Of a DNA stretch of 64,000 bases, positions 1 through 64,000 are shown one piece after another. Below the pieces are notes generated by a model. That model was not told where the DNA came from. It worked only from the letters and a program-made list of their open reading frames with translations, and did no database searches. The first letter of the stretch is position 1; the number at the start of each line of letters is the position of its first letter. Source of the stretch: Balanoglossus misakiensis (taxonomy: Eukaryota; Animalia; Hemichordata); contig CM082590.2 of NCBI GenBank assembly GCA_040954595.2, positions 2,852,001 through 2,916,000 on the forward strand, given 5' to 3'. The position numbers were made by a program, and so were the translations under genes.

Positions 1-3000
1 CTCGTTTATTTACCGAATTCTGTTGTGAGGTGCAGAGCACGTAATAGGCCTATGCGCATAAGAAAGTTTTCCACCAGACTCTGTAGATCGACGGATAGTT
101 GTAAAATTTCCATGGTTGCTTCTAAACAGCCTCGTTTATTTACCGATTTCTGTTGTGATGCGCAGAACACATAGATAGGCATATGTGCATAAAAAAGTTT
201 TCCACTAGACTCTGTAGATCGAGAGATAGTTCTAAAATTTCCATGGTTGCTTCCAAACACAGCCTCGTTTGTTTACAAAATTCTGTTGTGATGCGCAGAA
301 CACATATATAGGCCTATGCGCATAATAACGTTTTCCACTAGACTCTGTAGATCGACGGATAGTTGTAAAATTTCCATGGTTGCTTCCAAACAAAGCCTCG
401 TTTGTTTACAAAATTCTGTTGTGATGTGCATAACACATGATAGGCCTATGCGCACATGAACGTTTTTCCACTAGACTCTGTAGATCGAGAGATAGTTCTA
501 AAATGTCCATGGTTGCTACCAAACACAGCCTCGTTTGTTTACAAAATTCTGTTGTGATGCGCAGAACACATATATAGGCCTATGCGCATAAGAACGTTTC
601 CACTAGACTCTGTAGATCGACGGATAGCTGTAAAATTTCCATGGTTGCTTCCAAACAGCCTCGTTTATTTACCGATTTCTGTTGTGAGGCGCAGAACACA
701 TGATAGGCCTATGCGCATGAGACATTTTTCCACTAGACTCTGTAGATCGACGGATAGTTGTAAAATTTCATGGTTGCTTCCAAATACAGCCTCGTTTATT
801 TAGCGATTTCTGTTGTGATGCGCATAACACATAGATAGGCCTATGCGCATAAGAACGTTTTCCACTAGACTTTGTAGATCGACGGATAGTTGTACAATGT
901 CCATGGTTGCTTCCAAACAGCCTCGTTTATTTACCGAATTCTGTTGTGAGGCGCAGAACACGTAATAGGTCTATGCGCATAAGGAAGTTTTCCACCAGAC
1001 TCTGTAGATCGACGGATAGTTGTAAAATTTCATGGTTGCTTCCAAATACAGCCTCGTTTATTTACCGATTTCTGTTGTGATGCGCATAACACATAGATAG
1101 GCCTATGCGCATAAGAACGTTTTCCACTAGACTCTGTAGATCGACGGAAAGTTGTACAATTTCCATGGTTGCTTCCAAACAGCCTCGTTTATTTACCGAT
1201 TTCTGTTGTGAGGCACAGAACACATGATAGGCCTATGCGCATAAGACATTTTTCCGCTAGACTCTGTAGATCGACGGATAGTTCTAAAATTTCCATGGTT
1301 GCTTCCAAACAGCCTCGTTTATTTACCGAATTCTGTTATGAGGCGCAGAGCACGTAATAGGCCTATGCGCATAAGAAAGTTTTCCACCAGACTCTGTAGA
1401 TCGACGGATAGTTGTAAAATTTCCATGGTTGCTTCCAAACAGCCTCGTTTATTTACCGATTTCTGTTGTGATGCGCAGAACACATAGATAGGCATATGTG
1501 CATAATAAAGTTTTCCACTAGACTCTGTAGATCGAGAGATAGTTCTAAAATTTCCATGGTTGCTTCCAAACACAGCCTCGTTTGTTTACAAAATTCTGTT
1601 GTGATGCGCAGAACACATATATAGGCCTATGCGCATAATAACGTTTTCCACTAGACTCTGTAGATCGACGGATAGTTGTAAAATTTCCATGGTTGCTTCC
1701 AAACAGCCTCGTTTATTTACCGAATTCTGTTGTGAGGCGCAGAACACATAGATAGGCATATGTGCATAAGAAAGTTTTCCACTATAGACTCTGTAGATCG
1801 AGAGATAGTTCTAAAATGTCCATGGTTGCTTCCAAACACAGCCTCGTTTATTTACCGATTTCTGTTGTGATGCGCATAACACATAGATAGGCCTATGCGC
1901 ATAAGAACGTTTTCCACTAGACTCTGTAGATCGACGGATAGTTGTACAATTTCCATGGTTGCTTCCAAACAGCATCGTTTATTTACCGAATTCTGTTGTG
2001 AGGCGCAGAACACGTAATAGGTCTATGCGCATAAGGAAGTTTTCCACCAGACTCTGTAGATCGACGGATAGTTGTAAAATTTCAAGATTGCTTCCAAATA
2101 CAGCCTCGTTTATTTACCGATTTCTGTTGTGATGCGCATAGATAGGCCTATGCGCATAAGAACGTTTTCCACTAGACTATGTAGATCGACGGATAGTTGT
2201 ACAATTTCCATGGTTGCTTCCAAACAGCCTCGTTTATTTACCGATTTCTGTTGTGAGGCGCAGAACACATGATAGGCCTATGCGCATAAGACATTTTTCC
2301 ACTAGACTCTGTAGATCGACGGATAGTTCTAAAATTTCCATGGTTGCTTCCAAACAGCCTCGTTTATTTACCGAATTCTGTTGTGAGGCGCAGAGCACGT
2401 AATAGGCCTATGCGCATAAGAAAGTTTTCCACCAGACTCCTTAGATCGACGGATAGTTGTAAAATTTCCATGGTTGTTTCCAAACACAGCCTCGTTCATT
2501 TATAAAATTCTGTTGTGATGCGCTGAACACATACATATGCCTATGCGCATAAGAAAGTTTCCCACTAGACTCTGTAGATCGACGGATAGTTCTAAAATTT
2601 CCATGATTGCTTCCAAACACATCCTCGATTGTTTACAAAATTCTGTTGTGATGCGCAGAACACATATATAGGCCTATGCGCATATGAATGTTTTCCACTA
2701 TACTCCGTAGATCGACAGATAGTTCTAAAATTTCCATTGTTGCTTCCAAACAAAGCCTCGTTTGTTTACAAAATTCTGTTGTGATGTGCATAACACATGA
2801 TAGGCCTATGCGCACATGAACGTTTTTCCACTAGACTCTGTAGATCGACGGATAGTTCTAAAATTTACATGGTTGCTTCCAAACAGCCTCGTTTATTTAC
2901 CGATTTCTGTTGTGAGGCGCAGAACACGTAATAGGCCTATGCGCATAAGAAAGTTTTCCACCAGACTCTGTAGATCGACGGATAGTTGTAAAATTTACAT

Positions 3001-6000
3001 GGTTGCTTCCAAATACAGCCTCGTTTATTTACCGATTTCTGTTGTGATGCGCATAATACATAGATAGGCCTATGTGCATAAGAACGTTTTCCACTAGACT
3101 CTGTAGATCGAGAGATAGTTCTAAAATTTCCATGGTTGTTTCCAAACACAGCCTCGTTCATTTACAAAATTCTGTTGTGATGCGCTGAACACATACATAT
3201 GCCTATGCGCATACGAAAGTTTCCCACTAGACTCTGTAGATCGACGGATAGTTCTAAAATTTCCATGATTGCTTCCAAACACATCCTCGATTGTTTACAA
3301 AATTATGTTGTGATGCGCAGAACACATATATAGGCCTATGCGCATATGAACGTTTTCCACTATACTCTGTAGATCGAGAGATATTTCTAAAATTTCCACG
3401 GTTGCTTCCAAACAAAGCCTCGTTTGTTTACAAAATTATGTTGTGATGTGCATAACACATGATAGGCCTATGCGCATATGAACGTTTTCCACTATACACT
3501 GTAGATCGAGAGATAGTTCTAAAATTTCCATGGTTGTTTCCAAACACAGCCTCGTTCATTTACAAAATTCTGTTGTGATGCGCAGAACACATATATAGGC
3601 CTATGCGCATATGAACGTTTTCCACTATACTCCGTAGATCGACAGATAGTTCTAAAATTTCCAATGTTGCTTCCAAACAAAGCCTCGTTTGTTTACAAAA
3701 TTATGTTGTGATGTGCATAACACATGATAGCATATGCGCATATGAACGTTTTCCACTATACTCTGTAGATCGAGAGATAGTTCTAAAATTTCCACAGTTG
3801 CTTCCAAACAAAGCCTCGTTTGTTTACAAAATTATGTTGTGATGTGCATAACACATGATAGGCCTATGCGCATATGAACGTTTTCCACTATACTCTGTAG
3901 ATCGAGAGATAGTTCTAAAATTTCCACGGTTGCTTCCAAACAAAGCCTCGTTTGTTTACAAAATTCTGTTGTGATGCGCAGAACACATATATAGGCCTAT
4001 GCGCATATGAACGTTTTCCACTAGACTCTGTATATCGACGGATAGTTGTAAAATTTCCATGGTTGCTTCCAAACAGCCTCGTTTATTTACCGAATTCTGT
4101 TGTGAGGCGCAGAACACATAGATAGGCATATGTGCATAAGAAAGTTTTCCACTATAGACTCTGTAGATCGAGAGATAGTTCTAAAATGTCCATGGTTGCT
4201 ACCAAACACAGCCTCGTTTGTTTACAAAATTCTGTTGTGATGCGCAGAACACATATATAGGCCTATGCGCATAAGAACGTTTCCACTAGACTCTGTAGAT
4301 CGACGGATAGCTGTAAAATTTCCATGGTTGCTTCCAAACAGCCTCGTTTATTTACCGATTTCTGTTGTGATGCGCAGAACACATAGATAGGCATATGTGC
4401 ATAATAAAGTTTTCCACTAGACTCTGTAGATCGAGAGATAGTTCTAAAATTTCCATGGTTGCTTCCAAACACAGCCTCGTTTGTTTACAAAATTCTGTTG
4501 TGATGCGCAGAACACATATATAGGCCTATGCGCATAATAACGTTTTCCACTAGACTCTGTAGATCGACGGATAGTTGTAAAATTTCCATGGTTGCTTCCA
4601 AACAGCTTCGTTTATTTACCGAATTCTGTTGTGAGGCGCAGAACACATAGATAGGCATATGTGCATAAGAAAGTTTTCCACTATAGACTCTGTAGATCGA
4701 GAGATAGTTCTAAAATGTCCATGGTTGCTACCAAACACAGCCTCGTTTGTTTACAAAATTCTGTTGTGATGCGCAGAACACATATATAGGCCTATGCGCA
4801 TAAGAACGTTTCCACTAGACTCTGTAGATCGACGGATAGCTGTAAAATTTCCATGGTTGCTTCCAAACAGCCTCGTTTATTTACCGATTTCTGTTGTGAG
4901 GCGCAGAACACATGATAGGCCTATGCGCATGAGACATTTTTCCACTAGACTCTGTAGATCGACGGATAGTTGTAAAATTTCATGGTTGCTTCCAAATACA
5001 GCCTCGTTTATTTAGCGATTTCTGTTGTGATGCGCATAACACATAGATAGGCCTATGCGCATAAGAACGTTTTCCACTAGACTTTGTAGATCGACGGATA
5101 GTTGTACAATGTCCATGGTTGCTTCCAAACAGCCTCGTTTATTTACCGAATTCTGTTGTGAGGCGCAGAACACGTAATAGGTCTATGCGCATAAGGAAGT
5201 TTTCCACCAGACTCTGTAGATCGACGGATAGTTGTACAATTTCCATGGTTGCTTCCAAACAGCCTCGTTTATTTACCGATTTCTGTTGTGAGGCACAGAA
5301 CACATGATAGGCCTATGCGCATAAGACATTTTTCCACTAGACTCTGTAGATCGACGGATAGTTCTAAAATTGCCATGGTTGCTTCCAAACAGCCTCGTTT
5401 ATTTACCGAATTCTGTTGTGAGGCGCAGAGCACGTAATAGGCCTATGCGCATAAGAAAGTTTTCCACCAGACTCTGTAGATCGACGGATAGTTGTACAAT
5501 TTCCATGGTTGCTTCCAAACAGCCTCGTTTATTTACCGATTTCTGTTGTGATGCGCAGAACACATAGATAGGCATATGTGCATAAGAAAGTTTTCCACTA
5601 TAGACTCTGTAGATCGAGAGATAGTTCTAAAATGTCCATGGTTGCTACCAAACACAGCCTCGTTTGTTTACAAAATTCTGTTGTGATGCGCAGAACACAT
5701 ATATAGGCCTATGCGCATAAGAACGTTTCCACTAGACTCTGTAGATCGACGGATAGCTGTAAAATTTCCATGGTTGCTTCCAAACAGCCTCGTTTATTTA
5801 CCGATTTCTGTTGTGAGGCGCAGAACACATGATAGGCCTATGCGCATGAGACATTTTTCCACTAGACTCTGTAGATCGACGGATAGTTGTAAAATTTCAT
5901 GGTTGCTTCCAAATACAGCCTCGTTTATTTAGCGATTTCTGTTGTGATGCGCATAACACATAGATAGGCCTATGCGCATAAGAACGTTTTCCACTAGACT

Positions 6001-9000
6001 TTGTAGATCGACGGATAGTTGTACAATGTCCATGGTTGCTTCCAAACAGCCTCGTTTATTTACCGAATTCTGTTGTGAGGCGCAGAACACGTAATAGGTC
6101 TATGCGCATAAGGAAGTTTTCCACCAGACTCTGTAGATCGACGGATAGTTGTACAATTTCCATGGTTGCTTCCAAACAGCCTCGTTTATTTACCGATTTC
6201 TGTTGTGAGGCACAGAACACATGATAGGCCTATGCGCATAAGACATTTTTCCACTAGACTCTGTAGATCGACGGATAGTTCTAAAATTTCCATGGTTGCT
6301 TCCAAACAGCCTCGTTTATTTACCGAATTCTGTTGTGAGGCGCAGAGCACGTAATAGGCCTATGCGCATAAGAAAGTTTTCCACCAGACTCTGTAGATCG
6401 ACGGATAGTTGTACAATTTCCATGGTTGCTTCCAAACAGCCTCGTTTATTTACCGATTTCTGTTGTGATGCGCAGAACACATAGATAGGCATATGTGCAT
6501 AATAAAGTTTTCCACTAGACTCTGTAGATCGAGAGATAGTTCAAAAATTTCCATGGTTGCTTCCAAACACAGCCTCGTTTGTTTACAAAATTCTGTTGTG
6601 ATGCGCAGAACACATATATAGGCCTATGCGCATAATAACGTTTTCCACTAGACTCTGTAGATCGACGGATAGTTGTAAAATTTCCATGGTTGCTTCCAAA
6701 CAGCCTCGTTTATTTACCGAATTCTGTTGTGAGGCGCAGAACACATAGATAGGCATATGTGCATAAGAAAGTTTTCCACTATAGACTCTGTAGATCGAGA
6801 GATAGTTCTAAAATGTCCATGGTTGCTTCCAAACACAGCCTCGTTTGTTTACAAAATTCTGTTGTGATACGCAGAACACATATATAGGCCTATGCGCATA
6901 AGAACGTTTCCACTAGACTCTGTAGATCGACGGATAGCTGTAAAATTTCCATGGTTGCTTTTAAACAGCCTCGCTTATTTACCGATTTCTGTTGTGAGGC
7001 GCAGAACACATAGATAGGCCTATGTGCATAAGAAAGTTTTCCACTATAGACTCTGTAGATCGAGAGATAGTTCTAAAATGTCCATGGTTGCTTCCAAACA
7101 CAGCCTCGTTTATTTACCGATTTCTGTTGTGATGCGCATAACACATAGATAGGCCTATGCGCAAATGAACGTTTTCCACTATACTCTGTAGATCAAGAGA
7201 TAGTTCTAAAATTTCCATGGTTGCTTCCAAACTCCGCTTCGTTTGTTTACAAAATTCTGTTGTGATGCGCATAACACATAGATAGGCCTATGCGCATATG
7301 AACGTTTTCCACTATACTCTGTAGATCGACAGATAGTTCTAAAATTTCCATGTTTGCTTCCAAACAGCCTCGTTTATTTACGGAATTCTGTTGTGAGGCG
7401 CATAACACATAGATAGGCCTATGCGCATATGAAAGTTTTCCACTATACTCTGTAGATCGAGAGATAGTTTCTAAAATTTCCACGGTTGCTTCCAAACAGC
7501 CTCGTTTATTTACGGAATTCTGTTGTGAGGCGCAGAACACATGATAGGCCTATGCGCATAAGACATTTTTCCAATAGACTCTGTAGATCGACGGATAGTT
7601 CTAAAATTTCCATGGTTGCTTCCAAACAGCCTCGTTTATTTACCGAATTCTGTTGTTAGGCGCAGAACACGTAATAGGCCTATGCGCATAAGAAAGTTTT
7701 CCACCAGACTCTGTAGATCGACGGATAGTTGTAAAATTTACATGGTTGCTTCCAAATACAGCCTCGTTTATTTAGCGGTTTCTGTTGTGATGCGCATAAT
7801 ACATAGATAGGCCTATGCGCATAAGAACGTTTTCGACTAGACTCTGTAGATCGACGGATAGTTCTAAAATTTCCATGGTTGCTTCCAAACAGCCTCGTTT
7901 ATTTACCGAATTCTGTTGTGAGGCGCAGAACACGTAATAGGCCTATGCGCATAAGAAACTTTTCCACCAGACTCTGTAGATCGACGGATAGTTGTAAAAT
8001 TTCCATGGTTGTTTCCAAACAGCCTCGTTTATTTACCGAATTCTGTTGTGATGCGTAGAACACATACATATGCCTTTGCGCATAAGAAAGTTTTCCACCA
8101 GACTCTGTAGATCGACGGATAGTTGTAAAATTTACATGGTTGCTTCCAAATACAGCCTCGTTTATTTAGCGGTTTCTGTTGTGATGCGCATAATACATAG
8201 ATAGGCCTATGCGCATAAGAACGTTTTCGACTAGACTCTGTAGATCGACGGATAGTTCTAAAATTTCCATGGTTGCTTCCAAACAGCCTCGTTTATTTAC
8301 CGAATTCTGTTGTGAGGCGCAGAACACGTAATAGGCCTATGCGCAAAAGAAACTTTTCCACCAGACTCTGTAGATCGACGGATAGTTGTAAAATTTCCAT
8401 GGTTGTTTCCAAACAGCCTCGTTTAATTACCGAATTCTGTTGTGATGCGTAGAACACATACATATGCCTTTGCGCATAAGAAATTTTTCTACTAGACTCC
8501 GTAGATCGACGGATAGTTCTAAAATTTCCATGGTTGCTTCCAAACAAAGCATCGTTTGTTTACAAAATTCTGTTGTGATGCGCAGAACACATAGAGAGGC
8601 CTATGCGCATAAGAAAGTTTTCCACTAGACTCTGTATATCGACGGATAGTTCTAAAATTTCCATGGTTGCTTCCAAACACATCCTCGTTTGTTTACAAAA
8701 TTATGTTGTGATGCGCATAATACATAGATAGGCCTATGCGCATAAGAACGTTTTCCAGTAGACTCTGTAGATCGACGGATAGTTCTAAAATTTCCATGGT
8801 TGCTTCCAAACAGCCTCGTTTATTTACCGAATTCTGTTGTGAGGCGCAGAACACGTAATAGGCCTATGCGCATAAGAGACTTTTCCACCAGACTCTGTAG
8901 ATCGACGGATAGTTGTAAAATTTCCATGGTTGTTTCCAAACAGCCTCGTTTATTTACCGAATTCTGTTGTGATGCGTAGAACACATACATATGCCTATGC

Positions 9001-12000
9001 GCATAAGAAATTTTTCCACTAGACTCCGTAGATCGACGGATAGTTCTAAAATTTCCATGGTTGCTTCCAAACAAAGCATCGTTTGTTTACAAAATTCTGT
9101 TGTGATGCGCAGAACACATAGAGAGGCCTATGCGCATATGAACGTTTTCCACTAGACTCTGTATATCGACGGATAGTTCTAAAATTTCCATGGTTGCTTC
9201 CAAACACATCCTCGTTTGTTTACAAAATTCTGTTGTGATGCGCATAATACATAGATAGGCCTATGCGCATAAGAACGTTTTCCACTAGACTCTGTAGATC
9301 GACGGATAGTTCTAAAATTTCCATGGTTGCTTCCAAACAGCCTCGTTTATTTACCGAATTCTCTTGTGAGGCGCAGAACACGTAATAGGCCTATGCGCAT
9401 AAGAAACTTTTCCACCAGACTCGGTAGATCGACAGACAGTTGTAAAATTTCCATGGTTGTTTCCAAACAGCCTCGTTTATTTACCGAATTCTGTTGTGAT
9501 GCGTAGAACACATACATATGCCTATGCGCATAAGAAATTTTTCCACTAGACTCCGTAGATCGACGGATAGTTCTAAAATTTCCATGGTTGCTTCCAAACA
9601 AAGCATCGTTTGTTTACAAAATTCTGTTGTGATGCGCAGAACACATAGAGAGGCCTATGCGCATATGAACGTTTTCCACTAGACTCTGTATATCGACGGA
9701 TAGTTCTAAAATTTCCATGGTTGCTTCCAAACACATCCTCGTTTGTTTACAAAATTATGTTGTGATGCGCATAATACATAGATAGGCCTATGCGCATAAG
9801 AACGTTTTCCAGTAGACTCTGTAGATCGACGGATAGTTCTAAAATTTCTATGGTTGCTTCCAAACAGCCTCGTTTATTTACCGAATTCTGTTGTGAGGCG
9901 CAGAACACGTAATAGGCCTATGCGCATAAGAGACTTTTCCACCAGACTCTGTAGATCGACGGATAGTTGTAAAATTTCCATGGTTGTTTCCAAACAGCCT
10001 CGTTTATTTACCGAATTCTGTTGTGATGCGTAGAACACATACATATGCCTATGCGCATAAGAAATTTTTCCACTAGACTCCGTAGATCGACGGATAGTTC
10101 TAAAATTTCCATGGTTGCTTCCAAACAAAGCATCGTTTGTTTACAAAATTCTGTTGTGATGCGCAGAACACATAGAGAGGCCTATGCGCATATGAACGTT
10201 TTCCACTAGACTCTGTATATCGACGGATAGTTCTAAAATTTCCATGGTTGCTTCCAAACACATCCTCGTTTGTTTACAAAATTCTGTTGTGATGCGCATA
10301 ATACATAGATAGGCCTATGCGCATAAGAACGTTTTCCACTAGACTCTGTAGATCGACGGATAGTTCTAAAATTTCCATGGTTGCTTCCAAACAGCCTCGT
10401 TTATTTACCGAATTCTCTTGTGAGGCGCAGAACACGTAATAGGCCTATGCGCATAAGAAACTTTTCCACCAGACTCGGTAGATCGACAGACAGTTGTAAA
10501 ATTTCCATGGTTGTTTCCAAACAGCCTCGTTTATTTACCGAATTCTGTTGTGATGCGTAGAACACATACATATGCCTATGCGCATAAGAAATTTTTCCAC
10601 TAGACTCCGTAGATCGACGGATAGTTCTAAAATTTCCATGGTTGCTTCCAAACAAAGCATCGTTTGTTTACAAAATTCTGTTGTGATGCGCAGAACACAT
10701 AGAGAGGCCTATGCGCATATGAACGTTTTCCACTAGACTCTGTATATCGACGGATAGTTCTAAAATTTCCATGGTTGCTTCCAAACACATCCTCGTTTGT
10801 TTACAAAATTCTGTTGTGATGCGCATAATACATAGATAGGCCTATGCGCATAAGAACGTTTTCCACTAGACTCTGTAGATCGACGGATAGTTCTAAAATT
10901 TCCATGGTTGCTTCCAAACAGCCTCGTTTATTTACCGAATTCTCTTGTGAGGCGCAGAACACGTAATAGGCCTATGCGCATAAGAAACTTTTCCACCAGA
11001 CTCTGTAGATCGACAGACAGTTGTAAAATTTCCATGGTTGTTTCCAAACAGCCTCGTTTATTTACCGAATTCTGTTGTGATGCGTAGAACACATACATAT
11101 GCCTATGCGCATAAGAAATTTTTCCACTAGACTCCATAGATCGACGGATAGTTCTAAAATTTCCATGGTTGCTTCCAAACAAAGCATCGTTTGTATACAA
11201 AATTCTGTTGTGATGCGCAGAACAAATAGAGAGGCCTATGCGCATAAGAACGTTTTCCACTAGACTCTGTATATCGACGGATAGTTCTAAAATTTCCATG
11301 GTTGCTTCCAAGCACATCCTCGTTTGTTTACAAAATTATGTTGTGATGCGCAGAACACATAGATAGGCCTATGCGCATTGGAAAGTTTTCCACTAGACAC
11401 CGTAGATCGACGGATAGTTCTAAAATTTCCATGGTTGCTTCCAAACACATCCTCGTTTGTTTACAAAATTCTGTTGTGATGCGCAGAACACATAGATAGG
11501 CCTATGCGCATCGGAAAGTTTTCCACTAGACTCCGTAGATGGACGGATAGTTCTAAAATTTCCATGGTTGCTTCCAAACACATCCTCGTTTGTTTACAAA
11601 AATCTGTTGTGATGCGCAGAACACATAGATAGGCCTATGTGCATATGAACGTTTTCCACTATACTCCGTAGATCGACGGATAGTTCTAAAATTTCCATGG
11701 TTGCTTCCAAACAGCCTCGTTTATTTACCGAATTCTGTTGTGAGACGCAGAACACATACATATGCCTATGCGCATAAGAAATTTTTCCACTAGACTCCGT
11801 AGATCGACGTATAGTTGTAAAATTTACTTTGTTGCTTCCAAATACAGCCTCGTTTATTTAGATAGGCCTATGCGCATAAGAACGTTTTCCACTAGACTCT
11901 GTAGATCGACGGATAGTTCTAAAATTTCCATGGTTGCTTCCAAACAGCCTCGTTTATTTACCGAATTCTGTTGTGAGGCGCAGAACACGTAATAGGCCTA

Positions 12001-13925
12001 TGCGCATAAGAAACTTTTCCACCAGACTCTGTAGATCGACGGATAGTTGTAAAATTTCCATGGTTGTTTCCAAACAGCCTCGTTTATTTACCGAATTCTG
12101 TTGTGATGCGTAGAACACATACATATGCCTATGCGCATAAGAAATTTTTCCACTAGACTCCGTAGATCGACGGATAGTTCTAAAATTTCCATGATTGCTT
12201 CCAAACAAAGCATCGTTTGTTTACAAAATTCTGTTGTGATGCGCAGAACACATAGAGAGGCCTATGCGCATAAGAACGTTTTCCACTAGACTCTGTATAT
12301 CGACGGATAGTTCTAAAATTTCCATGGTTGCTTCCAAACACATCCTCGTTTGTTTACAAAATTCTGTTGTGATGCGCATAATACATAGATAGGCCTATGC
12401 GCATAAGAACGTTTTCCACTAGACTCTGTAGATCGACGGATAGTTCTAAAATTTCCATGGTTGCTTCCAAACAGCCTCGTTTATTTACCGAATTCTGTTG
12501 TGAGGCGCAGAACACGTAATAGGCCTATGCGCATAAGAAACTTTTCCACCAGACTCTGTAGATCGACGGACAGTTGTAAAATTTCCATGGTTGTTTCCAA
12601 ACAGCCTCGTTTATTTACCGAATTATGTTGTGATGCGTAGAACACATACATATGCCTATGCGCATAAGAAATTTTTCCACTAGACTCCGTAGATCGACGG
12701 ATAGTTCTAAAATTTCCATGGTTGCTTCCAAACAAAGCATCGTTTGTTTACAAAATTCTGTTGTGATGCGCAGAACACATACAGAGGCCTATGCGCATAA
12801 GAACGTTTTCCACTAGACTCTGTATATCGACGGATAGTTCTAAAATTTCCATGGTTGCTTCCAAACACATCCTCGTTTGTTTACAAAATTCTGTTGTGAT
12901 GCGCAGAACACATAGATAGGCCTATGCGCATTGGAAATTTTTCCACTAGACTCCGTAGATCGACGGATAGTTCTAAAATTTCCATGGTTGCTTCCAAACA
13001 CATCCTCGTTTGTTTACCGAATTCTGTTGTGAGGCGCAGAACACGTAATAGGCCTATGCGCATAAGAAACTTTTCCACCAGACTCTGTAGATCGACGGAC
13101 AGTTGTAAAATGTCCATGGTTGTTTCCAAACAGCCTCGTTTATTTACAGAATTATGTTGTGATGCGTAGAACACATACATATGCCTATGCGCATAAGAAA
13201 TTTTTCCACTAGACTCCGTAGATCGACGGATAGTTCTAAAATTTCCATGGTTGCTTCCAAACAAAGCATCGTGTGTTTACAAAATTCTGTTGTGATGCGC
13301 AGAACACATAGAGAGGCCTATGCGCATAAGAACGTTTTCTACTAGACTCTGTAGATCGACGGATAGTTCTAAAATTTCCATGGTTGCTTCCAAACACATC
13401 CTCGTTTGTTTACAAAATTCTGTTGTGATGCGCAGAACACATAGATAGGCCTATGCGCATTGGAAAGTTTTCCACTAGACTCCGTAGATCGACGGATAGT
13501 TCTAAAATTTCCATGGTTGCTTCCAAACACATCCTCGTTTGTTTACAAAAATCTGTTGTGATGCGCAGAACACATAGATAGGCCTATGCGCATATGAACG
13601 TTTTCCACTAGACTCTGTATATCGACGGATAGTTCTAAAATTTCAATGGTTGCTTCCAAACACATCCTCGTTTGTTTACAAAATTCTGTTGTGATGCGCA
13701 GAACACATAGATAGGCCTATGCGCATTGGAAAGTTTTCCACTAGACTCCGTAGATCGACGGATAGTTCTAAAATTTCCATGGTTGCTTCCAAACACATCC
13801 TCGTTTGTTTACAAAAATCTTTTGTGATGCGCAGAACACATTGATAGGCCTATGCGCATATGAACGTTTTCCACTATACTCTGTAGATCGACGGATAGTT
13901 CTAAAATTTCCGTGGTTGCTTCCAG
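1..13925. repeat. Satellite array 1, ~130-133-bp monomer, roughly 105 copies, with higher-order repeats; runs off the left window edge
   Basis: Continuous head-to-tail repeat of ccatggttgcttccaaacagcctcgtttatttaccgaattctgttgtgaggcgcagaacac...taggcctatgcgcataagaa...ttccactagactctgtagatcgacggatagtt(g/c)taaaattt. It ends abruptly at ~13925. Identical ORF-track translations recur at 917-bp, 527-bp and 1054-bp offsets. Confidence 0.97.
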
Positions 13926-14339
13926 TCTAATTAATTCAGATAAAAAGAATTGACACATTATGATGTAAATATTTATAAAAGTAGTAATAATGTAAGAGAT
14001 AACCATAATTCAAAATTCATTAAATTCTAATGTAATTTTAAAGTTTTGTTTTAAATTTTTCATGAAAAAAATAAGCATATCAAGTGACATGTTTAATAGT
14101 GAAAAAAACCTGAATGTCACAAAATCAACAATCATCTAAAGAAATTAACACTGATTCCTCTTTTCCATCACACTGTATCAAAAACTCCTACCAAAAGTAC
14201 AGTATTATTTAAACCACAAATAAGAAAAATCTCCTTATTATGACTTGTCAGATTATTAGGTGACAGACAGGAGTTGGCAGATGCTGGAGGCCGGGAGAAA
14301 ATCATCCTATCTTATCTGCTCCAGATCGCTTTGAATATT

Positions 14340-14756
14340 TCCTAATCCTGATGTACATGTATCAGATCAATCTTGTATGTTACTAATTGAACAATTTGTT
14401 CTTCGGTATAACAGAACCAGTTGAATACTCAAAGTCATGCAAAGGGTAAGACAATATCTCTTCTCCAGAAAGTCAAGGGTTCTTGAGAATATTCCTTCTA
14501 CACAGGCAGCTCTAAAAGAACATGTGCTATGAGAAACCTAGCAAAGCTATATCAAACCAACAGAATCCCATTGGAAATCAAGTTGGAAAACTCTTAGTCA
14601 AGCCCAAGAAAAGAGTCAACCTCAGGAAATCAGTTGTAAAAAGTAATGCACATGTTCCTGTAGGTGCTTTAGGTCTAGTCTGACAGCAGTGCTCTTTGTT
14701 ACTGTAAAGGAGAATGTCATCAAGATTGATCTGATACATGTACATCAGAATTAGGA
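14340..14756. repeat. 36-bp inverted repeat pair enclosing ~345 bp (possible MITE relic or inversion)
   Basis: 14340-14375 tcctaatcctgatgtacatgtatcagatcaatcttg is the reverse complement of 14721-14756 caagattgatctgatacatgtacatcagaattagga, with one mismatch. Confidence 0.6.
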
Positions 14757-14899
14757 TAATATACAGAGGAATGTATGGAAGCAAGTATGTTTTACAACCC
14801 ATATTCCTGTTTCTGAGTGTTACAATTGACCAAAAAGTGCCAATAATGGGAGAAAAGTGTGAATGTCAGTTTCTGGCCGCTATTTTGGGATCCATATTG

Positions 14900-15107
14900 G
14901 AAAATGTCCGCCATGGGTCAATGAATAATTGTACCAAATTTCATGCTTTTAACCCAAAGTGCACGATTTTAAAGTTTGAATATCTGTTTCTGGTCACTAG
15001 AGGGCTGTGTCATTTTAGATCCATATCAGAAAATGGCCGCCATAAGTGTACCAAGTTTCATGCTTTTAACCCAAATTGCACGATTTTTGGGTTAACTGCC
15101 CCACTAC
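14900..15107. repeat. Short direct duplication, unclassified repeat fragment
   Basis: gtaccaa(a/g)tttcatgcttttaacccaaa(g/t)tgcacgatttt occurs at ~14931 and ~15048, each preceded by gaaaatg(t/g)ccgccat. Confidence 0.5.
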
Positions 15108-15738
15108 AAGGAGAAGTGCAGACTGAAATGCAGTGATTGTCAATGTTGTAAATGTATGTGTTGTTGTTGTTTGTTAAAATGTCAGGTTTTTGTAGAATTG
15201 ATGTTTAACAACTTAGCTACTTTGCATGTTAAGCAAGGAGTACACTCAGTCATGTGTAGTATGGTAGTTTAAGCTTAGCTTCATTGAGATGTCATGTCTG
15301 GAGAACATTCACTGAGTTTGAATATTTGCTTGTAGTTTTTAGTCATCCAAGAACTTAGTCTGAGGTTGCCAACCTGTCTATCAGATGTGAAGTTAATACC
15401 TTAAATAATTACAATGACATTGTTCATTTCTCCTGTATGTGTAAAAATCACATGTAATTTATTCAAAAGCTGACTACAAATCACATAGCACAATGCTCAT
15501 TCAAAACAAGATATAATTTTTAAGTTTTAAGTTATAAGGTTTATTTAGTAGAGCATGTTTTGTACATTACATTATTTTTCCAGTTTTGATTGGAAAAACT
15601 GCATGAAAATACGTGTTCACCGAGTTGCAATGACAGTATTACAGTACATCCATATCATTCCTAATTTTATGTGAGAAAACACTGTTGTTGGTATAAGTCA
15701 GAAACTGACATGAAACTGAATACATATAACTCTTCTTT

Positions 15739-17212
15739 TTTTTTTTTTTTTTCATTTCAAAAATACAGGACAAAAACAAAAAAGTCGACAAAGACAAGAA
15801 AAAGAAAGAAACCACAAAAAGAACACTAATCAACGAACAAGTTGACAAAAGCTCCCCATTTTTCTAGATGTATCCCCTGTCTATCATTTGTAGTGGCTAC
15901 ATTATCTTCTATTTTATAAATAGATTTCACATATGATTTAAACTGAAGCATGTTTGGCAAAACATTCGGCACTTTACATTTAAAAATATAAGAACGTCCA
16001 ATCAAAAGAATGAAATTTGCAAGTTGACTACCCCCCTCATCTATATTACCCAGAATACAGTACATTGCACTTAACCTTAGTGTATTAAGAGTGTATTAAG
16101 TGTAACAGTAAAAAAACACTCTTTCACTGAAATCCAAAACTGACTAGTATAAATACAATCCCAAAAAAGATGGTAATAATCCTCTACAACATCTTTACAA
16201 AAAATACAAAGTGGGGAGTCAATTATTCGCCATTTGTAAAGCATGCGGTTTGAAGGCAAGATCTTCATTATTAGTTTGTACTGAAAATTCCAAAGCTTAA
16301 TATCATTTGTTAATTTGAAAGGAAGCGAAAACACAGTTTTTAAGGAAAATACTTCATCAAATACATCGTACCAATAACGTATTATGTGTGGAGAAAGCTC
16401 CTGTGGTGTTTGTAAATTCAGAACAAAAGTGTACATCTCTCTATTGAGTTTTTTACCAGACAAACAATTGGGATTTCGAAAATTAGGCTTACATACCAGT
16501 AGTTTGGATGAGTGTGAATTGTGTACAATATTTTTCCAATCAAGTGGTATTGCACATAATAACTGAAATTGTGTACAAATATTACCATATATTGTAGTAA
16601 ACTGCTCATAATTATAAAACTTACAATTAGCATCGATAAGATCATTAATAAAAATAACACCATTCCTTGAAAAGTTATTCCACAATATTGGCTTATCACT
16701 AATTCGTATCTCAGAATTATTGCAAATTAGTTCTTGGCATACATCGTCTTTATCAGATACTGTAGTGGTATTATACTGCAGCCATGCTGAATAAATTTGT
16801 CTTAAGAAAACAGAATTAATGGGGTTCAAAATATGAAAATCATCTTTTTTTAAATTGGCATAATACACTTGGGGCCCACTAAAACTGGAAAGAACAAATT
16901 TATACAATTTACTACAAAATAAACTATTGTTTCACATGATCCTCAAAAACCAGGCTGTCTTTAGCGTCAAATTAAAGGCAGGCAAATTTGTCAAATTGAG
17001 ACCCCCATTTACATATTAATTGTAGATGGTATTCCTCTTAATCTTGTCTCGCTTACCACCCCACAAAAAATTGAAAACTAAAGTTTCATACTTTTTAAAG
17101 AAGTCATTACCAGGAGATGGTAGAGACATGAAAAGATGAGTAAACTGTGAATTGACCAAGGATTTTATAATTGTTACTTTCCCATAAAAAGTGAGCCCCC
17201 TACCCTGCCATG
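15739..17212 (-). mobile_element. 5'-truncated non-LTR retrotransposon (L1/Tx1-type LINE), decayed ORF2 C-terminus with poly(A) tail and 14-bp TSD
   Basis: Minus-strand translation gives WQGRGLTFYGKVTIIKSL...FLWGGKRDKIKR...GGLNLTN...LKTAW, then ORF 16077-16907 with a zf-RVT-type CIFC...HLFWDC motif, then 15826-16065 ending EKWGAF. The T-run 15739-15752 is the poly(A). tataactcttcttt flanks both ends (15725-15738 and 17213-17226). Several frameshifts are present. Confidence 0.88.
16077..16907 (-). pseudogene. LINE ORF2 fragment (zinc-binding zf-RVT region downstream of the RT domain)
   Basis: ORF-track protein contains FQYKLIMKILPSN..LYKWRIIDSPLCIFCKDVVEDYYHLFWDC, typical of L1/Tx1 ORF2 C-termini. 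The frame is broken at both ends. Confidence 0.85.
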
Positions 17213-17424
17213 TATAACTCTTCTTTACACTAGTAATTTCTCACAATATTATAATGTGACTATACCATTGTTATTTGTATTTGATGTACCTGTTCCCAAT
17301 TGTGAAAAAATAACACTTAGTATACAGTAAATATGAACAAGTTGTTTGGTTTATAGGGAGGAACCAAGTTCGATTTCCTCAAAAAGGCAAAGAAGCCAAT
17401 TAAAACAGCGCACCAAACTGTTAA

Positions 17425-17452
17425 AGGGACAAAGTCTCTCTCTTTTTGCCTT
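17425..17452 (+). repeat. Left terminal inverted repeat of the Kolobok element (28 bp)
   Basis: agggacaaagtctctctctttttgcctt immediately follows TTAA. Confidence 0.93.
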
Positions 17453-17719
17453 CAAACTCCATTAAATACTTACTTCAAATCCATTATTATGACATATAAT
17501 GACCACACATTGCTTGAAGAATACCCTGAACTACGTTTTCGCCGTTTAGGCTAAAGACTGGATTTCTGCCTGGCCGTGCGCGCGATTTCGACCGACCGCC
17601 ATGTTGACCTCCCGCGAAGTGAAAAACTACGCATATTGCGGTTGCGTCACAATGTCAACACACACATGTGCTTCAGTCAATGACCTGGTCACGTACGTTC
17701 ATGACCCTGGATCACAACA

Positions 17720-20700
17720 ATGGAATGCGAGGTAAGTACATATACGAATACTTATAGAATTCTGTAAACTAGAGAAAATTAGTAGAGAATGTTTTTTTAT
17801 GAATGACATTGACATTGACAATGATAAAGAAGGTAAACTTTACGATGTCAGATGGAGATGCCGGTGATTTACCGTACATCGCGATGTTCATTTGTTTGTT
17901 TTGATTCTTGTTTTCACGTTCCGGGATTTATCTAAATTTTCGCTGAGTATTTACGGTTTCTTTAGACCGCTTTCTTGTTCCACGGTGCACTGATTTCTAT
18001 TTCAAATATGACGTGATCACCAGTTGTAAACTCCTAACGAAAATACACGTAAGCATAAGTACGAGTAGACGCCGGGTTGCACTGGGGTTGCACTACGGTG
18101 ACATCGACAGCTGGCAGCTAGCTGTAGATGCCGTAATGTACATGAACTAGACCGGATGCCGATCGGCCCCTATCGAGTACTCATTATCATCTGCTCACGC
18201 GCTAATGAACAGGGGGATTATTATTATGAATAGAGCAAGTGCATGCACTTGCACCGGGGAAAAATATGCATAGAATATTTCGAATTAAAAGTTTGCGAGT
18301 CATGCAAACCAAGTGATAAAAAATAGAACCAAGCAGTGGGCTTGAATTTGAATGGCATGCATTTACAGGGGATATGCACCATGCCCCATCCCTGTCCAGA
18401 AGAAACACAAACTTATTGATTTTCTTAGGGGAGAGATGTTACTGTTTGGGTTAGTGAGCAAATTTGATTATTTTGGTAGAGGGCAATCATTGTACACGTC
18501 TGGATTTTACATGCATATGAATAATGGATTTATGTTCACAAATTTCACCTAATTCATGAAATTGCATGATTTGCAATATAACTGCAATGTACAAAATTAT
18601 TTATTACAATTTTTCAATTTAAAATCTTATTTTTTTCCAGACAAGTGAAATAGATAACGCAGAAAGAGAATACAGCCCAAGTACAAATGAAAGAGGTAGA
18701 GGACAACGTGGTAGAAGTCGAGGCCGTGGTAGGGGTAGAGGTCGAGGTGGTGAGACTGAGAGAGGAGGAAGTGTTGCAGCTCGGGGGAGTACAAGTCGAG
18801 GCCGTGGTAGGGGTAGAGGTCGAGGTGGTGAGACTGAGAGAGGAGGAAGTGTTGCAGCTCGGGGGAGAACAAGCCGACGACGTGGAAGGGGTAGGAGGGG
18901 TGCAACATCCGTATCTGTTGGAGATGCTGTTGCCCAACTACAACAAAGGAGACAAAGAATGGAGGTAACTTTAAAAACATACATTTATTTCATACATATA
19001 TAAATAAAACAAAACAATAAAAATAGTGCTGTTTGTATCATTCAATGAAATTGTTAACAATCTGTCCACAGGCTGCTGTTGAACACATGAAAAACGATGA
19101 ACTGCAAAGAATGGTGATACAAATGGTTGATTGGCAGCCTGGTTTGATGTTTAATCTCATATTCCCAGTAACACTAGAACAGCAGGGATACCACCCACCC
19201 TCAGCAACTCAATCACCTGACTGGTGCATTTGCAGTCACTGTCAGCAGATGCCAACAGAAATGGAGAAAATGTGCTGCGATAAACAGCCACAAAACTGCA
19301 TCTCAAGATCACCGGTAAGTCAAGTAAGCTTTTGGATTTTAACTTGTACATGAATATAATTCTACAAGGACTCACTACTAAACCACTATGAACTGAAAAT
19401 TTGAACTCTAAGTTAAATTGAACACATTCAGTTCCACTTACCTGGCTACAGTCAAACTGTACTTCCTGTAACATTTTTGCAAAGTATATCCACAATGGTT
19501 TGCATATAGCAAAGCAAAGCTGGTTGTTTGTGTGTTTTTGTCAGAAGTTTTAGAGCCACAATATCATAACGTAGGGAGATAATCCAATGCAAACAGTTTG
19601 ACCTGAAGGGTTGTGAAAAGAGTGCATGTGTTGAGGACGGAACTTTGGAAGAACAGGTTACAAACTCAAAGTATACAGAAATATGTATTTGTAACACGAT
19701 ACAGGAATTTATAATTTGTGCATTATGCATATATTGAGACGTCTAGTGTTAGATTCTGCATATACCAATACAGAGGTCAGATAAACATTGAAATTTAAAG
19801 AGACACTGGAAACACACCACTATTATTCAAAACCTGAGATTGCTTTCTGAAGTCAAGAAAACAATGATATAAAAATTCCCTTTGGAAGTTGGTGTTGACA
19901 TCAACACAACTAAATATATATATAAAAAAAATTCTGTGAAGTACTGGTGGCCAGTGCAGCTTCATTGTCACATTTGGCATGGCAGTGTAAGGAAATCGTC
20001 GAGTAGTGTGCTATAGAAAACATCTTTGTTGACAAATTTACAAAATCTTCAGAACAAAACATCAATACAAACTGATTATTCTAAAGTTAAAGGGACAAAG
20101 TCTCTCTCTCGCTGCCCTTTTTCCATTAATTATGTTTGATACAAGACACTATTTATGTTAATTTACATGTGGATATGAATCAACGCTCAACCACACACAC
20201 CTTCCATCCCACTTGTATCATGCGAAGTAAAAACTTGCCCAGAATGAATAAATGGTAGAGACCGTTTATTTATTTTGGTGAGTTTTTCACTCTTGTGTCT
20301 ACAAGCAGGAATGGGAGGTGTGTTTGGTCGAATGTTGATTCACTATATATCCACATGTAGAATAACATGAACAATGTCTTGTATCAAGCAAAATCACTGG
20401 AAAAGGGCAGTGAGAGAGAGACTTTGTCCCTTTAAAAATGTTACATTTTGGCAACAAATGACAACAGCATGCCATCTATGTCACTGTCAGTAATAAAACT
20501 TCAGTGATTACAATATGAGTTGAAAGTCTTGTAAATATTTCATTAAATTTGCTTGTGGTTTACACTTTATGTGAATGAATGTAAATGTGGACAAAAAACT
20601 ACTGTAATCTTGAAGGAACAAATCCAGTGTTGCGGGCAAATGGGTCAGGAAATCGGTCCTGGATCTTCCAGACACAGCAACTATAGAGAGGTTTGACTGT

Positions 20701-21015
20701 AGGCTCTTCCTTTTTTTTTACATATTATGAACCTAACTTTTGTTATCTTTCTGTCACCAGGATTTCAATGTGCTTGTGCTCAATGAGGCTGTGTTGGCCT
20801 TGGCTAGGACCTACAGGCGAGAAATCTTTGCTACTGATGATGATGATGACAATAACACAGATAACCGACATGCTGCCTATAGGCAGTATGTCATGTGGCA
20901 GTATGGTCGTTTAGGTGCAGGAAACCGTGTGGTCATTCCCAGTTGCTGTGTCTGGGAGATCCGGGACCGATTTCCTGACCCATTCGCCCGCTACACTGGA
21001 TTTGTTCCTTCATGA
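17720..21015 (+). CDS. KolX accessory protein (P2X7 cytoplasmic-ballast-like Cys-rich domain, RG-rich N-terminus), 4 predicted exons, 277 aa
   Basis: Exons with GT-AG sites, all phase 0: 17720-17731 (MECE|gtaagt), 18641-18964 (RG-rich), 19072-19314 (..PDWCICSHCQQMPTEMEKMCCDKQPQNCISRSP), 20761-21015 (DFNVLVLN..NRHAAYRQYVMWQYGRLGAGNRVVIPSCCVWEIRDRFPDPFARYTGFVPS*). WC.C..C..M....E..CC and R..AY....W..G.LG...R..IPSC...IR..FP....Y.GF are hallmark P2X7-ballast/KolX motifs. The 12-bp first exon is the least certain. Confidence 0.87.
18714..18869 (+). repeat. 78-bp in-frame tandem duplication inside KolX exon 2 (26-aa RG-rich unit x2)
   Basis: aagtcgaggccgtggtaggggtagaggtcgaggtggtgagactgagagaggaggaagtgttgcagctcgggggag occurs twice in tandem. 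Confidence 0.9.
20091..20431. mobile_element. Palindromic non-autonomous Kolobok MITE (341 bp) in KolX intron 3
   Basis: TTAA on both sides (20087-20090, 20432-20435). Termini AGGGACAAAGTCTCTCTCT...AGAGAGAGACTTTGTCCCT are shared with the host element. Both arms resemble the host right end (33912-34097). Confidence 0.92.
20579..20682 (-). repeat. Inverted copy of the KolX 3' coding end and start of its 3' UTR, lying in the preceding intron
   Basis: 20611-20682 is the reverse complement of 20941-21012 with 4 mismatches in 72 bp. Weaker similarity extends 20579-20610 versus ~21013-21050. Confidence 0.9.
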
Positions 21016-21056
21016 TTACAATAGTTTTTTTTGTCTACATGTATTTACATATGGAA

Positions 21057-24000
21057 TCATTCAGGCAATTCTCTGGTTCGTCTCGATATTTTTTCTTTTA
21101 CTAGATCAGTTGTTGGTGGTGGTGGTATTTGAGCCAGATGCATGGATATTCTCCTAGGATCTGTAGTTTCTAGTTCTCTCTTTTTCTTCATTCCTTCTCT
21201 ATCTTGAAGTCTCTTCTGCAGAATATCTTTTATCAGTGGCCTGATGTAGGGATAGGACTTGGCTTCTTTTACTGGAGCGGCGGACCATCTGTTGCTCTTT
21301 TTGTTGAATTTTCTGTGGTACCTTTGATTGAAACGCAGTGATCAAAAACTTAGTTTGTGCAATCATTTTTACTTCACTTACTGTATTGTTTTTATATGCA
21401 ACAATACCACATGCTGTATGCATGCATTTCTTTTTTACCACGATTTTACACCTTTCAATTGTTATTTTGAATTTTGTTTTTAAACTGCTTGTCTTTCACA
21501 GAATGACATTTTGTTTTCTGCAAAAGCTACATTTTAAAAGTGATTACTGTGGTTATATTAAATGTGTTTTGGCATTCATTTACATTTGAAGATTCTGCAA
21601 TAAAGTGTTGTTTGGACTCACATTTCTTGACCATCTTTAGTTTTCCTTGTTTCCCTTTCTAGGTGCGCATTGTGGTCTAAGGCGGCCAAGATATTTCTGG
21701 CCCTGTATGCTGGTGGTGAGTAAGCATACCTCTTGGAAGCGTACATTAGAATGTGTTGTTGGAAAGATTCCAATTCAGCCGTCGATCTGCAGAAGAACAG
21801 ATAATAAAACTTCTGTTCAGTCTATTTGTCTTCAAATTGGGTAAGACTGCTGTCAAAGGCAACCAAGTTCATGGCCACAAAAGCCTGTATATGAGACTTA
21901 CATAAATAAGTATTTGTTGTCATACTACACAATTTGGGTCATGATACCATCTACAGTGACAAAAAAATATTTTACAACCTATAAAACAAGGATTTTGTTT
22001 AGTGACCCTTTTACTTTTAAATGTCAACTACCGGTAACTCATTTCCAAGCTAATATTGACAGGTTTCTCGCAAAAATTAGCATTGATTTTGGCAACAAAA
22101 TGCCACAGGAAATGCCAGAGTATGTATGGCCCTATTTATTGGTGTCTTTTGGCCAAATGACCAATTTTGTTACCTGAAATTCAGAAGATAGTGGATCTTC
22201 TTTAGGAATGCTTTGTCAAACACGACATTTCTCAATGCCAAATGGGCTGCACCGTTTTTCTTTAAGTACTTCCTTTCAGCGTCCCCAGTATCAGCAAGTG
22301 GTCCATGGTCGCATTCCATGGCATTGCTGTTGCCATAGTTCACATGCCATGTGTGTTCATCTACCACGTGATGTATAACACCACCCCAAATCTCCTGCAC
22401 AACAACATACAGTCTCTATATCACGATTTTTGATTATATCAGTAAAGTTTACAATCCCATAAATCACTATTGCAATAACATGAACTATGACATGTTCAAT
22501 GCACAGCAAAACAGCAGCAACCAATCCAATTGAATGTTAAAACATGTCTCAATATTTATTATCAAATATTAATTTTTAAGATTACCCTAAGAAGTCTCTA
22601 TAGTATCACACATTTTAACATCTAGGCTAGCTGATGATAAGTAATACTTACCAGAAACTTGTCCATATCTGATGCTTTTTGACAACAATACCAAAAGTGG
22701 TTCACAATGTGGGTCACCCATTTCAGCAGTGGTTTGCACTCTTTGTTTTGTGCAGCCTTAAAAAAACACAGAATACACTCATGATTGTGATGTCCGGGGA
22801 GGGGTTATTGACAGTCGACAACGACGGAGTTCCACAGAAGTGATGTTTATTGAATGACAACCACGCGGGAACTAACAGTTACAGGAAATCACGTATACAG
22901 ACCATGTGACAATCACGTGATCATGACAATACTATCACATCTCCTCAACTTTAGAAGAAAACTTGTACTTTAAGTTTACAACTCGCTTTGGAAAGTATGA
23001 AATTTGCCAACACTGTCAAATTGTAATGCTTTGTGAATGATCATGTTCTAACAAACGAAAACAAACAGAACCTTAACCTTAACAAGAACTTGAGAACTTC
23101 ATAACTAGGAAAATACAAATCTCCAAGAGAAAATTTGCTCTACAGAAACTCATTCCATAATGTTTGTGTACAGTCTTATGTCAATATAATCTATCCTTCT
23201 GGCATGCAATAGTCTTTGTGCCAAGGAGGTTTAGATTTTATTCTTGTTGAGCGTCTCACATCAGTACTATTGGGGTTTACATTTGTCTTAGGTGAATTTG
23301 TCACTGGCATTGTTGGAGGAACATTTACAATCGTTTCCAACGATGCTGTACCAGTAGGTGAAACAGGACTAGGACATGCTGGTCCAGTTGATTTCTGACT
23401 AGAACAGACGGGTTATACTGGCAAGTTATCCAGGTTGTTATGTGTAGACAAATCATGGATATGGGGGTTACAGGATGGAACACCATTTTGAACCCTTTGA
23501 GGTTGTTCATATGTCAAATGTTTGGAGTTCCATTCAGTGCCCTGGAAGGAAAATTCTGGATATTCCTCAACATATTTCTTTACATGTCCAGTGGACCTTC
23601 TTTTTACACCTTTGGAGTTTTCCAATACTAACGCACCTCCATCTTTCTGGATGACTTTGTATGGTTCTGTCTCGAAATTGGGAGTGAGTTTGTTTTGCCT
23701 AAATGCTTGCTGGAGCAAAACAGTATCACCTTCCCTGATATCTGAGGAAGTGGCATGTCTCCTGTTGTCGGCATAGAACTTTTGTTTCATTTTCATTCTG
23801 TTGTTTCTTTCTCTCATTTTGATTTGCCAATCAGACTCATTGATTGTTTGGGATGGAATTCTCAGTCTAGGAATTTTGTCCCTAAACTCTCTTCCCATCA
23901 GAGCCATAGCAGGAGATATGCCTGTCACAGTATGGGGTGTATTTCTATATTCAAATAGAAAATGTGTCAAATCTTTGTACCAACTTTTCTTTTGCAATTT

Positions 24001-27000
24001 AGCAATTCGTACAGACTTCAAAATTATTTCATTCAGCCTCTCAACACTTCCATTGCTCTGAGGCCAGTATGGAATGGAATATTCATGATCAATACCTAAG
24101 TAATCAAGGAAACCTTCAAACTCGGCTGAGGTAAAAGGTGGACCATTGTCTGATTTGACACAGTAAGGCAACCCATGTGTAAGAAACATAGCTTCCATGG
24201 CTTTTATGACATGGGCAGCATCTGTTTTCTTTAACAAAACTACTTCAGGCCATCTAGAGTATAAATCAGTTACCACTAGTAATTTCTCACCATCACATAC
24301 ATCCAAAAGATCAACTGCTAAATCGAACCATGGTCCTTCAGGTAACTGTGTGGGTAATAATGGCTCTGGGTTTGGCCTGGCACTGACCAATTGACATGGA
24401 TGACAGGATCGTATCAGTTTTTCCACATCCCTGTCCATTCCTGGCCACCAAACTCTGTCACGTAAACGAGCCTTTGTCCTCACAATTCCCTGATGACCCT
24501 GGTGTGCAATTTTCAAGATTTTTCTTTGCAAAACTTGAGGAACAACCAATCTGTTACCACGCATGATCAATCTGCCATACAACCATAATTCGTCTTTCAC
24601 ATGCCAATAGGGTGAAGACTTCAATTTTGACCAATTTGCAGAGGTAATACACTTTTCAACCAATTGCAAGCTCTGGTCTTTTGCAGATTCTCTCTCAATA
24701 TCACGTGGGGTGATAGCAGATGGCATAGCCTCTAAAACAACACTACATGCAAAATCTTCAGTCTCTCTACAATAGTTGTCAGATGGTTCGTCCACGGGCA
24801 ATCTACTCAACATGTCCGCATAATTATTCTTTCCCTTGATATGGGTGATATGATAATCAAATTTTTGCATATATAACAGCCATCTCTCAATTCTAGCTGA
24901 AGGGGGCCTGGAGTTAGGGCTGAATACTTTCAATAAAGGCTTATGGTCAGTTCTGACCTCAAAATGACTGCCTAGCAGAAACTGCTGAAGTTTCTCACAT
25001 GCCCATTTAACTCCAAGCGCCTCTCGCTCAAACTGAGAGTACCTTGACTCAACATGTGTAAGCTTTCTGCTAACATAGTACACTGGTTGATATGAACCAT
25101 TACTTTGCATTTGTTCAAGGATTGCTCCAACACCAACGGGCGATGCATCAGAAGTGACTCGAGTTTTAGCACCCTGCTTGAAATAAGCCATGAATGGACT
25201 TGTGGTCAATTTATGTTTGATGAGATTGAATACTTTCTCATGCTTGGGAAGCCATTTCCACTTTGCATCTTTGCGAGTCAAATCCCACAGTGGGCTTGTC
25301 ACTGTTGCAAATTTATCGACATATTTTGAGCAAAATTGAGCCAGCCCCAAGAAACTTCTCAATTCTGATTTGTCAGTTGGCGTTCGAGCTTTTACAATAG
25401 CTTTGACCTTCTCATCAGTGAGTTTCATACCCTGGGCCGTCATCAAGTGACCCATGAATATCATACTGTCTCCTAGCTTACATTTTGTAAAGTTCAGCGT
25501 TAAACCATGCTCACTAAAACGCTTGATCACTTTCCCAACTCTGGCATGCAGCTGCTCATAATTTTCAGCTACTACTCTAATATCATCATGCATGTTGTGG
25601 GCACCCTCACAGCCCTTCAAAACCTGGCTAATTAGATTTTGAAACTTTTCAGTCGCCATGTTCACACCAAAAACTAAACGCTTGTAGCGATACAAAGAGT
25701 TGGGCCCTGAAAAGGTTGTAATATCCCTGCTCTTTTCATCGAGCTCAATTTGATGGAAAGCCATATTCATATCAAGCTTGCAAAATACCTTGGCCCCTGA
25801 AATTTCCTCTAGCGTTTCATCCATGGTGGGAACAGGGTGTCTTTCCCTAACAATGGCTTGATTTGCTTTTCTCATGTCCAGACATAGTCTGATATCCCCA
25901 TCAGGCTTTTGTACTGTTACAAGGGGGTTGACCCAAGAGGTCGGACCCGAAACCTTCTCTATTACTCCCAGCTTTTGAAGCTCGTTGAGTTTTTTCAACA
26001 ACTTTAGCACGGCGGTTGAAAGGAATTCGCCGGTACTGGGCTATGGGTTTGACACTCTCATCAATATGCAAATGGAGCTTGTAGCCCTTTAACTTACCCA
26101 ACCCATTAAATACCTCAGGATATTTCCTCCGCAATTCTGCAAGAATTGGCGAAGAATTATCAGCAGATATTGAATTTATCGTGTACAGATTCACATTTCC
26201 AACTCTCAACATATCTAAATTCTCAGAAGTACTCCGACTCAACAAAATCGGTTGATCAGCCTTGATCACTATAAAATCAGCAATACATTTCTTTTTAGTA
26301 GGCGCTTCAACATGTAAGGCACATTTACCCAATATATCTAAAGGTTTACTAGAACCATAGGTAAACACTTTATTGTTACAATTTCGAACTTTTACACCAC
26401 GCTTTTCAGCAAGTCTGCGAAATTGTCTTTCACCAATGAGATTACATGTAGCACCACTGTCGATGATAACCGGCACGTGTTGATTCTCGATCTGAATACC
26501 TGTATCAGTGAGGTCCTTCCCACTGGAAGCACGGAAAGCAGCATTGAAAGCATAGTACGCTTTCTCCTCGTCAGTCTCGACGTCTGCATGGCCACCATCG
26601 GCGTTTGCATCAGTAGTCGTCTGAGCTACCTTGTGTGTACCGCGACCATCACCACGCGTACGGCCACGTCCACGTGCGCTGCGGTTACCACCACTGCCTC
26701 GACTGTTGCCATTTTCACTGTCTTTAGACGGACAGTCTTCCCACTTAGCACGACAGTCTGCAGCTCTGTGTCCCGGTTTTTGACATCGGAAACACCGGTC
26801 GGATTTTTGTTCGGCATTGCGAGAACTACCACTTGTACTGGCGCGACATTCACGTTGCATGTGACCTTTCCTTCCACAACGGAAACAGGCTAAGTCCGCC
26901 ATTTTGTTTTTGGCGCGCGTACGTTTACCGCCAATATTGACTGCATTTGCACTCACAGCTTGAGTACCAGACACCAAAACTAGTGCATCTTTGTCGTGAT

Positions 27001-30000
27001 ACGACCGTATGATTTGTAGTAGTTTGGTAGTGTCCAAATTCTTTTCACGATACAGCTTGCTTTTTAGCACCTTGTCGCTGATGTAGAGCAAGACACGATC
27101 TCTTATCTGGTTGTCTTTTTCCGTCTCGGGAAAATCACAGTCTTTCAGTAGGTTCTTGAGACGTATTACGTAGCTGTCGACCGTCTCCCCGGACGTGGGA
27201 GTTGCGCTGTAAAACTTCTGTCTCGCCATAGGAACGTTTTTCTGCAGTTGAAAGTGTTTATCCAAACATGCTATCAACGTTGCGCAGTTTGTGACGTCAC
27301 CAGTTTCATCTTCAGATTTAGTGCTAACAATGTCTCTGATGCCCGCTCCAGCCATGTGCAAAAGTAAGGCACGCTTCTGCGCATTATTTGAAACACCAGA
27401 AGCTGCTACGAACAGTTCAAATTCCTGAAGCCAACGCTCCCACCTTTGCTGAAGAGCCTCCGGTTCGCCTTCACAGTCGAATCCCGCCACTCCTGGCAGT
27501 CCGGACAGCGTTACGGGTGTAGACATTTTCATGCACTCAAATCACGGCTAAAAAGTCACCAAATCTCGTAAAGGTTGCTTGCGTATGTTCTTCGATAGTT
27601 AATTTAGACAACTAAATCCTCGTCGCCATTTATGTGATGTCCGGGGAGGGGTTATTGACAGTCGACAACGACGGAGTTCCACAGAAGTGATGTTTATTGA
27701 ATGACAACCACGCGGGAACTAACAGTTACAGGAAATCACGTATACAGACCATGTGACAATCACGTGATCATGACAATACTATCACAATGATCTGATATAA
27801 ACTGATGGTTCATAACTATTCACCATAGACCTGAACTTGTTTGTGACATTTACTGATGCAAATAACAACTGCACAATTTGAATATTGCCATAACTATTTT
27901 CAAAGGTAGTTTGACACCCACCCCACCCAAAATGATAGAAGGATCAGTTAGTAACATTCTATACCCTTACATTTTTATGTGTCAGTGTCACACATATTTA
28001 GAAGATAAATGAAAACTGAATACAAGAATAAAAGTTTGTCTAACCTTTATGATCTTCTTTGACAAGTTCTTGGCAGCATGCCAAATGTCATGAGAATGTT
28101 TTATGTCTGGGTGATCGTCTCCTATAAGAGTGGGTAAATGTGATTACAAATGGAGCTTCAAAATGACAGTGTTATGATTGCCAAATACATTATCTCAGAA
28201 AAACAAAATCAACATTGACCTGTATAACAGCTTTGCTTTTGGCATTTCAAAGCAACATATAACCCAAGTTAAGATGGGTCCCTAGGATCTTTTTGCTCGT
28301 TGCTATGGGCCTTTATAGGACACTACACTCAATTTTGATCGAAACCGTTATGAACGTCCGACAAGGGGCTTGTAACTAGTTAAAAATACGCACGATTGTG
28401 TGCACACCCCCTGTCCGAGTATGGTTACGGCAGCTACCGCCCGGCCATAGGCCGCCACGCTAATACGGCAAAGCAGCAGTCACCGATAGCGTGCGCGTCC
28501 TGTAACCACAGTAACTGGATCGAACGCTAAAAATCCAATGTTTTGTACACAGAGATTTTGTACCGTTCACGAAAATCCCTAAGGCTTTTTTCATAGGCGA
28601 CGTAGGCCAGCCAAATTTGACCTGCTTGTTGAGAATGCACTTCCGCATAGTGTGACGGATCGTTTTTTCGGTTTTCGTCGTGCTAAGAAGCGATACCGGT
28701 GGAAGAGTGCGTCCAAAAACACCCACAATCGATGACTTTTTCAGGTGTGGTACGGGTATGCTGAAATCGTAGGATACAACGATAATATTCGAAAACAAAA
28801 TCCGTCACGATCTTCCCTGGTTCAAGCAACTAATGAATACGTATCAAGTTCGTTTTTGAGGTCACGGAATAAAAAGCCTTAGGCTTTTGAAATTTGACCT
28901 AGCTAATTTGCATATCAATGGCGTCAGGGGGCGCGCGCTCACAATCGTGCAGATTTTCAACTAGTTACCAGCCCCTTGTTAGACTCTGAAAACGGCTTAG
29001 TCCAAATCGGGGTGTAATGTCCTATAAAGGCCCATAGCAACGGGAAAAAAGATCCTAGGGACCCATCTTAAAATCATAAAATTACACTTACTCATCAGAG
29101 CTGTAATCTGCATGTGGGCATCTGTTACGACTTCTTTGACATTTACACCTTTCTCCTGAAGCTGGTTTAGACTTTTAACAAGGCAGGCCTTTTCCATGTT
29201 TGTTGACTTCTTCTCTGTTTCTCTTTTGTCCATGGTTATTATCGACAGAATTTTCTTGGTGGTTTCCTCCATCACAGTATAGGTGCAATATTGCGCACAA
29301 AAACCCGGGGAATCCATTCGCCCATCACCTGAGACATAATCAAGTAAATATGTCAGTCAAATTATACATAAGTATGCATAAGTGAGAACATTTCCAATTC
29401 AATGATTTTACAATGAGTATGAAATGATGCAAATGAGGAAGTAAATGCCACCAAATAATAACTATTGTATTCTCTTTTCTAAATCAGCAGAATAGAGTGT
29501 GTAAGTATAAACTTTTAGACATAAATTACAAGTGCATTGGCAGACATGTGATGGATAATCAGTGGGGTGAGCCAATCAGATTAGGTGCGTGTCATTAACA
29601 ATGAAGCTAAAAACTTACCCAGTAAAACAAGTTCTTGGCCATCAAATGAATCAATGATGTCTTGTTGTTGTCGTATCCAAAATTCATCAAGACATGGTAT
29701 TAGATAAGCTTTCTGAATTCTATTGTAAGTATTCTGGGAGCAAATTCTGAGTGACAGAATGCTTGCCAAAAAATTAATTTTGGCATAATTATTACCAGAC
29801 AATAGAATGGCAGCTGCTGTGAAGAGATCACCACTATGAAGTCTCCTGTTCAAAATTGGTTGTGAACACCATTCGTACTCAAGGTGACCAGCTGAGCATT
29901 CCTGAAAAAAAAAAGTTTAAAGATTCATGCTTATTTGATCATTTCATGTTGATTTCTCCAAGACACGATAAAACAGATGTTAATACCGATAACTTTGTAA

Positions 30001-30388
30001 TTTCAGTTGACTATTGTTTTTTATTATAAACCTAAAGGAACAATGTGCACCCACATAGGATTATAACTAGAGTTTCCTGTTCATCTAAATAATACTGGCA
30101 TAGTGATTGTCCATACAATGCACACTACAGTTGGTATAGTTTAACAATAATTGTCAAGAATATACCATATTTAGTTCACACTCACCCACTTTAGATATAA
30201 AGCTGAGCCAACAAACTTTGAAGTAGAGGATATCAATCCACTGCAAGACTTCAATGCACAGACTTGCCTAATAGATTTTTTGCCAAGGGCCAGAAGCTGG
30301 TTCAAAAAAACAGACATGTTGTAGAGTCACCAAGGAGGCTTTCCCCATCTTCTTCTGTGACAACTCTCTGCAGACCCGGTGATGGTGT

Positions 30389-30431
<43 letters not shown>

Positions 30432-33400
30432 CCACCGTCACTTTCAATATCGTCGTCACCAATGGCAGGAACCACCTGCACGCCATTAGTTCTGAGAAAT
30501 GGACAAAAAATCCTAACAATGCTCATGACTTGTCCATCAGAGTTTGTCAGTCAGCTGTTAGTACAAATGTTGTAAGTTGATGTTTCATTCATAAAAGAAA
30601 ATTTATCATATATATGAATTTTAGCGTCCAACACTTAGGCTTTTTTTAACCATGAGGATATTTTGCCTTCCATTTGTTGTGTACCCATCCAATAAGGAAC
30701 TTTGATGATAGTGATAAATGCGCACTTACATTATAGAAATATCAAAGATGGGCTCATAGTCATAATCATCATCGTCACATAGGTTCATGTCTTCCTCTTT
30801 GTCTTCCTCAGAAATATCAATGCTCAACCTGGTAGTAATAAAACCAAGGAATTAATCTGAATAGTGGGACAATGCTGCTCACTAAAAATACATATAGTCA
30901 CTCATAAGCACAAAAAAGAAAGAAAACATTTCCCATGAATTTAAGTACAAGCAAATGTTCTGACACACGTGATGCATGTCATGAAACTGATTTTCCCAAC
31001 AAATTTAAATTTAGTGTAACAGGAGAAAAGAAGCAATCGAAAAGGCTTGCTCAAGCAAGGGATACATGCATGCCGTATATGACAATAGAATAAGGAAAAC
31101 TTACTCAAATGGATTGATGAAAGACTCAGACAAATTTCTTGGAAATCTTACACGGCCGCTGGATAAAAACATGACAAAATAGGCACACATGAGACGGCAA
31201 TATGTACTGAACTAATTTACAGCTGTGAACTAAATATAACACACATGAAAATTGAACTCTGAAACAAAGTGACAGGGGCACACAGGGACAGCAGCATCAC
31301 TGCTTATTTTTACAGGTTCCTCTCTATCTTGGTTTCACACAAGTAAATTTAGGGTGATTGGTAAACATTTGCCATTTTGCTTTCTAAGAAATATTTTCAT
31401 GTTGATAGCTACACAGAATAACTTATTCACACAAGCATAAGCAAGGGAGTTAGAAATTAGTACATTTACATGTATGTAAAGCAGTCGCTCCTGCTTTTGT
31501 CCTAAAGCAGGAGATTAATGTTTATCACAAAAGGTACAAAAGAGGGGGGAAAGCCACATTTCACTATAAAAGTTTACCTAACTACAGTTTATCTTCAGAT
31601 TATTAGAATCTCACACTCCCAAGGACCTGGGATCACATTTCTCACAAGAGTTGGGGATTTTCTGTCCCACACGAGCCGCAGGCTCGTGTGGGACAGAATA
31701 TCCCCGACGAGTGTGAGAAATATGATCCCAGGTCCTTGGTGTGTGAGATTCTTTTTCTCACACGGTCACAAATTAGCCAAGTTCGTTAAAAACATTGAAT
31801 AAATGACTCTGGAATTGTTGTCTGGGGGCACGTTGTAGTCTCTGTGCCTGTAATACACATCGCGCCATTGGATAACATTTAGTGCGCGTAGCGACAGAAC
31901 ACTTTGTCAACCAATCAGCACTCACGTCATATACAGCTTTCTATTCAGTGAGATTGTGAGAACAATTTGTTCCCACACTCTGTTCTCACACTCCCAGCGT
32001 ACGGGGAGTGTAAGAAAAGATAGTGTCATACCTTTCACTTTGTACTGGCTGTGATGGGCCTTCTGTAGATTCCATAGGTTTCTCTTGTGATGATTCTCCT
32101 ATCTCCTGAACATCTATCTCTGCAATTCCAGAGATGGAAGAAACCCTGTACAAAGAAAAAAAAGACTAAAATTTGATACATGACAAACTAGGTCTGCACA
32201 AACGTTGTAGGTTCCAGTTCCCCCTAATCCCCCAACCAGTAAGCAGTGAAAAACCTATGTTTGCTGGATTAAAACCATAGACGTGAATGTCTTGGTCAAC
32301 ACACTGAATAAATTGTATAGGATGATTTTGGTTGTTTATTGGAGGGCAAATGTCAGGTATACTTCGCCATTGTTATGTTGATTATTGTCACCTGAGAGTT
32401 TGAGCAGAGGCTTTTCCTCATACTACAGATTGTGGCTAGAAGCATTGAAATTATCATGTAATGTAAAAAAACAGTGCTTAAACACCTACCTGACTGATGA
32501 TATTTCTGATGCAACTAATTCTTCTAAATTTTTTTCGATATCACAAAGATGGCCATTTCCTGGCGTTGATGTCATAGGAAAAGTTTGGGTGGCTTGTCCT
32601 TGATCATCACGTTGCCTATAAATTTTAAGAAACAAATATATACTTTTAGGTATTCCCATCTATCACACAGATAACTATGTGGAATGCAACATTTCATTGT
32701 TTCATTTCTATAAATTATATTACGGACACAATTACTTTTCATGAGCCATAAAAACATGTCACCTCTTTAAAACAATATACATCATGTATACTGCAAGAGC
32801 CCCATCAAATATGAAAATCTATTGTGTACTATACAAAGCTCAAAGTATCATGATCAAAATTTATTTGGTACCTAGTTTCCATAGACGGTGCAAATACTTG
32901 CAGTGTTTCTTGGCCACTTGGAGATGATGCAGGCCTGGTAAATTCTGCATCTGTTGTTGCTGTAACTTGATGTTCATAATACCTGTCCACACAAATAATA
33001 AGACACAATGAACCTTTTTTGCCTTTACAATGGCTTGTTTACGTAGCCAATTTCTGTCTTTAGAATGGATTACACACAGCCATAATTTGCCTCAGAGGAC
33101 ATGTTACAGACACGTAAGGTGAGAATAAGATAACTACGAGAAAATAGCCAAATTTTTCTTCAGTTCATATACAGCTCAAGAAATGTACACAACTGGCTAT
33201 AACAAAACGGAAGTTGTAGCAGAACAAAGAACAACCAAATTCCGCTATAAGCATATTGTCTCGTATGTTCGATAACAGTAATACATGTAGATTGTCCGGA
33301 GGAAAAAAAAGAAAAAAAAAAAAAATTGCAGTACCGTACAATTTATCTCGCATAGTCATACATTGATACAAACGGTCCAGCGTACTACATACAACTGCTG

Positions 33401-33805
33401 GTCGAGGGCGAGGTATGCGCTGGGCAAAATCACTAAGTGAAATACGACTTGAAACAGCACATTTAGAATTACATTGAGATGATGCTCGCAGTGATTCTGT
33501 GAGACACAGATTCTAAATTCATGTACACAATTCATGCCGTATCTTTGGCTATGGAGTACGTACACAGTGAATGCACGAATATGTACTTACCGGTCGATCA
33601 GTACCTTTGCGACCTGGCGGTTCGTTTCCAATACCAAGGAGCGTTTGATTTCATTCCAACGATGAATTTCCGAGAAAATGTTTATCTGACCTACTTGTTT
33701 CAGCAATTGTTTACGTTTTTTTGCCGAAGCAGTGGTTTGTGGGCGGCCACGAGCACGTTTACGTTTACCACTGCTACTGGGAACAGACGCCAAAGCATCC
33801 GCCAT
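21057..33805 (-). CDS. Kolobok DDE transposase, 14 predicted exons, ~790 aa, one single-base frameshift in exon 7
   Basis: Exons (GT-AG, phases compatible): 33591-33805, 32872-32982, 32490-32615, 32032-32145, 31105-31158, 30730-30828, 30186-30491, 29619-29901, 29092-29328, 28045-28121, 22652-22756, 22174-22394, 21622-21786, 21057-21321. Motifs: CALKSC...W.CSAGH (Zn), GDGRMDSPGFCAQYCTY, VVTDAH, HSHDIWH, W..HIVNHFWYCC, HHVVDEHTW...CDHGPL (H2CH-like), STAELESFQ..ILMYASKR, LAALDHN, and C-terminal PPPPTTDLV....SR. The frame breaks at the A7 run 30304-30310. Confidence 0.88.
22786..22939 (-). repeat. 3' LTR of the Gypsy element (154 bp)
   Basis: Identical to 27633-27786. On the minus strand it is preceded by the purine-rich tract AAAGTTGAGGAGA (PPT-like). 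Confidence 0.97.
23413..26010 (-). CDS. pol: Gypsy Pol: reverse transcriptase, RNase H, integrase
   Basis: RT motifs IRLCLDMRKAN, LDMNMAFHQ, RLVFGV and MHDD. RNase H motifs DASPVGVGA, YSQFEREAL and TDHKPL. Integrase H-H-C-C plus DDE (AVDLL, SDNGPPF, NGSVER). An in-frame tail continues past the TAA to 23191. Confidence 0.95.
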   Translation of the reverse strand: MLKLLKKLNELQKLGVIEKVSGPTSWVNPLVTVQKPDGDIRLCLDMRKANQAIVRERHPVPTMDETLEEISGAKVFCKLDMNMAFHQIELDEKSRDITTFSGPNSLYRYKRLVFGVNMATEKFQNLISQVLKGCEGAHNMHDDIRVVAENYEQLHARVGKVIKRFSEHGLTLNFTKCKLGDSMIFMGHLMTAQGMKLTDEKVKAIVKARTPTDKSELRSFLGLAQFCSKYVDKFATVTSPLWDLTRKDAKWKWLPKHEKVFNLIKHKLTTSPFMAYFKQGAKTRVTSDASPVGVGAILEQMQSNGSYQPVYYVSRKLTHVESRYSQFEREALGVKWACEKLQQFLLGSHFEVRTDHKPLLKVFSPNSRPPSARIERWLLYMQKFDYHITHIKGKNNYADMLSRLPVDEPSDNYCRETEDFACSVVLEAMPSAITPRDIERESAKDQSLQLVEKCITSANWSKLKSSPYWHVKDELWLYGRLIMRGNRLVVPQVLQRKILKIAHQGHQGIVRTKARLRDRVWWPGMDRDVEKLIRSCHPCQLVSARPNPEPLLPTQLPEGPWFDLAVDLLDVCDGEKLLVVTDLYSRWPEVVLLKKTDAAHVIKAMEAMFLTHGLPYCVKSDNGPPFTSAEFEGFLDYLGIDHEYSIPYWPQSNGSVERLNEIILKSVRIAKLQKKSWYKDLTHFLFEYRNTPHTVTGISPAMALMGREFRDKIPRLRIPSQTINESDWQIKMRERNNRMKMKQKFYADNRRHATSSDIREGDTVLLQQAFRQNKLTPNFETEPYKVIQKDGGALVLENSKGVKRRSTGHVKKYVEEYPEFSFQGTEWNSKHLTYEQPQRVQNGVPSCNPHIHDLSTHNNLDNLPV
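25901..27532 (-). CDS. gag: Gypsy Gag-protease (two CCHC zinc knuckles, aspartic protease) running into the RT N-terminus
   Basis: Motifs CFRCGRKGHMQREC, CFRCQKPGHRAADC, IIDSGATCN and ..VFNGLGKLKG..RRIPF. The true reading continues into pol across a frameshift at 25990-25995. Confidence 0.93.
   Translation of the reverse strand: MKMSTPVTLSGLPGVAGFDCEGEPEALQQRWERWLQEFELFVAASGVSNNAQKRALLLHMAGAGIRDIVSTKSEDETGDVTNCATLIACLDKHFQLQKNVPMARQKFYSATPTSGETVDSYVIRLKNLLKDCDFPETEKDNQIRDRVLLYISDKVLKSKLYREKNLDTTKLLQIIRSYHDKDALVLVSGTQAVSANAVNIGGKRTRAKNKMADLACFRCGRKGHMQRECRASTSGSSRNAEQKSDRCFRCQKPGHRAADCRAKWEDCPSKDSENGNSRGSGGNRSARGRGRTRGDGRGTHKVAQTTTDANADGGHADVETDEEKAYYAFNAAFRASSGKDLTDTGIQIENQHVPVIIDSGATCNLIGERQFRRLAEKRGVKVRNCNNKVFTYGSSKPLDILGKCALHVEAPTKKKCIADFIVIKADQPILLSRSTSENLDMLRVGNVNLYTINSISADNSSPILAELRRKYPEVFNGLGKLKGYKLHLHIDESVKPIAQYRRIPFNRRAKVVEKTQRASKAGSNREGFGSDLLGQPPCNSTKA
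27616..27628 (-). promoter_or_regulatory. Primer-binding site TGGCGACGAGGAT, complementary to the 3' end of tRNA-Ser(GCU)
   Basis: It lies 4 nt downstream of the 5' LTR on the minus strand. It matches the ...AUCCUCGUCGCCA end of metazoan tRNA-Ser(GCU) as I recall it. Confidence 0.8.
27633..27786 (-). repeat. 5' LTR of the Gypsy element (154 bp)
   Basis: tgtgatgtccgggg...caatactatcaca is a direct repeat of 22786-22939 and is adjacent to the PBS. Confidence 0.97.
28273..29067. mobile_element. Second non-autonomous TTAA-targeting TIR element (795 bp; Kolobok-like GA...TC termini) in transposase intron 9
   Basis: TTAA at 28269-28272 and 29068-29071. TIRs begin GATGGGTCCCTAGGATCTTTTT and stay imperfectly complementary for ~140 bp (to ...cccctg / cagggg...). 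No credible ORF. Confidence 0.88.
30389..30431. repeat. (CAT)n microsatellite encoding poly-Asp in transposase exon 7
   Basis: About 14 CAT units, read as GAT codons on the minus strand. Confidence 0.9.
31600..32022. mobile_element. Hairpin-ended non-autonomous element (possibly Crypton-like) in transposase intron 4
   Basis: ~148-bp imperfect palindrome at 31605-31752 centred on acacgagc-cgca-ggctcgtgtg. ttttctcacac just inside the hairpin is inverted at the far end (gtgtaagaaaag, ~32008-32019). Boundaries are approximate and the family assignment is tentative. Confidence 0.6.
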
Positions 33806-34069
33806 GACTGTCGCTACAGCTATAATTATATGTATGACGTTTCATTTTGTGTATATACCCTTGCACATGCGCACATTGGTAATGATCGAAGCCCGGCCCG
33901 CGTCCGCGCTCGAATAAATGGTAAAGAACGATTATTCATTTTGGTGATTTTTTTACTCTCGTGTCTACAAGCGGGATGGAACTTGTGTGTGGTCGAACGT
34001 TGATTCACTATATATCAACATTTAAAATAACATACACAGTGTCTTGAATGAATCAAAATTAATGGAAAA

Positions 34070-34097
34070 AAGGCAAAAAGAGAGAGACTTTGTCCCT
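34070..34097 (-). repeat. Right terminal inverted repeat of the Kolobok element (28 bp)
   Basis: aaggcaaaaagagagagactttgtccct is immediately followed by TTAA. Confidence 0.93.
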
Positions 34098-34425
34098 TTA
34101 AGTCAAAGGCTGATATTTCTCACTGTGTGTGACCAGGGTATCATTTTAAACACAGACTGGACTTTGACTACTGTGTCCAATGGAAAAAATACATCAGCAT
34201 CTATGTCTGCAAAAAGGTGTCAAAACTGACATATCTTATCATGTATGTCATCAAACTCAAAGGATAATATCTTCATTTCATGTGACCTGCCTGGTTAAAG
34301 TTTACCGCCAACATTTCACCATGCTTTACCCACCCACCCATGGCACAGTGTGTCAAATCCAATATTTGGTTCGATGAATGAACCATGAAAGTTTCCGAAT
34401 TGGTACTACCCGAAAACTGCATGGC

Positions 34426-35060
34426 AAGCTAAATTTGGAATTTGGATGGGGTGGGGAGGTAAAGCTAACCTAACGTACAGTCGTTTAGATTTAACATTAT
34501 GCCTGTGAGTTACATGTTAATATTTTCTGCATGTCTGTCGCGTACAATGCGTCGGTGCGGAAAAATGATCACAGGTACTATTCAGAAGAATTCCGCTGAA
34601 TCATGGTGACGATGTGCATGGAAAAATCCTGATTATGATCTAACTGATAAACAATAGCATGATATTAATAAAATATACACATTAACCAATGAATGAACCA
34701 TCGTGAAGATTGTGCCCCAACACTTATTTAAGCTTTTATCATTATTATACCTTTGTCATTACTAAATATATCAACAGCCCTGTACACCAAAGCTATCACC
34801 ACATTTGTTAACCTTTATTACACCATTCATATGAAACCCTTCACCATCATCAACCTCTATTATATTCATTGTTTTGGCCCATTATAATCTGTGTACCCTC
34901 AATTTTACCACAAACCATCACCACATTAGTTAACTGTTTATTAAACACTTCCACATGTGTTGCCCATTATTATACCATTGAAATTTATAAATCGATCATC
35001 ATACCTATCATACAAGCAATTGCTGATTGCTGTTAACCCTTGTGTACCACAAGCCATTAT
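34426..35060. repeat. Dispersed repeat, paralogous to 51008-51740
   Basis: Shared aagctaaatttggaatttggatggggtggggagg..aagctaacctaac, tgtctgtcgcgtacaatg and taaaatatacacattaaccaatgaatgaacca, followed by degenerate ttattataccc repeats. Confidence 0.8.
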
Positions 35061-35861
35061 CATGAAATAGGCAACATGAATTTCACATAACACAGTTTGT
35101 CAGCTCTGAGAATATTGTTCTCAGGACCATGTCCCACGCTTAATAAAAGTGTTGTGTATGTGGTACAGTTTAGATTCCTTGTCAGATTTCCCATAACACA
35201 GTTCGTGAGCCCCGAAAAGTACCATAACACAATTCTCATGAACATTTCCCATGATCAATAAAAGTGTTGTGTGTAGCATAGTCATTTTTCCGTTTGCTGT
35301 GACATTTGTCTCCGTGTGAGAGTTTAAGTAAATGTGGAAACACGCAAATTAGGCAACATCAATATCCCGTACAGAATTCAGTGTGTTTTGTTCGCATTTT
35401 TGGTTGCCATTTTGAAAATGAACAAAGGACTTTCCATTGACCAACACCCGTATGAATACGTCCAAATTACCCAACTTTAATATTCCTTAAATAATTGGTC
35501 AGCTGTGCAAATATTTTTCACCTGACCACTTCCTTTGCTAAGCAAGAGTGTTTTTTATGTAATAATATTAATATAATATTTATAACGTATGTAGCACATT
35601 AAATCTCAATGTGCTTTAAAGTTGTCCCATGGTCATTTGATTTAGGTCGTTGGACATAAATATTCCATTCAACTCCCTGGGGAGCAAACAACATCTCACC
35701 ATCTTTAGAAATGTCAAATTACAGTGCTTTTGGCCACGTATTAACCTGGGGATTTACAGTTAACTTTAAATACACATGCATATGCATTTAATCCCCATGT
35801 GACTATAAAACAGTTTGTAAATGTGAATATGTCCACATTACACAACTTGAATTTTACTTAA

Positions 35862-36192
35862 AGGGACAAAGTGTCTCTCTCGCTGCCCTTTTTACCATTA
35901 ATTATGTTTGATACAAGACATCGTTTATGTTGGCTGTATAGTGAATCAATGTTCGACCAAACACAACTTCCACCCCACTTGTACACACAAGAATGAAAAA
36001 ACTCGCCAAAATGAATAATCGGTGTTTACCATTTATTCATTTTTGCGAGATTTTTACTCTCAGATTCTACAAACGGGATGAAAGTTGTTGGTTGAATGTT
36101 GATTCACTATATAGCCACATGTAGAATAACATAAATGGGTTCATGTATCAAACTTAATTGAACAATGGTGGCGAAAGAGAGACTTTGCCCCT
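35862..36192. mobile_element. Second copy of the palindromic Kolobok MITE (331 bp), outside the autonomous element
   Basis: TTAA flanks (35858-35861, 36193-36196). Termini agggacaaagtgtctctctcgctgccc...gaaagagagactttgcccct. It is homologous along its length to 20091-20431. Confidence 0.88.
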
Positions 36193-36339
36193 TTAAACAA
36201 TTGGTCAGCTCTGCGAATATAGTTCACCTGACCACTTCCTTTGCTAAGTAAGAGTGTTGTTTATATAATGATATCAATATAATATTTATTACTTATATAG
36301 CACATTACACAATAAATCTCAATGTGCTGCTTTGAAGTG

Positions 36340-36610
36340 TTTCCCATGGTAATTTGACCTAGGTCGGTGGACCTAAAATATTCCATCCCACTCCATGGGG
36401 AGCAAACAACAGCTCACATGTGCAGCTTTTATATCAGCACAGCAGACCTAAACATACTCATTACAATATCGGATCCACCAAATTACCTTTTCTTATGGGC
36501 GGGGAGAGGCAAGGAGATGTAAACACCACAACACCACAACCATGCCAGGGATCAAACCCTTGATTCTTTGATTATGGGTCTGATGCTCTAACGACTGGAC
36601 TATGACTTTA
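36340..36610 (-). mobile_element. Decayed tRNA-derived SINE
   Basis: Minus strand reads atagtccagtcgttagagcatcagacccataatcaaagaatcaagggtttgatccctggc, a tRNA-like head with degenerate A/B boxes. A body follows whose distal part (aactccctggggagcaaacaac on +) recurs at ~35671 and ~38310. Confidence 0.5.
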
Positions 36611-37567
36611 TGTGGCACAATGACCTTTCCATTTAGTGCCTTGTTCAGCTCTCAGTCAGGGTTTAAGCAAATATGGAAACATGCATATTAAGCTCTTTGA
36701 ATTTCCAAAAATTCAGTGTGTCAGCTCCCATTTCCCAAGACCAGTTCCCGTGCTAAATAAAAGTGCTGTGTGTGGCATAATCATTTTTCCGTCTGCTGTG
36801 ACATTTGTCTCCCTGTGAGAGTTTAAGTAAATGTGGAGACACGCAAATTAGGCAATCCCATATATCCCATACATAATTCAGTGTGTTTTGTTCACATTTT
36901 TGGTTTTTATTTTGAAAATGAACAAAGGAGTTTCCTATCATTGAGCAACTCACTCCATTAACAGTTGCTCGATATGCAGGCTAACTTGCTAGATCACTAA
37001 AGACTTAAAGCATGTTGAGGTTGGTGCCCCAAACCCTCTTGAAGACAACTGGTTGCTAACGATTGCCAATTAGGCAATTTGGATATTCTACACATAACAC
37101 AGTTTGTCAACTTTGAGAATACTGTTCTCAATACTATTTCCCATGCTTAATAGAAGTGTTGAGTAACAGTATGTGGTAGAATGGCATTCCTATACGTTGC
37201 CTTCTTTTGCTCATTATCACGGTTTCAGTAAATTTAGAGACACGCAAGTTTAGCAGCTTGAATTTCTCAAAACACAGTTTTGAGCTCCGAGAACACAGTT
37301 CTCATGAACATTTCCCTTGCTCCATAAAAGTGTTGTGTATGTCTTACAATGATCTTTCCATACGCTGCCTTGTATAGCTGCTGTTAATAATTCAAGTTAA
37401 TGTGGAGACGTATTAGGCAACATCAACGTCCCATACATAACACAGTTTGTAGGTATGAATACATCCAAAATACCCAACTTTAATTTTCCTTAAAGAATTG
37501 GTCAGCTCTGCAAATATATTTCACCTGACCACTTCCTTAGCTAAGTAAGAGTGTTGTTTATGTAATA

Positions 37568-38203
37568 TTATCATACATGCAACGCCTGTATTTAACACTT
37601 TCTATTGTTCTCGCCCCGAAGATATTTTACGGTATTTCACAATGTGAAAATATCGCGTCCACGTCTCGGCGTGACAGTTCACTGCGCGCGCGAGCGACAC
37701 ACGGGGCATAGTGGAGAGGGGTGTTGTAAAATTCGGTTATTAGAAGCTGTAATAAAGTTTTCAAAGCTGGCGGTTTTGTCATGTTGAATGCATCATTTTT
37801 AGTTCTTCGAAATTCTCAATGCAAAATAATTGTTAACATGATATTTTGAAAGAGAACGTAGACAATTTTATTTAGAATGTGGATGTGCCCATCGTAATGA
37901 AAGCTGCCAACCCCCTTAAAATGATACTACGGCCCACACGTCATACGTCACAACATGGCTACTGCCGTGATCCCAGCGCCCGGTTCAAATTTGAAATTGT
38001 TTTTCTCGGCGCATTTCTGCAAATCGTACTGTTTTATAGGTAGGCATGTATGATAAAGAGGTTATTACACGAATTTTGGTCGATAACGCGACGCATTCTC
38101 GTGATGTCTGTATTTTGACTCGTTGCGAAGCGCAACTCATCAAAATACGGACATCACTCGAATACGACGCGTTATCGACCAAAATTCGTGTAATAACCCC
38201 TAA
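37568..38203. mobile_element. Hairpin-ended non-autonomous element (~636 bp, possibly Crypton-like), no clear TSD
   Basis: It interrupts a duplicated unit whose empty version is at ~35555-35600. Terminal ~139-bp palindrome at 38060-38198 (centre gttgcg-aag-cgcaac). The left terminus ttatcatacatgc (37568-37580) is the exact inverse of gcatgtatgataa (38044-38056) just inside the hairpin. Confidence 0.7.
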
Positions 38204-38342
38204 ATATTAATATAATATTTATAACTTATGTAGCACATTAAATCTCAACATGCTTTAAAGTTGTCCCATGGTAATTTGACCTAGGTCGTTGGACCTTACT
38301 ATTCCATTCAACTCCCTGGGGAGCAAACAACATCTCACCATC

Positions 38343-41300
38343 ATTAGAAATGTCAAATTACAGTGCTTTTGGCCACGTATTAACCTGGGGATTTACAATC
38401 AACTTTAAATCCACATATGCACCATATTCCAATGTCAATGTGAAGGGCTTGAAATACCATCTACCCTGATGCATCATCAAGTTTGTTTCGACAACTTTAA
38501 ATCCCCTTCAGCAAGCATTTTATACCCATGTCAAAGTGCAGAGCTTGCATCACCATCTATCCTGATGCATCATCAAGCTGCTTCGCCATTTGCCCTGATG
38601 CAAAGAATCAGATATAGTGTCACCATTGCATTAGCAATGTCAAATTACAGTGCTTTTGGCCAGGCATTAACCTGGGGATTTACAATCAACTTTAAATCCC
38701 CATATGCACTATATTCCAATGTCAATGTGAAGGGCTTGAAATACCATCTACCCTGATGCATCATCAAGTTTGTTTCGACAACTTTAAATCCCCCTCAGCA
38801 AGCATTTTATACCCATGTCAAAGTGCAGAGCTTGCATCACCATCTATCCTGATGCATCATCAAGCTGCTTCGCCATTTGCCCTGATGCAAAGAATCAGAT
38901 ATAGTGTCACCATTGCATTAGCAATGTCAAATTACACTGCTTTTGGCCATGTATTAACATCGGGATTTATAATCAACTTGAAATCCCCATATGCTTTTTA
39001 TACCCATGTCAAAGCGAAGTGTTTGCATCACTATCTACAGTAATGCATCGTCAAGCATGCTTCGCCATTTGCCGTAATGCAAAGAATCAGATTCAATGTC
39101 ACCATTGCATTCGCAATGTCAAATTACTGTGCTTTTGGCCACATATTAACCTGGCGATTTACAGTCAACTTTAAACATCAGTGCATATGCATTAAATACA
39201 CATGTCAAAGTGCAGTGTCTCCATCACCATTGATCCTGATGCATCATCAAGCATGCTTCGTTATATGCCCTGGTGCAAAGAATCAGATTTAGTATCACAG
39301 TAGCATTAGCCATGTCAAATTACAGTGCTTTTGGCTATGTATTAACCTAGGGATTTACACTCAACTTTAAATCCCCATATGCATTATATGCCAATGTCAA
39401 TGTGAAGGGCTTGAAATACCATCTACCCTGATGCATCATCAAGTTTGTTTCGCCATTAACCCTGATGCAAATAATCAGTGTCACCATAGCATTAGCAATG
39501 TCAATTTACTGAGCGTTTGGCCATGTATTAACTTGGGGGTTTACAATCAACTTTAAATCCCCATATGCATTATATTGCAATGTTAACTTGAACGGCTTGA
39601 AACACCATCTATACTGATGCATCATCAAGCTTTCTTTACAATTTACCCTGATGCAAAGAATCAGATTTAGTGTCGCCATAGCATTAGCAATGGCAAATAA
39701 AAGTGTTTTCGGCCACATATTAACCCAGGGATTTATAATCAACTTGAAATCCCCATATGAATTTTATACCCATGTCAAAGCGAAGTGCTTGCATCAATAT
39801 CTACCGTGATGCATCATCAAGCTTGCTTCGCCATTTGCCCTAATGCAAAGAATCAGATTCAATGTCACTGTAGCATTAGCAATGTCAAATTACAGTTCGT
39901 TTGGCCGTATACTAACCTGGGGATTTACAATCAACTTTAAATCCCCATATGCATTATATTCTAATGTCAATGTGAAGGGCTTGAAACACCATCTATCCTG
40001 ATGCATCATCAAGCTTGCTTCACCATTTTCCCTGATGCAAAGAATCAGATTTAGTGTCACGGTAGCATTAGCAAATCCCCATATGCATTTAACACCCACG
40101 TCAAAGTGAAGTGTTTGCATCCCTATCTACCGTGATGCATCATCAAGCTTGCATCGCCATTTACCCTGATGCAAAGAATCAGATTCAATATCATCGTTGC
40201 ATTAGCAATGTCAAATTACAGTGCTTATGGCCACGTATTAACCTGGGAATTTACAGACAACTTTAAATACCCATGCATATGCATTAAATACCTATGTCAA
40301 AGTGCAGAGCTTGCATCACCATCTATCCTGATGCATCATCAAGCTGCTTCGCCATTTGCCCTGATGCAAAGAATCACATTCAATGTCACCATTGCATTAG
40401 CAATTTTAAATTACAGTGTTTTTGGCCATGTATTAACCTAGGGATTTGCAATTAACTTTAAATCCCCATATGCGTTATATTCCAATGTCAAGTGAAGGGC
40501 TTGAAACACCATCTATCCTGATGCATCATCAAGCTTGCTTCACAATTTACCCTGATGCAAAAAAATCACATTCAGCGTCACCATTTCATTAGCAATGTCA
40601 AATTACAGTGATTATGGCCACGTATTAACCTGGGGATTTACAGACAACATTAAATACCCATGCATATACATTAAATACCTATGTCAAAGTTCAGAGCTTG
40701 CATCACCATCTACTCTGATGCATCATCAAGCTTGCATCGCCATTCCCCCTAATGCAAAGAATCAGATTCAATGTCACCCTTGCATTAGCAATTTTAAATT
40801 ACAGTGCTTTTGGACATGTATTAACCTAGGGATTTTCAATCAACTTTAAATCCCCATATGCGTTATATTCCATTGTCAATGTGAAGGGCTTGAAACACCA
40901 TCTGTCCTGATGCATCATCAAGCTTGCTTCACAATTTACCCCGATGGAAAGAATCAGATTTAATGTCACGGTAGCATTAGCAATGTCAAACTACAGTGCT
41001 TATGGCCACGTATCAACCTGGGGATTTACAATCAACTTTAAATCCCCATATGCGTTATATTCCAATGTCAATGTGAAGGGCTTGAAATACCATCTACCCT
41101 GATCCATCATCAAGCTGCTTCCCCATTTGCCCTGATGCAAAGAATCAGATATAATGTCAACATGGCATTAGCAATGTCAAATTACAGTGCTTTTGGACAC
41201 GTATTAACACAGGGATTTATAATCTACTTGAAATCCCTATATGCTTTTTATACCCATGTCTAAGCGAAGTGTTTGCATCACTATCTACTGTGATGCATCA

Positions 41301-44300
41301 TCAAGCATGCTTCGCCATTTACGCTGATGCAAAGAATCAGATTCAATGTCACCATTGCATTAGCAATGTCAAATTACAGTGCTTTTGGCCATGTATAAAC
41401 ATCGGGATTTATTATCAACTTGAAATCCCCATATGCTTTTTATACCCATGTCAAAGCGAAGTGTTTGCATCACTATCTACAGTAATGCATCGTCAAGCAT
41501 GCTTCGCCATTTGCCCTAATGCAAAGAATCACATTAAATGTCACTGTTGCATTCGCAATGTCAAATTACTGTGCTTTTGGCCACGTATTAACCTGGCGAT
41601 TTACAGTCAACTTTAAATCCCCATATGCATTATATTCCAATGTCAATGTGAAGGGCTTGAAAAACCATCTACCCTGATGCATCATCAAGTTTGTTTCGCC
41701 ATTAACCCTGATGCAAATAATCAGTGTCACCATAGCATTAGCAATGGCAAATAAAAGTGCTTTCGGCCAAATATTAACCCAGGGATTTATAATCAACTTG
41801 AAATCCCCATATGAATTTTATACCTATGTCAAAGCGAAGTGCTTGCATCAATATCTACCGTGATGCATCATCAAGCTTGCTTCGCCATTTGCCCTAATGC
41901 AAAGAATCAGATTCAATGTCACTGTAGCATTAGCAATGTCAAATTACAGTTCGTTTGGCCGTTTACTAACCTGGGAATTTACAATCAACTTTAAATCCCC
42001 ATATGCATTATATTCTAATGTCAATGTGAAGGGCTTGAAACACCATCTATCCTGATGCATCATCAAGCTTGCTTCACCATTTTCCCTGATGCAAAGAATC
42101 AGATTTAGTATCACGGTAGCATTAGCAATGTCAAATTACAGTGCCTATGGCCACGTATTAACCTCGGGATGTACAGACAACTTTAAATACCCTTGCATAT
42201 ACATTTAATACCTATGTCAAAATGCAGAGCTTGCATCACCATATACTCCAATGCATTATTAAGCTTGCTTCACCATTTTCCCTGATGCAAAGAATCAGAT
42301 TAAATGTCACCGTTGTATTAGCAATGTCAAATTAAAGTGCTTTTGGACTTGTATTAACCCAGGGATTTACAGTCAACTTTTAATCCCCCTGTATACATTT
42401 TAAACCCCGGTGTCAAAGTTTAGTGATTGCATCACCATTGACCCTGGTGCATCATCAAGCATTCTTCAGAATTTGCCCTGATGCAAAGAATCAGATTCAA
42501 TGTCACCCTTGCATTAGCAATTTTAAATTACAGTGCTTTTGGACATGTATTAACCTAGGGATTTACAGTCAACATTAAATACCCATGCACATGCATTAAA
42601 TACCTATGTCAAAATGCATAGCTTGCATCACCATCTACTCCAATGCATCATTAAGCTTGCTTAGTCATTTCCCCTAATGGAAAGAATTACATTCAATGTC
42701 ACCATTTCATTAGCAATGTCAAATTACAGTGCTTTTGGATGCGTATTAACCCAAGGATTTGTAATCAACTTGAAATCCCCATATGCATTTAATACCCATG
42801 TCAAAGTGAACTGTTTGCATCACTATCTACCGTGATGCATCATCAAGCCTGCATCGCCATTTACCCTTATGCATAGAATCAGATTCAACGTCACCGTTGC
42901 ATTAGCAATGTCAAATAAAAGTGCTTTTGGCCATTATTAACCTAGGGATTTACAATCAACTTTAAATCCCCATATGCATTATATTCAAAAGTCAATGTGA
43001 AGGGCTTGGAACACCATCTATCCTGATGCATCATCACGTTTGCTTCACCATTTATCCATATTCAATGTCACCCTTGCATTAGTAATTTTAAATTACAGTG
43101 CTTTTGGCCATGTATTAACCTCGGGATTTAGAGTCAACTTTAAATATCAATGCGCATGCATTAAATACCCATGTCAAAGTGAAGTGTTTGCATCACTATC
43201 TACTGAGATGCATCATCAAGCTTGCATCGCCATTTACCCTGATGCAAAGACTCAGATTCAATATCATCGTTGCATTAGCAATGTCAAATTACAGTGCTTA
43301 TGGCCACGTATTAACCTGAGGATTTACAGTCAACATCAAATACCCATGCATATGCATTAAATACCTATGTCAAAGTGCAGAGCTTGCATCACCATCTACT
43401 CTGATGCACCATTAGGCTTGCTACGCCATTTCCCCTAATGCAAAGAATCACATTCAATGTCACCATTGCATTAGCAATTTTAAATTACAGTGCTTTTGGC
43501 CATGTATTAACCTGGGGATTTACAATCAACTTTAAATCCCCATATGCGTTATATTCCAATGTCAATGTGAAGGGCTTGAAACACCATCTATCATGATACA
43601 TCATCAAGCTTGCTTCACAATTTACCCTGATGCAAAGAATCAGATTTAGTATCACGGTAGCATTAGCAATGTCAAATTACAGTGATTATGGCCACGTATT
43701 AACCTGGGGATTTACAGACAACTTTAAATACCCATGCATATACATTTAATACCTATGTCAAAATGCAGAGCTTGCATCACCATATACTCCGATGCATTAT
43801 TAAGCTTGCTTCACCATTTGCCCTGATGCAAAGAATCAGTTTAAATGTCACCGTTGTATTATCAATGTCAAATTACGGTGCTTTTGGACTTGTATTAACC
43901 TGGGGATTTACAGTCAACTTTTAATCCCCCTGTATACATTTTAAACCCCGGTGTCAAAGTTTAGTGATTGCATCACCATTGACCCTGGTGCATCATCAAG
44001 CATTCTTCAGAATTTGCCCTGATGCAAAGAATCAGATTCAATATCACCCTTGCATTAGCAATTTTAAATTACAGTGCTTTTGGACATGTATTAACCTGGG
44101 GATTTACAGTCAACATTAAATACCCATGCATAGGCATTAAATACCTATGTCACAATGCATAGCTTACATCACCATCTACTCTGATGCACCATTATGCTCG
44201 CTACGCCATTTCCCCTAATGCAAAGAATGACATTCAATGTCACCATTGCATTTGCAATTGTAAATTACAGTGCTTTTGGCCATGTATTAACCTAGGGATT

Positions 44301-47300
44301 TTCAATCAACTTTAAATCCCCATATGCGTTATATTCCATTGTCAATGTGAAGGGCTTGAAACACCATCTGTCCTGATGCATCATCAAGCTTGCTTCACAA
44401 TTTACCCCGATGGAAAGAATCAGATTTAATGTCATGGTAGCATTAGCAATGTCAAACTACAGTGCTTATGGCCACGTATCAACCTGGGGATTTACAATCA
44501 ACTTTAAATCCCCATATGCGTTATATTCCAATGTCAATGTGAAGGGCTTGAAATACCATCTACCCTGATGCATCATCAAGTTTGTTTTGACAACTTTAAA
44601 TCCCCCTCAGCATGCATTTAATCCCCATGTCAAAGTGCAGAGCTTGCATCACCATCTATCCTGATGCATCATCAAGCTGCTTCGCCATTTGCCCTGATGC
44701 AAAGATATAGTGTCACCATTGCATAAGCAATGTCAAATTACAGTGCTTTTGGACACGTATTAACACAGGGATTTATAATCTATTTGAAATCCCTATATGC
44801 TTTTTATACCCATGTCTAAGCGAAGTGTTTGCATCACTATCTACTGTGATGCATCGTCAAGCATGCTCCGCCATTTGCCTTAATGCAAAGAATCAGATTA
44901 AATGTCACTGTTGCATTCGCAATGTCAAATTACTGTGCTTTTGGCCACGTATTAACCTGGCGATTTACAGTCAACTTTAAACATCTGTGCATATGCATTA
45001 AATACGCATGTCAAAGTGCAGTGTCTCCATCACCATTGATCCTGATGCATCACCAAGCATGCTTCGCTATATGCCCTGATGCAAAGAATCAGATTTAGTA
45101 TCACAGTAGCATTAGCCATGTCAAATTACAGTGCTTTTGGCTATGTATTAACCTGGGGATTTACAATCAACTTTAAATCCCCATATGCATTATATTCCAA
45201 TGTCAATGTGAAGGGCTTGAAATACCATCTACCCTGATGCATCATCAAGTTTGTTTCGCCATTAACCCTGATGCAAATAATCAGTGTCACCATAGCATCA
45301 GCAATGTCAAATTACTGAGCATTTGGCCATGTATTAACTTGCGGGTTTACAATCAACTTCAAATCCCCATATGCATTATATTGCAATGTGAACTTGAACG
45401 GCTTGAAACACCATCTATACTGATGCATCATCAAGCTTTCTTCACAATTTACCCTGATGCAAAGAATCAGATTTAGTGTCGCCATAGCATTAGCAATGGC
45501 AAATAAAAGTGCTTTCGGCCACATATTAACCCAGGGATTTATAATCAACTTGAAATCCCTATATGAATTTTATACCTATGTCAAAGCGAAGTGCTTGCAT
45601 CAATATCTACCGTGATGCATCATCAAGCTTGCTTCGCCATTTGCCCTAATGCAAAGAATCAGATTCAATGTCACTGTTGCATTAGCAATGTCAAATTATA
45701 GTGCGTTTGGCCGTATACTAACCTGGGGATTTACAATCAACTTTAAATCCCCATATGCATTATATTCTTATGTCAATGTGAAGGGCTTGAAACACCATCT
45801 ATCATGATGCATCATCAAGCTTGCTTCACCATTTTCCCTGATGCAAAAAATCAGATTTAGTGTCATGGTAGCATTAGCAAATCCCTATATGCATTTGATA
45901 CCCATGTCAAAGTGAAGTGTTTGCATCACTATCTACCGTGATGCATCATCAAGCTTGCATCGCCATTCACCCTTATGCAAAGAATCAGATTCAATGTCAC
46001 CGTTGCATTAGCAATGTCAAATTACAGTGCTTATGGCCACGTATTAACCTGAGGATTTACAGTCAACATTAAATACCCATGCATATCCATTAAATACCTA
46101 TGTCAAAGTGCAGAGCTTGCATCACCATTTACTCTGATGCACCATTAGGCTTGCTACGCCATTTCCCCTAATGCAAAGAATCACATTCAATGTCACCATT
46201 GCATTAGCAATTTTAAATTACAGTGTTTTTGGCCATGTATTAACCTATAGATTTGCAATTAACTTTAAATCCCCATATGCGTTATATTCCAATGTCAAGT
46301 GAAGGGCTTGAAACACCATCTATCCTGATGCATCATCAAGCTTGCTTCACAATTTACCCTGATGCAAAAAATCACATTCAGCGTCACCATTTCATTAGCA
46401 ATGTCAAATTACAGTGCTTATTGCCACGTATTAACCTGGGAATTTACAGACAACTTTAAATACCCATGCATATACATTAAATACCTATGTCAAAGTGCAG
46501 AGCTTGCATCACCATCTACTCTGATGCATCATTAGGTTTGCATCGCCATTCCCCATAATGCAAAGAATCAGATTCAATGTCACCCTTGCATTAGCAATTT
46601 TAAATTACAGTGCTTTTGGACATATATTAACCTGGGGATTTACAGTCGACATTAAATACCCATGCATATGCATTAAATATCTATGTCAAAGTGCAGAGCT
46701 TGCATCACCATCTACTCTGATGTACCATTATGCTTGCTACGCCATTTCCCCTAATGCAAAGAATGACATTCAATGTCACCATTGCATTTGCAATTTTAAA
46801 TTACAGTGCTTTTGGCCATGTATTAACCTAGGGATTTTCAATCAACTTTAAATCCCCATATGCGTTATATTCCATTGTCAATGTGAAGGGCTTGAAACAC
46901 CATCTGTCCTGATGCATCATCAAGCTTGCTTCACAATTTACCCCGATGGAAAGAATCAGATTTAATGTCACGGTAGCATTAGCAATGTCAATCTACAGTG
47001 CTTATGGCCACGTATCAACCTGGGGATTTACAATCAATTTTAAATCCCCATATGCGTTATATTCCAATGTCAATGTGAAGGGCTTGAAATACCTTCTACC
47101 CTGATGCATCATCAAGTTTGTTTTGACAACTTTAAATCCCCCTCAGCATGCATTTAATCCTCATGTCAAAGTGCAGAGCTTGCATCACCATCTATCCTGA
47201 TGCATCATCAAGCTGCTTCGCCATTAACCCTGATGCAAATAATCAGTGTCACCATAGCATTAGCAATGGCAAATAAAAGTGCTTTCGGCCACATATTAAC

Positions 47301-50246
47301 CCAGGGATTTATAATCAACTTGAAATCCCCATATTAATTATATACCTATGTCAAAGCGAAGTGCTTGCATCAATATCTACCGTGATGCATCATCAAGCTT
47401 GCTTCGCCATTTGCCCTAATGCAAAGAATCAGATTCAATGTCACTGTAGCTTTAGCAATGTCAAATTACAGTGCTTTTGGCCATACAATCAACTTTAAAT
47501 CCCCATGTGCGTTATATTCCAATGTCAATGTGAAGGGCTTGAAACACCATCTATCATGATACATCATCAAGCTTGCTTCACAATTTACCCTGATGCAAAG
47601 AATCAGATTTAGTATCACGGTAGCATTAGCAATGTCAAATTACAATGATTATGGCCACGTATTAACCTGGGGATTTACAGACAACTTTAAATACCCATGC
47701 ATATACATTTAATACCTATGTCAAAATGCAGAGCTTGCATCACCATATACTCCGATGCATCATTAAGCTTGCTTCACCATTTGCCCTGATGCAATGAATC
47801 AGATTAAATGTCACCGTTGTATTATCAATGTCAAATTACGGTGCTTTTGGACTTGTATTAACTCAGGGATTTACAGTAAACTTTTAATCCCCCTGTATAC
47901 ATTTTAAACCCTGGTGTCAAAGTTTAGTGATTGCATCACCATTGACCCCGGTGCATCATCAAGCATTCTTCAGAATTTGCCCTGATGCAAAGAATGAGAT
48001 TCAATATCACCCTTGCATTAGCAATTTTAAATTACAGTGCTTTTGGACATGTATTAACCTGGGGATTTACAGTCAACATTAAATACCCATGCACATGCAT
48101 TAAATACCCATGTCACAATGCATAGCTTGCATCACCACCTACACCAATGCATCATTAAGCTTGCTTAGCCATTTCCCCTAATGCAAAGAATTACATTCAA
48201 TGTCACCATTTCATTAGCAATGTCATATTACATTGCTTTTGGACGCGAATTAACCCAGGGATTTGTAATCAACTTGAAATCCCCATATGCATTTAATACC
48301 CATGTCAAAGTGAACTGTTTGCATCACTATCTACTGTGATACATCATCAAGCCTGTATCGCAATTTACCCTGATGCATAGGATCACATTCAATGTCACCG
48401 TTGCATTTGCAATGTCAACTAAAATTTCTTTTGGCCACGTATTAACCTAGGAATTTACAATCAACTTTAAATCCTCATATGCATAGTATTCCAATATCAA
48501 TGTGAAGGGCTTGAAACATCATCTATCCTGATGCATCATCAAGCTTGCTTCACCATTTTCCCTGATGCAAAGAATCAGATTTAGTATCACGGTAGCATTA
48601 GCAATGTCAAATTACAGTGCCTATGGCCACGTATTAACCTCGGGATTTACGGACAACTTTAAATACCCATGCATATACATTTAATACCTATGTCAAAGTG
48701 CAGAGCTTGCATCACCATTTACTCCGATGCATTATTAAGCTTGCTTCACCATTTTCCCTGATGCAAAGAATCAGATTAAATGTCACCGTTGTATTAGCAA
48801 TGTCAAATTAAAGTGCTTTTGGACTTGTATTAACCTGGGGATTTACAGTCAACTTTTAATCCCCCTGTATACATTTTAAACCCCGGTGTAAAAGTTTAGT
48901 GATTGCATCACCATTGACCCTGGTGCATCATCAAGCATTCTTCAGAATTTGCCCTGATGCAAAGAATCAGATTCAATGTCACCCTTGCATTAGCAATTTT
49001 AAATTACAGTGCTTTTGGACATGTATTAACCTAGGGATTTACAGTCAACATTAAATACCCATGCACATGCATTAAATACCTATGTCAAAATGCATAGCTT
49101 GCATCACCATCTACTCCAATGCATCATTAAACTTTTAGCCATTTCCCCTAATGCAAAGAATTACATTCAATGTCACCATTTCATTAGCAATGTCAAACTA
49201 CAGTGCTTTTGGATGCGTATTAACCCAGGGATTTGTAATCAACTTGAAATCCCCATATGCATTTAATACCCATGTCAGAGTGAACTGTTTGCATCACTAT
49301 CTACCGTGATGCATCATCAAGCCTGTATCGCCATTTACCCTGATGCATAGAATCAGATTCAATGTCACCGTTGCATTAGCAATGTCAAATAAAAGTGCTT
49401 TTGGCCATGTATTAACCTAGGGATTTACAATCAACTTTAAATCCCCATATGCATTATATTCAAAAGTCAATGTGAAGGGCTTCAAACACCATCTATCCTG
49501 ATGCATCATCACGTTTGCTTCACCATTTATCCATATTCAATGTCACGCTTGCATTAGTAATTTTAAATTACAGTGCTTTTTGCCATGTATTAACCTTGGG
49601 ATTTAGAGTCAACTTTAAATATCAATGCGCATGCATTAAATACCCATGTCAAAGTGAAGTGTTTGCATCACTATCTACCGGGATGCATCATCAAGCTTGC
49701 ATCGCCATTTACCTTGATGCAAAGAATCAGATTCAATATCATCGTTGCATTAGCAATGTCAAATTACAGTGCTTATGGCCACGTATTAACCTGAGGATAT
49801 ACAATCAACTTTAAATCCCCATATGCGTTATATTCCAATGTCAATGTGAAGGGCTTGAAACACCATCTATCATGATGCATCATCAAGCTTGCTTCACAAT
49901 TTACCCTGATGCAAGAATCAGATTTAGTGTCACGGTAGCATTAGCAATGTCAAATTACAGTGCTTTTGGCCACGTATTAACCTGGGGATTTACAGTCAAC
50001 ATTAAATACCCATGCACATGCATTAAATACCTATGTCAAAGTGAAGTGTTTGCATCACTATCTACCTGGCTGCATCATCAAGCTTGCATCGCCATTCCCC
50101 CTAATGCAAAGAATCAGATTCAATGTCATCGTTGCATTAGCAATGTCAAATAAAATTGCTTTTGGACACGTATTAACCCAGGGATTTCAGTCAACTTTTA
50201 GTATCCCTGTATGCATTTTAAACCCCGGTGTCAACGTTTAGTGATT
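38343..50246. repeat. Satellite array 2, ~186-197-bp divergent monomers with multi-kb higher-order structure
   Basis: Tandem aatgtcaaattacagtgcttttggccacgtattaacctggggatttacaatcaactttaaatccccatatgc...gatgcatcatcaagcttgcttc...gatgcaaagaatcagattcaatgtcacc..tgcattagc. Measured spacings are 186, 192 and 196 bp. Variant monomers recur at 5806-bp and 6475-bp offsets. Confidence 0.96.
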
Positions 50247-51007
50247 AACTTCTTTGCTATTTAAACATTACATTTTGAGTAAAAGGGGTGAAATGGGATT
50301 AAAGTTTATAGTGACATATCGAAAAGAATCTATTTCAATTCGTTCATTTCTGAAATCATATCGAAAAGAATCTATTTCAATTCGTTCATATCTGAAATAT
50401 GATAATACGAATATGCATGTTTTATTCGCCATATATGAACACCAATGAAAAGTTATGTTTCCAGCTTAGGTATCGATGGATTTGAACCACCTGACATCAG
50501 AAGACGCCTCCAGAATACCTTTAAATTGGTTGCATAATTTTCATGTGAATGTTCATAATATAGCGAGTGATTAATCCCTAATTTATTGTTTTGGGGGGGT
50601 GGGGGTGGGGGGGGGGGGGAGTTCAAGTAGCATATCTTGCAGGCCAATTTGAAACAATGTGTCATGTGGTTAAACTGAAAGAAATTAACCAATATAGTTT
50701 CAGCTCTTTTTGAAACAAGGTGTCATTTGGTTGAACAATGGGCCAGTCAAAATAGCATCTGCTAATTATGCACACAATAGTGTGATGGGTTAGTGGGTTA
50801 AGTTTACTTTTACCTTAGCGTTATATAACACACTATCGTGTACATAATCTCGCAGAGCTCATTCACAATTGTTTTAAAATAAAGCAAGATAACTACATGT
50901 ATGATAACACACATCTAATTTACGCGCCTAAAGGGCAGTTAAAAAACCTCATACCAATTACAAAAGAGGGAAAAAAAACTGTCCTCTCCTCCTCTCACCC
51001 CATGATC

Positions 51008-51740
51008 TAAGCTAAATTTGGAATTTGGATGGGGTGGGGAGGTTAAGCTAACCTAACATTGTGCTAACATTTTCTGCCTGTCTGTCGCGTACAATGTGTC
51101 GATGCGCGAATACAATCACGGGTACCGTTGCGAGAAATTCCACCGAATAACGATGCTGACGAGTATTATCTATCTGAGAAATAATAGCATGTTATTCATA
51201 AAATATACACATTAACCAATGAATGAACCAACATGATTATTAGACCTTGGACACTTATTTAACATTTTATCATTATTATACCTCTGTCATCATCATCAAT
51301 ATTAACACCCTTTTTATACTTAATATCACCATAAGCCATCACCACAATTATTAATCGTTATTATACCCTTGCACAATTGTTACCCTTATTAAACCCGACA
51401 CAGTTATTACTATTATTATACCCTTCTCATTCATATACCCATTATAACCTGTGTACACAAGCCATCATCATATTATAAACCCGTTATACCTTTATACCAC
51501 ATTTGTTACCCTAATATTATTCCCTTCATACAAGCAACCGTTGTTACCCCTTTATAACCTGTGTACACTCAAATTTTACCATAAAACCATCATCACATTT
51601 GTAACCCTTTTATTAAACCAAATTCAAATTTGTTCACCGTTATTATACCATACACATTTCGGAACCTATTATCATACCCTGCACAAAGCCATTGCTGTTA
51701 ACCTAATTTTAAAACAAGTAATCACTACCAATTATTAACC
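51008..51740. repeat. Dispersed repeat, paralogous to 34426-35060
   Basis: Same motifs in the same order and orientation as 34426-35060. Confidence 0.8.
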
Positions 51741-51837
51741 CGATTTATTGGACTATTAAGTTTTATATTACGATCACCTCGTTTTGTACGTCTATATTAC
51801 TCTATCTTATAATTTTGGTCAATAGGATATTATGTTG

Positions 51838-52400
51838 AAACTCCACTTCTCCATTCTTCCACTTCTCCATCCTTTAGGTTGACGCTCCATCCATCCATCC
51901 ATCAAAGTTTATATTAGTAGGTTGACTATGGTTGACTCTCCGCTCCATCCTCCCATCAAATTTTACGTTAGTTGGTTGATTATGGTGTTACCAGTGTGCC
52001 CTACAGGAAAGAAAAAGAGGAAAAAACAGAGAAAAAACTCCACTTCTCCATCCTTCCACTTCTCCATCCTTTAAGTTGACGCTCCGCGGCACCATCCATC
52101 CATCAAAGTTTATATTTTAGTAAGTTGACTATGGTTGACGCTCCGCTCCATCCATCCATCAAAGTTTATATTAGTAGGTTGACTATGGTTGACGCTCCGC
52201 TCCATTCATCCATCAAAGTTTATATTAGTAGGTTGACTATGGTTGACGCTCCCCTCCATCCATCCATCAAAGTTTATATTAGTAGGTTGACTATGGTTGA
52301 CACTCCGCTCCATCCATCCATCAAATTTTACGTTAGTAGGTTGATTATGGTGTTACCATTGGGGCCTACAGGGAAAAAAAGAAAAAAAAGAGAAAAGAAG
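51838..52400. repeat. 54-bp minisatellite within a duplicated ~200-360-bp unit
   Basis: gttgactatggttgacgctccgctccatccatccatcaaagtttatattagtag is repeated. Two blocks both start aaactccacttctccat and end in ..cctacagg.aa followed by an A/G-rich tract. Confidence 0.88.
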
Positions 52401-55162
52401 AGAAAAAAAGAAAGAAAGAAAGAAAGAGAGAGAGAAGGAGAAGAGTACCGGTGGGACCTACAAAAAAAAAAGAACGAAAGAATTAAATGCATGAAATCAA
52501 TGATAATAATAGGATTAATTTGGCAAGCCAGCCCAACCCAACATACTGCGGGTCAAGGGGTACCATATCGTCAATTAATGAAAACAAAATAAAGTGCAAC
52601 AAACATTGGCTAGGTCAAAGCAGTTCCTATGGATACCAGAGAGTGCCAATGCTGTATCTGCTATGTATATAGGAAAGCAGATCAAAGGTCACCAAGAGCT
52701 CACCCAAAATTGTCAACAAATGTTTCTTCCAAAATTATCAGTGTAAAATGAAAAACAAGACTTCTGGCTCTATTGGTTAACCTGGTAATTAAGTGTTCCA
52801 GCCCTCAAAATTTGAAGGCGTTATCTGCTGTGCATGCCAAGGCAGGGAAAATAGGTTAAAGGTAACCAAAGCTAACAAAAATGTCAGAAAAAAATGTGAT
52901 CGCATACTGGTGAATGTTCAAGAAAACCCAGACTCAAAGCTTCATTATCTAGTCTACAATTACGTAAGCACATATTTATAAGGTTATCATTGGTCAAGAA
53001 ATTCAGCAAAAAAATTAAGTCCAATAGTAGAGCATGTTCATAAAAAATTCAACCTGTAACAATATGGGTAAGCTCAGCATTAGATATTCACATATTTAAT
53101 AAGCTCAACATTGGTCCAGTGGATTCCAAATGTAACAAAAAAAGCTAAGTCCCATACTTGTCCATATACATCAAAAACCAAACCTCTAGTGCTATTAGTC
53201 TAGTCGCCATAAGATATTCAGAAAAGAATACAGGTGCCAAACTTAGGACAAAGTTCAATGCCAATATTATCAAAAAATTTGGGTTATGTCCTGGCAGCAG
53301 TACTATTCGTGTGAAAAATAAATCATCACTGTTTTGCTTTTCAACAAGAGGCATATCCACGAATAATTAAGTTCTGAAAAAAAAATGGATCAAAGTACAT
53401 GCGAAAGTTGCCAAAAAATGCAACGTATTCTGGTCATATGGTGACTCGTATCTATAAAAAGAATTGGTGTGCAATCAAAGTTTTTAATCAGAATTCATAA
53501 AATCCAATTTGGCTTCAATAAACTTTAATTAAGTTCTGAAAGATCTGGATCAAAAGACAAATGAAAGTTGCCTAAAAATTTGTATTATTAAGTGTTGGAA
53601 AAACTGGATTAAAGGACATGTGCAATATGCCAAAAATGGTAACATATTCTGGTCATATAGTGAGTCATATACATATAAATAATGTTTGTGCTATCAATGA
53701 GTAGGCCATAAATAGGAAATCTTAGTTTTAAATCGTTGTTCAGAAAATCCAATTTGGCTCCAATAAGGTTTAACCAATCACAATTCACTTAAAAACTTGA
53801 TTAGAAAAAGTGTTTTAATGATATTTTTCAAAAATCTAATAAGGAATTCTAAGTCACATGACTACTAGCAATATTACAGTCAAACTTTGAACTGCACAGT
53901 ATATTCGAACTTGATTGTCCCTGTAGTTTTGGAAAAGAACTGTCATCTTTTAAAGGTTATCAGAAAATCCAATATGGCCACCCTGAAGAAGACAATTAAA
54001 GGAACATGCAGCATTACAGGGACCAAAGCAGTTAGCATGGTTCCAACAGAAAGCAAACTCTGTATCTGTTGTGGATGCTTAGAAATGGTAGGTAAGCCAG
54101 AGGTCACGGAAATTTGTGGCAACAAATTTTGACATCAAACTGATCAGTGTTCAACAAAAAAACAGACTTTTATTCTCAATTGGTTAACTAGAAAAAGCTT
54201 ATGTACACAACTTTTGTGTTAAAGTTTAATACTTTATTAGGTGTTTAAGGCCTAAAAATCTGAAGGCTGTATCTGCTGTGCAGGCCAGGTTATGGGAAAG
54301 TACATCAAAGGTCATTGCCAAAATTATCAAAATATTTGGGTTATGTCCTGGCAGCAGTAGTACTCTTTGAACAAAATCATGACTGTTGAGCTTTTTATCA
54401 AGAGCCATATCCACATAAAATTAAGTTATGGAATTCGTGGATCAAAGGACATGCGAGAGTCGCCAACAAATTGTTTAATCAAATACTGAAAAAAAACTGG
54501 ATCAAAGAACATATGAAAGTTGTCAAAAAATGTAACATATTCTAGTCATATGGTGACTCGTATCCACTGAAAGAATTTGTGTGCTTTCAATGAGTAGGAT
54601 AAAAAAAGGAATTTTAGCTTTTAATCGGAGTTCAGAAAATCCAATTTGGCTCTGATAAGGTTAAACCAATCACAATTCACTTGAAAACTTGATTAGAAAA
54701 AGATTTTCGTAATTTTTGAATGAGATTTTTAAAAAATCCAATAAGGCACCAAAAGTCACATGACCACTAATGATATTTTATCAAACTTTCAACCGCACAG
54801 TAAATTAGAACTTGATTGGCCCTGTAGTTTATGAAAATGTCAACCTTTAAAGCTTATTAGAAAATCCAATATGGCCGCCATGAAGAAGACAATTACAACT
54901 AAAAGTAGCATTGGAGGGACCAAGGTGTTAAGCATGGTTCCAACAGAAAGCAGAGGCTGTGTCTGTTGTGGATGCCCAGAAATGGTAAAGTACGCCAGAG
55001 GTGAGGCAAAATGTGCCAACAAAATTTGATACCAAACTGATCAGTGTCCAACAAAAAGCAGACTTCTACGCTTTATTGGTTAACTTTAAATAGCTCATAT
55101 ACATAATTAGTGTGTTAAAGTTAACACATGCACTTCATTAGGTGTTCCAGTCCTCTAAATTT

Positions 55163-56820
55163 ACAAGTGACCTATTGGTCAAATGAGCTCTGCTGACCTT
55201 AACAGTGTAACCTGGGCGATGATATGAATACCCTAGGTTTTAATTCATAACAATTGTATTCTATTGAACAAAACCAAACATAGACATCACAAGTATTTAT
55301 CCAAATTCAGCTTGATTCATTGCACTAAAGAAAGAAAGAATTGAATTCTAAAGAACAACATCAAAAGGAAGTACCAATGTTCTAATTTGCATATTCATGA
55401 CCCCATCAAAATTCCAATAAAACAAAATCAGGTAGGGGCACCATAACACACATTCTACCAAATTTCAACTCCATCGTACATGTATTTAGGGAGAAGATTT
55501 TTTTACCAAAAATTATATTTTTAGATCTAATTTGCATATTTATGACCCCATCATATCCAAATTAGCAAAATCAGGTAGGGGCACCATAACACACATTCCT
55601 ACTAAATTTCAGCGCCATCGTACATGTAGTTAGGGAGAAGAAGATTTTTGACCAAAAATTCTATTTTTAGATCTCATTTGCATATTTATGACCCCATCAT
55701 ATCCAAATTAGCAAAATCAGGTAGGGGCACCATAACACACATTCCTACTAAATTTCAGCGCCATCGTACATGTAGTTAGGGAGAAGAAGATTTTTGACCA
55801 AAAATTATATTTTTAGATCTAATTTACATATTCATGACCCGATCATATCCAAATTTATAAAATCAGGTACGGGCATCATAACACACATTCCTACCATATT
55901 TCAGCTCCATCGTACATGTAGTTAGGGAGAAGAAAATTTTTGACCAAAAATTATATTTTTAGATCTAATTTGCATATTTATGACCCCATCAAATCCAAAT
56001 TTACAAAATCAGGTAAGGGCACCATAACACACATTCCTACCAAATTTCAGCTCCATTGTACATGTAGTTATGGAGAAGAAGATTTTTTACCAAAATTCTA
56101 TTTTTAGATCTAATTTGCATATTTATGACCCCATCAAATTCAAATTTACAAAATCAGGTAGGGGCACCATAACACACATTCCTGCCAAATTTCAGGTCCA
56201 TTGCACATGTAGTTGTGGAGAAGAAGATTTTTACCAAAAGTTCTATTTTTAGATCTAATTTGCATATTCATGACCCCATCAAATCCAAATTAACAAAATC
56301 AGTTAAAGGCACCATAACACATATTCCAACCAAATTTCAGCTAAATATGCCCAGTTGTTTTAAAGAAGAAGATTGAAATACAAAAAGTTGACGGACGACA
56401 GACGACTGACGACAGACGACGGACGACGGACGGACACTTATCAACCTACTGCCACAGCTCGGCTGACACAAGTGACAGCAGAGCTAAAAATCAGGTAGGG
56501 ACACCATAACACACATTCCTACCAAATTTCAGCTCCATCGTACATGTAGTTAGGGAGAAGAAGATTTTTTTACCAAAATTTTTATTTTTAGATCTAATTT
56601 GCATATTCATGACCCGATCAAATCCAAATTAACAAAATCAGGTAAGGGCACCATAACACACATTCTAACCAAATTTCAGCTAAATATGCCAAGTAGTTTT
56701 ATAGAAGAAGATTGAAATACCAAAAGTTGACGGACGACGGATGACGGACGACAGACGACGGACAGACATTTATCAACCTACTGCTACAGCTCGGCTGACA
56801 CAAGTGACAGCAGAGCTAAT
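55163..56820. mobile_element. HINE-type non-autonomous Helentron element with 146-bp core repeats and a duplicated terminal module
   Basis: It starts acaagtgacc...gagctctgctg, then has ~7 cores of 146 bp, a (GACG/GACA)n microsatellite (56390-56435) and a terminal stem-loop agctcggctg..cagcagagct-aaaa. Cores, microsatellite and hairpin repeat again at 56487-56820. The empty site cctctaaattt|aaaagctgtatc is visible at ~58735-58756, with no TSD. Confidence 0.82.
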
Positions 56821-57654
56821 AAAAGCTGTATCTGCTGTGCATGCCAAGTTTTGGAAATGTAGATCAAGGGTCATTGCCAAAATTATCAAAATATTTGGGT
56901 TATGTCCTGCCAGAGTAGTACTCATGTGAACAGAATCATGACTGTTGTGCTTTTTAACAAGAGACATATCAATGTACAATTAAGTTCTGAAAGATCTTGA
57001 TCAAAGGGAAAATGAAAGTTGCAAAAAATTGTATAATTAAGTGTTAAAAAAAGGATCAATGGACATGTGAAAGTTGACAAAAAATTTTAACATTCTGGTC
57101 TTATGTTGACTCTATCCATAAAAAGGCTTGGTGTGCTATCATTCAGTAGCCTACAAATAGGAAATTTTAGTTTTTAATCGGAGTTCAGAAAATCCAATTA
57201 GGCTTCAATAAGGTTTAACCAATCACATTTTACGCGAAAGCGTGATTAAAAAAAGATTTTGGAAATTTTTCATGGGATTTTTCAAAAATCCATAATAAAT
57301 CCAAATTCACATGAACACTAACAATATTATTTTAAAAAATTGGAACGTACAGTAAATTAGAACTTGATTGGCCTTGTAATTTTTGAAAAAAAATGTCAAC
57401 TTTTAAAGGTTATCAGAAAATCCAATATGGCCACCATGAAGAAGACAATTAAAAGAACATGCAGCATCACAGGGGCCAAAGCAGTTAGCATGGTTCCAAC
57501 AGAAAGCAAACTCTGTATCTGTTATGGATTCTTAGAATGGTAGGTAAGCCAGAGGTCACGGAAATTTGTGCCAACAAATTTTGATATCAAACTGATAAGT
57601 GTCCAACAAGAACCAAACTTCTAAGCTCAATTGGTTAACTTTAAATAGGATTTA

Positions 57655-57995
57655 AGTAGATCATGGCCAAAATTATCAAAATATTTGGGTTATGTCCAGG
57701 CAGCAATAGTACTCATGTGTACAAAATCATGACTGTTGTGCTTTTTAACAAGAGACATATCCAAGTAGATCAAGGGTCATGGCCAAAATTATCAAAATAT
57801 TTGGGTTATGTCCTGGCAGCAATAAAACTCATGTGAACAAAATCATGACTGTTGTGCTTTTTAACAAGAGACATATCCAAGTAGATCAATGGTCATTGCC
57901 AAAATTATCAAAATATTTGGGTTATGTCCTGGCAGCAGTAGTACTCTTTGAACAAAATCATGACTGTTGAGCTTTTTATCAAGAGCCATATCCAC
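57655..57995. repeat. Three tandem copies of the 116-bp satellite-3 monomer
   Basis: gccaaaattatcaaaatatttgggttatgtcc..aacaagagacatatccaagtagatcaa occurs three times inside one macro-unit. Confidence 0.88.
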
Positions 57996-59679
57996 ATAAA
58001 ATTAAGTTATGGAATTACTGGGTCAAAGGACATGCGAGAGTTGCCAACAAATTGTTTAATCAAGTTTTGAAAAAACTGGATCAAAGGACATGTGAAAGTT
58101 GCCAAAAAATGTAACGTATTCTAGTCATATGGCGACTCGTATCCATAAAATTAATTTGTGTGCTTTCAATGAGTAGGCTAGAAATAGGAAATCTTAGTTT
58201 TTAATCAGTGTTCAGAAAAATCCAATTTGGCTCCAATAAGGTGACACCAATCACAATTCACTTGAAAACTTGATTAGAAAAAGATGTTCTGTAATTTTTT
58301 AATGAGATTTTTAAACAATCCAATTAGGCACCCAAAGTCACATGACCACTAATGATATTTTTGTCAAACTTTCAACCCTACAGTAAACTAGAATTTGATT
58401 TGCCCTGTAGTTTATGAAAATGTCAACTTTTAAAGGTTATTAGAAAATCCAATATGGCCACCATGAAGAAGACAATTAGAGCTACAAGCAGCATTGGAGT
58501 GGCCAAAGCGGTTAGCATGGTTCCAACAGAAAGCAAAGGCTGTATCTGTTGTGGATGCCTAGAAATGGTAAAGTATGCCAGAGGTGATGCAAAATGTGCC
58601 AACAAAATTTGATACCAAACTGATCAATGTCCAACAAAAAGCAGACTTCTACGCTTTATTAGTTAACTTTAAATAGCTTATATACATAATTATTGTGTTA
58701 AAGTTAATACATGTACTTCATTAGGTGTTCCAAGCCTCTAAATTTAAAAGCTGTATCTGCTGTACATGCCAAGTTATGGGAATGTAGATCAAAAGTTACT
58801 GCCAAAATTATCAAAATATTTGGGTTATGTCCTGGCAGCAGTAGTACTCATGTGAACAAAATCACGACTGTTGTGCTTTTTAACAAGAGGCATATCAACG
58901 TAGAATTAAGTTCTGAAAGATCTGGATCAAAAGACGAATGAAAGTTGCAAAAAAATAGTATAATTAAGTGTTGAAAAAATGGATGAAAGGACATGTGAAA
59001 GTTGATAAAAATTGTTTAACATATTCTGGACTTATGGTGACTCGTATCCATAAAAAGGATTGGTGTGCTATCATTCAGTAGCCTTGAAATAGGAAATTTT
59101 AGTTTTTAATCGGAGTTCAGACAATCCAATTTGACTTCAATAAGGTTTAACCAATCACAATTCACTTGAAAGCTTGATTAAAAAAGATTTTGGAAATTTT
59201 TCATGAGTTTTTGAAAAAATCCATAATGAATCCAAATTCACATGACCACTATAAATATAATTGAAAAAAAAATGGAACGGCCAGTAAATTAGAACTTGAT
59301 TGGCCCTGCAGTTTAGAAAAAAATGTCCACTTTTAGAGATTATCAGAAAATCCAATATGGCCGCCATGAAGAAGACCCAACTATAAGCAGCATTGGAGTG
59401 ACCAAAGTGGTTAGCATGGTTCCAACAGAAAGCAAAGGCTGTATCTGTTATGGATGCTGAGAAATGGTAAGTAAGCCAGAGGTCAGGCAAATTTGTGCCA
59501 ACAAATTTTGACATCAAACTGATAAGTGTCCAACAAGAACCAAACTTCTAAGCTCAATTGGTTAACTTTAAATAGGATAAGTACATAATGATTGTGTTAA
59601 AAATTAATACTTCATTAGGTGTTCCAGTCCTCTAAATTTGAAAGCCGTATCTGCTGTGCATGGCAAGTTATGGGAAAGA

Positions 59680-62600
59680 AGATCATGGCCAAAATTATCA
59701 AAATATTTGGGTTATGTCCTGGCAGCAATAGTACTCATGTGTACAAAATCATGACTGTTGTGCTTTTTAACAAGAGACATATCCAAGTAGATCAAGGGTC
59801 ATGGCCAAAATTATCAAAATATTTGGGTTATGTCCTGGCAACAATAAAACTCATGTGAACAAAATCATGACTGTTGTGCTTTTTAACAAGAGACATATCC
59901 AAGTAGATCAAGGGTCATGGCCGAAATAATCAAAATATTTGGGTTATGTCCTGGCAGCAATAAAATTCATATGAACAAAATCATGACTGTTGTGCTTTTT
60001 AACAAGAGACATATCCAAGTAGATCAAGGGTCATTGCCAAAATTATCCAAATATTTGGGTTATGTCCTGGCAGCAATAAAACTCATGTGAACAAAATCAT
60101 GACTATTGTGCTTTTTAACAAGAGACATATCCAAGTAGATCAAGGGTCATTGCCAAAATGATCAAAATATATGGGTTATGTCCTGGCAGCAATAAAACTC
60201 ATGTGAACAAAATCATGACTGTTGTGCTTTTTAACAAGAGACATATCCAAGTAGATCAAGGGTCATTGCCAAAATTATCAAAATATTTGGGTTATGTCCT
60301 GGCAGCAATAAAACTCATGTGAACAAAATCATGACTGTTGTGCTTTTTAACAAGAGACATATCAAAGTAGATCAAGGGTCATTGCCAAAATTATCAAAAT
60401 ATTTGGGTTATGTCCAGGCACCAATAGTACTCATGTGAACAAAATCATGACTGTTGTGCTTTTTAACAAGAGACATATCCAAGTAGATCAAGGGTCATTG
60501 CCAAAATTATCAAAATATTTGGGTTATGTCCAGGCAGCAATAGTACTCATGTGAACAAAATCATGACTGTTGTGCTTTTTAACAAGAGGCATATCCAAGT
60601 AGATCAAGGGTCATTGCCAAAATTATCAAAATATTTGGGTTACGTCCAGGCAGCAATAGTACTCATGTGAACAAAATCATGACTGTTGTGCTTTTTAACA
60701 AGAGACATATCCAAGTAGATCAAGGGTCATTGCCAAAATTATCAAAATATTTGGGTTATGTCCAGGCAGCAATAGTACTCATGTGAACAAAATCATGACT
60801 GTTGTGCTTTTTAACAAGAGACATATCCAAGTAGATCAAGGGTCATTACCAAGATTATCAAAATATTTGGGTTATGTCCTGGCAGCAGTAGTACTCATGT
60901 GAACAAAATCATGACTGTTGTGCTTTTTAACAAGAGACATATCCAAGTAGATCAAGGGTCATTGCCATGATTATCAAAATTTTTGGGTTATGTCCTGGCA
61001 GCAATAAAACTCATCTGAACAAAATCATGACTGTTGTGCTTTTAACAAGAGACATATCCAAGTAGATCAAGGGTCATTGCCAAAATTATCAAAATATTTG
61101 GGTTATGTCCAGGCAGCAATAGTACTCATGTGAACAAAATCATGACTGTTGTGCTTTTTAACAAGAGACATATCCAAGTAGATCAAGGGTCATTACCAAG
61201 ATTATCAAAATATTTGGATTATGTCCTGGCAGCAATAAAACTCATGTGAACAAAATCATGACTGTTGTGCCTTTTAACAAGAGACATATCCAAGTAGATC
61301 AAGGGTCATTGCCAAAATTATCAAAATATTTGGGTAATGTCCTGGCAGCAATAAAACTCATGTGAACAAAATCATGACTGTTGTGCTTTTTAACAAGAGA
61401 CATATCCAAGTAGATCAAGGGTCATTGCCAAAATTATCAAAATATTTGGGTTATGTCCAGGCAGCAATAGTACTCATGTGAACAAAATCATGACTGTTGT
61501 GCTTTTTAACAAGAGACATATCCAAGTAGATCAAGGGTCATTACCAAGATTATCAAAATATTTGGGTTATGTCCTGGCAGCAATAAAACTCATGTGAACA
61601 AAATCATGACTGTTGTGCCTTTTAACAAGAGACATATCCAAGTAGATCAAGGGTCATTGCCAAAATTATCAAAATATTTGGGTTATGTCCTGGCAGCAAT
61701 AAAACTCATGTGAACAAAATCATGACTGTTGTGCTTTTTAACAAGAGACATATCCAAGTAGATCAAGGGTCATTGCCATGATTATCAAAATATTTGGGTT
61801 ATGTCCTGGAAGCAATAAAACTCATGTGAACAAAATCATGACTGTTGTGCTTTTAACAAGAGACATATCCAAGTAGATCAAGGGTCATTGCCAAAATTAT
61901 CAAAATATTTGGGTTATGTCCAGGCAGCAATAGTACTCATGTGAACAAAATCATGACTGTTGTGCTTTTTAACAAGAGACATATCCAAGTAGATCAAGGG
62001 TCATTACCAAGATTATCAAAATATTTGGATTATGTCCTGGCAGCAATAAAACTCATGTGAACAAAATCATGACTGTTGTGCCTTTTAACAAGAGACATAT
62101 CCAAGTAGATCAAGGGTCATTGCCAAAATTATCAAAATATTTGGGTAATGTCCTGGCAGCAATAAAACTCATGTGAACAAAATCATGACTGTTGTGCTTT
62201 TTAACAAGAGACATATCCAAGTAGATCAAGGGTCATTGCCAAGATTATCAAAATATTTGGGTTATGTCCTGGCAGCAATAAAACTCATGTGAACAAAATC
62301 ATGACTGTTGTGCTTTTTAACAAGAGACATATCCAAGTAGATCAAGGGTCATTGCCAAGATTATCAAAATATTTGGGTTATGTCCAGGCAGCAATAGTAC
62401 TCATGTGAACAAAATCATGACTGTTGTGCTTTTTAACAAGAGACATATCCAAGTAGATCAAGGGTCATTGCCAAAGTTATCAAAATATTTGGGTTATGTC
62501 CTGGCAGCGACAAAACTCATGTGAACAAAATCATGACTGTTGTGCTTTTTAACAAGAGACATATCCAAGTAGATCAAGGGTCATGGCCAAAATTATCAAA

Positions 62601-62912
62601 ATAGTTGGGTTATGTCCTGGCAACAATAAAACTCATGTGAACAAAATCATGACTGTTGTGCTTTTTAACAAGAGACATATCCAAGGGATCAAGGGTCATT
62701 ACCAAGATTATCAAAATATTTGGGTTATGTCCTGGCAGCAATAAAACTCATGTGAACAAAATCATGACTGTTGTGCTTTTTAACAAGAGACATATCCAAG
62801 TAGATCAAGGGTCATTGCCAAAATTATCAAAATATTTGGGTTATGTCCTGGCAGCAGTAGTACTCTTTGAACAAAATCATGACTGTTGAGCTTTTTATCA
62901 AGAGCCATATCC
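59680..62912. repeat. Satellite array 3, 116-bp highly homogeneous monomer, ~27-28 copies
   Basis: ccaaaattatcaaaatatttgggttatgtcctggcagcaataaaactcatgtgaacaaaatcatgactgttgtgctttttaacaagagacatatccaagtagatcaagggtcattg (116 nt) in tandem. Confidence 0.96.
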
Positions 62913-63441
62913 ACATAAAATTAAGTTATGGAATTACTGGATCAAAGGACATGCGAGAGTCGCCAACAAATTGTTTAATCAAATACTGAAAAAAAACTGG
63001 ATCAAAGAACATATGAAAGTTGTCAAAAAATGTAACATATTCTAGTCATATGGTGACTCGTATCCACAGAAAGAATTTGTGTGCTTTCAATGAGTAGGAT
63101 AAAAAAAGGAATTTTAGCTTTTAATCGGAGTTCAGAAAATCCAATTTGGCTCTGATAAGGTTAAACCAATCACAATTCACTTGAAAACTTGATTAGAAAA
63201 AGATTTTCGTAATTTTTGAATGAGATTTTTAAAAAATCCAATAAGGCACCAAAAGTCACATGACCACTAATGATATTTTATCAAACTTTCAACCGCACAG
63301 TAAATTAGAACTTGATTGGCCCTGTAGTTTATGAAAATGTCAACCTTTAAAGCTTATTAGAAAATCCAATATGGCCGCCATGAAGAAGACAATTACAACT
63401 AAAAGTAGCATTGGAGGGACCAAGGTTCCAACAGAAAGCAG

Positions 63442-63942
63442 ACCCCATCAAAATTCCAATTAACAAAATCAGGTAGGGGCACCATACCACACATTCCTAC
63501 CAATTTTCAGCTCCATCGTACATGTAGTTAGGGAGAAGAAGATTTTTTTACCAAAATTTTTATTTTTAGATCTAATTTGCATATTCATGACCCGATCAAA
63601 TCCAAATTAACAAAATTAGGTAGGGACACCATAACACACATTCCTACCAAATTTCAGCTCCATCGTACATGTAGTTAGGGAGAAGATTTTTTTACCAAAA
63701 ATTTTATTTTTAGATCTAATTTGCATATTCATGACCCGATCAAATCCAAATTAACAAAATCAGGTAAGGGCACCATAACACACATTCCAACCAAATTTCA
63801 GCTAAATATGCCAAGTAGTTTTATAGAAGAAGATTGAAATACCAAAAGTTGACGGACGACGGATGACGGACGACAGACGACGGACAGACATTTATCAACC
63901 TACTGCTACAGCTCGGCTGACACAAGTGACAGCAGAGCTAAT
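63442..63942. mobile_element. Partial HINE copy (cores + microsatellite + terminal hairpin)
   Basis: Near-identical to 56487-56820, with the same downstream flank (aaaagctgtatctgctgtgcatgccaagttttgg). This makes it a segmental duplicate rather than a new insertion. Confidence 0.82.
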
Positions 63943-64000
63943 AAAAGCTGTATCTGCTGTGCATGCCAAGTTTTGGAAATGTAGATCAAGGGTCATTGCC

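What the first reader, a model, noticed from the sequence alone, without database searches (positions are those of the whole stretch)
17425..34097. Complete intron-rich two-gene Kolobok transposon (DDE transposase + P2X7-ballast-like KolX) invisible to the ORF track
Seen: TTAA-flanked perfect 28-bp TIRs 16.7 kb apart enclose 18 exons with canonical splice sites. These assemble into a ~790-aa DDE transposase (minus strand) and a 277-aa Cys-rich protein (plus strand), tail to tail. Known: Kolobok elements target TTAA, have RR..YY ends and carry a second gene, KolX, related to the cytoplasmic ballast of the P2X7 receptor; its role in transposition is not established as far as I know. Inference: this is a young, nearly intact autonomous copy (~10 kb without nested insertions), probably of an undescribed family, and its N-terminal domains differ from the THAP-type prototype.
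Basis: partly seen in the sequence, partly recalled or inferred. Interest (0 to 1): 0.8.

Follow-up and report, generated by a model that had tools for sequence, protein, structure and literature searches.

The report
Dead Kolobok transposon with ribbon-helix-helix head
This is a full-length but broken cut-and-paste jumping gene of the known Kolobok type in an animal genome; its transposase lacks the usual THAP DNA-binding domain and starts instead with a small unnamed module that is predicted to pair into a bacterial-style ribbon-helix-helix fold and that also heads some host zinc-finger proteins.

Summary
The anatomy is real: TTAA-flanked perfect 28-bp TIRs (17425-34097), a 14-exon DDE transposase gene (minus strand) and a convergent 4-exon, 277-aa KolX gene (P2RX7_C, all seven zinc cysteines). 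This is the published Kol0-type Kolobok layout; the scan has noted such elements on other DNA. It is not an intact autonomous copy. Exon 7 is one base short, so translation stops at 302 aa, before the catalytic core. A read-derived contig has the same break. A 5-kb Gypsy element also sits in sense in intron 10. Relatives are open across the break and share the introns (7 of 7 testable in L004) and the tail-to-tail KolX. The more interesting part is the N-terminus. There is no THAP; exon 1 encodes an AT-hook-like motif plus a ~35-aa module with no Pfam match. It is conserved in hemichordate and mollusc transposases and heads three C2H2 zinc-finger proteins. A two-copy prediction passed its controls (0.43 vs 0.01), with contacts that I read as ribbon-helix-helix. 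Profile comparison with Arc and Mnt was not significant, and DNA binding is untested. Verdict: new variant of a known kind, dead copy; interest 0.5.

The parts
17421..17424 (.). left TTAA target-site duplication
   Evidence: sequence
17425..17452 (+). left TIR, 28 bp, perfect
   Evidence: I12
17720..17731 (+). KolX exon 1 (ATG, 4 codons; the least certain exon)
   Evidence: GT donor, frame fits; relative L004 also has a short first coding exon, by eye
18641..18964 (+). KolX exon 2, RG-rich basic tail with a 78-bp tandem duplication
   Evidence: RG-rich N-termini in homologs
19072..19314 (+). KolX exon 3, six of the seven ballast zinc cysteines (C164, C166, C169, C180, C181, C188)
   Evidence: Pfam P2RX7_C E 7.6e-9; alignment
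20091..20431 (.). 341-bp TTAA-flanked Kolobok MITE in KolX intron 3; both arms 81-85% like the element's right end; first 19 TIR bases identical
   Evidence: 374 and 308 distinct loose-end flanks at 20087 in X1 and X2
20582..20682 (-). inverted 90%-identical copy of 20941-21043 (KolX 3' end) inside KolX intron 3
20761..21015 (+). KolX exon 4 (C255/C256; R229, H230, R261 match P2X7 GDP ligands R546, H547, R578); stop at 21013-21015
   Evidence: Pfam E 8.3e-21; PDB P2X7 513-591 E 4e-13
21057..21321 (-). transposase exon 14 with stop
21622..21786 (-). transposase exon 13, catalytic E (E656 in STAELESF)
   Evidence: Data S5 rows end on this motif
22174..22394 (-). transposase exon 12, HHxxxEH...CxH zinc-finger motif of the insertion domain
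22652..22756 (-). transposase exon 11
22786..27786 (-). nested Gypsy LTR retrotransposon in intron 10: identical 154-bp TG..CA LTRs, ATGAT target duplication, gag-protease and RT-RNaseH-integrase in different frames; same sense as the transposase gene
28045..28121 (-). transposase exon 10, DxxH motif (D527-H530)
28273..29067 (.). 795-bp TTAA-flanked non-autonomous element with GA..TC ends (Kolobok-type, another family) in intron 9
   Evidence: high depth in runs
29092..29328 (-). transposase exon 9, catalytic D438 (GDGRMDSPG) and D506 (VTDAH)
29619..29901 (-). transposase exon 8
   Evidence: 47-65% identity to 18 homologs
30186..30491 (-). transposase exon 7: acidic (GAT)n tract, then a one-base frame break near 30304-30310
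30730..30828 (-). transposase exon 6
31105..31158 (-). transposase exon 5 (SESFINPF motif, conserved)
31604..32011 (.). repetitive palindromic insertion in intron 4 (boundaries approximate, class not determined)
32032..32145 (-). transposase exon 4
32490..32615 (-). transposase exon 3
32872..32982 (-). transposase exon 2
33591..33805 (-). transposase exon 1: RGRP AT-hook-like motif, basic helix, and the strand-helix-helix module (aa 38-70) predicted to dimerise
34070..34097 (-). right TIR, 28 bp, perfect
34098..34101 (.). right TTAA target-site duplication

Best explanation
This is a full-length Kol0-type Kolobok DNA transposon whose transposase gene is broken by a one-base frameshift, so it likely cannot move itself, and whose exon 1 encodes a THAP-replacing module predicted to form a ribbon-helix-helix (RHH) dimer that likely binds the element's ends. 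How an intact family member would work: promoters just inside each TIR (inferred from CpG-rich ends) drive two convergent spliced genes. The ~792-aa transposase would dimerise and grip its ends through the AT-hook-like motif and the RHH-like head (predicted). It would cut at the TIR/TTAA borders with its D438-D506-E656 RNase H core (catalytic motif shown; fold shown for a 42%-identical homolog; chemistry inferred from the IS256/Mutator, hAT and P relatives) and paste into a new TTAA. KolX is a zinc-bound ballast-fold protein with an RG-rich basic tail. Most likely (about 0.45) it is a nuclear helper that binds nucleic acid and assists the transpososome, possibly sensing GDP/GTP. Transposase supplied by intact copies would also move the hundreds of MITEs that share the first 19 TIR bases. 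This copy: shown to be frameshifted (302-aa product) and to hold four nested insertions; inferred to be further silenced by the sense LTR poly(A) signal and by nonsense-mediated decay. Its perfect TIRs leave it movable in trans, and KolX may still be made.
For: TIR/TSD. Gene models and break. Break present in the X1/X2 contig. Relatives L001, L004 and L005 are open across the site. Transposase 38-60% identical over 430-790 aa to hemichordate and mollusc proteins. The model of homolog P0014 matches ISCth4 (E 1.8e-6), Hermes (1.3e-4) and P element (2.7e-4) transposases. Convergent KolX in 3 of the 4 loci (of 13 fetched) with DNA beyond the last transposase exon (L004, L008, L010; not L001). Introns 7-13 at the same place and phase in L004 (7 of 7, by eye). 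N-terminal module: 11 hits among 1.84 billion representatives; present in 8 of the 18 transposase homologs and in L001 and L006; no Cys pair or AVPT box in the first 300 aa. Two-copy prediction: score 0.43, best of 3 controls 0.01, runs agree in 100% of contacts, pLDDT at least 81. The mark was reached by 21 of 30 proteins solved as pairs of one chain and 0 of 23 single chains; for eukaryotes by 17 of 29 (animals 7 of 16) and 0 of 30 single chains. Contacts 41-41', 42-40' (antiparallel ribbon on the twofold), 62/63/65/66 to the partner's 41-44, 46/49/50/53 to the partner's 63-70, and 69-69' are the Arc/MetJ arrangement (my reading, from recalled RHH architecture). CpG observed/expected is 1.2-1.4 in the three stretches tested at the two ends against 0.22-0.28 in four intron stretches.
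Against: The RHH label rests on one predicted contact map that I could not view in 3D or search. RHH dimers are common among solved structures, so the pass may come from memory, and only 1 of 7 eukaryotic pairs without an older solved relative passed in the tool's calibration. hhalign against P22 Arc and Mnt is not significant (probability 0.1%, E 0.4-0.6; only the turn and helix B fall in register). The AlphaFold monomer has pTM 0.39 and shows no strand. No DNA binding, expression, excision or empty site was observed. No intact family copy was seen (no genome held). The role of KolX is inference only; two of five GDP ligands (R574, K583) are not kept.
Confidence: 0.72

Rival explanations
1. 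The copy is autonomous: a programmed -1 ribosomal frameshift at the U-run in exon 7 makes a short DNA-binding repressor and a long transposase, as in bacterial IS1/IS3.
For: The required shift is -1. The X1/X2 allele reads as a U_UUU_UUA heptamer in the upstream frame (heptamer known from retroviral gag-pol, recalled). The short product would keep the N-terminal module.
Against: Three relatives are open across the site with no slippery sequence, and homolog proteins run through it in frame. No stimulatory structure downstream (z -0.16). The window allele has a stop in the A-site. A stop in exon 7 of 14 would be expected to trigger decay. The Gypsy insertion is a second lesion.
Confidence: 0.04
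2. The N-terminal module is only a dimerisation or protein-interaction domain (like the SCAN, BTB or ZAD heads of zinc-finger proteins); end recognition is done elsewhere, for example by KolX or the Cys/His region at aa 320-350.
For: In P0019, P0103 and P0104 it sits at the N-terminus of C2H2 arrays, where interaction domains usually sit. The prediction shows self-association only.
Against: It occupies the place of THAP, the DNA-binding domain. It follows an invariant GRP motif and a basic helix. Its predicted ribbon has polar outward positions (Q40, N42; R/K/S and N/Y/T in homologs).
Confidence: 0.25
3. The break is an artefact of assembly or of my exon model, and the transposase is intact.
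For: It lies at a homopolymer. The window differs from the X1 contigs at about 0.2% of sites, and in 3 coding sites that homologs can polarise the reads carry the conserved state. The library type of X1/X2 is not on record.
Against: The X1 and X2 contigs cover the site without an indel. Homology is continuous on both sides of the break, within one exon in relatives. An alternative acceptor would drop a conserved helix.
Confidence: 0.06
4. KolX supplies in trans the guanine-nucleotide cofactor site that P element transposase carries in cis.
For: R229, H230 and R261 match P2X7 R546, H547 and R578. The homolog's transposase fold resembles the P element transposase, which needs GTP (recalled).
Against: R574 and K583 are not kept, as Rump et al. 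report for non-mammalian ballast domains. Many Kolobok lineages have no KolX. No binding data.
Confidence: 0.2

Closest known systems
Kolobok superfamily, Kol0 (Kolobok0) lineage, type Kolobok-1_XT (Kojima and Bao 2022, PMC9587614; seen: abstract, passages, section 10, supplement 3 parts 1 and 103-106, supplement 2 part 7)
   Same: TTAA duplication, RR..YY ends, DDE transposase with DxxH and the inner zinc finger, no CCHC finger after the first D, second gene KolX with the P2X7 ballast fold.
   Different: No THAP domain; a different N-terminal module; 13 + 3 introns; this copy is frameshifted.
Repbase Kolobok-1_PiPr (row Kolobok_1_PiPr_1p of Data S5; core only)
   Same: By eye the closest row seen: shares CAQYC, DKR.T, TDAH.QI.ALM, WH.AKNL.KKI..AAQ.KE, IVNHFW.CC, FRSTA.LESFQ.
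   Different: Only the D-to-E core is given, so its N-terminus, introns and KolX could not be compared. No tree was built with it.
Xenopus XKol transposases (PMC6004289; passages seen)
   Same: DDE and H2CH motifs; MITEs mobilised in trans.
   Different: They carry THAP (C2CH, PWF, AVPTIF), which the paper calls usual for Kolobok; absent here and in the 6 homologs checked.
P2X7 cytoplasmic ballast / Nanor / ZCD proteins (PDB 6U9V, 9E3M; Rump et al. 2020, PMC7016195, passages seen)
   Same: Seven zinc cysteines; R546, H547 and R578 equivalents.
   Different: Free-standing, transposon-borne, with an RG-rich tail; R574 and K583 not kept.
Ribbon-helix-helix repressors (P22 Arc, Mnt; MetJ, CopG recalled); plant TCP domain (RHH-like, per bioRxiv 2022.11.22.517060, passages seen)
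   Same: Strand-helix-turn-helix order, a G-x-x-S/T-N-x-E turn in homologs, and a predicted intertwined dimer with an antiparallel ribbon on the twofold.
   Different: No significant profile similarity; preceded by an AT-hook-like motif; found in animal transposases and C2H2 zinc-finger proteins; DNA binding untested.

Membership tests
Kolobok superfamily | TTAA target-site duplication | tested here: met
   TTAA at 17421-24 and 34098-101; no empty site seen
Kolobok superfamily | 5'-RR..YY-3' termini with TIRs (unlike piggyBac) | tested here: met
   AG...CT, 28-bp perfect TIR; rule from PMC9587614
Kolobok superfamily | DDE transposase with C/DxxH motif | tested here: met
   D438, D506, D527xxH530, E656 in the exons; homolog model matches ISCth4, Hermes and P; Pfam gives only sub-threshold MULE/Mutator/ISL3 hits on homologs
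Kolobok superfamily | zinc finger between second D and E (all lineages but Kolobok1) | tested here: met
   HHVVDEH...ECDH in exon 12
Kolobok superfamily | N-terminal THAP domain (usual, not universal) | tested here: not met
   no CxxC in the first 300 aa, no AVPT box, no Pfam THAP in the window exons scanned or in 6 homologs
Kol0 lineage | second gene KolX with ballast fold and 7 cysteines | tested here: met
Kol0 lineage | no CCHC finger after the first D and no fused or accessory nuclease (excludes KolobokP, E, D, H) | tested here: met
   against rows
Kol0 lineage | transposase falls in the Kol0 clade of a tree | tested here: inconclusive
Autonomous Kolobok copy | intact transposase reading frame | tested here: not met
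Autonomous Kolobok copy | other full-length copies, empty sites, spliced transcripts | not testable with these tools
   no genome held; contigs only
Ribbon-helix-helix domain | homodimer with a two-stranded antiparallel ribbon on the twofold and helix B packed beneath | tested here: met
   predicted only: (0.43 vs control 0.01; contacts 41-41', 42-40', 62-66 to 41'-44', 69-69'); may reflect likeness to solved RHH dimers
Ribbon-helix-helix domain | profile or fold similarity to known RHH proteins | tested here: inconclusive
   hhalign with Arc and Mnt not significant; monomer model of low confidence
Ribbon-helix-helix domain | sequence-specific DNA binding through the ribbon | not testable with these tools
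   needs EMSA or a structure

The most novel reading that the evidence does not exclude
A clade of animal Kol0 Kolobok transposases has swapped THAP for an unnamed ribbon-helix-helix DNA-binding head, a fold class listed as absent from mammalian transcription factors. Encoded as a portable first exon, this head has been shuffled onto host C2H2 zinc-finger genes (scallop, limpet and an unnamed protein), giving animals a family of RHH-zinc-finger regulators that could dimerise with, and poison or guide, the transposase.
Probability: 0.4. Interest if true: 0.72.

Novelty: new variant of a known kind. Interest (0 to 1): 0.5.

Why it matters
What it adds is (1) a well-supported 18-exon gene model, with introns shared by relatives, for a lineage that NCBI annotates as 'uncharacterized protein' plus 'P2X purinoceptor 7-like', and (2) an unnamed N-terminal module that replaces THAP, is predicted to be an RHH dimer, and is shared with host zinc-finger proteins. 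If confirmed, that would be an RHH DNA-binding fold in animals and another case of exchange between transposases and transcription factors. It can be tested with a 50-residue peptide. My searches found no paper naming it; Repbase Reports, most subscription journals and the Fig. S6 image were not visible.

Full report
OBSERVATION. The element runs from 17425 to 34097 (16,673 bp). Its ends are perfect 28-bp inverted repeats, each flanked by TTAA; 30 shuffles of the region gave at most 22 nt of perfect inverted repeat. The ends read AG...CT, the RR..YY rule that separates Kolobok from piggyBac (PMC9587614, passages). I found 14 exons on the minus strand and 4 on the plus strand, with 16 of 16 introns GT-AG. 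The two stop codons are 41 bp apart. Four insertions are nested inside: a 5.0-kb Gypsy element with identical 154-bp LTRs and an ATGAT duplication, two TTAA-flanked non-autonomous elements, and a palindromic repeat. About 10.1 kb is left without them.

THE TRANSPOSASE. Exon 8 found 18 relatives among 48 candidates, best from the hemichordates Glandiceps and Ptychodera, then bivalves and Littorina. Read through with an X at one break, the 792-aa protein aligns with them at 38-60% for the long matches. It has D438 (GDGRMDSPG), D506, D527xxH530, an HH..H..C.H finger and E656. It lacks the CCHC finger of KolobokP/E/D (section 10; rows). By eye the closest row of Data S5 is Kolobok_1_PiPr_1p, in the company of Kolobok-1_XT, -1_BF, -2_DR and -1_NV. 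Pfam gives only sub-threshold MULE, Mutator or ISL3 hits on 3 of 6 homologs. A model of the 42%-identical P0014 (mean pLDDT 54, core 75-93) matches the ISCth4, Hermes and P element transposases.

THE COPY IS BROKEN. The exons sum to 2378 nt and the frame breaks in exon 7 at a homopolymer run (30304-30310), giving 302 aa. The contigs of runs X1 and X2 (one sample, possibly the source of the window) span the site with one substitution and no indel, so that allele is also out of frame and would stop at 319 aa. Relatives L001, L004 and L005 are open across the site, have no slippery sequence and end the exon at the same W|GT. The RNA downstream is not unusually structured (z -0.16). I therefore read the break as a mutation, not recoding. 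The Gypsy element is in sense, has AATAAA in its LTR and ends 29 nt before the exon-11 acceptor; I infer that it further disturbs the transcript. The window's KolX stop at 21013 is an Arg codon in X1/X2, which would add three codons and give an end like that of most homologs. Long X1 pieces inside the element differ from the window by about 0.2%. Short, 99%-alike pieces in a second sample (X3/X4) show the element in another haplotype; one contig includes 10 TIR bases at the right border, too few to count as bridging.

KOLX. Exons 3 and 4 hit Pfam P2RX7_C above its cut-off, and exon 4 hits solved P2X7 residues 513-591. 74 relatives among 182 candidates carry the same family. All seven zinc cysteines are present. 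Of the five GDP ligands named by Rump et al. (PMC7016195, passages), R546, H547 and R578 are kept and R574 and K583 are not, as they report for acorn worm and sea urchin. The N-terminus is RG-rich, as in most homologs aligned. The KolX-ballast link is already published; the search for Kolobok with KolX, or with ballast, returned only that paper, so I found no functional study.

CONSERVED ARCHITECTURE. Thirteen related loci were found in metagenome contigs. Of the four with DNA beyond the last transposase exon, three (L004, L008, L010) carry a convergent KolX; L001 shows none in 924 bp. In L004 introns 7-13 match in place and phase (7 of 7, by eye), the KolX introns look shared, and the locus ends in CCCCT-TTAA. 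Intron 1 is shared with L001, and 5 of the 11 hits end exactly at that junction. This supports the gene model without RNA data. Both ends of the element are CpG-rich (observed/expected 1.2-1.4 against 0.22-0.28 in introns), as expected of promoters. The first AATAAA after each stop lies beyond the other gene's last exon (21599 plus, 20274 minus), so the transcripts may overlap at their 3' ends (inference).

THE N-TERMINAL MODULE. Kolobok transposases usually have THAP (PMC6004289, passages). This one has no Cys pair in its first 300 residues and no AVPT box, and 6 of 6 homologs checked have no Cys pair in their first 150 residues and no such box. Exon 1 encodes RGRP, a basic helix, then QINIF-helix-turn-helix. 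The module has 11 relatives among 1.84 billion representatives. It occurs in 8 of the 18 transposase homologs and in L001 and L006. It also heads three C2H2 zinc-finger proteins: P0019 (unnamed), P0103 (scallop) and P0104 (limpet). The monomer model shows helices 28-37, 43-56 and 62-70 (pLDDT 73, pTM 0.39). Two copies of residues 24-71 scored 0.43 against a best control of 0.01, with 100% agreement of contacts between runs and pLDDT at least 81. The mark was reached by 21 of 30 proteins solved as pairs of one chain and 0 of 23 single chains; for eukaryotes by 17 of 29 (animals 7 of 16), by 1 of 7 without an older solved relative, and by 0 of 30 single chains. The contacts put residues 40-43 antiparallel to their mates around I41, helix B under that ribbon and against helix B', and helix A against helix B'. 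From recalled Arc/MetJ structures this is the ribbon-helix-helix dimer. Against this: hhalign with Arc and Mnt is not significant, although both align the turn and helix B in register, and the pass may come from the many solved RHH dimers. I put the RHH fold at about 0.65 and binding of the element's ends at about 0.5. Plant-TFClass lists RHH among DNA-binding classes absent from mammals and present in plant TCP factors (bioRxiv 2022.11.22.517060, passages). Searches (listings only) found no paper linking RHH or this module to Kolobok.

MECHANISM. Shown: anatomy, catalytic motifs, the break, the KolX fold family, the shared layout. Predicted: the dimeric RHH-like head and the RNase H core of a homolog. 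Inferred: end binding by the head, cut-and-paste into TTAA, mobilisation of the MITEs (19 shared TIR bases, arms 81-85% like the right end; 374 flanks in X1), a helper role for KolX, and transcript decay in this copy.

VERDICT. A real Kol0-type Kolobok, a dead copy, in a marine-invertebrate-like genome (nearest proteins are hemichordate; host not identified). The two-gene system is known, and the scan has noted similar elements in at least 5 other genomes. The THAP-less, RHH-like head shared with host zinc-finger proteins makes it a new variant. Interest 0.5.

Noticed in passing
window 22786-27786 (-): Gypsy LTR retrotransposon with identical 154-bp LTRs, ATGAT duplication, gag-protease (546 aa frame) and RT-RNaseH-integrase (875 aa frame) in different frames, the change falling near the start of RT; the X1 contig over 25284-27662 has no gap, so the reads agree.
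   Followed up: partly
window 17453-22470 versus 22640-34000: Contig depth in X1 and X2 is about five times lower over the left part of the element (~350 and ~1000) than over the Gypsy and the right part (~1750 and ~2000-5600). The tool warns that depth is not copy number; unexplained (segmental duplication with a break in intron 11, or library bias).
   Followed up: no
window 20582-20682 and 20941-21043: A 101-bp inverted copy (90% identical) of the KolX 3' end inside KolX intron 3 could fold back on exon 4 in the pre-mRNA (duplex -168 kcal/mol); not seen in L004, L008 or L010.
   Followed up: partly
window 20091-20431 and 35862-36192: Two related Kolobok MITEs (76% identical), each built of two inverted copies of a sequence like the element's right end; a family with hundreds of flanks in X1/X2.
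   Followed up: partly
window 17425-17439 and 34083-34097: The first 15 TIR bases form a near-palindrome (AGGGAC-AAA-GTCTCT, 5 of 6 pairs), a possible site for a dimeric binder; noticed after the fact and not tested.
   Followed up: no
window 17885-33248: Of 21 listed window-versus-read differences inside the element (picked from the best-supported rows), only 5 are transitions and 12 are A/C or G/T transversions; at three coding sites the reads carry the residue seen in homologs.
   Followed up: partly
window 16077-17240 (-): 3' part of a degraded LINE (zf-RVT, E 1.8e-7) next to the left end.
   Followed up: partly
window 1-13924, 38300-50250, 53200-63400: Long satellite arrays (about 131-bp, about 190-bp and about 116-bp units): the element lies in repeat-rich, probably heterochromatic DNA.
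   Followed up: no
proteins P0019, P0103, P0104: C2H2 zinc-finger proteins whose N-terminus is the same module as transposase exon 1; direction of exchange unknown.
   Followed up: partly
window 18711-18866: 78-bp tandem duplication in the RG-rich KolX exon; one X2 contig lacks one unit, so the tail length may vary.
   Followed up: no
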